Source: Parasynechococcus marenigrum WH 8102 (lineage in GTDB: Bacteria > Cyanobacteriota > Cyanobacteriia > PCC-6307 > Cyanobiaceae). Taken from it: a stretch of 32,000 bases of DNA. The notes beneath the pieces are model-generated. The model saw only the letters and a program-made list of their open reading frames with translations. It ran no database searches and was not told the origin of the DNA. Positions within the stretch are counted from its first letter, which is position 1. Every line of letters begins with the position of its first letter. The DNA lies in contig NC_005070.1 in NCBI RefSeq assembly GCF_000195975.1, forward strand, positions 2,340,001-2,372,000. Reading direction: 5' to 3'. Positions 1 through 32,000 of this stretch are shown here, one piece after another. The position numbers were made by a program, and so were the translations under genes.

Positions 1-1533
1 CATCACCAGATCGGAGCGGCCAGCGCTCATCACCTCCATTGCGGCATCTGGATGCAGGGCCGGCTGATCGCGGCGCACCCGCAGGGCATGAGCCAGCACT
101 GACGTCACGGCGGTGGCATCGCTGTCGGGATCCTGCAGCCGCCGCTCAACAGTGTCCGCCTTGAACTGCGGGCGGTTGAGATCCCTGCGTTGTCCGGTGC
201 GACGGAACCGGCCCAGGTCATTGGGTGTGGCCAATAGGGCCGGCAGATAAAAGGCCGGAACACCGGGCAGGGCCAGCACCAGCAGCTGGGTCATCAGAAA
301 GCGTGCCCGTTGCAGATGCGCTGGATCAATTCCGCCATCCGCCATGGCACTCCACCAGCTGATGTTGATCTCGTAGGGAGCCTCCTCACCATTGGTGAGG
401 CGACGGTGACTGATCAGACCACCCCGCTGCTCACAGGCAATCAACAGCTGTAGTCTCCGCTGATCCGTCATCAGCCCCTCGAGGGCCCGCAGACCGACAC
501 CGTCATGGCAAGCGGTGAAATTGAACAACCCCGTGGCCACCGGTAGCGCGGGCCAACGATTGAGCCAGCCGTTCAGCAGATCAGCACGACCACTGATGGC
601 CGCCTCCAGCAACAGGGGCGGCAACGGGAAGTTGTAGGCCAGATGGGCCTCTCGACCGCTAACCAGATACGAGAGGTTCTCCTGCTCCGGAACATTGGTC
701 TCCGTAACAACCACCCCGCCTGAACAGCTGCGCTCCATCAGCTGCCGCAGCACCTCAACGATGCGATGGGCTTCTGGCAGGTGGATGCATCCTGTCCCCG
801 GTGTCTTCCAGATGAACCCGACCGCATCCAGCCGGACCCAGCGGACCCCGTGGCGAAGCATCCGGTCCAGCAGCCGCGTGAATCCCAGCAGCACCTCCGG
901 ACTTCGCCAATCCACATCCACTTGGTCGGGCCCGAAAGTGGTCCACACCTGACGCGGACCATCCGACCCGCTCAGCTGAGTGAACAGGGAAGAACTCCGC
1001 GGCCGCACCACCTGGTCCCAGCAGGGATCAGGCGCGGCCTCCAGCACACAGGAGCGCCCCGGCTCCTCATCGCGCAGGAACTGCCTCACCCAGGGATGGG
1101 AGGCGGAGATGTGGTTCAGCACCAGATCTGCCATCATACGACGACCGTGAGCAAGGTCCGCCAGATCTCTCCAGTCACCGAAGCGCGGCTCGATCCGGTC
1201 GTGGCTGGCCACCGCAAAGCCGCCATCACTGGTGGAGGTCAGAAACGGCAGCACATGCACCACCTCAGCGAAGGGCCGCAGGCGGTTGTTGAGCAACTGA
1301 CGCAGGCTGCGCAACGCGGGCACCCCCTGCTCCACCACCGTATCGGCGTAGGTGATCAGCACCGCATCGGCGCCTGACCAGAGATCCGTCGCACCGGGCG
1401 GGTCGTCGTTTGCTGACGCACCACGCAAAATCTGCAGCAATTGCGACGACAGCTGCTCGGAATCAGCGGAAGAATCCTCGGGGAAGAGGTTCTCAAGCAG
1501 ACCCTGCAGCGTTTCGGCGTTCAAGGTCTGCAT
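1..1533 (-). CDS. GH13 subfamily-18 sucrose-phosphorylase-family glucoside phosphorylase (possibly glucosylglycerate phosphorylase); C-terminus lies beyond the window edge
   Basis: Absent from the ORF track because it has no stop inside the window. My translation of the minus strand from ATG 1533-1531 stays open to base 1 (511 codons). It reads MQTLNAETLQGLLENLFPEDSS...ADLVLNHISASHPW...VRWVRLDAVGFIWK...GVVVTETNVPEQENLSYL...YNFPLPPLLLEA...FNFTACHDGVGLR...LPGVPAFYLPALL, the core motifs of sucrose-phosphorylase-like GH13 enzymes. Confidence 0.85.
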   Translation of the reverse strand, partial: MQTLNAETLQGLLENLFPEDSSADSEQLSSQLLQILRGASANDDPPGATDLWSGADAVLITYADTVVEQGVPALRSLRQLLNNRLRPFAEVVHVLPFLTSTSDGGFAVASHDRIEPRFGDWRDLADLAHGRRMMADLVLNHISASHPWVRQFLRDEEPGRSCVLEAAPDPCWDQVVRPRSSSLFTQLSGSDGPRQVWTTFGPDQVDVDWRSPEVLLGFTRLLDRMLRHGVRWVRLDAVGFIWKTPGTGCIHLPEAHRIVEVLRQLMERSCSGGVVVTETNVPEQENLSYLVSGREAHLAYNFPLPPLLLEAAISGRADLLNGWLNRWPALPVATGLFNFTACHDGVGLRALEGLMTDQRRLQLLIACEQRGGLISHRRLTNGEEAPYEINISWWSAMADGGIDPAHLQRARFLMTQLLVLALPGVPAFYLPALLATPNDLGRFRRTGQRRDLNRPQFKADTVERRLQDPDSDATAVTSVLAHALRVRRDQPALHPDAAMEVMSAGRSDLVM

Positions 1534-1602
1534 ATCGGCTCTCCTGAACGCCGCTCAGGTATGGGTCATGACCTCATCCACTGTTGTCGCATTTAGCACC
1601 GG

Positions 1603-2880
1603 ATGGATTTTCAGCAGAGCCTGATCACCACGGTTCATGACTACAGCCTGGGCAACCTTGATGCTGTTGCCTTCAACCGCGAGCTCAGCGAGCGGCCCAC
1701 GACGCTGCTGATCCCCTGTCTGATGGAGGAGTTCAGCCGTCCAGCACTGGCGCTGATCCGCGACACCCTGTCGTCACTGAAAGGCCTCAATCGCCTCGTC
1801 ATTGCTTTGGCCGCTGAAAGCGCGGAGGACGTAGCCCATGCCGAAGCCTTCTTCGCCGGCATGCCCTTTCCCGTTCAGGTGCACTGGACCAATGGCCCAG
1901 CCGTGAAGGACTTGCTGGAGTCCATGGGCGCCCTGGGACTCGAGGTCACCGGTCCCCCCGGCAAGGGCTGGGCGGTCTGGCAAGGGCTTGGGGTGGCCTG
2001 TCAGGACGCCGAGGTAGTGGGCCTCTTTGACGCCGACATCCGCACCTTCGGCTCGGCATACCCGGAGCGGATGTTGCGTCCACTGCTGGATCGCTCCCAC
2101 GGCATTGCGTACGTCAAGGCCTTCTACAGCAGGCTATCGCTGGAAACCCAGGCGCTGCAGGGTCGGGCCACCCGCCTGTTCGTCGGTCCCCTGCTGGTCA
2201 GCCTCGAACAGATCTTTGGCCCACTGCCGTACCTGCGCTATCTGCAGTCCTTTCGCTACCCCTTGGCTGGTGAATTCGCCTTCACCACCGATCTGGCGAT
2301 GAATCTGCGCATCCCCTCCGATTGGGGCCTGGAGATGGGGTTGCTCTCGGAAGTGTTCCGTCATGTCGCCACCAGTCGCATTGCCCAGGTGGATCTGGGG
2401 CTGTTTGATCACAAGCACAAAGGACTCGGAAGCAAACCCAGTGAGGGCTTGCAACGCATGGCCGGTGAAATCTTCGGCACCGTTTTGCGCAGCTTGATGG
2501 AGCACGAAGGCGCCGTGATCTCGATGGATCAGATTCCCACCCTTGAGGTGCTCTACCGACGCGTCGGTGAGGATCGGGTGCGCCAGTTCGGCATTGATTC
2601 GGCGATCAACCGGCTCCCATATAACCGCCATGGCGAAGAACTGGCTGTGCACAGTTTTGCTGAACTGCTGCGGCCCGGACTTTCCCGCCTGATGGAGTCT
2701 CCCGTTGCTCATCAGCTCCCCAGTTGGTCACGACTGAAAAGCTGCAATCCTTCGCTCCAAAGCGACCTCAGCGCTGCAGGTCAGATGGATCGGCCTTCAG
2801 CCAGCACCATGCCCTCATCCCAACCGTTGCGTCGACCCAATCACAAACCCAGATCATCAACATCTGAGCTTGTCGCCTGA
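1603..2880 (+). CDS. gpgS: glucosyl-3-phosphoglycerate synthase (GT81-type glycosyltransferase)
   Basis: 425-aa ORF. N-terminus MDFQQSLITTVHDY and a GT-A core with a DxD-type motif (VVGLFDADIRTF) resemble cyanobacterial GpgS. It is divergent (69-nt gap) from a GH13_18 phosphorylase. The last ~50 aa are S/P-rich low complexity. Confidence 0.75.
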   Translation: MDFQQSLITTVHDYSLGNLDAVAFNRELSERPTTLLIPCLMEEFSRPALALIRDTLSSLKGLNRLVIALAAESAEDVAHAEAFFAGMPFPVQVHWTNGPAVKDLLESMGALGLEVTGPPGKGWAVWQGLGVACQDAEVVGLFDADIRTFGSAYPERMLRPLLDRSHGIAYVKAFYSRLSLETQALQGRATRLFVGPLLVSLEQIFGPLPYLRYLQSFRYPLAGEFAFTTDLAMNLRIPSDWGLEMGLLSEVFRHVATSRIAQVDLGLFDHKHKGLGSKPSEGLQRMAGEIFGTVLRSLMEHEGAVISMDQIPTLEVLYRRVGEDRVRQFGIDSAINRLPYNRHGEELAVHSFAELLRPGLSRLMESPVAHQLPSWSRLKSCNPSLQSDLSAAGQMDRPSASTMPSSQPLRRPNHKPRSSTSELVA

Positions 2881-2907
2881 ACAACTTGAATCAACCGTAA
2901 ACGAATC

Positions 2908-2941
2908 AAATTGGCCTCAATCGTGAGATTGGGGCCAATTT
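2908..2941. terminator. long hairpin between convergent gpgS and the NblA-like gene (candidate bidirectional terminator)
   Basis: AAATTGGCC-T-CAATC GTGA GATTG-G-GGCCAATTT forms a 15-bp stem (one T/G position) with a GTGA loop. T-containing tracts follow on both strands. Confidence 0.5.
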
Positions 2942-2970
2942 CTATTCACTTCAATAAAATACAAAACGCA

Positions 2971-3150
2971 TCAAAGAGCCTGCTGCTGACGCATCACCCA
3001 TTCCGTCGCTGCACGCTGGGATTGCCAGGCATGGAGAAGTTGCTTGGCAAGTGTCTGCAACTGCGCGGGGTCTGCAGTGGCTTCAATGGCACGGTTCATC
3101 CGCTCCACTTCAAAGCATTGCGTCATTGACATTGCGATCGATTCCTGCAT
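2971..3150 (-). CDS. small (59 aa) helical protein, NblA-like (phycobilisome degradation protein family) - tentative
   Basis: The ORF-track 63-aa ORF starts at a TTG. An in-frame ATG at 3150 is preceded by GGAGGAAG (TTGGAGGAAGTGATG). The product is MQESIAMSMTQCFEVERMNRAIEATADPAQLQTLAKQLLHAWQSQRAATEWVMRQQQAL. Its size and the pattern S-x-x-Q-x-F ... M ... I ... LQ-x-L ... M-x-Q recall the NblA helix-loop-helix. The family call rests on memory, not a search. Confidence 0.4.
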   Translation of the reverse strand: MQESIAMSMTQCFEVERMNRAIEATADPAQLQTLAKQLLHAWQSQRAATEWVMRQQQAL

Positions 3151-3203
3151 CACTTCCTCCAATTGAAGACATCACTATTGTCATGCCAACACGAAAAAGA
3201 ATT

Positions 3204-3217
3204 GTTTCATTTGAAAC
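3204..3217 (-). promoter_or_regulatory. perfect palindrome GTTTCA-TT-TGAAAC (GT-N10-AC, NtcA/CRP-family-like) upstream of the NblA-like gene
   Basis: The site lies 53 nt upstream of ATG 3150. On the minus strand a -10-like AATAGT follows about 25 nt downstream of the site, then the GGAGGA Shine-Dalgarno sequence. Confidence 0.3.
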
Positions 3218-3440
3218 GAAACATCCACACTGTGTGAACTCTCAGACTTCTGCAGCGATCAACCCACACTGCCAGACCAAACAGAGCAGGATCGCAACTA
3301 TAAAGTCGCCAAAGCTACCAAACCTATAGCATCTGTATCACGGTGTCTAAACGAAATCTGAAACCATCTCCAATCCGTGCCCAATCCAACACTCCACTGG
3401 CGCCGAATTCCGCAAAGTGGGATCATTCTGGGTTCCCCAC

Positions 3441-3689
3441 ATGATTGAGTGCGTCTACCGCAACGACACCGACCGAATGGTGATTGTTAAGTGTGTCGGG
3501 GACGACAACTTTTACCGTGAAAAGGTTGTACTCCCCACAGAGATGTTCTGGTTTGAAGCTCCTGAGCAGGCGCGGCTTGAAATTTGGAAGATGTCGGTGA
3601 GCGGTCAGATGCTTCACGTACGCGCCGATGTGAGCGAGTACGCCATGAATCAAAATGAGGCGGCCACCGAAACACTCTGGGCCTGCTGA
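3441..3689 (+). CDS. DUF1830-family cyanobacterial protein
   Basis: ORF 3417..3689 begins with GTG and an in-frame ATG lies at 3441. MIECVYRNDTDRMVIVKCVGDDNFYREKVVLPTEMFWFEAPEQARLEIW matches the DUF1830 pattern as I recall it (C-x-Y-x-N ... ERVVFPG..L.FEAP..A.LEI). Confidence 0.65.
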   Translation: MIECVYRNDTDRMVIVKCVGDDNFYREKVVLPTEMFWFEAPEQARLEIWKMSVSGQMLHVRADVSEYAMNQNEAATETLWAC

Positions 3690-3710
3690 TCAAGGTAAGA
3701 GCCGTGGGGA

Positions 3711-4421
3711 TCAGACACTCAGGAACTGATCCACTACCGCTTGGCTCAGGTCGCTGGTGGGGCCACTCGCCACGATGCCGCCCCGCTGCATGGCGTAGTA
3801 GCGGTCTGCTTGACGAACGAAATGCAGATGCTGCTCCACCAAGAGAACGCCGATGCCGGTTTCGTCAATGATCCGTCGAACGGCGTTCTCAATGTCCTGA
3901 ACAATGTTGGGCTGAATCCCCTCGGTGGGTTCATCGAGCAGCAACAGCTTCGGCTTACCGAGCAAGGCACGGGCAATCGCCAGTTGCTGTTGCTGCCCAC
4001 CGCTAAGGTCACCGCCCTTGCGGGGCAGAAATTCCTGCAGCACCGGAAACAGCTCATAGACAAACGGGTCAATGCGTCGATTCCGTGCCAGACCCCCGGG
4101 CAACGCCTCCATCCCCAGTTGCAGGTTCTCCTCCACCGTGAGCTGCGGAATGATCTCCCGCCCCTGGGGCACGTAGCCAACTCCAGCCCTGGCCCGTTGA
4201 TGCGGCGCCTGTCGGTCAAGGCGATCGCCGTTGAACACAATCTCACCGCGTCGGGGACGCAACAGACCGATGAGCGATTTGAGCAGGGTCGTCTTGCCCA
4301 CACCGTTGCGGCCGATCAGGCAGACCATCTCGCCAGCTTTCACGCTGAGGTCCACATCCCGGAGGATATGGCTCTCGCCGTAGTAGGTGTTCAAGCCGCG
4401 GATCTCAAGCAGCATCGTCAT
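3711..4421 (-). CDS. urtE: urea ABC transporter ATP-binding protein UrtE (LivF-like)
   Basis: Walker A GRNGVGKTT and signature LSGGQQQ. It is the last gene of a five-gene urt set and overlaps urtD by 4 nt. Confidence 0.9.
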   Translation of the reverse strand: MTMLLEIRGLNTYYGESHILRDVDLSVKAGEMVCLIGRNGVGKTTLLKSLIGLLRPRRGEIVFNGDRLDRQAPHQRARAGVGYVPQGREIIPQLTVEENLQLGMEALPGGLARNRRIDPFVYELFPVLQEFLPRKGGDLSGGQQQQLAIARALLGKPKLLLLDEPTEGIQPNIVQDIENAVRRIIDETGIGVLLVEQHLHFVRQADRYYAMQRGGIVASGPTSDLSQAVVDQFLSV

Positions 4422-5173
4422 CCGTTCTCCTCCTCAGTGGTGCCGAGATAAACCTCAATGACCCGGGGATCCGCCTGCACTTGATCCATCGTTCCCTCAC
4501 ACAGAACGTGTCCCTGGTGCAACACCGTCACTGGACTGTCCAAACGACGGATGAATTCCATGTCGTGCTCAATCACCAGCACGGTGTGATTCCCCGCCAA
4601 CGACTTGAGCAGATCAGCGGTGAGATCCGTTTCTTCGTCGGTGAGGCCTGCCACCGGCTCATCCACCAGCAACAGGTCGGGATCCTGACCAACCAGCATC
4701 GCGATCTCGAGCCATTGCTTCTGTCCGTGGGACAGGGAACCCGCCGCCCAGTCGGCGCGGGATTGCAGGTTGACGATGCCCATCAGGTGATGAACGCGGT
4801 CTCGCTGCTCCCCATTCAGGCCCCCCAACAGCAATGACCAGGGCTGCTTGGGCCGAGTGACGGCCAAGGCCAGATTCTCCTGAACCGTGAGCTTCTCGAA
4901 CACACGCGGGCTCTGGAACTTGCGTCCAATCCCCAGACGGGCAATCCGATGTTCACGGGTGCCCACCAACGAGCGGCCCTTGAACATGACCTGTCCCTGA
5001 GTGGGAGCGGTCTTGCCGGTGATCACGTCCAGGAAGGTGGTTTTACCAGCCCCATTGGGACCGATCACCGCCCGCAGCTCTCCAGGGTGCAGCGACAGGT
5101 TGAGATCGCGCAGGGCCAGAAAACCATCAAAGCTGACGGTGATCTGACGCAACTCCAACAACGGCTGGGTCAT
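4418..5173 (-). CDS. urtD: urea ABC transporter ATP-binding protein UrtD (LivG-like)
   Basis: Walker A GPNGAGKTT and signature LSHGQKQ. It overlaps both neighbours by 4 nt. Confidence 0.9.
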   Translation of the reverse strand: MTQPLLELRQITVSFDGFLALRDLNLSLHPGELRAVIGPNGAGKTTFLDVITGKTAPTQGQVMFKGRSLVGTREHRIARLGIGRKFQSPRVFEKLTVQENLALAVTRPKQPWSLLLGGLNGEQRDRVHHLMGIVNLQSRADWAAGSLSHGQKQWLEIAMLVGQDPDLLLVDEPVAGLTDEETDLTADLLKSLAGNHTVLVIEHDMEFIRRLDSPVTVLHQGHVLCEGTMDQVQADPRVIEVYLGTTEEENG

Positions 5174-6297
5174 GGCTGAACCTCCTCCTGGCCTTCACGA
5201 TCAAGACGGGGATAGGTCGAGCTGCGACGAGCGATCCCCAGACGGTTGAGCCAGTTGCGCGGACCATCTCCACGGCACCAACCGATCACGCCCTCAGGCA
5301 GCGCCGTGACCACGAGGATGAACAGTCCTCCTTGGATGAACAACCAACTCTGGGGAAGAGCTTCACTCACCAGGCTTTTGGCGTAGTTGATCACCACAGC
5401 GCCGAGGATCGCGCCAACCAACGTTCCCCGTCCGCCGACGGCCACCCAGATCACCATTTCGATCGAAAAAGGAACCGTCATGTACTGCGGCGAAACGATG
5501 CCCGACTGCACGGTGTAAAGCGCTCCGCCGATCCCAGCCAGACCACCAGCAATCGCGAAGACAATCGTCTTGAACAACGTTGGGTTGTAGCCGGCAAACC
5601 GCAACCGCGGTTCGTCATCGCGGATGGCGATCAACACGTCACCGAAGCGGCCCCGCACCACCCAACGCAGAAACAACCAGGCCAGGATCACCACCACCGC
5701 AGTGAGCCAAAAGAAACTGCGCTGCATCTCCGCCGAGCCCACCATCTGACCGAACAGTTCGGTGACATCCGTCTTCAAACCGTTGGTGCCATTGATCAGC
5801 TTCTGCTGGCCATTGAAGAAGTTGAAAAACACCAGCAGGGCGGCCTGGGTGAGGATCGAGAAGTAGACCCCCTTGATCCGGTTACGGAACACCAGGTTGC
5901 CGAGCACAGCGGCCAGCACGGCCGGAACCAGCCAGATCGCCACCAGGGTGAACAGCGGCGAATGGAAGGGCAGCCAGAACGCCGGCAGTTGATCCACGCC
6001 GTAGAGGCTAAAAAATTCAGGGATGCCGTTGGGTAACTCGCCTGAGCTGTTCAGCTGCAGATACATCGCCGCTGCATAACCACCCAGGGCAAAAAAGATG
6101 CCTTGGCCAAGGCTGAGCAGGCCGGTGAAGCCCCAGATCAGATCGATGCCCAGGGCAACAATCGCTAGGGAGAGGAAGCGACCCAACAAATTGAGCCGGA
6201 ACACCGGCAAAACAGCAGGCGCAGCAACGATGGCCGCAATGATCAGCACCCAGAGGACGATCTGGGGCCAGCGATTTCGCTGAAACGTTTGCAACAT
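5170..6297 (-). CDS. urtC: urea ABC transporter permease UrtC (LivM-like)
   Basis: 375-aa polytopic membrane protein positioned between urtB and urtD. Confidence 0.88.
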   Translation of the reverse strand: MLQTFQRNRWPQIVLWVLIIAAIVAAPAVLPVFRLNLLGRFLSLAIVALGIDLIWGFTGLLSLGQGIFFALGGYAAAMYLQLNSSGELPNGIPEFFSLYGVDQLPAFWLPFHSPLFTLVAIWLVPAVLAAVLGNLVFRNRIKGVYFSILTQAALLVFFNFFNGQQKLINGTNGLKTDVTELFGQMVGSAEMQRSFFWLTAVVVILAWLFLRWVVRGRFGDVLIAIRDDEPRLRFAGYNPTLFKTIVFAIAGGLAGIGGALYTVQSGIVSPQYMTVPFSIEMVIWVAVGGRGTLVGAILGAVVINYAKSLVSEALPQSWLFIQGGLFILVVTALPEGVIGWCRGDGPRNWLNRLGIARRSSTYPRLDREGQEEVQP

Positions 6298-6300
6298 GAA

Positions 6301-7455
6301 TCAGGCCTCCACCATGCGTCCCTTCTGCGGGAACAAACCCGCGGGACGGAATTGCAGGAACACCACGATCAGAGCGAACACCATCACCTGGGCCATGCTC
6401 GTGGTGGCAAAGAACTCCACAGCAGCGGCCAGAGGAGATGGCATGTCAGGCCACATCGTGAGCAGACGACCAGCTCCGATCAGATCGGTGAGCCATCCAA
6501 TGGCAAAGGAGGCGAGCACGGTGCCGAGCAGATTGCCGACACCCCCGAGCACCACCACCATGAAACAACCGACGATGTAAGAGCCGCCGACGTTCGGACC
6601 AACGGAGCCGAGTAGGGAGACTGCAACACCAGCCACACCGGCAAGACCGGATCCGATACCGAAGGTGAGCACGTCCACCGTCTGCGTGGGGATGCCCAGG
6701 CAATCACTCATCGCACGGTTCTGGGTGACGGCACGAATGCGCATGCCCCACACGCTTTTGTTGAGGAACCACGTCACCCCAACCACCGCAACGATCGTGA
6801 TCACGATGATCACCAGGCGCGGTACAGGAAAGGTGATGTCCATCCACTCCATGCCTCCCCGCATCCACTTCGGTGCGGTGACATCCACGTTGCGGGAGGT
6901 AGCTCGGGCGATACGACTGATTTGTGAGGCCAGGCCACCAGCCAGCAACACACCTGCGAGGGCCGAAACCGCCCAGCTGCCAGCGCGTACAAAGCGCGCC
7001 TTGGCACCGTCAAACAGTCGCTGCGGCAAGATCACCGGCAGGCCAAAGCCCAGCACCAGCGCCAGGATCAGGCCGGCGGCGTGGGCCAGGGGCACGCTCC
7101 GCACAAACTGCTGAAGAATCAAGCTGACACCCCAGGTCGCCAGCAACGTCTCCAGCGGGTTGCCATAGAGCCGGCGAATCACGGTGCGTTCAAGCAGGAT
7201 GCCGACCACACCGCTGACGATGAAGGCCAGGGGAAGCGCTACCAGCACGTAGGCGTTGTAAACCGGCTGCAGCACAGGCAGTTTGAAGATCAGCTGCACC
7301 ACGTAGGTGGTGTAGGCCCCAAGCATGATCAGCTCGCCATGGGCGAGGTTGATCACCCCCATGAGGCCGAAAACAATGGCCAGTCCGAGCGCGGCCATCA
7401 GCAAGACAGAGCCAATGGCCACACCGTTGAACAGGCTTTCAAAAAGCAGTTGCAC
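6301..7455 (-). CDS. urtB: urea ABC transporter permease UrtB (LivH-like)
   Basis: 384-aa polytopic membrane protein lying 3 nt upstream of urtC. Confidence 0.88.
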   Translation of the reverse strand: MQLLFESLFNGVAIGSVLLMAALGLAIVFGLMGVINLAHGELIMLGAYTTYVVQLIFKLPVLQPVYNAYVLVALPLAFIVSGVVGILLERTVIRRLYGNPLETLLATWGVSLILQQFVRSVPLAHAAGLILALVLGFGLPVILPQRLFDGAKARFVRAGSWAVSALAGVLLAGGLASQISRIARATSRNVDVTAPKWMRGGMEWMDITFPVPRLVIIVITIVAVVGVTWFLNKSVWGMRIRAVTQNRAMSDCLGIPTQTVDVLTFGIGSGLAGVAGVAVSLLGSVGPNVGGSYIVGCFMVVVLGGVGNLLGTVLASFAIGWLTDLIGAGRLLTMWPDMPSPLAAAVEFFATTSMAQVMVFALIVVFLQFRPAGLFPQKGRMVEA

Positions 7456-7480
7456 GGACGTGTGAAACGAAGCGTTCAGT

Positions 7481-7518
7481 GAAACGACAAAAGGAGGAGC
7501 CCGTCACCGGGCTCCTCC
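7481..7518 (-). terminator. intrinsic-terminator-like hairpin between urtA and urtB (probable attenuator or 3' stabiliser)
   Basis: On the minus strand: GGAGGAGCCCG GTGA CGGGCTCCTCC, a perfect 11-bp stem, followed by TTTTGTCGTTTC. It begins 30 nt after the urtA stop, and its U-tract ends 25 nt before the urtB start codon. Confidence 0.6.
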
Positions 7519-7548
7519 CTGAAGAGCACTCAGGCTGTGATCAGAGGA

Positions 7549-8847
7549 TCAGAGCTTGTACTTCTCGCCCTTGGCGGCATCGGTCCAGTCGCAAGCGAAA
7601 CCCTTGGAGCTGGGCTCGAACTGGTTCCAGGCCTGAGGAGCCACAGGACCATCGGTGGATTCGAGGATCTCGAACTGACCATCCGCGGTGATCTGGCCGA
7701 TGCGCACGGTCTGGGACAGGTGGTGGTTGGGCATCACCTTCACAGGTCCCTGAGGCGCGTCGAACTCGATGCCGACCAGGACTTCACGCACCTTGTCGTC
7801 GTCGAAGCTGTTGGCCTTCTCGACAGCCTTCTTCCACAGGTAGACCATGTTGTAGGCCGACTCCTGAGGGTCAGCGACCTGGCGGTCGGCGCCGTACTTG
7901 GCCTTGAAGTCTGCGGCGAACTTTTTGGATGCCGGGGTGTCGATCGACATCATGTAGTTCCAAGCGCCGTAGTGGCCCTCAAGGAACTCAGAGCCGATGG
8001 TGCTGATCTCCTCTTCCGCGATGGAATAGCTCATCACGTAGTAGCCGTTATCGGGGGTGATGCCGGCGTCCTGGATCTGCTTGAAGAAGGCAACGTTCTG
8101 GTCACCATTCAGGGTGTTGATGATCACACCGCCGTCAGGCAGGGCCTTCTTGATCTTGGCGATGATCGGAGCAACCTCGGTGTTGCCCAGGGGCAGGTAG
8201 TCCTCACCGACCACTTCGCCACCCAGAGAGGCGAGCTGCTCCTTGGTGATGGTGTTGGAGGTGCGGGGGAAGACGTAGTCCGAACCAACCAGGAAGAAGG
8301 GCTTGCCAGCGGCAGGCGACTTCTCATACATGAACTTGGTGGCAGGCTCCGACTGCTGGTTCGGAGTGGCACCGGTGTAGAAGATGTTGTTGGAACACTC
8401 CTGACCCTCGTACTGAATCGGGTAGTAGAGGAAGGCGTTCTTCGACTCGTAGACAGGCAGCATCGCCTTGCGACTGGCGGAGGTCCAGCCACCGAAGACG
8501 ACGGGCACCTGGTCCTGGTCGATCAGCTTCTTGGACTTCTCAGCGAAGGTGGGCCAATCGGAAGCACCGTCCTCGACGATGTATTCGATCTTGTATTTCT
8601 TGCCGTCCACTTCGACACCACCAGCGGCGTTGATCTCATCGATCGCCATTTTCTCGGTGTCCACCAGGGTGGACTCGGAGATGGCCATGGTGCCGGTCAG
8701 CGAGTGCAGGATGCCGACGGTGACCTTGTCGTCGAAATCACTGGCAGGCGCAGCTGTTTCTTCACCGCCACCACAGGCGGTGACTGCCAAACCCAGAGAT
8801 GCAGCGGCGAGGCCTGCGAACAAACGCTTGGAGAGAGAGGAGCTCAT
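7549..8847 (-). CDS. urtA: urea ABC transporter substrate-binding lipoprotein UrtA
   Basis: LivJ-like periplasmic binding protein. Signal peptide with lipobox LAVTAC. ATG at 8847; the track ORF starts at an upstream GTG at 8868. Confidence 0.9.
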   Translation of the reverse strand: MSSSLSKRLFAGLAAASLGLAVTACGGGEETAAPASDFDDKVTVGILHSLTGTMAISESTLVDTEKMAIDEINAAGGVEVDGKKYKIEYIVEDGASDWPTFAEKSKKLIDQDQVPVVFGGWTSASRKAMLPVYESKNAFLYYPIQYEGQECSNNIFYTGATPNQQSEPATKFMYEKSPAAGKPFFLVGSDYVFPRTSNTITKEQLASLGGEVVGEDYLPLGNTEVAPIIAKIKKALPDGGVIINTLNGDQNVAFFKQIQDAGITPDNGYYVMSYSIAEEEISTIGSEFLEGHYGAWNYMMSIDTPASKKFAADFKAKYGADRQVADPQESAYNMVYLWKKAVEKANSFDDDKVREVLVGIEFDAPQGPVKVMPNHHLSQTVRIGQITADGQFEILESTDGPVAPQAWNQFEPSSKGFACDWTDAAKGEKYKL

Positions 8848-8891
8848 GAAATCCACAACACGGGACACGCGCCGTCACCGGCGGCATTGGG

Positions 8892-8934
8892 AAGGTAAAA
8901 AAGGGCCCCCCACCGCTTTGGTATCAACCGGAAC
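8892..8934 (-). promoter_or_regulatory. candidate NtcA-activated promoter of urtA
   Basis: The minus strand reads GTTCCGGTTGATAC (GT-N10-AC; GTA-N8-AAC on the plus strand, 8921..8934), then 23 nt, then TACCTT (TA-N3-T -10 box, 8897..8892). This gives a 5' UTR of roughly 40 nt before ATG 8847. Confidence 0.5.
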
Positions 8935-8960
8935 CGAATCACCACCTCTCCCGCACCGAA

Positions 8961-9566
8961 TCAAGCATTCGGTAGCTGTTGCAACACAAACTCCACCACC
9001 TGAACGAGGCCATCGCCGTTTTGGAGATTGGTGAAACACCACGGGCGTTCGCCCCGCATCCGCCGGGTGTCCGCCTCCATCACAGAGAGGTCCGCACCCA
9101 CGAGAGGTGCCAGGTCGATCTTGTTGATCACCAGCAAGTCGGATCGGGTGATGCCGGGCCCGCCCTTGCGGGGAATCTTGTCTCCAGCGGCGACATCAAT
9201 CACATAGATGCAGAGGTCCACCAACTCCGGACTGAAGCTGGCAGCCAGGTTGTCGCCCCCGCTTTCCACCATCACCAGATCGAGATCCGGAAACTGCCCC
9301 TCCAGATCGGCCACCGCCGCCCGGTTGATGGAGCAGTCCTCACGGATCGCCGTGTGCGGACAGCCGCCGGTTTCCACGCCGCGGATCCGTTCCGGCTCCA
9401 ACGCTCCAGCACGCGTCAAAAATTGCGCGTCCTCCTGGGTGTAGATGTCATTGGTGACAACAGCAAGCTGCAGCTGATCGCGCAGCCTCAGGCAAAGCGC
9501 CTCCACCAAAGCAGTCTTGCCGGATCCCACCGGACCGGCCACCCCAAGACGCAACTTGCTGCTCAT
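8961..9566 (-). CDS. ureG: urease accessory GTPase UreG
   Basis: P-loop [10 protein letters not shown] and motif [13 protein letters not shown]; 201 aa. Confidence 0.95.
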
Positions 9567-10234
9567 CAGCTCCGAAACAAGCGGGAATACAACTCAGCAT
9601 GGGTGAGCTGCGCCATGCCAGCCCCAACGCCGCTGGTCCACAACTGCCGGGGATCCCGTCGTTGCAACTGCTCGGCCTGCCCTTTGATCAACGGCAGCAA
9701 ACTGTGCTGCAGCAGCTGAGCCCGGCTTGGACCCAACGGCAACAGCCGCACCGCAGCACTGAGCTGATTGGCGACCCAGCCGTAGAGGTAGCCCTCCACC
9801 ATCTCGCTCTCCGCCACCTGCAAGGCCTGCGCTGCCCATGCCCAGGCCGCCGGCCAGCTCAACGCCACCTGCTCCGGCAAGGGGTGGCCCATCTCCGCGA
9901 GGAGGTTGAGCAACGAGCCACCCATCTGTCGTTGCTGAGCCCGCAGTTCAGCCGATTCACGACTGGCCAGCAGCCAGCCATCAAGATCCAGCACCCGGCG
10001 GCAGGCCGCGGTCTCTCCTGCTGACCAGGCCGCGAGTGCACCCAGCAGCGATGGCAACGCCGCCGCCTCCAATCGGATCGCCCCCCGCGACAGCTCCGCC
10101 TCCAACCAGGCCTGCAGTTGCTGCTCATCCCGGATCGTCTCCGACTGGATCAGAACTTCCAATCCCTCCGAATAACTGAAGCCACCAACCGGCAGAGCGG
10201 GGCTCACCAGCTGCAGCAGCGCCAGCGAACTCAT
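9566..10234 (-). CDS. ureF: urease accessory protein UreF
   Basis: 222-aa Leu/Ala-rich helical protein between ureE and ureG. ATGA overlap with ureE and 1-nt overlap with ureG. Confidence 0.85.
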
Positions 10235-10683
10235 CCGTGCTGATGGCCTGCGTAGGCGCCGCCTTCGGGCCGGAACGGTCGCTGACAGCGACTGAGCTGC
10301 AGACCACGGCTTTCCAGCATCGTCGCCAACACGGCGTCCTCCAGCAGATACAGATCCTGCTCATGCAACTCGAGGGCCACATGTCGGTTGCCCAGGTGAT
10401 AAGCCGCCTGCATCAACGCCAAGGCTGATGTCGCCCGTACCCGCAACAGCGCTTCGGTGGCTGCCGTCACTTCCACCCTGGCTGTACCAGCGGCATCACT
10501 GAGCTGATCCCCTGGCTGCAGGGCCCCGTCCCTTGGCAACTGCAACAGCACCTCACGGCCACAGTCCGTGCGGCGGCGGCCACGCACAACGCTGCGTTCA
10601 TCCGCCGTGAGCGGCAACAGCAGATCAGCTTGATCAGCCCTGGCGGCAAGCCGTTGATCCAGAACAAGAACAGCCTGCGTCAC
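10231..10683 (-). CDS. ureE: urease accessory (Ni chaperone) protein UreE
   Basis: 150 aa, first gene of ureEFG, with a GTG start. The C-terminus GHQHG carries few His residues. The call rests on position and size. Confidence 0.75.
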   Translation of the reverse strand: MTQAVLVLDQRLAARADQADLLLPLTADERSVVRGRRRTDCGREVLLQLPRDGALQPGDQLSDAAGTARVEVTAATEALLRVRATSALALMQAAYHLGNRHVALELHEQDLYLLEDAVLATMLESRGLQLSRCQRPFRPEGGAYAGHQHG

Positions 10684-10733
10684 CCGTGCTTCTCGTAGGA
10701 ACTCGAGCCTGCCCAGCCGTGGGCCAGCATTTG

Positions 10734-10747
10734 GTGATGGTTGTTAC
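10734..10747. promoter_or_regulatory. GTG-N8-TAC NtcA-like site in the divergent ureE/ureD gap
   Basis: GTGATGGTTGTTAC. I found no convincing TA-N3-T box at the proper spacing on either strand, so this is weak. Confidence 0.2.
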
Positions 10748-10781
10748 CGAGCGTCATCCCACGGCGAAGGAGCGTGCCCCC

Positions 10782-11717
10782 ATGCAATCCCTTGAGCCCT
10801 GGCACGGCCGCTGCCGGCTGCAGTTCCAAACCAACAACGGCAGCACCAAACACCAGGGGGGATGCACAGCTCCGTTCAAGCTGCTGCGGGCAGACGTGGG
10901 AGATCACGGCCGCTGTGAGCTGCCCCTTCTCCACACCGCCGGCGGCCTGGTGGGAGGCGATGAGCTCAGCATTGAGCTTGACCTCGGCCCTGACAGTCGC
11001 AGCCTGATCACCAGCGTGGCGGCCCAGAAGGTCTACGGCTCCGTGGGCCGCAGCCGTCTCCATCCCGACGGAGCCTGGACCCAGCAGTCCGTGACCTGCA
11101 GGTTGGAAGACACCAGTGATCTGGAGTGGCTGCCCCAGGAACTGGTGCTCTACGCGGACGCATTGTTCCAGCAGACCCTGACGGTGAGCCTGCCGGACAA
11201 CGCCTCATTTCTCAGCGCCGAGATCGTGCGGCTAGGGCGCACCGCCGCAGGGGAGCAGTTGAACCGCGGGCGCTGGCGCTCCTGCCTTGAGATTCAGCGC
11301 GACGGGGCGCACCAGCCCCGATGGGAGCTGGTGGACCGGCTGGAACTGGGCGACACCAGCCTCAACGACCCCCACGGACTTGGTGGTGCTCCCGTGTTCG
11401 GCTCACTGGTGTGGGCAGCACCAATGCCCTTGACCGGTGAACAGATCACCCTGCTGCTGGCGGGAGCCCGCCACGACCGTGACGGCCTTGAGGGAACCAT
11501 GCGCTGCAGCAGCCTTGATCAAGGGCTGATCGCCCGCTACGCCGGCCACTCCAGCCGCGACGCCCGCTTCTGGTTCAGCCGAATCTGGGCACGAACCCGC
11601 GCCTTACGGGGACTCTCCACGCCGCGCATTCCTCGGGTCTGGCCCCTGCAGGAACAGCCGTTGACGGGACAACCGTTCACTGCGAACGCTTCACCGACCG
11701 CTGCAACGACACACTGA
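10782..11717 (+). CDS. ureD: urease accessory protein UreD
   Basis: ORF 10686..11717. I prefer ATG 10782 (MQSLEPWHGRCRLQF), which is preceded by GAAGGAG and gives 311 aa, a typical UreD size. It lies immediately upstream of ureA. Confidence 0.8.
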   Translation: MQSLEPWHGRCRLQFQTNNGSTKHQGGCTAPFKLLRADVGDHGRCELPLLHTAGGLVGGDELSIELDLGPDSRSLITSVAAQKVYGSVGRSRLHPDGAWTQQSVTCRLEDTSDLEWLPQELVLYADALFQQTLTVSLPDNASFLSAEIVRLGRTAAGEQLNRGRWRSCLEIQRDGAHQPRWELVDRLELGDTSLNDPHGLGGAPVFGSLVWAAPMPLTGEQITLLLAGARHDRDGLEGTMRCSSLDQGLIARYAGHSSRDARFWFSRIWARTRALRGLSTPRIPRVWPLQEQPLTGQPFTANASPTAATTH

Positions 11718-11735
11718 ATGGGACCAAGGCTCTCC

Positions 11736-12038
11736 ATGCATCTCAGTCCCCAGGAAAAGGACAAGCTCCTGATCGTGACCGCGGCACTGCTGGCGGAGCG
11801 GCGCTTGAATCGTGGCCTCAAGCTCAACCACCCCGAAGCGGTGGCCTGGCTCGGCTTTCTGGTGCTGGAAGGCGCCCGTGACGGCAAGAGCGTGGCGGAG
11901 CTGATGCAAGAAGGCACCACCTGGCTGCGTCAGGACCAGGTGATGGAGGGGGTGCCCGAGCTCGTCCATGAGGTGCAGATCGAGGCCGTCTTCCCCGATG
12001 GCACCAAGCTCGTCACCCTGCACGACCCGATTCGCTGA
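11736..12038 (+). CDS. ureA: urease gamma subunit UreA
   Basis: [35 protein letters not shown] is a canonical UreA N-terminus. An alternative ATG lies at 11718, directly after the ureD stop. Confidence 0.92.
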
Positions 12039-12048
12039 GGCAGAACCC

Positions 12049-12369
12049 ATGGCACCTCTCATTCCAGGCGAACTGCTTCCCGAACCGGGTGAACTGGAGC
12101 TGAATGCAGGCCGACCCGTCACCACGCTGAGTGTTGCCAACAGCGGCGACCGGCCGGTGCAGGTGGGCTCCCATTTCCACTTCGCCGAAGCCAATGCCGC
12201 CCTGCAGTTCGACCGGACCGCAGCCCGCGGTCAACGGCTCGACATCCCCGCCGGCACCGCCATCCGCTTCGAACCCGGCGACAGCCGCGACGTGAACCTG
12301 ATTCCCTTTGCCGGCAATCGTCGGGTGATCGGTTTCAACGGCCAGATCAACGGACCCCTCGACGCCTGA
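12049..12369 (+). CDS. ureB: urease beta subunit UreB
   Basis: [22 protein letters not shown]...[13 protein letters not shown]; 106 aa from the ATG at 12049 within the longer track ORF. Confidence 0.92.
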
Positions 12370-12372
12370 CCC

Positions 12373-14082
12373 ATGCCCTACCGCATCTCCCGCCAGGCCT
12401 ACGCCGAGACCTACGGACCCACCACCGGCGACAGGGTTCGCCTGGCCGACACCGATCTGATCCTGGAAGTCGAGAAGGACTACACCGTCTACGGCGATGA
12501 GGTGAAGTTCGGCGGCGGCAAGGTGATTCGCGACGGCATGGGCCAATCCCAGACCCCTCGAACCGAGGGAGCCGTCGACACGGTGATCACCAATGCTCTG
12601 ATCCTCGACTGGTGGGGCATCGTCAAAGCCGATGTCGGCCTCAAGGACGGCCGGATCGTGGGCATCGGCAAAGCCGGTAACCCCGACACCCAGCAAGGGG
12701 TGACGATCGTGGTGGGTCCCGGCACAGAAGCCATCGCCGGGGAGGGCCACATCCTCACGGCCGGTGGCATCGACACCCACATCCACTTCATCTGCCCCCA
12801 GCAGATCGAAACAGCCCTAGCCAGCGGGGTCACCACCCTGATGGGCGGCGGCACTGGACCAGCCACCGGCACCAATGCCACCACCTGCACCCCTGGGGCG
12901 TTTCACATCGGCCGGATGCTCCAGGCCGCTGAAGGCCTGCCGGTGAATCTGGGCTTCTTCGGCAAAGGCAACGCCAGCACCCCGGAAGCCCTGGAGGAAC
13001 AGGTGCGCGCCGGTGCCTGCGGCCTGAAGCTGCATGAAGACTGGGGCACCACGCCGGCCACGATCGATGCCTGCCTGTCGGTGGCCGATCGGATGGATGT
13101 GCAGGTGTGCATCCACACCGACACCCTGAACGAAGCCGGCTTCGTGGAAGACACGATCGCCGCTATCAAGGGACGCACCATTCACACCTTCCACACCGAA
13201 GGTGCCGGCGGTGGTCATGCCCCGGACATCATCAAGATCTGCGGTGAGGCCAACGTGCTGCCCAGCAGCACCAACCCCACCCGGCCATATACCCGCAACA
13301 CGCTCGAGGAGCACCTCGACATGCTGATGGTGTGCCACCACCTCGACCCGAAGATCCCCGAGGACGTGGCCTTCGCCGAATCACGGATCCGGCGCGAAAC
13401 GATCGCCGCCGAAGACATCCTTCATGACCTCGGCGCCTTCTCGATCATCGCCAGCGACTCCCAGGCCATGGGCCGCGTGGGCGAGGTGATCACCCGCACC
13501 TTCCAGACCGCCCACAAGATGAAGGTGCAGCGCGGTGCATTGCCGGAAGACTCCGCACGCAACGACAACCACCGGCTGACGCGCTACATCGCCAAGGTGA
13601 CGATCAACCCGGCGTTGGCCCACGGCATCAGCAGCGAAGTGGGGTCGATCGAAACCGGCAAGCTCGCGGATCTGGTGCTGTGGAAACCGGGCTTCTTCGG
13701 CATTCGCCCGGAACTGGTGGTGAAGGGGGGTTCGATCGTGTGGGCCCAGATGGGCGATGCCAACGCCTCGATTCCCACCCCCGGCCCGGTGCACGGCAGG
13801 CCGATGTTCGGCGCCTTCGGCAAAGCCCTCGCCCCCAGTTGCCTCACCTTCGTGAGCGAAGCAGCGATGGACAACGACATCCAATCAAAACTCAGGCTTG
13901 ACCGAACCTGCATGGCGGTGAAGGAGACCCGCAGCGTGGGCAAGAGCGCCCTCAAGCTGAATGCAGCGCTACCCAAGGTGAGCGTGGACCCGCAGACCTA
14001 TGAGGTGTTCGCCGACGGTGAACTGCTCACCTGCGAGCCCGCCGAGGTGCTGCCCCTCGCCCAGCGCTATCTGTTGCTGTAA
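12373..14082 (+). CDS. ureC: urease alpha (catalytic) subunit UreC
   Basis: 569 aa with [44 protein letters not shown] and MVCHHL motifs. Confidence 0.97.
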
Positions 14083-14138
14083 TCACGAGGACGCCGCAAG
14101 GTGTTCTGCATCACCAATTCAATAGAAAAGTCGTATTG

Positions 14139-14181
14139 GTATCAAGATGAACAACATTCAAGAATTCATCCCCTGCATAAT
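14139..14181 (+). promoter_or_regulatory. candidate NtcA-type promoter upstream of the DUF4278 mini-gene
   Basis: GTATCAAGATGAAC (GTA-N8-AAC, 14139..14152), then 23 nt, then CATAAT (14176..14181), in an AT-rich gap downstream of ureC. Confidence 0.45.
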
Positions 14182-14285
14182 TATTTTGCAGCAACTGCTA
14201 CAGACGTTCACCTCGCCAGCCTCGGCAAGGCGCAGTTCGACTCAGGCCATGGAACGGGGACCTGAGCTTGCTTCGAGGAACCACC

Positions 14286-14453
14286 ATGACGACTCTTCTC
14301 TACAGAGGACACGCCTACCAGCAGGTCAAAGACGCTGCTCAACAGCAGGGCGTGCAACTCACCTACCGCCGCAACGTGTATCAAGCCCGCCAGGCTGATG
14401 TGCGTCAGGCCCAGGTTCAGCTCACCTATCGGGGTGTCAGCTACCTGCGCTGA
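14286..14453 (+). CDS. DUF4278-family small protein (55 aa) with three L-x-Y-R-x-x-x-Y repeats
   Basis: ATG 14286 is preceded by GAGGAA; the track ORF begins at TTG 14268. The LTYRGVSY motif is typical of DUF4278. Confidence 0.6.
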   Translation: MTTLLYRGHAYQQVKDAAQQQGVQLTYRRNVYQARQADVRQAQVQLTYRGVSYLR

Positions 14454-14464
14454 AACCCGCTTCT

Positions 14465-15139
14465 TCAGGCGACAAGCCGGTTGAGCATGGGCAATTCCAG
14501 CAGTTCATCGCGCCACTGCTGAGCCCATCGATCCTGGCTGCGTTCGTAGAGCTCCATCAGCTCCTCGACCGCACCGGAGCGGAAGTCAACGCGAAGGTCC
14601 AGCAACGGAAATGCCGCTTCGCCGCTCACCTGCAGAGCGGCGGATGTGCAGCTTGATGCGCGTTGGTCGCCACCAGCCTGCTCTCCTGCCTGCAGGGCCG
14701 TCATCAAACGACGGCCCAGTTTCCAGTTGGGATCACTGGTGAGAAACGTCTGTTCCATCGCCTCCAGCACCACTTCGCCAGCCAGGCAATTTCCCGCAAC
14801 CGAAAGGTTGGGATGGTGCCGATGACCCGCCCATCCGCCGCACTCAACTCCAGTCCAGCAAGCAGTCCGGCCATCAAGATCGATCAGATGGAACTGGCGC
14901 CAATCCCGTTGGGGGTCATCCAGCAGAAGGCTGTTCAGCACATCCTGCGCATCCGCATGATGTTCAAGACGCTCCAGTCCGCAAATTCCCAGATAAGGAT
15001 TGGTGTGGGCTTGGGTTGCAACGGCACCTACTCCAGATCGGATGTGGGGAACAGTGGAGCCCACAGCCAGGTGACAGGTCGCCACGGCAACGCCGAAACG
15101 ACCGTTGTTGGGATCACGCGCCAGGATTGAGAAGGTCAA
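14465..15139 (-). CDS. DUF1028-family Ntn-hydrolase-fold protein
   Basis: The MTFSILARDP N-terminus (Thr2 as putative nucleophile) is characteristic of DUF1028. TTG start overlaps the upstream stop by 4 nt (TTGA). Confidence 0.7.
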   Translation of the reverse strand: MTFSILARDPNNGRFGVAVATCHLAVGSTVPHIRSGVGAVATQAHTNPYLGICGLERLEHHADAQDVLNSLLLDDPQRDWRQFHLIDLDGRTACWTGVECGGWAGHRHHPNLSVAGNCLAGEVVLEAMEQTFLTSDPNWKLGRRLMTALQAGEQAGGDQRASSCTSAALQVSGEAAFPLLDLRVDFRSGAVEELMELYERSQDRWAQQWRDELLELPMLNRLVA

Positions 15140-16452
15140 GACAGCTCGCGATCCAAACGCTGCAGAGTCCCCAGCAAGACGGCAGCCCCAGCCCAGCAGT
15201 GCTCGTCACTGGTGAATTCCTTGGATGAGTGGCTAACCCCACCACGGCTGGGGACGAAAATCATTCCCATCGGCCAGCGACGTCCGATCTCCTGCGCATC
15301 GTGACTGGCACGGCTGGGAAGGTGGCTATGCGACAACCCCAGATCCTCTGCAGCAGAAACGATCGCTGCCATCACTCCATCCGCTGCAGCTGTGGGTTCC
15401 ACCTCAAATTGAGGTTCCAACTGGATCGGGCATCCGGTTTCGGCACCGATCCGCTCCAACTGCTGCATCAACTCAGCCACCAACTGATCGAGCACAACTG
15501 AATTCACATCCCGGAGGTCAACGGTCAGCGCCACTGAGCCAGGCACCACATTGGCGGCGTTGGGCCAGACCTCGAGTCGTCCGACTGTGGCAACGGGATC
15601 ACCTGGGTGCTGTCTGGCCATCGTCTCCACCGCCAGCACGATCCGGGACGCCGCCACCAAAGCGTCTTGCCGCAGCTTCATCGGCGTGGTGCCGGCGTGG
15701 TTCGGCTGACCATCCACCTGGATGCTGAAACGGCGTTGTCCCACAACGCCCTCCACCACACCGATGGCGTCACCGCGTTGCTCGAGCACGCCTCCCTGTT
15801 CCACATGGAGCTCGAGAAAAGCAGCACAGGCGTCGTCCGCCCGACGTGCTGAGACCAGCGATGGCCAGTGACCACCGATACGAGCGAGATTGTCCTCGAT
15901 CGGTTCCCGATTGCTGGTGGCATAGGCCTTGGGGTCACAGGAAGCCGTACCGGCCATGCCCTTGCACCCGACCATCGTCGATTCCTCATCGGCGAAGGCG
16001 ATCAACTCGAGATCGTGCTGAAGACGAATGCTGTTGTCCTGCAGGGAGCGACAAACTTCAAGACCTGCCAAAACCCCCAACACACCGTCAAAACGACCAC
16101 CGGTGGGAACGGTGTCGAGGTGGGAACCGGTCATCAGTGCTGGGCGATCCGGATCCAACCCCTGAAGCCGACCGATCAGGTTGCCCGCCGTATCGATCCG
16201 AACCTGAAGGCCAGCCTCGTTCATCCATCGGGCCAGCAAGGAACGTCCCGCAACGTCCTCAGTCGAGAAACCCCGTCGACAGACGCTGCCATCGGGCTGC
16301 AGCCCAATGGCAGCCATTTCAGCCAAGGAGTGCATCAGACGCTCACGGTTGGGTCGAATGCCCACCTGTGCTTTCGACCGAGCAGTGACCTGGCGAGTGG
16401 TCAGGAGGGACGGCAATGCAGTGGCCTTCAGATCAAAAGATCGAATCACCAT
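15136..16452 (-). CDS. M20-family Zn amidohydrolase of the allantoate amidohydrolase / N-carbamoyl-L-amino-acid hydrolase / beta-ureidopropionase group
   Basis: GSHLDTVPTGGRFDGVLGV, FADEES, ELHVEQG, HAGTTPM and PSRGGVSHS motifs; 438 aa. Confidence 0.85.
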   Translation of the reverse strand: MVIRSFDLKATALPSLLTTRQVTARSKAQVGIRPNRERLMHSLAEMAAIGLQPDGSVCRRGFSTEDVAGRSLLARWMNEAGLQVRIDTAGNLIGRLQGLDPDRPALMTGSHLDTVPTGGRFDGVLGVLAGLEVCRSLQDNSIRLQHDLELIAFADEESTMVGCKGMAGTASCDPKAYATSNREPIEDNLARIGGHWPSLVSARRADDACAAFLELHVEQGGVLEQRGDAIGVVEGVVGQRRFSIQVDGQPNHAGTTPMKLRQDALVAASRIVLAVETMARQHPGDPVATVGRLEVWPNAANVVPGSVALTVDLRDVNSVVLDQLVAELMQQLERIGAETGCPIQLEPQFEVEPTAAADGVMAAIVSAAEDLGLSHSHLPSRASHDAQEIGRRWPMGMIFVPSRGGVSHSSKEFTSDEHCWAGAAVLLGTLQRLDRELS

Positions 16453-16511
16453 CGCCGCAGCGACCCAAACGCCCTGTCGTCAATGCGACGTTTTAACCCT
16501 CACCAAAGAAT

Positions 16512-18536
16512 TCAAACGGGCATCAGCACCCGCCACCCGAGGCGATCGGCCTGCTCACGAGCCTGGGCTGGCACATCGGCCGCTACAAACATCCGATGCA
16601 GCATCTGGACACCCAGGAGGTGGTTGATGACGGCATCCATCTGAACCCGCTCGGCGTCGGTGGTGGCAGGGTCGTCGTGGCGCGCAAACAAGGCACGCAC
16701 GCCCTCTTTGCTCAACAACCCAGCCGCATCAATCGCTTCATCACTCAGGTAGTCATCAGCCAACTGCTTCATTTGCGCCCACTTCTCGGGCTCGGTGTGG
16801 GCCGGGGGCGCCATGAAGGCAAATTTTTCGCGCTTGTAAAGCACCTCCGGCAGCAGACCCGCCATGGCCTCCCGCAGCACATATTTCTCAGTTTTTCCCT
16901 TGATCCGCAGCTCCGGAGGCACTTGTACCGCCGCAGCCGCCAGATGGTGATCCAGGAAAGCCGGCCGTGCCTCCATGGAGTTGGCCATGTCGACGCGATC
17001 ACCTCCCCAGGTGAGGATCTGGCCTTCCAACATTGTTTTGATCCAGACGTACTGAGCCTTGTCGAGGGCATGGCGACCATCGAGTTGCTGGGGATTCAAC
17101 TGCTCAGCAATGGCTTTACCTGGCGAGTACTCCACCAACGCCTGACGGTGCTCGTCAGCCAGCAGATCCGGCACCAGCGGCGCGCAGGCCAGCCAGGGCT
17201 GCAGACAGCTGGGGGTGAAGCCCACCACGGCATCAAGATCGGGATCATCCACCTGATCAGCCGCCAGCATTGCTCCCTGCACCAGGGAATTGTTGGTCTG
17301 CAGCAGAGACTCCCAATCCTGGCGATCGCTCTGCGGCAGGTCCTCCAGACCATGGAGGAACATGTCACGCCGGAACGCGGGATAGCCACCGAACAGCTCG
17401 TCTGACCCTTCCCCAGTCATCACGACTTTGTAGTCGACACTATTGACATGGCGACTCATTAAGTATTTGGCCACAGCCAAGGTGTTGTAGATCGTGCGCT
17501 CGGTATGCCAGAGCGTTTGTTCCATGTGGCCGTACAACTCACGACCCGACAGACGCATGACGTCCTGCTCGGCACCGGTGGCCTCCGCCATCTCCGCAGC
17601 AATGGGTGTTTCGTCGTAGCGCGCATCATCGAATCCGATCGTGAACGCCTTGACGGGACCCTGACTCACCGCCGAAGCAAGACCGAGGATCGAACAACTG
17701 TCGATTCCGCCTGAGAGATAACAACCCACGGGCACGTCGGCCACCATCCGCATCTCCACCGCTTCCAGCAGAGCAGCACGAACATTGGCGATGTGATCAG
17801 CCTCCGTGAGGGTGCTGTCCCGCTGATCCAAACGTGGAAAATCGACATCCCAGTAGGTCGACTCCGACACCTCCAGCCGGTCACTCCTGCGCTGCACCTT
17901 CAGCACATGACCAGGCTGAACTTGGTGCACCCCGGCGAAGGCGGTCGTTCCCGGGACCATGGTCTGCATCAACTGATGAAAGAGACCCTCCGACGTGAAG
18001 CGTCGCTCCACGGCCTGGTGAGCAAACAGCACCTTCAACTCGGAGCCGAACACCAACCCCTCCGGCGTCATCGTCCAGTACTGGGGCTTGATGCCGAAGC
18101 GATCCCTCACCAGATAGAGACAGTCATCCGCCGCATCAAACAGAGCAAAGGCGAATTCCCCCCGCAGCAGAGGCAACGTGGACTCGAGACCCTGCCGTTG
18201 ATACAGGCGCAACAAAATCTCGGAATCACTCTTCGAGGAGAAACGCACTCCCTGGGCGGTGAGATCAGCACGGATGCGCTGAAAGTCGTAGAACTCGCCG
18301 TTGTGCGCCATCAGCACCTGCCGGTCGTTGCTGAGAAACGGCTGACGTGCCCGGGATTCGTTCAGATCAATAATCGACAACCGGGCATGACAGAAGCCGA
18401 CACCGGCTGCGTCGAGGCATTCCACACCGAAACCATCCGGTCCGCGATGGGACTGGATGGCCGCCATGTTGACCAACAGCTGGCGATCCAACGTCTGATG
18501 ACGATCCGCCAGAAACACACCTCCGATTCCGCACAT
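16512..18536 (-). CDS. asparagine synthetase B-type glutamine-dependent amidotransferase (long, 674 aa)
   Basis: N-terminal MCGIGGVF (Cys2 Ntn glutaminase) and PP-loop SGGIDSC. It starts 9 nt after the upstream transcarbamylase gene. Confidence 0.85.
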   Translation of the reverse strand: MCGIGGVFLADRHQTLDRQLLVNMAAIQSHRGPDGFGVECLDAAGVGFCHARLSIIDLNESRARQPFLSNDRQVLMAHNGEFYDFQRIRADLTAQGVRFSSKSDSEILLRLYQRQGLESTLPLLRGEFAFALFDAADDCLYLVRDRFGIKPQYWTMTPEGLVFGSELKVLFAHQAVERRFTSEGLFHQLMQTMVPGTTAFAGVHQVQPGHVLKVQRRSDRLEVSESTYWDVDFPRLDQRDSTLTEADHIANVRAALLEAVEMRMVADVPVGCYLSGGIDSCSILGLASAVSQGPVKAFTIGFDDARYDETPIAAEMAEATGAEQDVMRLSGRELYGHMEQTLWHTERTIYNTLAVAKYLMSRHVNSVDYKVVMTGEGSDELFGGYPAFRRDMFLHGLEDLPQSDRQDWESLLQTNNSLVQGAMLAADQVDDPDLDAVVGFTPSCLQPWLACAPLVPDLLADEHRQALVEYSPGKAIAEQLNPQQLDGRHALDKAQYVWIKTMLEGQILTWGGDRVDMANSMEARPAFLDHHLAAAAVQVPPELRIKGKTEKYVLREAMAGLLPEVLYKREKFAFMAPPAHTEPEKWAQMKQLADDYLSDEAIDAAGLLSKEGVRALFARHDDPATTDAERVQMDAVINHLLGVQMLHRMFVAADVPAQAREQADRLGWRVLMPV

Positions 18537-18545
18537 CAGTTCGCC

Positions 18546-19733
18546 TCAGATCACATCCATCACGCGCTCGGCACGATTCACCATGCAGGTGAGCAGTGCC
18601 ATGCGCACAAACACCGCCCCACGCGCCTGGCTGAAATACCAGTTGTGCGGCGTGTCATCGAGACAGGTGCTCAGCTCGGGACCCCGGGCCAGGGGATGCA
18701 ACACGATCGCCTCCGGCTTGAACGGCAGATCCCGGGTGAGACGAAATCCACCGCCGTGCACCTCGTAGCTGTCGCCAACCCAGGCAATCGCATTGATGTA
18801 GACGACATCCAGATCGGGAATCTCAGCAGCCAGATCTGAACTGCAGCGGATGGACATCCCGCTTGCTTCCAGTTCCTCCAGCTGGCCTGGATCAAACAAA
18901 GGCGCTTCCGACTCCATCTCGGGCGCATGGATCACCACCACCTCCTCCAGGATCTGGGGGAATTTGCTGAGGATCCGCAGCAGCGAACGCACGGTGCGCA
19001 TCCGCGACGGCAAACCGATCACCCCGATGCGGATCCGATCCTTCGGGGAGACCTCTTTCGAAGCAAGGCTTGGACGCCATTTGAACATCGTGTAGAGATC
19101 CGCCATCGCCTGTGTCGGATGCTCATCAATGCCATTACCGGCATTGATGATCGGAATCCGCAGGGTGGAACTCATGGCGTACACGGCCTCCGGATTGCTG
19201 TCGCGTAGCACCACGCAGTCGCCGTAGTTGTTGAACATGTGCGCCACGTCCTCGAGCGACTCCCCCTTGGCGATGCCGGTGGTGCTGCGATCGGTGATGT
19301 TGATCGAATCACCGCCGAGGCGATGCCAGGCGCTGTCGAAGGAAAGGCGTGTGCGCGTGCTGGGCTCGTAGAACGCGTTGATCAGGATCTTGCCGGTGAG
19401 CGGCGTGTTGTGCCGGCAGTAACGGTCTGGGTTGCTCTCGAATTTCGCCGCCAGTCGAAACAACTGGAGCAGGGTTTCAGCACGAAATGCCTGAATCGAC
19501 ACCACGTGTTGATCGACAAGATCCACCAACGGCTCACCGTCTTCAGCAATTGCGGCCAAAAGCTCCTGCGGCTGATTGTGGCCGAACACATCAGGACCCA
19601 TCGGCTGGAAGCGGAGCGGCGCCGAAGCCTCCTCGATCACGGCTGTGTGGGGTTGTGCCATAAGCATTTGCATCAACACCCGATTTGCCAGATCGCGTGA
19701 TGTGCCATGAATCACATCATCCTTCGCTAACAA
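18546..19733 (-). CDS. ATCase-like transcarbamylase of unknown acceptor specificity (start codon uncertain)
   Basis: STRTR and HPTQ carbamoyl-phosphate motifs, RTVRSL (R167 equivalent), HPLAR, and C-terminal TPHNWYFSQARGAVFVRMALL close to E. coli PyrB [21 protein letters not shown]. The track ORF begins at TTG 19733. In-frame ATGs lie at 19673 and 19601. Confidence 0.8.
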   Translation of the reverse strand: MLAKDDVIHGTSRDLANRVLMQMLMAQPHTAVIEEASAPLRFQPMGPDVFGHNQPQELLAAIAEDGEPLVDLVDQHVVSIQAFRAETLLQLFRLAAKFESNPDRYCRHNTPLTGKILINAFYEPSTRTRLSFDSAWHRLGGDSINITDRSTTGIAKGESLEDVAHMFNNYGDCVVLRDSNPEAVYAMSSTLRIPIINAGNGIDEHPTQAMADLYTMFKWRPSLASKEVSPKDRIRIGVIGLPSRMRTVRSLLRILSKFPQILEEVVVIHAPEMESEAPLFDPGQLEELEASGMSIRCSSDLAAEIPDLDVVYINAIAWVGDSYEVHGGGFRLTRDLPFKPEAIVLHPLARGPELSTCLDDTPHNWYFSQARGAVFVRMALLTCMVNRAERVMDVI

Positions 19734-19768
19734 CGAACCAGCACCCCTGACCAGCTTAAAAGAAGTTC

Positions 19769-19805
19769 TTTATACAAATAACTGGCAAATAGTTCGAATG
19801 AATAC
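19769..19805 (-). promoter_or_regulatory. candidate promoter of the transcarbamylase operon (NtcA-like site plus strong -10)
   Basis: The minus strand reads GTATTCATTCGAAC (GTA-N8-AAC, 19805..19792), then 17 nt, then TATAAA (19774..19769). The spacing is shorter than the canonical ~22 nt. Confidence 0.35.
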
Positions 19806-19837
19806 CAAATCCGCCGCAAATTGTTCACTTTGAACAT

Positions 19838-19984
19838 TCACCAGACGCGTCCATTGCGCCACTCAAACCACCAAATCACCAGCAATGCGAGCACAGAACA
19901 GACGAGCGCCACCTGGCTTCCCACCAGGACCAGACCGAACCAGTGTTGATCCACCAGAACCGTGAGCAGCAACGCATTGGCCAT
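19838..19984 (-). CDS. unlisted 48-aa single-TM mini-ORF immediately downstream of the symporter
   Basis: My translation: MANALLLTVLVDQHWFGLVLVGSQVALVCSVLALLVIWWFEWRNGRVW. The ATG lies 5 nt after the symporter stop. It is below the ORF-track length cut-off. Confidence 0.35.
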   Translation of the reverse strand: MANALLLTVLVDQHWFGLVLVGSQVALVCSVLALLVIWWFEWRNGRVW

Positions 19985-19989
19985 GGCGT

Positions 19990-21420
19990 TCACACCCCCT
20001 CTTGCAGACGATTGAAATCAAACCCTTCCGGCTGCCAGCGGCTGCCCACCACCATCACGACAGCCGAAACGGCTGCGGAGAACACTGCCGCGCAATAGGG
20101 AGCAATCAGAACGTAAGCCGATAGTCCGACGGCACTGCCGGCTGCCATGGCGACGATCGCTGCCCAACGATTGGCAGAAGACCAGTAGAGACCGCAAGCC
20201 ACAGGCCAGACCGTGGAGGCCACCAACGCACCGGTGAAGAACAGCACCGACGCCAACGAATCCAGTCGCGGCCAGGACAGGGCCAGGGTGAGAACAGACA
20301 GGCCAACCACCATCTGCCGGGCCGCCTGCTTGAGCTGTGCATCGCTCGCCTGAGGGCGCAGCAGACGGAAATAGACGTCTTCCGCCAGCAGATCCGCCGT
20401 GGACGCCAACAGCGAATCCAGGGTGGAGGTGAGTGACGCGAAGACCACCACAAACACCAGTGCCGCCCCACCAGCCCCCAGAAGATCGGCCGCCATTACA
20501 GGGAACACCATGTTCACCTGCTCCAGCGGCAGGTCCCTGGCCAGCGCCACCAGACCGATCGATCCCGTCACCAGGGGGATACTCATCCAGGCCAATCCCC
20601 CCAAGACAAACGAGGTCATCACCACACTGCGCCGGCTGGCGAACACCCGCGACCACCAGATGTTGTTGTGAAAGACCTCACCCATCGAGAACAGGGCGGA
20701 ATTCCAGGCGATCAGCAGACCAGCCGGAAGCAAGAGATCCAGCCGGTCAGGGTGCGTACTGATCAAGCGAGCATGCACCTCCGGCATCGGGAACTGACGG
20801 AACGCCAGCACCGCCACCACCGCCAGCAACACCATGATCAGCAGCGACTGGATGAAATCGGTTCCGATCACTGCCCGCATGCCACCGAACAGGGTGTAAA
20901 CGGTGGAGACGCCGATCACCACCACCATGCCTACGTGGTAATCGAAGCCGGAGAGCGCCTGAAGCAACAGACCGGCCCCCATGGCCTGGGTCATCAGAAA
21001 ACCGAGGGTGTACACAGCGGTGATCACCATGAACACCCACCACGCCAGGCGCCCGTAACGCAACCGGATGAAATCGCCACTGGTGCGGCCATGCGGCATC
21101 AGCTGCTTGATCCGCACGGCCAGCGGCGCGAACAGGATCAAGCCCAGACCGGCCAGGGCATAACTGAACATGCCCCAAAGACCAGTCCTGTAGCCGAATT
21201 CCGGAGCCAGCAGTGTGGTGTTTCCGGTCACCCAGGAGGCCATCAGCGTGGCCGTGCTCAACGCCAACCCGATGTTGCGTCCGGCCAGCATGTAGTCGTC
21301 GGCATCTCCTTTACCGCGGCGGCCCCAGACGATCCCCAAGGCGATCCACAGCACGGAAAACAACACAACCAGGGCCCAGGCGATGCCAGGCGCCAGAAAA
21401 GGTGCGGCGTCAGCGGGCAT
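19990..21420 (-). CDS. sodium:solute symporter (SSS) family transporter
   Basis: About 476-aa polytopic protein with an SSS-like N-terminal region (YMLAGRNIGLALSTATLMASWVTGNT...). I prefer ATG 21420; the track ORF starts at GTG 21438. Confidence 0.85.
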   Translation of the reverse strand: MPADAAPFLAPGIAWALVVLFSVLWIALGIVWGRRGKGDADDYMLAGRNIGLALSTATLMASWVTGNTTLLAPEFGYRTGLWGMFSYALAGLGLILFAPLAVRIKQLMPHGRTSGDFIRLRYGRLAWWVFMVITAVYTLGFLMTQAMGAGLLLQALSGFDYHVGMVVVIGVSTVYTLFGGMRAVIGTDFIQSLLIMVLLAVVAVLAFRQFPMPEVHARLISTHPDRLDLLLPAGLLIAWNSALFSMGEVFHNNIWWSRVFASRRSVVMTSFVLGGLAWMSIPLVTGSIGLVALARDLPLEQVNMVFPVMAADLLGAGGAALVFVVVFASLTSTLDSLLASTADLLAEDVYFRLLRPQASDAQLKQAARQMVVGLSVLTLALSWPRLDSLASVLFFTGALVASTVWPVACGLYWSSANRWAAIVAMAAGSAVGLSAYVLIAPYCAAVFSAAVSAVVMVVGSRWQPEGFDFNRLQEGV

Positions 21421-21535
21421 CGACCGACCCCCGATCACGCCAGTGCAGATGGCCCTGAATGATCATCGCCACCGTTGCCAGGGTCACCGCAGCACCGAGG
21501 GCAAAGACCAGTCCAGCCCAGAGATTGTCATCCAA
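21410..21535 (-). CDS. unlisted 41-aa single-TM mini-ORF overlapping the symporter start
   Basis: TTG 21535 is preceded by AAGAGGAGA with a 7-nt spacer. The product is (M)DDNLWAGLVFALGAAVTLATVAMIIQGHLHWRDRGSVDAR. Its TGA (21412..21410) overlaps codons 3-4 of the symporter, which suggests translational coupling. Confidence 0.35.
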   Translation of the reverse strand: MDDNLWAGLVFALGAAVTLATVAMIIQGHLHWRDRGSVDAR

Positions 21536-21669
21536 AGCGAATCTCCTCTTCAGCAGATCTCAGACAAGCAAATCGCGGTGTTCTTGAGCTTGCATTCACG
21601 AATAACAAGTCGCTGGCGCTACCCAAATCACAGGCTGTCAGCGCACTGATGCCTTCAATCTCGAAATGT

Positions 21670-21683
21670 GTAGCAATCACAAC
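21670..21683. promoter_or_regulatory. GTA-N8-AAC motif in the divergent gap between the symporter unit and the ATP-grasp operon
   Basis: GTAGCAATCACAAC shares GTAGCAAT with the site upstream of nrtP. I found no well-spaced -10 box on either strand. Confidence 0.2.
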
Positions 21684-21733
21684 CCGCGGGGCCCTGATCG
21701 AGTTTTTGGATGCGCCTATTCATCGTTCAGGCA

Positions 21734-23206
21734 ATGTTCACCGAGTACCGACCAACCCATGGGTACGACGAATATTTTTGCCGTGAACAGTCCGCTCCCC
21801 GCGCTGATCTGGAGCCGCTGCTGTCCTCCCTTGGAGCCATGGGGCTGGCGGAACTGAATCGCAGTCATGCATCAGCGAGCAATCTGTTGCGACGTCTTGG
21901 CGCCACCTTCCGACTCAACGGATCAGGTCTGCATGGCGGAGAGCGGATCCTTCCCTTCGATCCACTGCCAAGACTCATTCACCGTCAGGAATGGTCCGTT
22001 CTGGAGCGCGGATTGGTGCAACGCCTGGAGGCCATTGATCAGTTTCTGGCGGACGTTTATGGACCCCAACGGATCCTCAATGATGGCGTGATCCCCCGTG
22101 AGGATGTGGAGAGCTCCCAGGGCTGGCGGCCCCAGATGCAGGACATCGCCGTGCCGCTCAACCGCTGGTGCCACATCTCAGGTCTGGATCTGATCCGCGA
22201 TGGCGACGGCACCTGGAGGGTTCTGGAGGACAACCTGCGCTGCCCCTCTGGCGTGGCTTATTTCCTTGAGAACCGTCGGGTGATGAAGCGGTTGTTCCCC
22301 AGCCTGTTCCAAGGGCGAACCGTGCAGCCGATCGACGATTACCCCTCCCATCTCTTGCGCACGTTGCAGGATCTGGCTCCTTGGAGTGATGCCCCACGGG
22401 TGGTGCTGCTCACCCCCGGCGTGTTCAACAGCGCCTACTTCGAGCACAGCTATCTGGCCCAGCAGATGGGCATTGCCCTGGTGGAAGGCCGCGATCTGAT
22501 CTGTGAAGACGGACGCGTCTGGATGCGCAGCACGGCCGGTCGGGAACCTGTGGATGTGATCTACCGGCGCATCGATGACGATTTCCTCGATCCGAACGTG
22601 TTCCGACGCGATTCGATGCTCGGTGTCCCCGGCCTCATCGATGCCATGCGCTCCGGTCGGGTGGCCATCGCCAACGCCCCTGGGAGCGGTGTCGCTGACG
22701 ACAAGCTGATCTATGCCTACGTGCCGGCCATGATCCGTTACTACCTCAACGAAGAACCGATCATCGACAACGTCCCCACCTATCTCTGCTCAAGGGACGA
22801 CGACCGCCGTTATGTGCTCGAACATCTCAACGAACTGGTAGTGAAATCAGTCGCCGAGGCAGGCGGCTACGGAATGTTGATCGGGCCCCATGCCAGTTCT
22901 GAGGAGATTGAGAGCTTCGCGGTGAAGATCAAGGCTCACCCGCGCAATTTCATCGCCCAGCCCACCCTGCAGTTATCCACAGTTCCATCCCTGAGCGAAG
23001 GGGAGCTGTACCCCTGCCATGTGGATCTGCGCCCCTACGTGCTCCGGGGTAAAAGCGACTGGGTCAGCCCCGGCGGCTTGACTCGTGTAGCCCTGAAACG
23101 CGGTTCCCTTGTGGTGAACTCCTCCCAGGGGGGCGGCTGCAAGGACACCTGGGTGGTCAGCGACAGTGCCGTAACGGCTGGCAATCAGGAGCTCGTGCCG
23201 TGCTGA
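21734..23206 (+). CDS. circularly permuted type-2 ATP-grasp protein (DUF404/DUF407 family)
   Basis: MFTEYRPTHGYDEYF...ERILPFDPLPRLIHRQEWSVLERGLVQRLEAIDQFLADVYG...VLEDNLRCPSGVAYFLENRRVMKRLFP matches the family pattern as I recall it. An alternative ATG lies at 21710. Confidence 0.85.
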   Translation: MFTEYRPTHGYDEYFCREQSAPRADLEPLLSSLGAMGLAELNRSHASASNLLRRLGATFRLNGSGLHGGERILPFDPLPRLIHRQEWSVLERGLVQRLEAIDQFLADVYGPQRILNDGVIPREDVESSQGWRPQMQDIAVPLNRWCHISGLDLIRDGDGTWRVLEDNLRCPSGVAYFLENRRVMKRLFPSLFQGRTVQPIDDYPSHLLRTLQDLAPWSDAPRVVLLTPGVFNSAYFEHSYLAQQMGIALVEGRDLICEDGRVWMRSTAGREPVDVIYRRIDDDFLDPNVFRRDSMLGVPGLIDAMRSGRVAIANAPGSGVADDKLIYAYVPAMIRYYLNEEPIIDNVPTYLCSRDDDRRYVLEHLNELVVKSVAEAGGYGMLIGPHASSEEIESFAVKIKAHPRNFIAQPTLQLSTVPSLSEGELYPCHVDLRPYVLRGKSDWVSPGGLTRVALKRGSLVVNSSQGGGCKDTWVVSDSAVTAGNQELVPC

Positions 23207-24183
23207 GCCGTGTGGCCGATTCGCTGTACTGGATCAACCGGTATGTCGAGCGGGCCGAAAACATCTCCCGGTTTCTGGAAGTAAGCGAAGCCATGGCCCT
23301 GGATTGCCCCCCCGGCAGCGCTGAGCCCTGGCTTCCCCTGGTGGATGCCAATGGGGACCGCAAGCGGTTTGACGAGGCCTATCCCCAATGCACACCACGG
23401 GACGTCGTCAGCTTTCTGCTGCTGGATCGCGACAACCCCAACAGCATCGTGAGTTGCATCGCCAACGCCCGTGAGAACGCTCGCCAAATCCGCGATGTGA
23501 TCACCACGGAAATGTGGGAGCAGCTCAATGACCTCTATTGGAACGTTCAAGACGGTGAGGCGCTCTGGCAGGAGCCGGATCAAGAACAGCTGCGCAGCAT
23601 CCGACGCGGATGTCAGCTCTTCTACGGCATCACGGACGTGACCCTCAGTCGTGATCAAGCCTGGCTGTTCAGCCAGCTGGGACGGCTGATCGAACGGGCA
23701 GACAAAACCTCCCGCATCCTCGATGTGAAGTACTTCCTTCTGTTGCCAACGCCAACGGAGGTGGGCGGCGTTCTCGATGAATTGCAGTGGATCTCACTGC
23801 TTCGAACAGCTGGGGCTTATCAGATGTATCGCCAGAGCGTGCAGCAGGCGATCACACCAGCATCAGTTGCACGATTCCTGCTCCTGGATCCGATCTTTCC
23901 CCGTTCGGTCCGCTTCTGCCTGCAACAGATCAACGAGACGCTGCAACGCATTCAGAGGAAACCCCACACCGGCCCACCGGATGACCTGGAATGCCTGGGC
24001 GGTCAGTTGCTCGCCCAATGGAGCTACGTCCGCATCGACGCTCTGATCGAACGCGGACTGCATGAGGCCATCGATCAACTGCAAAGCGATCTGAACCGAC
24101 TGCATGGCCTCATCCACCGTTGCTACTTCACCACCACCGACCTGGGCTCCATCCCCACCGAGCCGTCATGCGCGCTGAGCTGA
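23200..24183 (+). CDS. alpha-E domain protein (DUF403)
   Basis: MLSRVADSLYWINRYVERAENISRFLEV is the hallmark alpha-E N-terminus. The GTG start overlaps the ATP-grasp stop (GTGCTGA). Confidence 0.85.
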   Translation: MLSRVADSLYWINRYVERAENISRFLEVSEAMALDCPPGSAEPWLPLVDANGDRKRFDEAYPQCTPRDVVSFLLLDRDNPNSIVSCIANARENARQIRDVITTEMWEQLNDLYWNVQDGEALWQEPDQEQLRSIRRGCQLFYGITDVTLSRDQAWLFSQLGRLIERADKTSRILDVKYFLLLPTPTEVGGVLDELQWISLLRTAGAYQMYRQSVQQAITPASVARFLLLDPIFPRSVRFCLQQINETLQRIQRKPHTGPPDDLECLGGQLLAQWSYVRIDALIERGLHEAIDQLQSDLNRLHGLIHRCYFTTTDLGSIPTEPSCALS

Positions 24184-25067
24184 ACCATCGCCTCACATAT
24201 CGCTACGAGGCTCCCGTGCAGCTCGGAGAACACCGCCTCTGTCTGCGGCCCCGGGCCCAGGGCCATCAACGGCTGATCCACCACACACTGCAGATCACAC
24301 CGGAACCCTTCCACAGCCATGAGCTGTTGGCCGCCAGTGGCGATGCGATCGAGCGCGTGCGCTTCCGAGGCAGCACCGATTTGCTGCAGCTCGAAGCCAG
24401 GAGCTTGGTGGAAACCCGGCAGGCCGCACCGCTGCTCACATGTTTCAACGGACTTGAACCCTCGCTTCCCTATCCGCGCGGTCTGCTGAACCACGACCTA
24501 CTGGGGGCTCTGGAAGGGTGGTTGCCCAACGGTCAACACGACCCCTCAGCTGTGGAACTGGCGCAGGACGCTCTGATGGGAAGCAATCAGCAGGTGCTGC
24601 CTTTTCTCCAGCAACTGATGGAGATGATCCAGGACCGGGTCAAGTACACCCAGCGCCATGTGGGCCCAGCCTGGCCAGCGGGCAGGACCTTGCGGGAGCG
24701 TGTGGGCTCATGCCGTGATCTGGCGATGCTGATGATGGAGTGCTGCCGCAGCGTGGGGCTGCCGGCTCGGTTTGTGAGTGGTTACCACCTGGCCGAACCA
24801 GCACCTGAGACCTACGACCTTCACGCCTGGACCGAGATTTATCTGCCGGGTGCCGGCTGGCGCGGTTTTGATCCAAGTGCAGGTGGTGAAATTACCTCGC
24901 GCTACATCGTGCTTGTCAGTTCCTCCAAACCGGATCTCAGTGCAGCGGTTCAGGGAAGCTTTACAGGACCCCCAGCAACGACAAGCCACCTGAGCTGGAC
25001 CATTGACGCGGATGTCGAACCCAGACCGGTCGCTTCGTCCAGCCAAACCATGGTTCAGGCCGCCTGA
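24168..25067 (+). CDS. transglutaminase-like cysteine peptidase family protein (N-terminal Bact_transglu_N-type region plus core)
   Basis: ATG 24168 (MRAELNHRLTYRYEAPVQLGEHRLCLRPR) overlaps the alpha-E gene by 16 nt. A Cys-His-Asp triad is visible: GSCRDLA, LHAWTEIYLPGAGW, GFDPS. Confidence 0.85.
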   Translation: MRAELNHRLTYRYEAPVQLGEHRLCLRPRAQGHQRLIHHTLQITPEPFHSHELLAASGDAIERVRFRGSTDLLQLEARSLVETRQAAPLLTCFNGLEPSLPYPRGLLNHDLLGALEGWLPNGQHDPSAVELAQDALMGSNQQVLPFLQQLMEMIQDRVKYTQRHVGPAWPAGRTLRERVGSCRDLAMLMMECCRSVGLPARFVSGYHLAEPAPETYDLHAWTEIYLPGAGWRGFDPSAGGEITSRYIVLVSSSKPDLSAAVQGSFTGPPATTSHLSWTIDADVEPRPVASSSQTMVQAA

Positions 25068-25546
25068 AGCAGCGGCTCGACACCATGGAGACGGGGAGGC
25101 GGAGCCTGAATCGAGGTGACCGCTAACAGCGCTGGAATGCGGGCACTGTTGTAGACGCGGAATTCCTGCACCAACGACACCCCCTCCTCCCGGACCGCCT
25201 GGTTGAGAACCACCGAACCGTCGGGATCAGATACCGAGCGGTGAAACGTTCCGGGTGGAATGCGCAGGATGTCGCCGCCACTGTCGAGACGCACGATGTG
25301 GAACGGCTGATCCCAGGCCAGGTTGACGAGGTAGAACGTTCGCCCACCACTGGCGGCCAGAAGATTGTCTTCCTGGTGTGGATGGAGATAGAACTGCCAG
25401 GCCCCGCTGTCGGGATCGTTGGGTGGACTGGTGGCCGGGCCACTGTGGATCACCAGATCGCGGGCATTGGAGGTGTCCACCGTAACGTCGAAAAAACGCA
25501 CCGCTGGTGTGTCGCGGAAGCGTTCATAGGCCAGCAGTTCAAACAT
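25055..25546 (-). CDS. cupin-fold protein of unknown function
   Basis: GDILRIPPGTFH fits cupin motif 2 (G-x5-P-x-G-x2-H) and YLHPHQED is motif-1-like. I prefer ATG 25546 (MFELLAYERF); the track ORF starts at TTG 25630. Confidence 0.5.
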   Translation of the reverse strand: MFELLAYERFRDTPAVRFFDVTVDTSNARDLVIHSGPATSPPNDPDSGAWQFYLHPHQEDNLLAASGGRTFYLVNLAWDQPFHIVRLDSGGDILRIPPGTFHRSVSDPDGSVVLNQAVREEGVSLVQEFRVYNSARIPALLAVTSIQAPPPRLHGVEPLLQAA

Positions 25547-25626
25547 CTCCAGGGGCGTGACAAAGCCCAAGCTCTGACATGGTTGTACTGGGGTTATCGA
25601 AGCAAAACGGTGACGGTGGCAACGGT

Positions 25627-26667
25627 TCAACCACCGAGATAAGCCATTTCGGCATGGGGCATGGAACCGGTCGTCTGCTGGCGCTCATCGCTGTAACGGT
25701 CGTCACGGCGCCGCCAGAGATCAGCAACCAGCCGCAGCAATTCCGCCTCACAGTGCAGAGCGGGTTTCAGATCAGTCCCCACCGACGCGAAGAGGCAGCG
25801 GAACGCCTGTCCATCAGCTGTGACCCGCAGTCGATTGCAATCCCCGCAGAACGGCTCGCTGATCGAGGCGATCACGCCGAGATGTCCACCACCATCGACG
25901 TAACGCCAACGCTGAGCTGTTCCGCCGGTGGGTCGGCCAACTGCCTGAAGCGGCCACCGTGCCCTGATCCGCGTCACCATCTCCGCCGCTGACAGCACCT
26001 GATCCAGCCTCCACTGATTGCGGTTGCCCACATCCATGTACTCAATCAGGCGCAATTCCACACCTTGATCACGAGCCAGATCCGCCAGAGGCAGAAGCTG
26101 ATCCTCATTCACCCCCCGTTGGATCACGGCATTGAGCTTGAGTTCCCCCGCCAAAGGGTCAAAACCAGCGGAACGAGCCGAAGCCAATCCACCGAGTACC
26201 TTCCGCGCCAATGAATCCCCCGCTGTGGCAGTTGGTCGTCCTGCCATCCGCGCCACCACAGCCCCATCCACGCCATCAAGGCTCACGGTGATGCGATCCA
26301 AACCGGCCTGCCTGAGATCGCAAGCTCGCTGGTCGCTCAGCAAGGTCCCATTGGTGGTGAGGGCCACCTGCTGAAGACCCTGCAGTGGATCGCCAGGCGT
26401 TGCCCGTGCTGCCGCGATTGCCTGCAACAGGGGGAGAAGCCGAGCACTGAGCAACGGCTCGCCACCGGTAAGCCGCAGGCTGTGGATCCCCAGCCGGCAG
26501 GCAACACGAATCAGGCGCAGCTGCTGCTCCAGGCTGAGCAAATCCGGCGGATCCTCAAGATCCGGACAGCAGTAAGGACAGGCCAGGTTGCAGCGGGCCG
26601 TCAACGACAACCGAAGCACTCTCAACGGCCGCGACCGCTGATCGACAAGCGCTGAAGCTGGTGTCAT
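25627..26667 (-). CDS. moaA: GTP 3',8-cyclase MoaA (radical SAM, molybdenum cofactor biosynthesis)
   Basis: CNLACPYC (C-x3-C-x2-C) near the N-terminus and a C-terminal FCGDCNRLR cluster. ATG 26667 forms an ATGA overlap with the mobA stop. The longer track ORF would run into mobA. Confidence 0.9.
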   Translation of the reverse strand: MTPASALVDQRSRPLRVLRLSLTARCNLACPYCCPDLEDPPDLLSLEQQLRLIRVACRLGIHSLRLTGGEPLLSARLLPLLQAIAAARATPGDPLQGLQQVALTTNGTLLSDQRACDLRQAGLDRITVSLDGVDGAVVARMAGRPTATAGDSLARKVLGGLASARSAGFDPLAGELKLNAVIQRGVNEDQLLPLADLARDQGVELRLIEYMDVGNRNQWRLDQVLSAAEMVTRIRARWPLQAVGRPTGGTAQRWRYVDGGGHLGVIASISEPFCGDCNRLRVTADGQAFRCLFASVGTDLKPALHCEAELLRLVADLWRRRDDRYSDERQQTTGSMPHAEMAYLGG

Positions 26668-27239
26668 GCCATCAACGCTGCCAGATCCTCCGGACGGTTG
26701 GCATTCAGCAAGGCCTGAGACGGCAGCACCACCGGCCGATGGGGCACCGACGCCAACCAAGCCATCCAACGCCGTTCACCGCGGGCCAACTGCTCAGCGA
26801 GCCTGGTTTGAAACGGTTCTCCCGTTGGAATCACCGCCAGCAATGGCTGCAGGCGCTGCCCATCCTGGGCAACGGCGATCTGATCAGGCTTCTCATACCA
26901 GGAGTTGATCAACTGCTGAAGAACAGCAGCACTGAGCCGAGGCATGTCCACGGGCAGCACCAGCAGAGCTTCAGCAGGGGTACCAGGCAACACGCGGCCG
27001 AGAGCCTGAAGTGGCCCCTGCCAGGGCGGTGGCTCCTGCACAACGGTGACGCCGCGACGATCAGCCAGTTGATCCCCATGGGTTGGATGACGGCTGACCA
27101 CCTGCAACGGCAAACCGAGAAGCCTCACCTGATCCACCAGGGCGGTCAGCCAGAGCCCTCCACTGGGGTGCGGCAGCAGAGCTTTGTCCTGACCCATGCG
27201 CCGGCTCTCTCCACCGCTGAACAAGCAGGCACACAACAT
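26664..27239 (-). CDS. mobA: molybdenum cofactor guanylyltransferase MobA
   Basis: LFSGGESRRMGQDKALL N-terminal motif; about 191 aa; ATG at 27239. Confidence 0.8.
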   Translation of the reverse strand: MLCACLFSGGESRRMGQDKALLPHPSGGLWLTALVDQVRLLGLPLQVVSRHPTHGDQLADRRGVTVVQEPPPWQGPLQALGRVLPGTPAEALLVLPVDMPRLSAAVLQQLINSWYEKPDQIAVAQDGQRLQPLLAVIPTGEPFQTRLAEQLARGERRWMAWLASVPHRPVVLPSQALLNANRPEDLAALMA

Positions 27240-27391
27240 CAACGCGAAATGTCTCCAGCCATCATTGATTCCATCTCAGCAAAACCCATTCCCCGCGGTG
27301 ACAACCGCTACCAAGCAAAAACTGAACGCGGATGCTGATCAATCGGATAAGCCCAAGCGATGTTCCTCTCATCACACAAACCCTTCCATTG

Positions 27392-27405
27392 GTAGCAATT
27401 CCAAC
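27392..27405 (+). promoter_or_regulatory. GTA-N8-AAC NtcA-like site upstream of nrtP
   Basis: GTAGCAATTCCAAC. Only a weak -10 (TTAACT) follows after 22 nt. The site lies about 118 nt upstream of ATG 27523. Confidence 0.35.
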
Positions 27406-27522
27406 GAAGTCGTTCCCTGTTGATTGATTAACTGCCCGAGTTAACGGATTTTTTTCGACCGTTTCGCCACCCACGGGCACCCTTTCGTTTTGAAGCCCGC
27501 GGTTTCAACATTTCTCTTCTCA

Positions 27523-29063
27523 ATGCTTGGCGACCTCTGGTCGTTCCAGGGCAGGTACCGAACCCTTCACCTCACCTGGATCGCCTTCTTCCTGACCTTT
27601 GTGGTCTGGTTCAACCTGGCCCCTCTGGCCACCACCGTGAAAGCGGACCTGGGACTGACCGTTGGTCAGATCCGCACAGTGGCCATCTGCAACGTGGCCC
27701 TCACCATTCCTGCGCGCGTGCTGATCGGCATGCTCCTCGACAAGTTCGGACCCCGGATCACCTACTCGTCGATCCTGGTGTTCTCAGCGATTCCCTGCCT
27801 GCTGTTTGCCTCCGCTCAGAGCTTCAACCAGCTGGTGGTGGCCCGTCTGCTGCTCTCCATTGTTGGCGCCGGCTTCGTGATCGGCATCCGCATGGTGGCC
27901 GAATGGTTCCCGCCTAAGGAAATCGGCCTGGCTGAAGGCATCTACGGCGGCTGGGGCAACTTCGGCTCCGCCTTCTCCGCCCTCACGATGGTTGCCCTCG
28001 CTGGCTTCCTCTCCTTCTCCGGCGGCTTCGAACTGCCCACCGGCACTGTTCTGAACTGGCGTGGTGCCATCTCCCTCACCGGCATCGTCTCCGCCGTTTA
28101 CGGCCTCTTCTATTTCTTCAACGTCACCGACACCCCCCCGGCAAGACCTATCAGCGCCCTGAGAAAACCGCAGGCCTGGAGGTCACCTCCATGCGCGACT
28201 TCTGGGGTCTGCTCGGCATGAACGTGCCCTTCGCAGCCATCCTCTGCGTGCTCTGCTGGCGTCTCGGCAAGGTGGGCTTCCTGACTCCGTCCACCTACCC
28301 ACTGGCTCTCGGGGCTGTTGCCGTCTGGTTTGCTTTCCAGACCTGGGGAATCATTCGCACCAACCGCGACCTGATCCTCGGCAACAAGGTCTATCCCAAG
28401 GAAGACCGCTACGAGTTCCGCCAGGTAGCGATCCTCGAGCTCACCTACATCGTGAACTTCGGCTCCGAACTGGCCGTGGTTTCGATGCTGCCCACCTTCT
28501 TTGAAACCACCTTCGATCTGCCGAAGGCCACCGCCGGAATCCTGGCCTCCTGCTTTGCTTTCGTGAACCTGGTTGCCCGCCCTGCCGGTGGTCTGATCTC
28601 CGACAGCGTCGGCAGCCGCAAGAACACCATGGGCTTCCTCACCGCCGGTCTCGGCGTGGGCTACCTGGTGATGAGCATGATCAAGCCCGGCACCTTTACC
28701 GGCACCACCGGCATCGCCGTTGCCGTGGTGATCACCATGCTCGCCTCCTTCTTCGTGCAGTCCGGTGAAGGCGCCACCTTCGCGCTGGTGCCCCTGGTCA
28801 AGCGTCGCGTCACCGGTCAGGTGGCCGGCCTGGTGGGTGCCTACGGCAACGTTGGTGCTGTGACCTACCTGACCATCTTCAGCCTTCTGCCGATGTGGAT
28901 GGGCGGCGGCGGCGAACCCACCCCCGAGGTGATCGCGGCTTCCAACAGCGCCTTCTTCCAGATCCTGGGCGTGGCCGGTCTGATCGTGGCCTTCTTCTGC
29001 TTCTTCTTCCTCAAGGAGCCCAAGGGATCTTTCGCGGAACTGCATGAAGGCGAAACCGCCTGA
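27523..29063 (+). pseudogene. nrtP: nitrate/nitrite MFS permease NrtP (NapA), frame broken by a 1-nt deficit in a C7 run (true pseudogene, split gene or homopolymer sequencing error)
   Basis: Two track ORFs (27490..28221 and 28191..29063) are the N- and C-halves of one MFS transporter. Frame 1 reads ...NVTDTPPARPISAL... and stops at 28221. Reading the other frame back from 28191 gives PPGKTYQRPEKTAGLEVTSMRDFWGLLG. The frames meet at CCCCCCC 28133..28139. One extra C would give a continuous 513-aa protein. Confidence 0.8.
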
Positions 29064-29065
29064 TT

Positions 29066-29098
29066 GTGATGTCCAGCAGCGCAGTGGCGCTGCATCAC
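29066..29098 (+). other. bulged hairpin directly after the nrtP stop
   Basis: GTGATG(tccag)CAGCGC agtg GCGCTGCATCAC forms a 12-bp stem with a 5-nt bulge. Confidence 0.3.
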
Positions 29099-29099
29099 G

Positions 29100-29132
29100 G
29101 CCCGGAGCTTCGGCTTCGGGCTTTTCTCTTTC
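29100..29132 (+). terminator. intrinsic-terminator-like hairpin between nrtP and narB
   Basis: GCCCGGAGC TTCG GCTTCGGGC forms a 9-bp stem (one G-U pair) with a UUCG loop, followed by TTTTCTCTTTC. It ends 10 nt before the narB ATG. Confidence 0.6.
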
Positions 29133-29142
29133 GTAAGCCCTG

Positions 29143-31374
29143 ATGTCTGACGGCCCTCGCAGTGTTCGCAGCCAGTGCCCCTACTGCGGTGTGGGCTGCG
29201 GTCTTGAGCTGCTGCCTCCGGCCGTGAAGGGTCAAGCCGTGAAGCGGGATGCAGAAGGCAACCCGATGTGGACCGCCCGCGGCGACCGCGAACACCCCTC
29301 CAGCCTTGGCCAGGTGTGCATCAAGGGGGCCACCGTCGGCGAAACCCTGGCCAGGGGACGACTGCGACAACCGTTGTTCCGCAGCAAGCTCACGGACGCC
29401 TTTGCGCCGATCAGCTGGGACGACGCCCTCGACAAAATCACCGGACAGATCAAGGCGAGCTTGGCCCGGCGCGGCAATGCCGATGGCATCGCCATGTACG
29501 GCTCAGGGCAGTTCCACACCGAGGATTACTACCTGGCCCAGAAACTGCTGAAAGGCGCCTTGGGCACCAACAATTTCGATGCCAACTCGCGGCTGTGCAT
29601 GAGCTCAGCGGTGGCCGGCTACACCCGCAGCCTGGGTTCCGATGGCCCGCCCTGCAGCTACGAGGATCTGGATCACTGCACGGTGGCCTTTCTAATCGGC
29701 ACCAACACCGCCGAATGCCACCCGGTGCTGTTCCAGCGGCTGCTGAAGCGGAAACGCAAGAACCCGGGCAGCGTCAAGATCGTGGTGGTGGACCCACGCC
29801 GCACCGACACCGCAAAGGCGGCTGATATTCACTTGCCGATTGCTCCGGGCAGCGACCTGGCCCTGCTACACGGCATCGCCCACCTGGTGCTGCGGGACAA
29901 CGGCCAGGATCCAGCCTTCATCGACAACCACACCGAGAACTACGACGCGTTCTTCGACGTGGCCGCCCGCTGGACCCCCAGACGGGTGGCCCTGTTCTGC
30001 AACATCCCCGAGAAACGTCTGCGGGACGTGGCGGCTCTGTTTCACCGGCGCCAAAAGGTGCTGAGTTTGTGGTCGATGGGGGTGAACCAGCGCCGTGAAG
30101 GAACGGCCGTGGTGCAAGGCCTGATCAATCTGCATCTGCTCACCGGCCAGATCGGCAACGAAGGAGCGGGCCCGTTTTCCCTGACCGGCCAACCCAATGC
30201 CATGGGCGGCCGCGAAGCCGGGGGGCTCGCCCACCTGCTGCCGGGCTATCGGTTGGTGGCCAACCCTGAGCACCGCGCCGAGGTGGAACAGGCCTGGAAG
30301 CTCCCGGCTGGCCAAATCGCCGCCAAGCCGGGGCTTGCAGCGTGGCAGCAGGTGGAAGCGATGGAACGCGGTGACCTTGATCTCTGGTGGGTAGCCGCCA
30401 CCAACCCGCTGGTGAGCATGCCGGACCTGGATCGGGTCAAACAGGCCATGGGCAACTGCCCGTTGGTGGTGGTGAGCGAGGCCTACGCCGACTCAGAAAC
30501 GTCCCACTACGCCCACCTGCTGCTGCCAGCCGCCCAATGGAGTGAGAAGGCCGGCGCCATGACCAATTCCGAGCGGCGTGTGACCTTCTGTCCTGCCTAC
30601 CGCCTCCGCTTCGGGGAAAGCCGTCCGGACTGGGAAGTGTTCGCGGACGTGGGTCGCCGGTTGGGTTACACCGAGCAGTTCCGCTTCGACTCGGCTGCCG
30701 AGGTGTACGCCGAATTCACCCGACTCACCCAGGGACGCCTCTGTGACGTCAGTGGCCTCAGCCACGAACTGCTTGAGCAAGCGGGGCCTCAGCAATGGCC
30801 TTATCCCATGGGCAGCATCCCCAGCACAGCAGCCAAACGCCTCTACGAAAACCATCTGTTCGCGACCCCCAGCGGCCGGGCGCGTTTCAGCACCGACCAG
30901 CCTTTAGGCCTGGCAGAACCCCCCTGCGACACCTACCCATTGGTGCTGACCGTCGGTCGATACCTGGGGCAGTGGCACACGATGACCCGGACCGGGAAAG
31001 TGGAGCGGCTGATGAAACAGCACCCTGAGCCATTGCTGGAGATTCATCCAAGCGATGCCCAGGAACTACAACTGCGCAACGGCGAGCTGGCTGCGATCAG
31101 CTCGCGCCGCGGCCACCTCACAGCCACGGTGAAGGTGACCGATCGCATCCGCTGCGGAACTGTGTTCCTGCCGATGCACTGGGGATTCACCCAGGAGAAG
31201 GCTTGCGAAGCCAACACGCTGATGCATGACGATGCCTGCCCGGTGTCCAAGCAACCGGAACTGAAAGCCTGCGCTGTGATCGTGGCGCCGGCGGTCTCCG
31301 TGGTGAAACCGGTGGAGCAGGAGAAAGGACGCCTGGAGGCACTGCGGCGCCTGCTCACCCCAGCACTTCGCTGA
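29143..31374 (+). CDS. narB: assimilatory ferredoxin-dependent nitrate reductase NarB (molybdopterin oxidoreductase)
   Basis: 743 aa. N-terminal Fe-S motif CPYCGVGCGL, a molybdopterin oxidoreductase-like body, and position directly after nrtP. Confidence 0.93.
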   Translation: MSDGPRSVRSQCPYCGVGCGLELLPPAVKGQAVKRDAEGNPMWTARGDREHPSSLGQVCIKGATVGETLARGRLRQPLFRSKLTDAFAPISWDDALDKITGQIKASLARRGNADGIAMYGSGQFHTEDYYLAQKLLKGALGTNNFDANSRLCMSSAVAGYTRSLGSDGPPCSYEDLDHCTVAFLIGTNTAECHPVLFQRLLKRKRKNPGSVKIVVVDPRRTDTAKAADIHLPIAPGSDLALLHGIAHLVLRDNGQDPAFIDNHTENYDAFFDVAARWTPRRVALFCNIPEKRLRDVAALFHRRQKVLSLWSMGVNQRREGTAVVQGLINLHLLTGQIGNEGAGPFSLTGQPNAMGGREAGGLAHLLPGYRLVANPEHRAEVEQAWKLPAGQIAAKPGLAAWQQVEAMERGDLDLWWVAATNPLVSMPDLDRVKQAMGNCPLVVVSEAYADSETSHYAHLLLPAAQWSEKAGAMTNSERRVTFCPAYRLRFGESRPDWEVFADVGRRLGYTEQFRFDSAAEVYAEFTRLTQGRLCDVSGLSHELLEQAGPQQWPYPMGSIPSTAAKRLYENHLFATPSGRARFSTDQPLGLAEPPCDTYPLVLTVGRYLGQWHTMTRTGKVERLMKQHPEPLLEIHPSDAQELQLRNGELAAISSRRGHLTATVKVTDRIRCGTVFLPMHWGFTQEKACEANTLMHDDACPVSKQPELKACAVIVAPAVSVVKPVEQEKGRLEALRRLLTPALR

Positions 31375-31825
31375 AGGCGGCATCCAGGTTGTGGTGGTCA
31401 TGACCCGGCCGCACCAGCTTGCAGAGAGCGAAACGTTCCAGCTCAGTGACGTGGGCCCATTGCTCAGGCGTCAACTCCACACCCCGGGCCACCGCAGCGC
31501 GGTGAATCTCTGCCGGTAAAACGGACTGCTGCTGCCAGGCTGCGCCCACAGCCGGCGGCAAATCCTTCACCACACCATCAGCCATCCCCTCTGTGAGATC
31601 CCGCAGGTACTGCCGGAGTTGATCGAGCGCATTTGCAGCGTCCGACCAATCCACCAGCTCTTGCCGCTGGTTCTGCGTGAGTGCCAACCAGTGGCTGAGC
31701 TTGAGCTTCACACCGGCCAGATCCAACTTGCGGCGCACGCAAAGGGGAATGCAACGCCAGGTACCGATGAAATCCTGCTCGAAAGCAAAACAATGGCTGG
31801 ATGAATCAGAGGTGCTGGCCATCAA
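31355..31825 (-). CDS. nitrate reductase-associated protein (NarM-like)
   Basis: 156 aa. FAFEQDFIGTWRCIPLCVRRKLDLAGVKLKLSHWLAL resembles, from memory, the cyanobacterial nitrate-reductase-associated family. It is convergent with narB and overlaps it by 20 nt. Confidence 0.55.
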   Translation of the reverse strand: MMASTSDSSSHCFAFEQDFIGTWRCIPLCVRRKLDLAGVKLKLSHWLALTQNQRQELVDWSDAANALDQLRQYLRDLTEGMADGVVKDLPPAVGAAWQQQSVLPAEIHRAAVARGVELTPEQWAHVTELERFALCKLVRPGHDHHNLDAAFSEVLG

Positions 31826-32000
31826 CGAAGCCCGCGAACGGTGTCAATGATGACAACGACCAATCAGGAAATCAGAGATGTTCATCTCGTTACACATCCA
31901 CGTCCGTGCGATTCGCCCTCTCCCTCGGAATGTTGCTTGGCATGTCCCACGGTTGGGTGACGGCTGAGGGCCAAGCAAACGACAATTCAGACCTTCTTGA

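What the first reader, a model, noticed from the sequence alone, without database searches (positions are those of the whole stretch)
14465..19805. Operon of divergent transcarbamylase + AsnB-type amidotransferase + M20 carbamoyl-amidohydrolase + DUF1028 Ntn-hydrolase that matches no pathway I recognise
Four tightly packed minus-strand genes (gaps of 9 and 59 nt, then a 4-nt overlap) lie between urease and nitrate-assimilation genes. Together they encode a carbamoyl-transfer enzyme, an ATP/glutamine-dependent amide-forming enzyme, a hydrolase for N-carbamoyl (ureido) groups and an N-terminal-nucleophile amidohydrolase of unknown function. This gives one enzyme pair suited to building an N-carbamoylated, amidated small molecule and one pair suited to removing the same groups. 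An SSS transporter sits just upstream on the same strand, and an NtcA-like motif with a TATAAA box precedes the block. Two readings fit. One is uptake and catabolism of an ureido/amide nitrogen source. The other is synthesis and turnover of a nitrogen-rich solute. Purely as speculation, N-alpha-carbamoyl-L-glutamine-1-amide, a compatible solute reported from Ectothiorhodospira marismortui, has exactly a carbamoyl and an extra amide.
Basis: partly seen in the sequence, partly recalled or inferred. Interest (0 to 1): 0.8.

Follow-up and report, generated by a model that had tools for sequence, protein, structure and literature searches.

The report
Candidate carbamoyl-glutamine-amide solute gene cluster
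A conserved gene cluster in marine picocyanobacteria and several hundred other, mostly salt-water, bacteria probably makes, re-imports and breaks down a small nitrogen-rich ureido-amide solute, and it is also present in the one bacterium known to accumulate such a solute, whose biosynthetic genes have not been reported in the literature I could search.

Summary
The four minus-strand genes are real, at the stated coordinates and spacings. They are part of a larger unit. That unit also holds a DUR3-like sodium:solute-family transporter and two tiny membrane ORFs.

The carbamoyltransferase-like and AsnB-like genes are adjacent in 76 of 77 related loci. Relatives of the carbamoyltransferase were found in 495 species genomes. 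A carbamoylase-type M20 hydrolase accompanies the pair in both phyla. A second amidohydrolase does too, but it is DUF1028 in cyanobacteria and an unrelated isochorismatase-family enzyme in Chromatiales.

The carbamoyltransferase keeps the carbamoyl-phosphate and alpha-carboxylate ligands of ATCase. It lacks Arg229 and Gln231, which hold aspartate's side chain, so it is not PyrB.

The type-strain genome of Ectothiorhodospira marismortui carries M20, isochorismatase, carbamoyltransferase and AsnB-like genes in a row. [quoted passage not shown] In a relative the same row is followed by an MscS channel.

Best reading (confidence about 0.45): synthesis from glutamine, carbamoyl phosphate and ATP, hydrolytic turnover, and uptake of CGA or a close analogue. 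No enzyme was assayed and no metabolite measured. I found no paper describing this pathway.

The parts
14465..15139 (-). DUF1028 N-terminal-nucleophile hydrolase. It has a TTG start with Thr at position 2. Proposed role: amidase that removes an amide from the solute.
   Evidence: Pfam PF06267, 219.6 bits. The only solved relative is 2imh, of unknown function. The AF2 model has pLDDT 86.6 and TM 0.84 to 2imh, then matches proteasome-beta-type folds. It overlaps the M20 gene by 4 nt. DUF1028/M20-carbamoylase pairs recur in unrelated Proteobacteria.
15136..16452 (-). M20 metallo-amidohydrolase of the hydantoinase/carbamoylase family. Proposed role: N-decarbamoylase.
   Evidence: TIGR01879 386.8 bits (cutoff 204). 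NF006771 407 bits (cutoff 399). ErtE, the N-carbamyl-L-glutamate amidohydrolase model, gives the best E-value but is below its cutoff (427.1 against 520). The M20s linked to the module in Proteobacteria and Prochlorococcus fall in the same NF006771 subfamily.
16512..18536 (-). AsnB-type glutamine-dependent amidotransferase. Proposed role: ATP-dependent amidation of the carboxylate of the N-carbamoyl amino acid.
   Evidence: GATase_6/7 plus Asn_synthase. Cys2, the NGE motif and the LSGGIDS PP-loop are visible in the alignments. TIGR01536 scores 425.5 bits, but the AsnB equivalog NF006949 scores 263.6 against a cutoff of 499. It lies directly downstream of the carbamoyltransferase in 76 of 77 loci.
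18546..19673 (-). Divergent ATCase-fold carbamoyltransferase (the ORF extends to a TTG at 19733). It has a conserved N-terminal extension of about 50 aa. Proposed acceptor: L-glutamine or a similar neutral amino acid.
   Evidence: OTCace_N plus OTCace. It is below both ATCase equivalog cutoffs (195 against 236.95; 187 against 263). STRTR, Lys84, Arg105, HPTQ and Arg167 equivalents are kept. Arg229 becomes Ala, Gln231 becomes Ala, Lys232 becomes Trp. These positions are invariant or nearly so across the family.
19677..19699 (-). Conserved hairpin (CACGCGAT-CTGGCAA-ATCGGGTG) just upstream of the likely ATG of the carbamoyltransferase gene. It is either a leader RNA element or N-terminal coding sequence.
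   Evidence: RNAalifold on 10 marine Synechococcus loci gives 9 pairs, 3 with compensatory changes and a weak covariation term of -0.64 kcal/mol. Sequence.
19769..19805 (-). Promoter-like region of the enzyme genes. It holds the NtcA-like box GTAttcattcgAAC (19792-19805), which overlaps a TTCGAA -35-like hexamer, and TATAAA (19769-19774).
   Evidence: Sequence. A GT-N10-AC motif sits at the aligned position in most marine Synechococcus loci, and L025 has a perfect GTAN8TAC. The window has no exact GTAN8TAC.
19838..19984 (-). 48-codon single-TM ORF ending in Trp. Putative small subunit of the transporter.
   Evidence: Translation. It is called as a gene on L005. Proteobacterial loci have 39-40-aa counterparts, also ending in W, between the SSF and carbamoyltransferase genes.
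19990..21420 (-). DUR3-like transporter of the sodium:solute symporter family. Proposed role: uptake or re-uptake of the ureido solute. Plain urea is not excluded.
   Evidence: PF00474. The nearest solved structures are DUR3 urea symporters, E 1e-33 against 1e-10 for other SSS members. Urea-site residues are partly kept (W93, T98, Y117, W338). Others are replaced by smaller residues (W95T, Q124G, Y461L), and the pattern is identical in seven module transporters from both phyla (residues from PMC11840088).
21410..21535 (-). 41-codon TM ORF overlapping the transporter start. It may correspond to the C-terminal TM helix of the ~145-aa protein that precedes the transporter in Proteobacteria.
   Evidence: Translation. 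Its nucleotide sequence is conserved across Synechococcus loci. The ~145-aa signal-peptide-plus-TM proteins occur in 14 of 15 proteobacterial loci.
21609..21683 (-). Two position-conserved NtcA-like boxes: GTTgtgattgcTAC at 21670-21683 and GTAgcgccagcGAC at 21609-21622. They lie in the intergenic region shared with the divergent CP_ATPgrasp operon.
   Evidence: Sequence. Conservation in the alignment of marine Synechococcus loci.

Best explanation
The window carries a self-contained module for a small neutral ureido-amide solute. [quoted passage not shown]

Synthesis (inferred). The ATCase-fold enzyme transfers the carbamoyl group of carbamoyl phosphate to the alpha-amino group of L-glutamine. 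The AsnB-type enzyme then adenylates the free alpha-carboxylate and amidates it with ammonia from glutamine. The same chemistry is used by AsnO in N-acetylglutaminylglutamine amide synthesis.

Turnover (inferred). An amidase re-exposes the carboxylate. This amidase is DUF1028 here and an isochorismatase-family hydrolase in Chromatiales. The carboxylate is what carbamoylase-type M20 enzymes need. The M20 enzyme then removes the carbamoyl group as CO2 and NH3.

Transport (inferred). The DUR3-like transporter, with its two small membrane partners, takes up or recaptures the solute. Its pocket still resembles a urea site but is enlarged.

Shown here: gene content, strict co-conservation across two phyla, the active-site substitutions, and presence of the module in the CGA-producing species.

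Inferred: every substrate, the order of steps, and the physiological role (osmolyte, nitrogen reserve, or both).
For: 1. Co-conservation. Relatives of the carbamoyltransferase occur in 495 species genomes. The AsnB-like gene is directly downstream in 76 of 77 loci with room. Of 57 loci with at least 4.5 kb on both sides, 51 have the M20, 42 the transporter, 39 DUF1028 and 4 the isochorismatase-family hydrolase. In 15 proteobacterial loci the transporter, carbamoyltransferase and AsnB-like genes are present 15 of 15 times and the M20 10 of 15 times.

2. Non-homologous replacement of the fourth enzyme. It is DUF1028 in cyanobacteria. In E. marismortui, Ectothiorhodosinus, Thioalkalivibrio and Nitrosococcus it is an isochorismatase-family amidohydrolase, closest to biuret, triuret and N-carbamoylsarcosine hydrolases. 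This implies that an amide-hydrolysis step belongs to the system.

3. The carbamoyltransferase keeps the carbamoyl-phosphate and alpha-carboxylate ligands. It has Ala at the Arg229 and Gln231 positions, which bind aspartate's beta-carboxylate. That fits a neutral, longer side chain.

4. The linked M20s all fall in one subfamily, and their next-best model is N-carbamyl-L-glutamate amidohydrolase ErtE.

5. The genome of E. marismortui DSM 4180T is FOUO (PMC8877833), and this species is the source of CGA (PMC1224877). Contig FOUO01000006 carries MarR, M20, isochorismatase, carbamoyltransferase and AsnB-like genes in a row, next to a sucrose synthase. In Ectothiorhodosinus mongolicus the same row is followed 10 nt later by an MscS channel. 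A review reports that this species lacks betaine and ectoine synthesis genes (PMC7824335).

6. DUF1028/M20-carbamoylase pairs recur next to Dpp-type importers in other Proteobacteria. This marks them as a catabolic couple.

7. The transporter's DUR3-like pocket is conserved across both phyla and is enlarged at three positions.
Against: - No enzyme was assayed and no metabolite measured. All substrates are inferred.
- The synthetic and degradative genes are tightly packed on one strand. Unregulated co-expression would be a futile cycle.
- The nitrogen-assimilation neighbourhood and NtcA-like boxes sit oddly with making a four-nitrogen solute. So does presence in high-light Prochlorococcus from nitrogen-poor water, and a report that an annotation-based Synechococcus 'DUR3' is more expressed in low-nitrogen ocean (PMC13505874).
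- CGA has been reported from one species, yet the module is in every Ectothiorhodospira checked and in hundreds of other taxa. Presence in the producer is therefore necessary but not specific evidence.
- Thiorhodospira sibirica has the carbamoyltransferase without an adjacent AsnB-like gene.
- Asparagine, or glutamate with double amidation, would fit the sequence data about as well as glutamine.
Confidence: 0.45

Rival explanations
1. Nitrogen scavenging. The DUR3-like transporter imports urea or an external ureido/amide compound under nitrogen stress. DUF1028 and the M20 enzyme release its nitrogen. The carbamoyltransferase runs phosphorolytically to salvage carbamoyl phosphate.
For: The transporter is closest to DUR3 urea symporters. 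The cluster sits beside urease and urt genes. NtcA-like boxes are conserved upstream. An annotation-based Synechococcus 'DUR3' is more abundant and more expressed in low-nitrogen ocean (PMC13505874). DUF1028/M20 pairs elsewhere sit beside importers.
Against: It gives no role to the ATP- and glutamine-consuming AsnB-like enzyme, which is the most tightly linked partner (76 of 77 loci). Prochlorococcus, E. marismortui and Ectothiorhodosinus keep the enzymes without the transporter in the cluster. Two residues whose alanine mutants abolish urea transport by DUR3 are replaced (W95T, Y461L, PMC11840088). An M20 decarbamoylase would make phosphorolysis redundant.
Confidence: 0.2
2. A linear biosynthetic route in which the carbamoyl group is a transient protecting group. 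The steps are carbamoylation, amidation, then M20 decarbamoylation. The product is a free amino-acid amide or a derivative of it.
For: The triad of carbamoyltransferase, AsnB-like enzyme and M20 is conserved in both phyla. In Chromatiales and cyanobacteria all the genes are co-directional.
Against: The recurrent fourth enzyme is an amidase and would undo the amidation. Carbamoylase-type M20 enzymes normally need a free alpha-carboxylate (family knowledge). The route would spend carbamoyl phosphate to no obvious end. In several Proteobacteria the M20 gene is on the opposite strand or absent.
Confidence: 0.1
3. Two-step guanidinylation. The carbamoyltransferase makes a ureido group. The PP-loop domain of the AsnB-like enzyme adenylates the ureido oxygen and replaces it with ammonia, giving a guanidino compound. 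This parallels argininosuccinate synthetase chemistry.
For: PP-loop enzymes do activate ureido and lactam carbonyls (argininosuccinate synthetase, GMP synthetase; general knowledge). The carbamoyltransferase/AsnB pairing is strict.
Against: I know of no Asn_synthase-family (PF00733) enzyme that does this. The hypothesis leaves the decarbamoylase and the amidase unexplained. No arginase- or amidinotransferase-type gene was seen beside the module in the loci examined.
Confidence: 0.05
4. Housekeeping genes: the genome's aspartate carbamoyltransferase (PyrB) and asparagine synthetase, clustered by chance with two hydrolases.
For: Public annotations call the proteins 'aspartate carbamoyltransferase'. 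The AsnB-like protein passes the broad TIGR01536 cutoff.
Against: The Arg229 and Gln231 equivalents are absent. Both ATCase equivalog cutoffs are missed, and so is the AsnB equivalog cutoff. Strict pairing across two phyla, together with a transporter and hydrolases, is not expected of housekeeping genes. I could not scan for a separate pyrB in the same genome.
Confidence: 0.02

Closest known systems
N-acetylglutaminylglutamine amide (NAGGN) system, asnO-ngg
   Same: An AsnB-type amidotransferase caps the alpha-carboxylate of an N-blocked glutamine derivative, giving a neutral osmolyte. It is a compact operon, often with a linked hydrolase (general knowledge).
   Different: There is no Ngg (GNAT plus ATP-grasp ligase). 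The N-blocking group would be carbamoyl, from an ATCase-fold enzyme, rather than acetyl. The AsnO equivalog TIGR03104 scores 294 against a cutoff of 570.1.
Aspartate carbamoyltransferase catalytic chain (PyrB)
   Same: Same fold and the same carbamoyl-phosphate site: STRTR, Arg105 and HPTQ. Lys84 and Arg167 equivalents are also kept.
   Different: Arg229 becomes Ala, Gln231 becomes Ala, Lys232 becomes Trp, and HPLPR becomes HPLAR. There is an N-terminal extension of about 50 aa. Scores fall below the equivalog cutoffs.
Hydantoinase/carbamoylase M20 amidases (AllC, N-carbamoyl-L-amino-acid amidohydrolases, ErtE)
   Same: A family member by HMM (TIGR01879, NF006771). The expected chemistry is hydrolysis of an N-carbamoyl group next to a carboxylate.
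   Different: It is below the ErtE and AllC equivalog cutoffs. It is linked to a carbamoyltransferase and an amidotransferase rather than to a hydantoinase or to purine-catabolic genes.
DUR3 urea-proton symporter
   Same: It gives the best structural-sequence match. W93, T98, Y117, W338, P342 and P474 equivalents are kept.
   Different: W95T, Q124G and Y461L enlarge the pocket. The proton-coupling residues D312 and E402 are replaced. The protein is 476 aa, lacks the eukaryotic C-terminal domain, and has small TM partner ORFs.
Ureide catabolism (AllC M20 amidohydrolase, oxamate carbamoyltransferase, Ntn-type oxamate amidase HpxW)
   Same: It combines an M20 ureidohydrolase, an ATC/OTC-fold enzyme and an Ntn amidase (general knowledge).
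   Different: No ureide pathway uses a glutamine-dependent amidotransferase. No allantoinase, ureidoglycine or ureidoglycolate enzymes are in the cluster.

Membership tests
Aspartate carbamoyltransferase (PyrB) | Carbamoyl-phosphate site: STRTR, Arg105, HPxQ | tested here: met
   FYEPSTRTRLSF, VLRD and EHPTQ align to ATCase structures.
Aspartate carbamoyltransferase (PyrB) | Aspartate beta-carboxylate ligands Arg229 and Gln231 | tested here: not met
   YINAIAW aligns to YVTRIQK. Both positions are Ala. They are conserved as such across the family.
Aspartate carbamoyltransferase (PyrB) | Score at or above the curated equivalog cutoff | tested here: not met
   TIGR00670 195 against 236.95. NF002032 187 against 263.
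Aspartate carbamoyltransferase (PyrB) | Sole ATCase of the genome, or complements pyrB | not testable with these tools
Asparagine synthetase B | N-terminal Cys nucleophile, glutaminase motifs and PP-loop SGGxDS | tested here: met
   MCGIGG, HNGEFY, SDSE and LSGGIDS are seen in the alignments.
Asparagine synthetase B | AsnB equivalog score; aspartate specificity | tested here: inconclusive
   NF006949 scores 263.6 against 499, but the broad TIGR01536 scores 425.5 against 267.1. About 125 residues lie between the GEGSDE and EAR-PFLD motifs, against about 30 in E. coli AsnB. Substrate residues were not resolved.
Hydantoinase/carbamoylase M20 amidase | Family HMM above cutoff | tested here: met
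   TIGR01879 386.8 against 204. NF006771 407 against 399.
N-carbamyl-L-glutamate amidohydrolase ErtE / allantoate amidohydrolase AllC | Equivalog cutoff | tested here: not met
   ErtE 427.1 against 520. AllC 258.7 against 597.75.
DUF1028 Ntn hydrolase | Pfam match, N-terminal Thr, Ntn fold | tested here: met
   PF06267 219.6 bits. MTFSIL N-terminus. The model has TM 0.84 to 2imh.
NAGGN system (asnO-ngg) | AsnO equivalog plus Ngg acetyltransferase/ligase | tested here: not met
   TIGR03104 294 against 570.1. No GNAT or Ngg-type gene is in the cluster.
DUR3 urea symporter | Urea-site residues W95, Y117, Y315, W338 and Y461, and proton sites D312 and E402 | tested here: not met
   Y117 and W338 are kept and Y315 becomes W. 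W95 becomes T, Y461 becomes L, D312 becomes N and E402 becomes L (residue roles from PMC11840088).
NtcA-activated promoter | GTAN8TAC about 22 nt upstream of a TAN3T -10 box | tested here: inconclusive
   The window has no exact site. GTA-N8-AAC lies 17 nt from TATAAA. GT-N10-AC is position-conserved across strains.
CGA biosynthesis (no gene family defined in the literature searched) | Present in the CGA-producing organism | tested here: met
   Contig FOUO01000006.1 of E. marismortui DSM 4180T carries the module (PMC8877833, PMC1224877).
CGA biosynthesis (no gene family defined in the literature searched) | The enzymes make CGA from glutamine, carbamoyl phosphate and ATP | not testable with these tools
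   Needs enzyme assays or metabolite analysis.

The most novel reading that the evidence does not exclude
Marine picocyanobacteria, including some Prochlorococcus, and hundreds of marine and soda-lake bacteria make CGA, or a near analogue, as a soluble four-nitrogen store and osmolyte. In picocyanobacteria its synthesis, remobilisation and recapture would be under nitrogen (NtcA) control. On this reading the gene now annotated as the Synechococcus 'DUR3 urea transporter' carries this ureido solute. That would make the solute an unrecognised currency of marine dissolved organic nitrogen, one that other bacteria harvest with DUF1028/M20/Dpp loci.
Probability: 0.15. Interest if true: 0.85.

Novelty: new variant of a known kind. 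Interest (0 to 1): 0.68.

Why it matters
CGA has been an orphan compatible solute since 1991, with no genes assigned in any paper I could find. This module offers a two-enzyme route that can be tested directly. It would also add a new substrate class to the ATCase fold.

The module is present in ecologically dominant picocyanobacteria. It would therefore add an unrecognised nitrogen-rich metabolite to models of marine nitrogen budgets.

It also bears on recent ocean-scale work. The enlarged pocket and strict linkage to these enzymes call into question the annotation-based reading of the Synechococcus DUR3-like gene as a plain urea transporter. It would further give the first functional context for DUF1028.

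Tried and rejected
- Housekeeping PyrB plus AsnB. Rejected on active-site residues, HMM cutoffs and strict co-conservation.
- Ureide or purine catabolism (AllC, oxamate carbamoyltransferase, Ntn oxamate amidase). Considered, but it gives no role to the amidotransferase, and the other pathway genes are absent.
- Glutathione-amide synthase for the AsnB-like enzyme in Chromatiales. Considered after PMC8877833. Rejected because the gene is tied to the carbamoyltransferase and occurs in cyanobacteria and Idiomarina.
- NAGGN membership. Rejected.
- Ureido-to-guanidino chemistry, and urea-centred schemes such as biuret formation from urea plus carbamoyl phosphate. Judged unlikely. The acceptor-carboxylate ligands Arg167 and Lys84 are kept, and the AsnB family has no precedent for this.
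- Exact NtcA box search. None found in the window.
- Simple sigma-70 promoter scan. Nothing found.
- Literature searches for the pathway, for DUF1028 function and for expression data. No description of this cluster was found.
- Using Thiorhodospira sibirica as a supporting case. This failed, because its carbamoyltransferase has no AsnB-like neighbour.
- The Rfam hit to 5_ureB_sRNA lies inside conserved urease coding sequence and is not treated as an sRNA.

Full report
OBSERVATION. The spacings are a 4-nt overlap, a 59-nt gap and a 9-nt gap. Pfam and NCBIfam confirm the families:
- DUF1028.
- An M20 amidase of the hydantoinase/carbamoylase family (TIGR01879 386.8 bits, cutoff 204).
- A glutamine-dependent Asn_synthase-family amidotransferase.
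- An OTCace_N/OTCace carbamoyltransferase.

urtABCDE, ureEFG and ureDABC lie on one side. On the other lie a CP_ATPgrasp/Alpha-E/transglutaminase trio, then moaA, mobA, an MFS transporter and a molybdopterin oxidoreductase. A protein identical to the window's AsnB-like enzyme is encoded, in the same gene order, on a 965-kb metagenome scaffold. The closest genome is Synechococcus sp. WH 8017.

THE UNIT IS LARGER THAN FOUR GENES. Upstream on the same strand lie a 476-aa SSF transporter (19990-21420) and two small ORFs. One is a 48-codon single-TM ORF ending in Trp (19838-19984). The other is a 41-codon TM ORF overlapping the transporter start (21410-21535). The carbamoyltransferase most likely starts at the ATG at 19673, giving 375 aa, as in the gene call on the scaffold and as the homologues' lengths suggest.

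CO-CONSERVATION. I scanned one genome per species with the family-specific C-terminal half of the carbamoyltransferase. The scan found relatives in 495 species, and I examined the best 80 loci. With loci fetched separately, the counts are as follows:
- The AsnB-like gene lies directly downstream of the carbamoyltransferase in 76 of 77 loci that have room.
- Of 57 loci with at least 4.5 kb on both sides, 51 have the M20, 42 the transporter, 39 DUF1028, 4 an isochorismatase-family hydrolase and 9 an Asparaginase_II gene.

Gene orders by lineage:
- Marine Synechococcus: SSF, small ORF, carbamoyltransferase, AsnB, M20, DUF1028.
- The Cyanobium group: Asparaginase_II, tRNA, SSF, carbamoyltransferase, AsnB, inverted DUF1028, M20, with carB nearby.
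- High-light Prochlorococcus, including MIT 9314: the four enzymes without the transporter.
- Fifteen proteobacterial loci (Thiothrix, Idiomarina and relatives, Kangiella, Pseudoalteromonas rubra, Emcibacter, Thioalkalivibrio, Porticoccaceae): a ~145-aa signal-plus-TM protein, SSF, a ~40-aa TM peptide ending in Trp, carbamoyltransferase, AsnB. The three large genes are present 15 of 15 times, the M20 10 of 15 in varying position and strand, and a MarR regulator 7 of 15.

All the linked M20s belong to the same NCBIfam subfamily, NF006771.

THE ENZYMES.

Carbamoyltransferase. Aligned to solved ATCases, it keeps STRTR, the Lys84 equivalent, Arg105, HPTQ and Arg167. These are the carbamoyl-phosphate and alpha-carboxylate ligands. 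It has Ala at the positions of Arg229 and Gln231, which hold aspartate's beta-carboxylate, and Trp at Lys232. These substitutions, and an N-terminal extension of about 50 residues, are conserved at about 65% overall identity from cyanobacteria to Proteobacteria. It scores below both ATCase equivalog cutoffs. It is an ATCase-fold enzyme for an alpha-amino acid with a different, probably neutral and longer, side chain.

AsnB-like enzyme. It has Cys2, the glutaminase motifs and the SGGIDS PP-loop, so it should use glutamine and ATP. It misses the AsnB and AsnO equivalog cutoffs. It carries about 125 residues where E. coli AsnB has about 30.

M20 enzyme. Its best E-value is to ErtE, N-carbamyl-L-glutamate amidohydrolase, though below cutoff.

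DUF1028. It begins Met-Thr. The model is confident (pLDDT 86.6) and matches only the uncharacterised 2imh, then proteasome-beta-type Ntn folds. In unrelated Proteobacteria the 2imh subfamily sits beside a Dpp-type ABC importer. In two of three loci it is followed directly by a carbamoylase-type M20. DUF1028 plus M20 therefore looks like a recurrent catabolic couple.

THE CGA LINK. CGA was isolated from Ectothiorhodospira marismortui (Galinski and Oren 1991, cited in PMC1224877). The type-strain genome is FOUO (PMC8877833), and NCBI files it under E. mobilis. A family member, SFM47505.1, lies on FOUO01000006.1. Its context reads MarR, M20, isochorismatase-family hydrolase, carbamoyltransferase, AsnB-like, all on one strand. 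A sucrose synthase and a PfkB kinase flank the row.

Related arrangements:
- In Ectothiorhodosinus mongolicus the same row is followed 10 nt later by an MscS mechanosensitive channel, again beside a sucrose synthase. A review says this species lacks betaine and ectoine synthesis genes, and names CGA as a candidate alternative (PMC7824335).
- Nitrosococcus oceani has a seven-gene row including the transporter.
- Thioalkalivibrio has the isochorismatase gene between the M20 and the transporter.

The isochorismatase-family protein is closest to biuret, triuret and N-carbamoylsarcosine amidohydrolases and to RutB. It is thus an amide or ureido C-N hydrolase that occupies the slot DUF1028 fills in cyanobacteria.

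The caveats are real. The module is in every Ectothiorhodospira checked, so its presence in the producer is necessary but not specific. Thiorhodospira sibirica has the carbamoyltransferase without an adjacent AsnB-like gene.

THE TRANSPORTER. Its nearest solved relatives are DUR3 urea-proton symporters, at E 1e-33 against 1e-10 for any other SSS member. I mapped the published AtDUR3 urea-site residues (PMC11840088) onto the alignment:
- Kept: W93, T98, Y117, W338, P342, P474.
- Conservative change: Y315 becomes W.
- Replaced by smaller residues: W95 becomes T, Q124 becomes G, Y461 becomes L.
- Proton-coupling residues lost: D312 and E402.

The same pattern holds in seven module transporters from both phyla. 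W95A and Y461A abolish urea transport in yeast DUR3. The pocket thus looks urea-like but enlarged, which fits a substituted urea better than urea itself. This is an inference.

A 2026 study reports an annotation-based 'DUR3' of marine Synechococcus that is more abundant and more expressed in low-nitrogen ocean (PMC13505874). It is probably this gene family, but I could not verify that.

REGULATION. The window has no exact GTAN8TAC. A GT-N10-AC motif is position-conserved in most marine Synechococcus loci, and one locus has a perfect box. The box overlaps a TTCGAA -35-like hexamer, so it could mean repression or activation. Two more conserved NtcA-like boxes lie upstream of the transporter, in the region shared with the divergent ATP-grasp operon.

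MODEL. The synthesis, turnover and transport steps are as set out under Best explanation. In short: glutamine is carbamoylated and then amidated at the alpha-carboxylate, two amidohydrolases reverse those steps, and the DUR3-like transporter takes up or recaptures the solute.

Only gene content, conservation, active-site residues and distribution are shown. Every substrate is inferred.

Packing synthesis and breakdown genes together needs post-transcriptional or ionic control. From memory, the glucosylglycerol hydrolase gene of Synechocystis lies with ggpS, which is a precedent.

In picocyanobacteria the nitrogen-related context suggests a further role as a soluble nitrogen reserve, or as a recaptured nitrogen source.

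RIVALS. Their weights are given in the Rival explanations section.
- Pure scavenging explains the transporter and the hydrolases but not the AsnB-like enzyme.
- A transient-protecting-group route conflicts with the amidase.
- Ureido-to-guanidino chemistry has no precedent in this family.
- The housekeeping reading fails on residues and on linkage.

NOVELTY. Ten literature searches found no description of this cluster, of CGA biosynthetic genes or of DUF1028 function. The parts belong to known families. The closest system is asnO-ngg for NAGGN. The combination, and the proposed glutamine carbamoyltransferase activity, would be new.

Noticed in passing
window 14202-14266 (+) and 14286-14453 (+); L013 15198-15259 (-); L055 8723-8784 (+): A Glutamine-II riboswitch (RF01704, 64.5 bits) lies upstream of a DUF4278 peptide ORF, convergent on the DUF1028 gene. 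The same riboswitch lies beside the module in another Synechococcus. In Prochlorococcus MIT 9314 it sits about 640 nt upstream of the carbamoyltransferase on the same strand. It is absent from five other loci checked. Glutamine would be used twice by the proposed pathway, so the adjacency may not be chance.
   Followed up: partly
window 12528-12814 (-); also L008, L013, L025: Rfam 5_ureB_sRNA (RF02514) matches at 150-170 bits inside the urease alpha-subunit coding sequence. This most likely reflects conserved urease coding sequence captured by the model, not an sRNA.
   Followed up: no
window 19677-19699 (-): A conserved hairpin lies just upstream of the probable ATG of the carbamoyltransferase gene. 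It has 9 pairs, 3 with compensatory changes in 10 Synechococcus loci, and a weak covariation term. It could be a leader element or N-terminal coding sequence.
   Followed up: partly
window 21710-25067 (+): A divergent three-gene operon (circularly permuted ATP-grasp, Alpha-E, transglutaminase-like) shares the NtcA-like intergenic region with the transporter. It is syntenic in most marine Synechococcus loci. Its function was not examined.
   Followed up: no
L092, L093, L094 (about 680-8900 in each): In Roseobacter-type, Pelagibius and Chromatiales genomes a DUF1028 gene sits divergently beside a GntR regulator and a Dpp/Opp-type ABC importer. In two of the three it is followed directly by a carbamoylase-type M20. 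This looks like a separate, uncharacterised catabolic locus for a peptide-like ureido or amide compound.
   Followed up: partly
L035-L042, L045, L048, L053 (about 800-7300): In the Cyanobium-group loci carB (carbamoyl-phosphate synthase large chain) and an Asparaginase_II gene lie just upstream of the transporter. A GMC oxidoreductase follows the M20. carB is also near the module in Aliikangiella (L083).
   Followed up: partly
L090 9885-11080: Thiorhodospira sibirica keeps the 40-aa peptide ORF and the carbamoyltransferase. The next gene is a lipid A acyltransferase-like gene instead of the AsnB-like gene. No transporter or M20 is nearby. This may be a decayed or rearranged module.
   Followed up: no
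window 19990-21420 (-): The gene that KEGG-style annotation would call 'DUR3 urea transporter' in marine Synechococcus lacks two residues essential for urea transport in yeast DUR3, and it is tied to this enzyme module. Ocean-scale inferences that treat it as a urea transporter (PMC13505874) may need checking.
   Followed up: partly

Follow-up and report, generated by a model that had tools for sequence, protein, structure and literature searches.

The pseudo-ATCases were defined as a group of proteins resembling aspartate transcarbamylase (ATCase) by the motifs considered below, with Synechococcus sp. WH 8102 and Kangiella among the organisms named, and for the family of the present gene a non-aspartate acceptor was inferred (Barba, Dutoit, Legrain & Labedan 2013, BMC Syst Biol 7:99; PMC4016543). 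The only characterised pseudo-ATCase, Rxyl_2847 of Rubrobacter, phosphorolyses allantoate (Barba et al. 2013). The ureidoglycine transcarbamylases (UGTCases) have the motif H-(T/S)-L-P (Shi et al. 2015, PMC4581275; Barba et al. 2013). Following Shi et al. (2015), we assign R167 and K84 of ATCase to the alpha-carboxylate of aspartate and R229 and Q231 to its beta-carboxylate. Doré et al. (2023, ISME J 17:720) named the gene pyrB2, described it in an asnB-pyrB2-pydC cluster and proposed for this cluster an alternative pyrimidine pathway. They found the cluster enriched in waters depleted of N and P and, in Prochlorococcus, notable in the Red Sea.

The gene analyzed here, SYNW2454 in WH 8102, lies in a window of 32,000 nt from Parasynechococcus marenigrum WH 8102 (NC_005070.1, positions 2,340,001 to 2,372,000). 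It belongs to the published marine pseudo-ATCase subgroup, and the loss of its aspartate ligands was already known. To the published picture we add the start codon, a conserved N-terminal extension, family-wide residue counts and the invariable pairing with an AsnB-like gene. We further add a carAB-linked sister subfamily, an NtcA-type box and the lack of the transporter in Prochlorococcus. The family is large (491 species genomes; over 1,400 clusters of proteins at 90% identity) and ecologically patterned: most Synechococcus from warm seas poor in nutrients carry it. Its public annotation is aspartate carbamoyltransferase; metabolic models therefore likely inherit a wrong function. An assignment of pyrB2 could give a new transcarbamylase specificity and the genes for an orphan osmolyte. 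Literature searches by locus tag returned no function for the cluster. A single match for SYNW2451 concerns psbA and looks like a misprint.

Features of the pyrB2 locus, in window coordinates
Feature	Position	Strand	Basis or remark
DUF1028 Ntn-type hydrolase	14465..15139	-	Pfam DUF1028, 4.3e-65; start and M20 stop overlap
M20 N-carbamoyl-amino-acid amidohydrolase (pydC of Doré et al.)	15136..16452	-	NCBIfam
AsnB-like glutamine amidotransferase, 674 aa	16512..18536	-	Pfam GATase_6/7 and Asn_synthase; 9 nt downstream of pyrB2
pyrB2 (pseudo-ATCase) CDS	18546..19661	-	371 aa from ATG 19661; ORF, Pfam OTCace_N and OTCace
HPLAR in place of HPLPR (P268 to Ala)	18684..18698	-	HMMER alignment
YINAIAW in place of ATCase Y-x-T-R-x-Q-K	18780..18800	-	HMMER alignment
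MRTVRS, first Arg equivalent to R167 (alpha-carboxylate ligand), retained	18984..19001	-	
HPTQ carbamoyl-phosphate motif (H134-Q137 equivalents)	19110..19121	-	HMMER alignment
STRTR carbamoyl-phosphate motif (S52-R56 equivalents)	19347..19361	-	HMMER alignment
Conserved part of the N-terminal extension	19506..19610	-	residues 18-52, F..PDV.G..P..LL..I.E.G..L..L..QH
In-frame stretch from TTG 19733	19662..19733	-	probably 5' leader, noncoding
NtcA-type box GTA-N8-AAC upstream of pyrB2	19792..19805	-	relaxed motif scan
48-aa one-helix mini-ORF between symporter and pyrB2	19838..19984	-	translation
Sodium:solute symporter (SSS family)	19990..21438	-	Pfam SSF
41-aa one-helix mini-ORF just upstream of symporter	21410..21535	-	

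Start codon, fold and active site of the pyrB2 product

The minus-strand open reading frame 18546-19733 matches the Pfam domains OTCace_N (2.7e-40) and OTCace (5e-13). We place the start of the gene at ATG 19661 and not at TTG 19733, because close relatives carry frame-breaking 1-nt insertions or deletions upstream of this ATG (L006 and L014 against the window) and because most relatives are 354-375 aa long. In the 395-aa reading, the alignment to more distant relatives begins only at residue 23-25. With 371 aa, the protein therefore extends beyond the N-terminus of PyrB by about 50 aa, less than the up to 75 aa of the original prediction. Residues 18-52 of this extension are kept across phyla, with D24, G27, P31, L34, L35, E40, L45 and H52 invariant in 212 sequences, and are modelled as two short helices (pLDDT ~88). 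Canonical ATCases have no such extension. No fused form of more than 650 aa turned up in a search for such proteins. The AF2 model of the product (pLDDT 80.9) finds ATCases as its top Foldseek matches (TM 0.83-0.86); the modelled fold is that of an ATCase.

The register of the motifs was taken from HMMER alignments to the solved ATCases of M. jannaschii (2rgw) and Arabidopsis (6yw9), their coordinates were confirmed by translation, and the residues at each position were counted over 212 family members. By these alignments the carbamoyl-phosphate site and both alpha-carboxylate ligands are intact. The equivalents of S52, R54, T55, K84, R105, H134, Q137 and L267 are essentially invariant (K84 lies in AKGES and R105 in VLRD in our protein), and the R167 position is Arg in 211 of the 212 sequences. 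The anchors of the aspartate beta-carboxylate are, in the same alignments, swapped for Ala or Ser, and an Asn and a Trp are newly fixed beside them. In the YINAIAW segment R229 and Q231 are each replaced by Ala, T228 by Asn and K232 by Trp. Numbered on the 371-aa protein, N290, W294 and R222 are candidate residues of the acceptor pocket. Family-wide, the R229 position is Ala (195), Ser (15) or Thr (2) and the Q231 position Ala (181), Ser (29), Thr (1) or Val (1), never Arg or Gln, while Ala occupies the P268 position in 212 of 212. Nor does an R-x-Q appear in register with either solved ATCase. The original prediction had named the retained STRTR, HPTQ and R167-equivalent motifs, the two alanines, the change from HPLPR to HPLAR and a C-terminal helix shared with PyrB; all of these stand, the helix being retained as well.

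Invariant catalytic and carbamoyl-phosphate residues are the pattern one would expect of an active enzyme. They argue against a non-catalytic pseudoenzyme with no task beyond holding carbamoyl phosphate or serving the amidotransferase as a scaffold, although degenerate catalytic motifs do occur in a more distant group whose N-terminal extension is of the same kind. We regard such a role as very improbable. That the protein is a second genuine ATCase, an isoenzyme which holds aspartate by other residues, would agree with its public annotation and with its nearest solved relatives, which are ATCases of about 30% identity. However, the R229 and Q231 positions speak against it, and the protein stays below both ATCase equivalog cut-offs (TIGR00670, 195 against 236.95 bits; NF002032, 187 against 263 bits). 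The family moreover forms a clade of its own (~611 bits against at most 227 bits for true ATCases). A canonical PyrB with L-R-L-Q-K-E-R and HPGP is encoded elsewhere in the genome, at about 295 kb, and in the loci inspected neither pyrC nor pyrI was ever found beside a pyrB2 homologue, the gene context differing from that of pyrimidine biosynthesis. We therefore give the isoenzyme almost no credit. The ornithine transcarbamylase (OTCase) motifs D-x-x-x-S-M-G and H-C-L-P are both absent from the product, OTCase models reach at most 111 bits against cut-offs above 280, and an ArgF is encoded at about 1.527 Mb. The non-aspartate acceptor of the original prediction fits the kept carbamoyl-phosphate and alpha-carboxylate sites, the lost beta-carboxylate anchors, the separate PyrB and ArgF and the non-pyrimidine context. 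It thus appears very likely that pyrB2 encodes a non-aspartate transcarbamylase.

Gene order and regulation of the cluster

The pyrB2 gene sits in a nitrogen-assimilation island, next to urease. The product of the adjacent AsnB-like gene passes TIGR01536 (425 against 267 bits) and keeps Cys2 as well as the PP-loop (SGGIDS); for R325 of E. coli AsnB there is no conservation. For the M20 enzyme, NCBIfam gives an ErtE-like model with 427 bits, below its cut-off of 520, and the hydantoinase/carbamoylase family with 387 bits. Its best equivalog, again below cut-off, is N-carbamyl-L-glutamate amidohydrolase and its best solved relative is the L-carbamoylase 3n5f. The sole solved relative of the DUF1028 protein is 2imh, and our literature search found no function for DUF1028. 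With respect to the two mini-ORFs, the gene calls of proteobacterial and sister loci likewise include one of about 40 aa in the gap between symporter and pyrB2. At the place upstream of the symporter, proteobacteria have a protein of 141-186 aa with a C-terminal membrane helix.

An AsnB-like gene follows immediately downstream of the pyrB2 homologue in all 68 loci. The symporter directly precedes it in 32/32 Synechococcus/Cyanobium and 11/11 proteobacterial loci and in none of the 22 Prochlorococcus-type loci. DUF1028 is present in 36 of 36 cyanobacterial and in 0 of 10 proteobacterial loci; elsewhere isochorismatase-like, alpha/beta-hydrolase or asparaginase-II genes, which are not homologous to each other, recur as accessory amidases beside the module. 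Carbamate kinase was found in none of the neighbourhoods inspected, nor above cut-off in the genome. The genome likewise has no allantoinase or hydantoinase, and the inspected neighbourhoods no allantoinase. In the marine cluster neither a cyclase nor a dihydroorotase-like gene is present. Most of the named carriers are marine or saline taxa; further carriers are Cyanobium and Thiothrix lineages and MAGs bearing no label beyond 'uncultured cyanobacterium'.

The pairing of ATCase-like and AsnB-like genes persists in sister subfamilies of less than 50% identity. In one of them, P0224, both genes form a tight operon carA-carB-ATCase-like-AsnB-like. Carbamoyl phosphate is therefore apparently made for the P0224 enzyme, which argues for the biosynthetic direction. 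Two sister subfamilies lie in clusters resembling those for pyrimidine antimetabolites, and thus the module may build a product which is not an osmolyte. Sister operons include TenA, ThiD-like kinases, thymidylate-synthase-like and dCMP-deaminase-like enzymes and a DHOase-like amidohydrolase.

In many Synechococcus loci the NtcA-type box upstream of pyrB2 keeps its distance from the ATG (-145 to -151), several of these loci having a perfect GTA-N8-TAC, and about 11 Prochlorococcus loci have a perfect box at a fixed place. The window itself contains no perfect GTA-N8-TAC; the relaxed GTA-N8-(A/T)AC occurs eight times in it against 2.6 expected. A sigma-70 consensus scan found no promoter. To judge from the predicted box, NtcA seems to exert nitrogen control over the operon in picocyanobacteria, and it could do so as a repressor rather than an activator.

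A candidate route to a carbamoylated amino-acid amide

We suggest that the family probably makes a carbamoylated and amidated amino acid. The proposed route comprises the following steps. First, the pyrB2 enzyme would carbamoylate an L-alpha-amino acid with a neutral and probably longer side chain, for which glutamine is the best candidate. Working in the biosynthetic direction, it would then pass its N-carbamoyl product to the adjacent AsnB-like enzyme, which would turn the carboxylate into a carboxamide with ATP and glutamine. The result would be an N-carbamoyl amino-acid amide. The symporter could take up or recapture this amide. Finally, its breakdown to glutamate, ammonia and CO2 would fall to an accessory amidase (here DUF1028) together with the M20 decarbamoylase. 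We put the probability of this whole model, a catalytically competent pseudo-ATCase feeding an AsnB-like amidotransferase, at about 0.5. Its core, an anabolic module of the two enzymes, we consider rather probable.

The invariant AsnB-like pairing, the carA-carB operon of P0224 and the absence of carbamate kinase are, as genomic evidence, consistent with the model. Since Prochlorococcus retains the four enzymes but not the transporter, the acceptor should be an endogenous metabolite. Recurrent non-homologous amidases would be expected because the amide must be opened before the M20 carbamoylase can act. For the amidation step there is a precedent by analogy in the pathway to N-acetylglutaminylglutamine amide (NAGGN). 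In this pathway, encoded by asnO-ngg plus a hydrolase, the alpha-amino group of glutamine is blocked, an AsnB-like enzyme amidates the carboxylate, and the product is an uncharged osmolyte. The NAGGN amidotransferase may thus illustrate how N-blocked glutamine is amidated.

The leading candidate for the product is N-carbamoyl-glutamine amide, of formula C6H12N4O3, a tentative proposal to which the sub-cut-off similarity of the M20 enzyme to N-carbamyl-L-glutamate amidohydrolase points. Carbamoyl-glutamine amide has been known as a solute since 1991. To our knowledge, Ectothiorhodospira is its only known producer; we know of no genes assigned to the compound and of no report of it in cyanobacteria. 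Its occurrence in nature is documented (Roberts 2005; Imhoff 2020). Ectothiorhodospira is not among the best 120 matches listed for a gammaproteobacterial query, which is no evidence of absence. An osmolyte would agree with the mostly marine or saline carriers and with the Red Sea pattern of the Prochlorococcus cluster. The further carriers, Cyanobium, Thiothrix and the unspecified cyanobacterial MAGs, may count against a solute of saline habitats, and the antimetabolite-like surroundings of two sister subfamilies against an osmolyte. Should the tentative product nevertheless be correct, many marine bacteria would make, import and recycle an uncharged solute rich in nitrogen, subject to nitrogen control and serving as osmolyte and/or nitrogen reserve. 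Among them would be Synechococcus from warm oligotrophic seas and one in five high-light Prochlorococcus.

We note, however, that if one operon both makes and degrades a compound, a futile cycle would result unless there is post-translational control. The conserved NtcA-type box and the cluster's enrichment where waters are depleted of N and P, too, fit the scavenging of nitrogen better than the synthesis of a solute with four nitrogens. In a catabolic scheme a ureido compound taken up by the symporter, either similar to allantoate or an N-carbamoyl amino acid, would be cleaved with phosphate to carbamoyl phosphate and an amine, as by UGTCase, and the M20 and DUF1028 enzymes would free the remaining nitrogen. 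Beyond the conserved box and the N-depleted waters (Doré et al. 2023), the island beside urease and the operon-coupled symporter of Synechococcus and proteobacteria would suit this scheme, as would the relationship of M20 enzymes to allantoate and ureidoglycolate amidohydrolases and the phosphorolysis of allantoate by Rxyl_2847 (Barba et al. 2013). Such a route has no role, however, for the obligate partner, an amidotransferase which consumes ATP and glutamine. The genome lacks carbamate kinase, allantoinase and hydantoinase, a sister subfamily shares its operon with carbamoyl-phosphate synthetase, Prochlorococcus does without the transporter, and HPLA stands in place of the UGTCase motif. We consider phosphorolysis unlikely.

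The transcarbamylase and its AsnB-like partner could also build a heterocycle or an amidine/guanidine instead of a simple amide, with an alternative pyrimidine route or a guanidino group made from the new ureido group via adenylation and amination as possible versions. Synthetase domains of the AsnB type are members of the PP-loop superfamily, some enzymes of which adenylate ureido or lactam oxygens; we know of no precedent for a ureido-to-guanidino conversion by an AsnB-like enzyme. The non-conserved R325 and the TenA, ThiD-like, thymidylate-synthase-like, dCMP-deaminase-like and DHOase-like genes of the sister operons would be in line with such chemistry, as is the pathway proposed by Doré et al. 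(2023). But the marine cluster is without a cyclase or dihydroorotase-like gene, the side-chain ligands for aspartate of the normal pyrimidine route are absent, and the M20 carbamoylase and the amidases point to an open-chain ureido amide. Ring or guanidino formation therefore seems to us rather doubtful, and we prefer the N-carbamoyl amino-acid amide.

Comparison with known systems

The marine pseudo-ATCase subgroup and pyrB2 share the same motif set, STRT / HPTQ / HPLA / (AIA, AIS or SIA), with no difference. They also share the block of a Na+ symporter, an AsnB-like gene ('asparaginase' in Barba et al.) and a nearby M20 HyuC-like gene, and in both cases the organism has a separate genuine ATCase. 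With PyrB (E. coli 1d09/1q95, human CAD 5g1n, P. abyssi 1ml4) the pyrB2 product has the fold in common (TM 0.83-0.86, ~30% identity), likewise the carbamoyl-phosphate site, R167, K84 and the C-terminal helix. It differs by alanines for R229, Q231 and P268, by the extension of about 50 aa, by a context without pyrC or pyrI and by its sub-cut-off score.

The UGTCase of Rubrobacter xylanophilus (Rxyl_2847) is likewise a paralogue of the ATCase branch which has lost R-x-Q and uses a neutral look-alike of aspartate. Yet it has H(T/S)LP and G-x-(S/C) where pyrB2 has HPLA and A-I-A, and it is a catabolic enzyme in the context of carbamate kinase and allantoinase, whereas pyrB2 is without carbamate kinase and has an ATP-dependent amidotransferase as its partner.

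For the NAGGN amidotransferase, NCBIfam has an AsnB-like model of its own (the 'trio' models, TIGR03104 etc.), against which the partner of pyrB2 scores 294 bits with a cut-off of 570. Although the block is acetyl-glutaminyl, set by GNAT/ATP-grasp enzymes, in NAGGN and would be carbamoyl, set by a transcarbamylase, in the pyrB2 cluster, the logic is similar: an N-blocking enzyme, an AsnB-like amidotransferase and a metallohydrolase stand together.

Active site and N-terminus of the pyrB2 protein

The pyrB2 protein combines the fold of an ATCase and an intact carbamoyl-phosphate site with a rewritten, uncharged acceptor pocket, and it is always paired with an active-looking AsnB-type amidotransferase. 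We placed its motifs by HMMER alignment to solved ATCases and by direct translation of the motif coordinates (residue numbers are those of E. coli PyrB). STRTR, A-K-G-E-S (K84), V-L-R-D (R105), HPTQ and M-R-T-V-R-S (R167) are retained. The 240s loop reads, in register, Y-I-N-A-I-A-W where ATCases have Y-x-T-R-x-Q-K, and HPLPR has become HPLAR. The original prediction had named STRTR, HPTQ and R167 as kept, R-x-Q as lost to two alanines and HPLPR as altered, and was right in each point. Shi et al. 2015 (PMC4581275) assign R229 and Q231 to the anchoring of aspartate's beta-carboxylate and R167 and K84 to the positioning of its alpha-carboxylate. Since the carbamoyl-phosphate motifs, R167 and K84 are kept and R229 and Q231 are lost, the protein retains everything for binding carbamoyl phosphate and an alpha-amino-acid backbone and lacks only the recognition of the aspartate side chain. 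It scores below both ATCase equivalog cut-offs.

We aligned 212 full-length relatives from homologue searches. At K84 and the carbamoyl-phosphate residues there is no or hardly any variation (T53 in 211/212), and the R167 equivalent is arginine in 211. Position 229 is Ala, Ser or Thr (195/15/2) and position 231 is Ala, Ser, Thr or Val (181/29/1/1), thus never Arg or Gln. P268 is replaced by Ala and T228 by Asn in all 212 sequences, and K232 by Trp in 211. Judged from this alignment, the acceptor pocket is a purified rewrite across the whole family rather than a product of decay. An AlphaFold model built with 33 relatives as input (pLDDT 80.9, pTM 0.85) recovers the ATCase fold: the best structural matches of the prediction are the ATCases human CAD 5g1n, E. 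coli 1d09 and P. abyssi 1ml4 (TM 0.83-0.86, identity about 30%).

The WH 8102 genome (single contig, 2,434,428 bp) encodes a canonical PyrB elsewhere, with L-R-L-Q-K-E-R and HPGP, as well as an ArgF with D-V-W-A-S-M-G and HCLP. Schriek et al. 2007 tabulate SYNW2454 with SYNW1586 and SYNW0296 for WH 8102, in a column that probably lists carbamoyltransferases. With the motif pattern family-wide and a canonical PyrB elsewhere in the genome, the comparison supports a transcarbamylase with a non-aspartate acceptor.

The N-terminal extension is real and partly conserved, but shorter than the up to about 75 aa first proposed. TTG at 19733 (395-aa reading) is ruled out as start, as close relatives have 1-nt indels that disrupt the reading frame before the ATG at 19661. 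The alignment of distant relatives begins only at residue 23-25 of the 395-aa reading, and relatives usually have 354-375 aa. We therefore take the protein to have 371 aa, about 50 aa of which extend beyond PyrB. Residues 1 to 17-21 are variable and predicted to be disordered; residues 18-52 are conserved in cyanobacteria and proteobacteria and predicted to form two short helices.

Features of the pyrB2 region and sites matching the NtcA-type consensus
Feature	Position	Strand	Remarks
pyrB2 ORF	18546-19733	minus	Pfam OTCace_N 2.7e-40, OTCace 5e-13
AsnB-like amidotransferase	9 nt downstream of pyrB2	minus	
DUF1028 gene	start overlaps M20 stop	minus	
One-helix mini-ORF, 41 aa	21410-21535	minus	brackets symporter
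One-helix mini-ORF, 48 aa	19838-19984	minus	brackets symporter
Gene order		minus	41-aa mini-ORF, SSS symporter, 48-aa mini-ORF, pyrB2, AsnB-like, M20 carbamoylase, DUF1028
NtcA-type box	19792-19805		upstream of pyrB2
GTA-N8-(A/T)AC sites	8921, 8972, 14139, 16190, 19792, 21670, 27392, 31880		

The published family and its sisters

Such paralogues were named pseudo-ATCases by Barba, Dutoit, Legrain and Labedan (2013; PMC4016543), and one of their groups has precisely STRT / HPTQ / HPLA / AIA-AIS-SIA. Their marine subgroup, which includes Synechococcus sp. WH 8102 and Kangiella koreensis, has as its neighbours a Na+ symporter, an M20 HyuC-like gene and an 'asparaginase', which is really the AsnB-like gene. 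Group numbering differs between table and figure of that paper. Since the characterised Rubrobacter enzyme, a ureidoglycine transcarbamylase (UGTCase), has H(T/S)LP (Shi et al. 2015) whereas the pyrB2 family has HPLA, the HPLA group must be the marine one, whose function is uncharacterised. The motif observation is confirmed and its interpretation supported, and both were already published for this very gene.

Doré et al. 2023 (PMC10119275) named the gene pyrB2. In their data the cluster asnB-pyrB2-pydC is carried by a fifth of high-light II Prochlorococcus, with the Red Sea as a notable case, and by the majority of Synechococcus from waters that are warm, replete in Fe and depleted in N and P. 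They suggested an alternative pyrimidine pathway, against which speaks the loss of the aspartate ligands.

In a profile search over 1.84 billion cluster representatives, the marine family forms one 50%-identity cluster at 611 bits, and canonical ATCases reach at most 227 bits. Sister subfamilies score in between; in them STRTR/HPTQ is intact, HPLA is present and T-R-x-Q is replaced by x-N-(S/A/V)-(I/L)-x. One sister (P0220) lies in the same block of symporter, mini-ORF, enzyme pair and M20. Another (P0224) lies in a tight operon carA-carB-transcarbamylase-AsnB-like. In that operon the transcarbamylase is provided with its own carbamoyl phosphate, a hallmark of anabolic transcarbamylases. Two further sisters (P0222, P0233) share operons with TenA, ThiD-like kinases and thymidylate-synthase-like and dCMP-deaminase-like genes.

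A tight carA-carB-HPLA-type transcarbamylase-AsnB-like operon is seen on a metagenomic contig of 41% GC (L091:3568-10929, and L092); about 2.4 kb upstream of it in L091, on the other strand, lies a Glyco_transf_20/S6PP fusion gene of the sugar-phosphate synthase/phosphatase type. Sister HPLA-type transcarbamylases at L090:8001-17080 and L094:1-15000 belong to operons that carry JmjC/cupin, TenA, APH-type kinase, dCMP-deaminase-like, thymidylate-synthase-like, ThiD-like and nucleoside deoxyribosyltransferase-like genes. The operons resemble clusters for pyrimidine or HMP antimetabolites, and an AsnB-like partner is present in one, a DHOase-like amidohydrolase instead in the other. In a more distant ATCase-fold group of 354-374 aa (P0225, P0228-P0232, P0235-P0239, P0243, P0248, P0250, P0272) with an N-terminal extension (E-H-x-V-A ... 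I-P), STRTR, KGES and HPTQ are all eroded, and these are probably true inactive pseudoenzymes.

Gene neighbourhood and probable nitrogen control

Relatives of pyrB2 occur in 491 genomes (one genome per species scanned). We fetched 80 loci. The AsnB-like gene directly follows in 68/68 loci whose sequence extends far enough, and an M20 gene (N-carbamoyl-amino-acid amidohydrolase) is present in 44/46. The sodium:solute symporter precedes in 32/32 Synechococcus/Cyanobium and 11/11 proteobacterial, but 0/22 Prochlorococcus-type loci. DUF1028 is found in 36/36 cyanobacterial and 0/10 proteobacterial loci, and other amide hydrolases turn up where it is missing: an isochorismatase-like protein with weak similarity to biuret hydrolase and RutB in Thiothrix, and an alpha/beta-hydrolase in one alphaproteobacterium. 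The Cyanobium type keeps DUF1028 and has an extra asparaginase-II family gene directly upstream of the symporter (L035:4692-5663, one locus inspected). In Prochlorococcus MIT 9314 the cluster consists of the four enzyme genes alone; it lies in an island close to hli genes, and no trace of the symporter was found there.

Eight Cyanobium-type loci (L032-L036, L039, L070, L072; first 3 kb) have carB about 3 kb upstream in opposite orientation. In proteobacteria a protein of 141-186 aa takes the place of the upstream mini-ORF; it has no Pfam match and bears a membrane helix at its C-terminus (the two versions read, from Kangiella and Idiomarina, have an N-terminal hydrophobic stretch too). The symporter is followed there by a gene of about 40 aa that overlaps the start of the transcarbamylase gene.

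The operon is flanked in the window by urease and by a circularly permuted ATP-grasp operon. In many Synechococcus lineages an NtcA-type box precedes the gene at a constant distance, often as perfect GTA-N8-TAC, and about 11 Prochlorococcus loci have a perfect box at a constant position. The window holds 8 sites of GTA-N8-(A/T)AC, none of them perfect GTA-N8-TAC, against 2.6 expected; 8 were reached in 1 of 100 shuffles. Of the sites we placed, those before pyrB2, before the ATP-grasp operon and before an ORF that begins at 27490, and one at the start of a DUF4278 mini-gene, fall within or beside nitrogen-island promoter regions; that at 16190 is inside the M20 gene. Box, nitrogen-assimilation island and distribution in N-poor waters together point to nitrogen control.

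In MIT 9314 a 1.1-kb AT-rich gap upstream of the cluster (L058:6836-7952) contains a perfect GTA-N8-TAC, followed about 100 nt later by a 33-aa ORF whose L-x-Y-R-G repeat is characteristic of DUF4278. The window has a parallel to this in its DUF4278 mini-gene (14139-14453). Fourteen runs labelled metatranscriptomic cover 100% of 14400-21800. With only 3 million letters each, they have the appearance of contig sets of genome size and not of expression data.

A possible pathway

Catalytic Cys2 and the SGGIDS PP-loop are both present in the AsnB-like protein, which would thus consume ATP and glutamine. In E. coli AsnB, R325 matters for the activation of aspartate; it aligns with Ala here, which fits a different acyl substrate. 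Carbamate kinase typically clusters with catabolic transcarbamylases. The UGTCase cluster is an example (Barba et al. 2013, PMC4016543). We found no carbamate kinase in any neighbourhood inspected and none above cut-off in the genome, and the genome search found no hydantoinase or allantoinase.

We suggest that the pyrB2 enzyme could carbamoylate the alpha-amino group of a neutral L-amino acid and that the AsnB-like partner would then amidate a carboxylate, giving an N-carbamoyl amino-acid amide. Breakdown would proceed by an amidase first and the M20 enzyme second. M20 carbamoylases require a free carboxylate beside the ureido group, so on such a compound the amidase must act first, and this would explain the recurrent non-homologous amidases. 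The symporter might import or recapture the compound; a transporter for uptake or recapture is usual in compatible-solute loci.

Nitrogen control sits awkwardly with the synthesis of a four-nitrogen solute, and the co-transcription of synthesis and degradation needs explaining. The NtcA-type box could be a repression site, or the locus could serve mainly nitrogen mobilisation. For these reasons we put the anabolic module in general at about 0.65, and N-carbamoyl-glutamine amide, the leading candidate for its product, is a tentative and in itself rather unlikely assignment.

NAGGN model names are present among the NCBIfam matches. The NAGGN pathway follows the same logic as the one suggested here: an N-blocking enzyme, the amidotransferase AsnO and a hydrolase, all encoded in one cluster.

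Follow-up and report, generated by a model that had tools for sequence, protein, structure and literature searches.

A minimal, Anbu-less ATP-grasp/Alpha-E/transglutaminase-like gene triad behind a conserved NtcA-like promoter in the nitrogen island of marine Synechococcus

Gene clusters in which an ATP-grasp protein is encoded together with Alpha-E and transglutaminase-like proteins, with or without Anbu, are widespread and were defined in 2008–2009 (Valas & Bourne; Iyer et al.). Described examples include the Anbu operons of Pseudomonas putida, P. aeruginosa and Yersinia bercovieri (PP_2688–PP_2685; COG2308-COG2307-COG1305-Anbu), and the Burkholderia cenocepacia genes I35_5080–5083 (BCAM1233–1236), which encode the same ATP-grasp (DUF404/407), Alpha-E (DUF403) and transglutaminase-like families. 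Homologous clusters are induced by nitrogen limitation in P. putida (PMC3235984, note added in proof; PMC8050072, Table 2) and in B. cenocepacia (PMC5491218), ranking among the most strongly nitrogen-limitation-induced gene sets of Pseudomonas and Burkholderia, and I35_5080–5083 are strongly NtrC- and sigma-54-dependent. Anbu itself still had no known function according to a 2021 paper (PMC8665760). The 2009 prediction by Iyer, Aravind and co-workers of a peptide ligase paired with a tag-removing peptidase, cited by an earlier sequence-only reading of this DNA, is indeed restated in PMC3495828, PMC5666114, PMC6376114 and PMC3597751; that reading had also held that substrate and role were undemonstrated, and searches of full texts to 2026 brought up no demonstration of either.

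Here we describe such a cluster in a 32,000-nt stretch of DNA from Synechococcus WH 8102 (the window), a nitrogen island of marine Synechococcus that carries a urea transporter, urease, the gene triad, Moco genes, nitrate permease and nitrate reductase. The triad comprises three overlapping genes whose families and order are those of the Pseudomonas and Yersinia operons (Table 1); these end with Anbu, a proteasome-like Ntn-hydrolase, whereas the Synechococcus triad has none. A tblastn search with two Anbu-like proteins from the distant loci L081 and L082 gave no match, either within the window or among the 80 related loci. The Synechococcus locus is the minimal, Anbu-less form of the COG2308/COG2307/COG1305 system. 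Anbu is a frequent but not obligatory member of operons of this family, and COG2308 also occurs in genomes without Anbu (Valas & Bourne).

Table 1. Coordinates of the triad genes and associated sequence features (positions within the window).
Feature	Position	Strand	Basis or remark
NtcA-like box GTAGCAATCACAAC, GTA-N8-AAC	21670..21683	+	64 nt upstream of gene 1 ATG
-10-like hexamer TTGGAT	21706..21711	+	Exactly 22 nt after the box; read from sequence
Gene 1, circularly permuted type-2 ATP-grasp, 490 aa	21734..23206	+	Pfam, PDB match
AGGAG Shine-Dalgarno-like element of gene 2	23187-23191	+	Within gene 1 3' end; read from sequence
Gene 1/gene 2 overlap GTGCTGA, 7 nt	23200-23206	+	GTG at 23200, TGA at 23204-23206
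Gene 2, Alpha-E, 327 aa, GTG start	23200..24183	+	Pfam PF04168
ER motif LERADK (E165-R166) of gene 2	23692-23697	+	Family conservation
Gene 2/gene 3 overlap, 16 nt	24168-24183	+	ATG at 24168, TGA at 24181-24183
Gene 3, transglutaminase-like Cys-His-Asp protein, 299 aa	24168..25067	+	PF08379, PF01841
Catalytic codons Cys182, His219, Asp235 of gene 3	24711-24713, 24822-24824, 24870-24872	+	
Gene 3/163-aa gene convergent 3'-end overlap, 13 nt	25055..25067		Minus-strand gene 25055-25546; marks the end of the unit and is no functional part of it

The assignment to three families made in the sequence-only reading was borne out by Pfam matches, gene junctions and catalytic residues. Gene 1 matches both PF14403 (CP_ATPgrasp_2; E 7e-167, 555 bits where the cut-off is 32) and PF04174 (CP_ATPgrasp_1; E 1.6e-145, 485 bits), gene 2 matches PF04168 over its full length (E 7.5e-100, 335 bits), and gene 3 matches PF08379 (Bact_transglu_N; 3e-18) and PF01841 (Transglut_core; 7.5e-20). 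The plus-strand open reading frames allow starts at 21710 or 21734 for gene 1 and at 24120 or 24168 for gene 3, alongside the single frame of gene 2. For gene 3, gene callers on public assemblies give the identical 299-aa product. For gene 1 we consider the start at 21734 preferable to the gene callers' 21710, because other species do not keep the upstream ATG in frame, and because this ATG would precede the predicted transcription start (see below). Locus tags SYNW2450–2452 of WH 8102 were considered for the triad and rejected, SYNW2450 being an unrelated small ORF.

The three genes are colinear and keep their order in all 74 species-level picocyanobacterial loci in which all three were found, and the same order of ATP-grasp, Alpha-E and transglutaminase-like genes is also found in distant phyla. 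The 7-nt overlap between genes 1 and 2 is retained in 67 of these 74 loci and a 16- or 28-nt overlap between genes 2 and 3 in 72, with the AGGAG element lying 8 nt before the GTG of gene 2 in the window. Such overlaps between the stop codon of one gene and the start codon of the next speak for co-transcription and possibly for translational coupling; the stoichiometric co-expression that had been read from the two overlaps does not follow, since overlapping codons do not show stoichiometry. At the downstream end, where gene 3 meets a convergent gene, no terminator-like site lies between the two, and a scan of 21300–25800 gave no more terminator-like matches than expected by chance.

Across the picocyanobacterial loci the position of the triad is fixed, after urease and before the nitrate genes. 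It lies directly downstream of ureC in each of the 40 loci in which ureC was found (distance 82–3737 nt), and related loci place it upstream of moaA-mobA-nrtP-narB. A sodium:solute symporter gene is also among its surroundings. All 80 related loci come from one clade, so that the conservation counts given here are not independent events. The nitrogen context, called suggestive in the sequence-only reading, proves stronger than could be seen there, as not only the position but also an NtcA-like promoter is conserved.

No canonical GTAN8TAC site occurs in the 32-kb window, and a relaxed GTA-N9-AC analysis with controls was used in place of a search for it. A match lies at -62 to -69 in 65 of 66 related loci, against a background of 2% per 70-nt window. 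As positive controls, similar boxes precede nrtP in 26 of 26 loci and mobA in 23 of 27, while as negative controls moaA, narB, ureG, ureC, gene 2 and gene 3 are preceded by 0–1 each. Within the window, nrtP and urtA are each preceded by a similar box (27392 and 8921), and both boxes share with the triad box its departure from GTA-N8-TAC at position 12; among the triad boxes only 5 of 65 have a T there. A hexamer of the form [CT][AT][TG]GAT is found at equal spacing in the related loci. From the spacing, transcription is predicted to start near 21718, which would centre the box at about -41.5. In the geometry described for NtcA-activated promoters of class II, the box is centred near -41.5, the -10 element follows about 22 nt further on and a -35 element is absent (PMC5714215). 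A sigma-70 consensus scan of 21300–25800 found no promoter. Box and hexamer together form a conserved NtcA-like promoter architecture, reported here for the first time; the triad families go unmentioned in the main text of the ChIP-seq paper on Synechocystis NtcA. We infer that NtcA would bind and induce at this promoter.

The conservation could also be inherited synteny, the upstream motif being no NtcA site and the operon a constitutive housekeeping unit with a role unrelated to nitrogen. That a single clade supplies all loci fits this explanation, as do the missing T of TAC, the poor -10-like hexamer and a report that the Anbu operon proteins of Pseudomonas are constitutive at a moderate level (PMC5666114). 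We nevertheless regard it as improbable: the flanks vary freely, but box positions 1–3 and 13–14 are conserved, as is the distance from box to hexamer, and in the same loci this type of box is restricted to operon-leading nitrogen genes. Nitrogen limitation, moreover, induces the homologous clusters of two proteobacterial genera, and a deltaproteobacterial triad locus adjoins nasA/nirBD-like genes. Upstream of four distant loci, a sample too small to carry weight, two plausible GG-N10-GC sigma-54-like matches were seen, at -70 in L081 and at -58 in L082.

Gene 1 is predicted to encode an ATP-dependent amide ligase, and one orthologue, that of Y. bercovieri, is reported to free phosphate from ATP (PMC6376114). 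Gene 1 is 77–98% identical across the picocyanobacterial loci. Its only solved homologue, PDB 3n6x, matches residues 38–477 (E 9e-156) and was the sole return of a PDB profile search at E <= 10; Pfam and that search gave no similarity to any characterised ligase. An AF2 model of gene 1, built on a shallow alignment (78–98% identity), was discarded at a pLDDT of 42.8. An anti-phage defence reading was also dropped, with no PADLOC match for any of the three proteins; no close relatives of gene 1 were found among viral contigs.

In a small-molecule alternative, the ATP-grasp/Alpha-E ligase and a Cys-hydrolase or transacylase would make, remodel or degrade a nitrogen-containing metabolite or short non-ribosomal peptide, for example an organic nitrogen compound scavenged from outside or a conjugate of gamma-glutamyl or polyamine type, by a logic akin to that of glutathionylspermidine synthetase/amidase or the closthioamide enzymes. 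3n6x was deposited as a 'putative glutathionylspermidine synthase', and closthioamide biosynthesis shows a small peptide being assembled by ATP-grasp, cysteine-protease-family and transglutaminase-family enzymes together (PMC7183216). The neighbours of the triad (urea transporter, urease, sodium:solute symporter and nitrate genes) would suit such a pathway, as would the lack of a proteasome homologue in these cells (Valas & Bourne, Table 1). In marine metagenomes the family domains also co-vary with urea-metabolism domains (PMC3597751), which follows from the fixed adjacency of triad and urease in picocyanobacteria. The glutathionylspermidine synthetase identity is not supported for gene 1, however: it has no GSP_synth match at E <= 1e-3, only CP_ATPgrasp models match it, and it carries no amidase domain. 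Nor does the triad have a carrier protein, oxidoreductase or transporter as a constant neighbour in the picocyanobacterial or distant loci, and in many other bacteria the family co-occurs with Anbu. A small-molecule pathway is, in our judgement, rather unlikely.

The Alpha-E family alone falls into about 6,600 representative clusters when grouped at 50% identity. Gene 2 retains the residues invariant among 36 diverse members (W11, R14, E17, R18, R24, S82, G143 and E165) as well as the nearly invariant R166. Its AF2 model is all-alpha (pLDDT 84) and has no significant fold neighbour in the PDB. Natural ATP-grasp::Alpha-E fusion proteins of 844–889 aa occur in Deltaproteobacteria, Poribacteria and Acidobacteriota, encoded next to transglutaminase-like genes, and these fusions speak for the pair working as a single unit.

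In gene 3 the motifs GSCRD, HAW and FDPS correspond to Cys182, His219 and Asp235 and align with the catalytic motifs of 3isr and of TgpA 6g49, so that the intact Cys-His-Asp triad claimed for this protein is upheld, as judged by alignment. Since this is the transglutaminase catalytic set, gene 3 might act mainly as a protein-glutamine deamidase or transglutaminase in nitrogen starvation, cross-linking proteins or releasing NH3 from glutamine side chains, with the ATP-grasp and Alpha-E proteins as accessory or regulatory partners. The idea goes back to Piasecka et al. (PMC6376114) and is consistent with the nitrogen-limitation induction in proteobacteria. We hold it to be very improbable: it leaves unexplained the invariable coupling or fusion of an ATP-dependent ligase and Alpha-E to the hydrolase, deamidating its own proteins would bring a cell little net nitrogen, and the Aravind group reads prokaryotic members of this clade as peptidases (PMC3495828).

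The reading that we tentatively place first, at somewhat less than even confidence, is ATP-dependent amide ligation, reversed by a Cys-hydrolase, that serves nitrogen economy and probably acts on peptides or proteins. During a shortage of combined nitrogen, NtcA would activate the dedicated promoter through the box, and the resulting single mRNA would carry all three genes, coupled in their translation. Aided by Alpha-E, which would be non-catalytic or position the substrate, the ATP-grasp enzyme would use ATP to form an acyl-phosphate and ligate an amino acid or short peptide by an amide or isopeptide bond to a peptide or protein substrate. The Cys182-His219-Asp235 enzyme would then cleave or transfer the linkage via an acyl-enzyme thioester, and such a write/erase module could serve the turnover or re-allocation of proteins and peptides when nitrogen limits. 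The ligase chemistry, the Alpha-E role, the polypeptide substrate and the physiological purpose are all put forward here as proposals rather than observations. A polypeptide substrate is favoured because the frequent fourth gene, Anbu, is proteasome-like and because the Aravind group reads this transglutaminase-like clade as tag-removing peptidases (PMC3495828). Several points count against this reading: the box departs from the consensus at position 12 in a window that has no canonical site, all loci come from one clade, no gene for a small tag protein lies within the triad operon, and pull-downs in Y. bercovieri gave no stable complexes among the operon proteins (PMC6376114).

Marine Synechococcus, WH 8102 included, lacks a proteasome homologue (Valas & Bourne, Table 1), and a tag here cannot for that reason be an Anbu degradation signal. 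The more specific proposal, that picocyanobacteria possess a self-contained, proteasome-independent protein-tagging system, switched by NtcA, written by ATP-grasp/Alpha-E and erased by the transglutaminase-like peptidase, which re-allocates proteome nitrogen and has been independently wired to NtrC/sigma-54 in proteobacteria, is one we consider unlikely as it stands. The Anbu-less triad shows that the core function of the family can do without a proteasome-like partner. What this locus and its relatives add to the cluster as already known is the conserved NtcA-like box, the absence of Anbu at the triad and the ATP-grasp::Alpha-E fusions in other phyla; were the function solved, marine phototrophs of global importance would gain one more component in what is known of their response to nitrogen stress.

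The Pup ligase PafA and its counterpart Dop share a fold that resembles glutamine synthetase, not ATP-grasp. Among better understood systems, this pair and the tubulin TTL ATP-grasp ligases with their de-tagging peptidases follow the logic proposed for the triad, an ATP-dependent amide ligase and a bond-reversing hydrolase, an analogy drawn by the Aravind group (PMC3495828); the triad operon, for its part, has no small tag protein gene. In closthioamide biosynthesis CtaD (ATP-grasp), CtaG (papain-like transacylase) and CtaJ (transglutaminase homologue) likewise carry out amide-bond chemistry jointly (PMC7183216), but within a secondary-metabolite cluster, and they need phosphopantetheinyl carrier proteins and a decarboxylase; the triad has no link to any of these. 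In Poribacteria and Acidobacteriota the loci (L083 and L084) have a second module, a fused ATP-grasp::Alpha-E gene with a second transglutaminase-like gene, and L083 also has a giant transglutaminase-DUF2126 protein; by comparison with these two-module loci Synechococcus has a single unfused set, and its three separate genes without Anbu make the picocyanobacterial version the simplest form. With the Anbu operons of Pseudomonas and Yersinia it shares a link to nitrogen limitation. The regulators differ, NtrC/sigma-54 for the Anbu operon and predicted NtcA for the Synechococcus triad, which would make the latter a second, independent regulatory line pointing to a role in nitrogen economy.

The window is a nitrogen-assimilation island of marine Synechococcus, in which the gene order runs from urtEDCBA, ureGFE and ureD-ABC, through a cassette of DUF1028, M20 peptidase, asparagine-synthase-like and ATCase-like genes and a sodium:solute symporter, to the triad considered here, and then on through a 163-aa gene without a Pfam family, moaA and mobA to nrtP, narB and a nitrate-reductase-associated gene. 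The triad comprises a circularly permuted ATP-grasp gene (gene 1), an Alpha-E gene (gene 2) and a transglutaminase-like gene (gene 3), with the GC content of the adjoining genes. Pfam searches and direct reading of the junctions bore out the families and overlaps (GTGCTGA, then 16 nt) proposed in a sequence-only reading of this DNA, and an AGGAG element lies 8 nt 5' of the gene 2 GTG. Stoichiometric co-expression, which that reading had drawn from the overlaps, does not follow, as gene overlap is no proof of it. No NCBIfam model matched any of the three genes.

Features of the window (window positions) and paired modules in loci from distant phyla (positions in each locus)
Feature	Position	Strand	Description
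Gene 1	21710/21734-23206	+	CP_ATPgrasp_2 (E 7e-167) and CP_ATPgrasp_1
Gene 2	23200-24183	+	Alpha-E (E 7.5e-100), entire profile covered
Gene 3	24120/24168-25067	+	Bact_transglu_N and Transglut_core
Gene 1/gene 2 junction	GTG 23200, TGA 23204-23206
Gene 2/gene 3 junction	ATG 24168, TGA 24181-24183
NtcA-like box of gene 1	21670-21683		GTAGCAATCACAAC, 64 nt 5' of ATG
Conserved hexamer	21706-21711		TTGGAT, 22 nt 3' of box
Cassette-plus-symporter block	14465-21438	-	between ureC and triad
NtcA-like box, ATCase-like gene	19792-19805		5' of gene
NtcA-like box, symporter	21609-21622		5' of gene
163-aa gene	25055-25546	-	weak cupin/ARD similarity (E 0.07)
nrtP	27490-29063	+	frame break near 28140-28221
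ORFs of 203 and 425 aa, with adjoining lower-GC stretch	766-2880 (+) and 2001-4000		no Pfam match for the ORFs
Glutamine-II riboswitch	14202-14266, within 14139-14453	+	RF01704, 64.5 bits
NtcA-like box, riboswitch	14139		GTATCAAGATGAAC, 5' of riboswitch
Small ORF	14268-14453		3' of riboswitch
Helicobacter '5' ureB sRNA' match	12528-12814	-	RF02514, 169 bits, antisense within ureC
L082 modules (deltaproteobacterial)	1-1872 and 6557-10025
L083 modules	6549-16066
L084 modules	6356-12669

The sole match of gene 1 among solved structures is 3n6x, whose deposited name, glutathionylspermidine synthase, is unsupported because Pfam and PDB profile searches detected no similarity between gene 1 and glutathionylspermidine synthetase. 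Gene 2 holds every residue invariant among 36 diverse members of Alpha-E, a family of about 6,600 representative clusters (W11, R14, E17, R18, R24, S82, G143 and E165), as well as the nearly invariant R166, which completes an ER motif. AF2 models Alpha-E as an all-alpha bundle (pLDDT 84) whose variable C-terminal tail has low confidence, and the model had no significant structural neighbour in the PDB. In gene 3, alignment to the transglutaminase-like structures 3isr and TgpA 6g49 matches the motifs GSCRD, HAW and FDPS (Cys182, His219 and Asp235) to their catalytic motifs, confirming the intact Cys-His-Asp triad seen earlier. A system centred on this protein, acting in ammonia release or cross-linking, is a minor alternative to the ligase-based reading set out below.

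Relatives came from scanning a single genome for each species, which returned 345; the best 80, marine Synechococcus and freshwater Cyanobium-type lineages all belonging to one clade, were analysed. Across their neighbourhoods the arrangement held, with the triad colinear on a single strand in 74/74 loci that have all three genes. The 7-nt gene 1/gene 2 overlap, [AG]TG[CT]TGA, is preserved in 67 of these 74 loci, and the gene 2/gene 3 overlap measures 16 nt in 51 and 28 nt in 21. Among the best 80, the gene 1 proteins are 77-98% identical to that of the window, the gene 2 proteins 69-95% and the gene 3 proteins 57-87%, so that all three have been maintained. The nearest species representative in this set is WH 8017 (Alpha-E identity 92%), and the identical Alpha-E protein is found in many public assemblies. 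Upstream, ureC lies on the same strand, 82-3737 nt from the triad, in every locus in which it was detected (40/40), and in marine strains the 163-aa gene, moaA, mobA, nrtP and narB follow in that order. The co-variation of the three triad domains with urea-metabolism domains in marine metagenomes (PMC3597751) can be put down to this fixed adjacency to urease.

Several features surrounding the triad are also worth recording. The cassette-plus-symporter block, possibly an uncharacterised pathway for organic-nitrogen use, is present in about 10 of the best 80 loci, and lies directly 5' of the triad and 3' of ureC in the window and in nine loci with enough upstream flank. The 163-aa gene, conserved in 59/80 loci, is the terminal gene of the mobA-moaA operon in the window; its 3' end and that of gene 3 overlap over 13 nt, in a near-palindrome (TCAGGCCGCCTGA) that gives both proteins a C-terminal Gln-Ala-Ala. 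In the window, nrtP falls into two overlapping ORFs that do not share a frame, through either a true frameshift (pseudogene) or an assembly error, and its orthologue in one relative (L001) is one uninterrupted frame. The stretch adjoining the 203- and 425-aa ORFs has a GC content of 0.53-0.58, compared with about 0.61 for the window. The small ORF beside the Glutamine-II riboswitch carries repeated YRG motifs, as the 'downstream peptide' type predicts, and relatives have similar riboswitches, two of them (L015, L019) in the interval from ureC to the triad and a third (L002) beyond the 163-aa gene. The RF02514 match recurs in seven other picocyanobacterial loci and most likely reflects urease coding-sequence conservation, not a genuine sRNA.

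A GTA-N9-AC box was found at -62 to -69 from the gene 1 start in 65/66 loci of this single clade, against 2% of random 70-nt windows from the same loci. Its consensus is T.CGTAGCAAC....ACC.G, with otherwise variable flanks, and position 12 is seldom T. The canonical GTAN8TAC occurs nowhere in the 32-kb window, where every candidate box ahead of an operon-leading gene is a GTA-N8-[A/C/G]AC variant; the ones 5' of nrtP (GTAGCAATTCCAAC) and urtA (GTATCAACCGGAAC) resemble the gene 1 box. As positive controls, boxes of this type stand 5' of nrtP in 26/26 cases, of mobA in 23/27, of the ATCase-like gene in 7/10 and of the symporter in 9/10; the negative controls, which are internal or unrelated genes, gave 0/29 for moaA, 1/21 for narB, 1/20 for ureG, 1/35 for ureC and 1/78 for each of genes 2 and 3. 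Taking +41.5 from the box centre (21676.5) predicts a transcription start near 21718, which places the conserved hexamer, CATGAT or CAGGAT in freshwater lineages, at exactly -12 to -7, a spacing that matches the geometry of NtcA-activated promoters (PMC5714215). The ATG at 21710, chosen by gene callers on public assemblies, lies 5' of this predicted start and is not kept in frame in other loci, and we therefore prefer 21734. This conserved nitrogen-type, NtcA-type promoter architecture would drive the triad as a candidate operon and, with the fixed site between urease and nitrate genes, strengthens the nitrogen context that the earlier reading had called suggestive.

That the nitrogen setting is mere inherited synteny is a minor alternative. 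Elsewhere, the COG2308-COG2307-COG1305(-Anbu) operon defined by Valas and Bourne (2008), to which the triad corresponds, showed the strongest up-regulation of any gene set when P. putida was nitrogen-limited (their note in proof); PP_2685 and PP_2688 of that species are induced under nitrogen limitation (PMC8050072), and expression of the homologous cluster in B. cenocepacia depends on NtrC and sigma-54.

From the observed gene content, coupling, catalytic residues and promoter architecture we infer a mechanism, held tentatively and at somewhat below even confidence as a whole. NtcA would bind and drive the translationally coupled operon, yielding an ATP-grasp/Alpha-E ligase that would form an amide bond on a peptide or protein substrate through an acyl-phosphate; the Cys-His-Asp enzyme would next transfer or reverse that bond, and the purpose of the module would be nitrogen economy. 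A peptide-ligase system is what Iyer et al. (2009) predicted. The main competing explanation, that the substrate is a small molecule or short non-ribosomal peptide, has a precedent in closthioamide biosynthesis, where ATP-grasp and cysteine-protease or transglutaminase-fold enzymes are combined, but no carrier protein or accessory enzyme linked to the triad was found here, and we consider it less likely than the peptide or protein reading. A full-text literature search returned no demonstrated substrate or role for the system, in agreement with the sequence-only reading, whose interpretation is supported overall, and no paper on it in picocyanobacteria.

Elsewhere the operon frequently carries a fourth gene, the proteasome-like Anbu, which was still stated in 2021 to have no known function (PMC8665760). 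Structural studies of Anbu detected neither peptidase activity nor any stable complex between proteins of the operon. No Anbu-like gene occurs in the window or in the best 80 of 345 loci, and Valas and Bourne list Synechococcus WH 8102 without any proteasome homologue, so the core triad has to operate without Anbu. In contrast to the window, Planctomycetota and a deltaproteobacterial MAG have Anbu in the triad neighbourhood, the MAG locus (L082) adjoining nasA/nirBD-like genes. Distant phyla also possess a second module, in which a natural ATP-grasp::Alpha-E fusion (844-889 aa) stands beside another transglutaminase-like gene; such fusions argue that the putative ligase and Alpha-E may work as a single unit. 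In L082, L083 and L084 (the latter two from Poribacteria and Acidobacteriota), two paralogous modules are adjacent, one of them with unfused ATP-grasp and Alpha-E genes, to which L082 adds an Anbu-like gene, and the other being this fusion module; L083 additionally encodes a 1116-aa transglutaminase-DUF2126 protein. The conserved NtcA-type promoter and fixed urease/nitrate position are useful additions, if no surprise for the specialist, to what is a minimal, Anbu-less member of an already known, still uncharacterised system.

Follow-up and report, generated by a model that had tools for sequence, protein, structure and literature searches.

Does Parasynechococcus marenigrum WH 8102, the marine cyanobacterium also named Synechococcus sp. 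WH 8102, carry two half-length nitrate-transporter genes, as its reference genome records, or a single permease gene whose deposited sequence is one base short? The split itself is already known: the annotation has carried it from the publication of the genome onwards, and it has been interpreted as gene fission. In the passages of PMC4017328 that deal with the locus, and that cite Su et al. (2006), SYNW2462 and SYNW2463 of WH8102 are described as two fragments of what is one protein in other strains, and both are reported to be down-regulated by ammonium. SYNW2463-4 have also been termed putative nitrate transporters (PMC3744912), and main-text passages of a proteome paper (PMC6716455) make no mention of the permease. 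As represented in those passages of PMC4017328, the earlier literature takes the pair, two ammonium-co-regulated genes that correspond to one composite protein elsewhere, as an instance of gene fission/fusion in support of a functional association, whereas the present evidence makes the same locus a one-base matter that is absent from the other read-outs of the strain. We analysed 32,000 nucleotides of contig NC_005070.1 (positions 2,340,001 to 2,372,000 of the forward strand; hereafter the window). The locus is very probably an ordinary nrtP (napA) gene, with eight C residues (C8) in the organism and one 513-aa transporter as its product, and the deposited reference is one C short.

The nrtP locus and its neighbours

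The nrtP gene for a nitrate/nitrite permease occupies 27523..29063 of the window on the + strand and contains, by direct reading of the sequence, a run of seven C residues (C7) at 28133..28139, with A at 28132 and G at 28140 as its flanks. The frame that opens at ATG 27523 encodes a typical MFS N-half down to ...FFNVTDTPP and leaves the homologous frame thereafter; the 206 genuine residues are followed by 26 aberrant ones (ARPISALRKPQAWRSPPCATSGVCSA) and by TGA at 28219-28221, for a total of 232 aa. This N-half ORF (27523..28221, +) was published as SYNW2462; the ORF lister starts it at TTG 27490, which gives 243 aa instead of the 232 aa counted from ATG 27523. Peptides of the aberrant tail include PISALR and SPPCATSGVCSA. 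The −1 frame is open across the tract, and its first start codon, ATG 28191, lies 30 nt ahead of the end of the N-half stop codon; the C-half ORF that begins at this internal methionine (28191..29063, +; published as SYNW2463) encodes 290 aa. Between the tract and this ATG lie 17 loop codons (GKTYQRPEKTAGLEVTS; 28140..28190, +) that are read only in the restored frame. Insertion of a single C yields a 513-aa protein with the junction ...NVTDTPPGKTYQRPEKTAGLEVTSMRDFW... / ...TDTPPGKTYQRPEKTAGLEVTSMRDFW..., and the peptides TYQRPEK and TAGLEVTSMR are obtainable from the restored frame alone. A Shine-Dalgarno-like GGAGG (28179..28183, +) is located 7 nt upstream of ATG 28191, within conserved coding sequence (L-E-V). 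The segment GGAGGTCACCTCC (28179-28191), which ends on the A of this ATG, is a perfect 5-bp inverted repeat with a 3-nt loop; it forms a small hairpin in the predicted fold, and the surrounding region is no more structured than shuffled sequences.

The restored protein scores 368.8 bits against TIGR00886 (NarK family nitrate/nitrite MFS transporter; cut-off 311.7), with a match that spans protein residues 13-446 and profile positions 1-368. By passing this profile it resembles NrtP/NapA, the NNP-family (NarK-type) permease of marine cyanobacteria (nrtP of WH 8103 and PCC 7002), and the window gene differs from these in recorded homopolymer length only, C7 instead of C8. PF07690 (MFS_1) matches the two halves separately, with 97.6 bits for the N-half and 46.1 bits for the C-half. 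In a simple hydropathy scan, six hydrophobic segments precede residue 206, the site of the break, and at least six more follow from about residue 227; the frame break therefore falls within the central loop between the two halves. A sequence search of solved structures gave no NarK-type match (the best was DgoT, E = 1.6e-6), so that the helix boundaries rest on hydropathy. A C7 run is not in itself statistically remarkable; C/G heptamers are scarce in the window, with two seen and 12.6 +/- 4.6 expected, a roughly six-fold deficit relative to shuffled sequence. The non-random features lie elsewhere: each half is clearly that of an MFS protein, and a single added base recreates a protein present letter for letter in public assemblies. 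The sole other C7 run in the window, at 23307-23313, lies inside an ORF with an Alpha-E domain (23200..24183, PF04168) and is read through in frame.

The gene narB, for an assimilatory nitrate reductase, begins 79 nt downstream of nrtP (29143..31374, +) and is intact, with 743 aa and the Pfam domains Molybdop_Fe4S4, Molybdopterin and Molydop_binding; members of its protein cluster are named nitrate reductase by NCBI. Upstream of nrtP, on the opposite strand, are uninterrupted genes for a moaA-like radical-SAM GTP 3',8-cyclase (25627..26769, −; TIGR02666 278.9 bits, just below the cut-off of 284) and a mobA-like molybdenum cofactor guanylyltransferase (26664..27242, −; TIGR02665 84.5 bits, below the cut-off, with PF12804 found on orthologues). 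The moaA-like orthologue on contig L086, which is considered below, is called as 346 aa. A conserved nitrate-reductase-associated protein is encoded, likewise without interruption, at 31355..31825 (−; PF09655, 155.5 bits). The position of NrtP/NapA upstream of narB and adjoining moaA/mobA is shared by all related loci, and the gene order is identical in L086-L089 and L213-L216. The initial annotation, which had been made from the letters of the sequence, is borne out by these data in its whole description of the site: the C7 run, the departure of the N-half from its frame and its subsequent stop, the C-half open in the other frame with its own ATG, the full-length protein restored by one extra C, the break in the central loop, and the intact state of narB, moaA and mobA.

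Elsewhere in the window, an ORF at 25055-25630 (−) has no Pfam match; all related loci examined place it between a transglutaminase-like gene and moaA, and it is called there as 163 aa; another ORF without a Pfam match is found at 1603-2880 (+). The region 3711-14082 contains genes for a urea ABC transporter (binding protein, two permeases and ATPases) and for urease (ureD, ureC and accessory genes), all of them uninterrupted. The whole 32-kb window lacks a perfect NtcA box (GTAN8TAC).

The C tract in other assemblies and in relatives

In the public protein collection, the exact product of the truncated N-half is found on one contig only, the 2,434,428-bp NCBI reference. The exact restored 513-aa protein (P0031) occurs on about 89 contigs from Logan and ENA (105 index blocks; longest contig 965 kb), many of which, judging by sample names, apparently derive from one laboratory's WH 8102 stock, so that the independent stocks may be as few as one. 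Residue 100 of P0031 is Ser, the corresponding residue being Asp in WH 8103, RS9915, RS9902 and A15-28, and the contigs that bear P0031 are therefore WH 8102-type DNA. One of them, a 453,487-bp contig (L086; SRR3471269 / PRJNA320136), aligns over 7,479 bp to positions 24523..32000 of the window with no mismatch and a single gap, which is the eighth C. The metagenomes of PRJNA320136 were sequenced on the Illumina HiSeq 3000 (PMC6010575), and the project is also cited by a later paper of the same group, in which axenic WH8102 was grown in F/2 for isotope-labelled substrates (PMC8521717). The single uninterrupted reading frame that is absent from the window (C7) is present in this identical DNA (C8), which in effect supplies the re-sequencing result, eight C residues, that the initial annotation had equated with an ordinary nrtP. 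The exact NarB of WH 8102 is found in 104 index blocks, and a 513-aa nrtP lies upstream of it in both places that are shown with genes.

A partial metagenome contig (L001) also reads C8, and the exact C-half product is found on metagenome contigs that end near the C tract. In several public metagenome contigs with the C-half, no more than about 60 nt separate the contig end from the tract. Untrimmed Nextera adapter (…AGATGTGTATAAGAGACAG) is joined directly to nrtP at the start of three contigs (L001 1-45, L002 1-81 and L003 1-37).

The comparison with closely related strains that had been proposed gives C8 in WH 8103 and C7 in RS9915, RS9902 and A15-28. In WH 8103, the sister strain, 13 of 5,358 bases in this region depart from the window; its gene is intact, its NrtP is one residue apart from the restored WH 8102 protein, and its C8 is seen in two assemblies, the published genome and the Logan assembly of raw run ERR588636. 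Across the genome collection, nrtP is in a single frame in all 80 species representatives, which range from marine Synechococcus and Prochlorococcus to Leptolyngbya and Xenococcus. The motif PPGK is invariant among them and DTPPGK is present in 78 of the 80; the unbroken C8 spelling is kept in one (L007), and in the others the run is interrupted by synonymous changes. Two picocyanobacterial nrtP contigs (L015 and L016; 93-94% identical to the query) are placed in metagenome-assembled genomes labelled Flavobacteriales and Salipiger bermudensis, probably through a binning error.

When codons are compared between the C7 strains in the restored frame, synonymous changes predominate (28:8, 58:7 and 67:14), and within the 17 loop codons, which a split gene would leave untranslated, all six of the changes in RS9915 and RS9902 are synonymous. 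No second lesion was found within nrtP. Because the differences are mostly synonymous, including those in the loop codons, selection has acted on one continuous frame of 513 aa for as long as these lineages have been diverging, and C7 is recent or artefactual in each of them and not an old split.

The physiology of the strain agrees with a working permease. WH8102 grows with 800 µM nitrate as the sole nitrogen source, in place of ammonium (PMC10470740), and has also been cultured in F/2 medium (PMC8521717). Growth on sub-millimolar nitrate would not be expected of a strain that lacked its only known nitrate permease.

Independent assemblies of identical DNA read C8, all relatives among the species representatives carry one frame, and the strain grows on nitrate. 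In the organism, the Thr-Pro-Pro-Gly codons would read ACC CCC CCC GGC, which makes a run of eight C residues, and the gene would encode one MFS transporter of 513 aa and 6+6 helices in the usual moaA-mobA / nrtP-narB cluster. The loss of one C from the deposit would have turned this gene, on paper, into the pair SYNW2462 and SYNW2463. That loss is probably private to the reference record, and we infer that it arose either through an error of base calling or finishing at a G+C-rich homopolymer or as a one-base slippage deletion in the clonal subculture that was sequenced; the two causes appear about equally probable.

C7 and other frameshifts in further strains

The aberrant tail is not confined to the reference. 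The sequence ...TDTPPAR[PR]ISALRK... ends annotated 'nitrate transporter' proteins of A15-28, RS9915 and RS9902 and one metagenome protein, and C7 is shared by the loci of RS9915 (L087), RS9902 (L088) and A15-28 (L089), at about 3110-3116 in each, and by a MEGAHIT metagenome contig (L210) at about 1067-1073. Within nrtP, these backgrounds differ from WH 8102 at 8 nt (A15-28), 37 nt (RS9915), 71 nt (RS9902) and about 80 nt (the metagenome contig). The restored proteins of RS9915, RS9902 and A15-28 have no exact match in the public collection. A scan of metagenome DNA with the unspecific pattern GTCACCGACAN{6,10}GGCAAGAC gave two nrtP sequences among the matches listed (at least 120 loci), both of them intact.

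The genome project for RS9915, RS9902 and A15-28 used Illumina paired-end and mate-pair libraries or 250-bp shotgun reads, and the isolates passed through three rounds of cloning on agarose before sequencing (PMC7522525), which would fix any minority variant. Since consensus errors at an 8-base run are uncommon with Illumina-type reads, C7 in these genomes may be a real recurrent allele and not an error. RS9902 and RS9915 drew down nitrate in PCR-S11 with 2 mM NaNO3 once ammonium was low (PMC12366368). Nitrate was thus consumed despite the C7 in both genomes, and one of four explanations must hold: the assemblies are wrong, the stocks are mixed, nitrate has another route of entry at millimolar concentration, or the C7 gene is functional. 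The tract may itself be slippage-prone, given C7 in three isolate genomes and one metagenome contig, because C7 recurs in the assemblies of other strains while RS9915 and RS9902 consume nitrate.

Two further loci carry other lesions. A15-60 (L212, CP047933.1; 515-1532 and 2501-4055) carries a frameshift of another kind in nrtP, a complex +1 change some 12 codons past the PP motif, and its moaA is split into pieces of 194 aa and 141 aa; nitrate assimilation in this strain looks as if it may be undergoing genuine decay. In L211 (ERZ28548094, with a name ending in _pilon), a C4-to-C3 change at the same Pro-Pro codons breaks nrtP, and moaA (273 aa) and narB (726 aa) are shorter than usual; the break is probably a residual indel error of a polished, probably long-read, assembly. 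The clustering of frameshifts in the central loop (protein cluster 1) was considered as a sign of selection for a split transporter and was rejected, as the cluster gathers N-terminal fragments of similar length and so reflects ascertainment bias. The same idea is undercut by the two loci themselves, L211 being a Pilon-polished contig with several truncated genes and A15-60 having a broken moaA as well.

Other readings of the tract and what the locus means

Homopolymer contingency loci of Haemophilus and Neisseria vary by slipped-strand mispairing. The nrtP tract resembles them in being a coding poly-C run whose length is off by one between read-outs, with a switch of frame, and differs in being short and not conserved among relatives. 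It is quite improbable that C8 is a real slippage hot spot through which some clade II/III Synechococcus reversibly turn nitrate uptake on and off, with the reference as an OFF line. Such a switch would account for C7 and C8 on otherwise identical WH 8102 DNA (the reference and L086), although either may be a sequencing error, and for C7 on four further backgrounds that are 8 to about 80 nt from WH 8102 within nrtP; triple agarose cloning would have fixed a minority variant in the C7 isolates (PMC7522525), and the undamaged state of the remaining gene and cluster is consistent with recent or reversible events. However, unbroken C8 is kept in one of the 80 species representatives, the scarcity of C/G heptamers (2 against about 12.6 expected) resembles avoidance and not maintenance, and RS9902 and RS9915 take up nitrate in culture (PMC12366368). 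A broader form of the idea is possible, if on the unlikely side: the C8 run of some clade II/III marine Synechococcus may be truly unstable, with C7 arising repeatedly, in the WH 8102 reference, A15-28, RS9915, RS9902 and one seawater contig, and persisting in ammonium-containing cultures; the tract would then be a reversible switch, or C7 cells would still take in nitrate, either by −1 recoding at a low level or by assembling the two halves. An unstable tract with residual C7 function would, if true, explain the use of nitrate by RS9902 and RS9915.

Function of a C7 gene as it stands could come from −1 frameshifting on C_CCC_CCG (28134..28140), from RNA polymerase slippage that adds a C, or from halves that are made separately, the C-half from ATG 28191, and then assemble. 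The zero-frame heptamer C CCC CCG does fit X XXY YYZ, and a −1 slip on it gives exactly ...TPPGK...; no downstream stimulatory structure was seen, the fold of 28125..28235 having a predicted energy of −34.9 kcal/mol against a shuffle mean of −33.7 (z = −0.35). Bibi and Kaback are said to have found in 1990 that the halves of LacY, expressed as two pieces, complement each other. The nrtP break likewise lies in the central loop between the predicted six-helix bundles, but no conserved independent translation signals were found there: the GGAGG ahead of ATG 28191, which might serve the C-half, is coding sequence and reads GGAAG in RS9915 and RS9902. Strains with C7 genomes do use nitrate (PMC10470740, PMC12366368), as a functional C7 gene would allow. 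Against this, the two-frame arrangement is found in none of the 80 species representatives, WH 8103 and the WH 8102-identical DNA are single-frame as well, and recoding is superfluous since identical DNA with C8 exists; we regard function of the C7 form as very unlikely. That nrtP is a fixed pseudogene, marking a recent loss of high-affinity nitrate uptake with narB and the cofactor genes undecayed so far, is scarcely credible. It follows the reference sequence as deposited and has a parallel in the seemingly real decay of A15-60, but it is contradicted by C8 in independent assemblies of the same DNA, by growth of WH 8102 on nitrate as the sole nitrogen source (PMC10470740), by the continued ammonium regulation of both halves reported in the passages of PMC4017328 noted above and by the absence of a second lesion from the gene.

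The initial annotation had left four explanations side by side, and they have fared differently. A homopolymer error, to which a variant private to one subculture must now be added, is favoured by C8 in identical DNA and in WH 8103; a fixed loss of uptake is disfavoured by growth on nitrate (PMC10470740), and a conserved split transporter by the single frame in 80 of 80 representatives. The idea of slippage is kept alive by the recurrence of C7 in assemblies of other strains. Neither a fixed loss of nitrate uptake, nor a conserved split transporter, nor a conserved programmed frameshift applies to nrtP of WH 8102.

The reading that we prefer, one ordinary nrtP gene with a reference record one C short, matters mainly for annotation. 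The reference genome of WH 8102 is in wide use as a model, and the split nrtP in it has been accepted as recorded, both as an example of gene fission and, in array and proteome studies, as two 'putative nitrate transporters'. Merging the two halves into a single gene of 513 aa sets databases, proteomic search spaces and metabolic models right. With four isolate genomes showing the one-base deficit, calls of the presence or absence of nitrate uptake in picocyanobacteria can err at this tract. Should the variants prove real, an ecologically central trait may be eroding in cultures kept long-term with ammonium.
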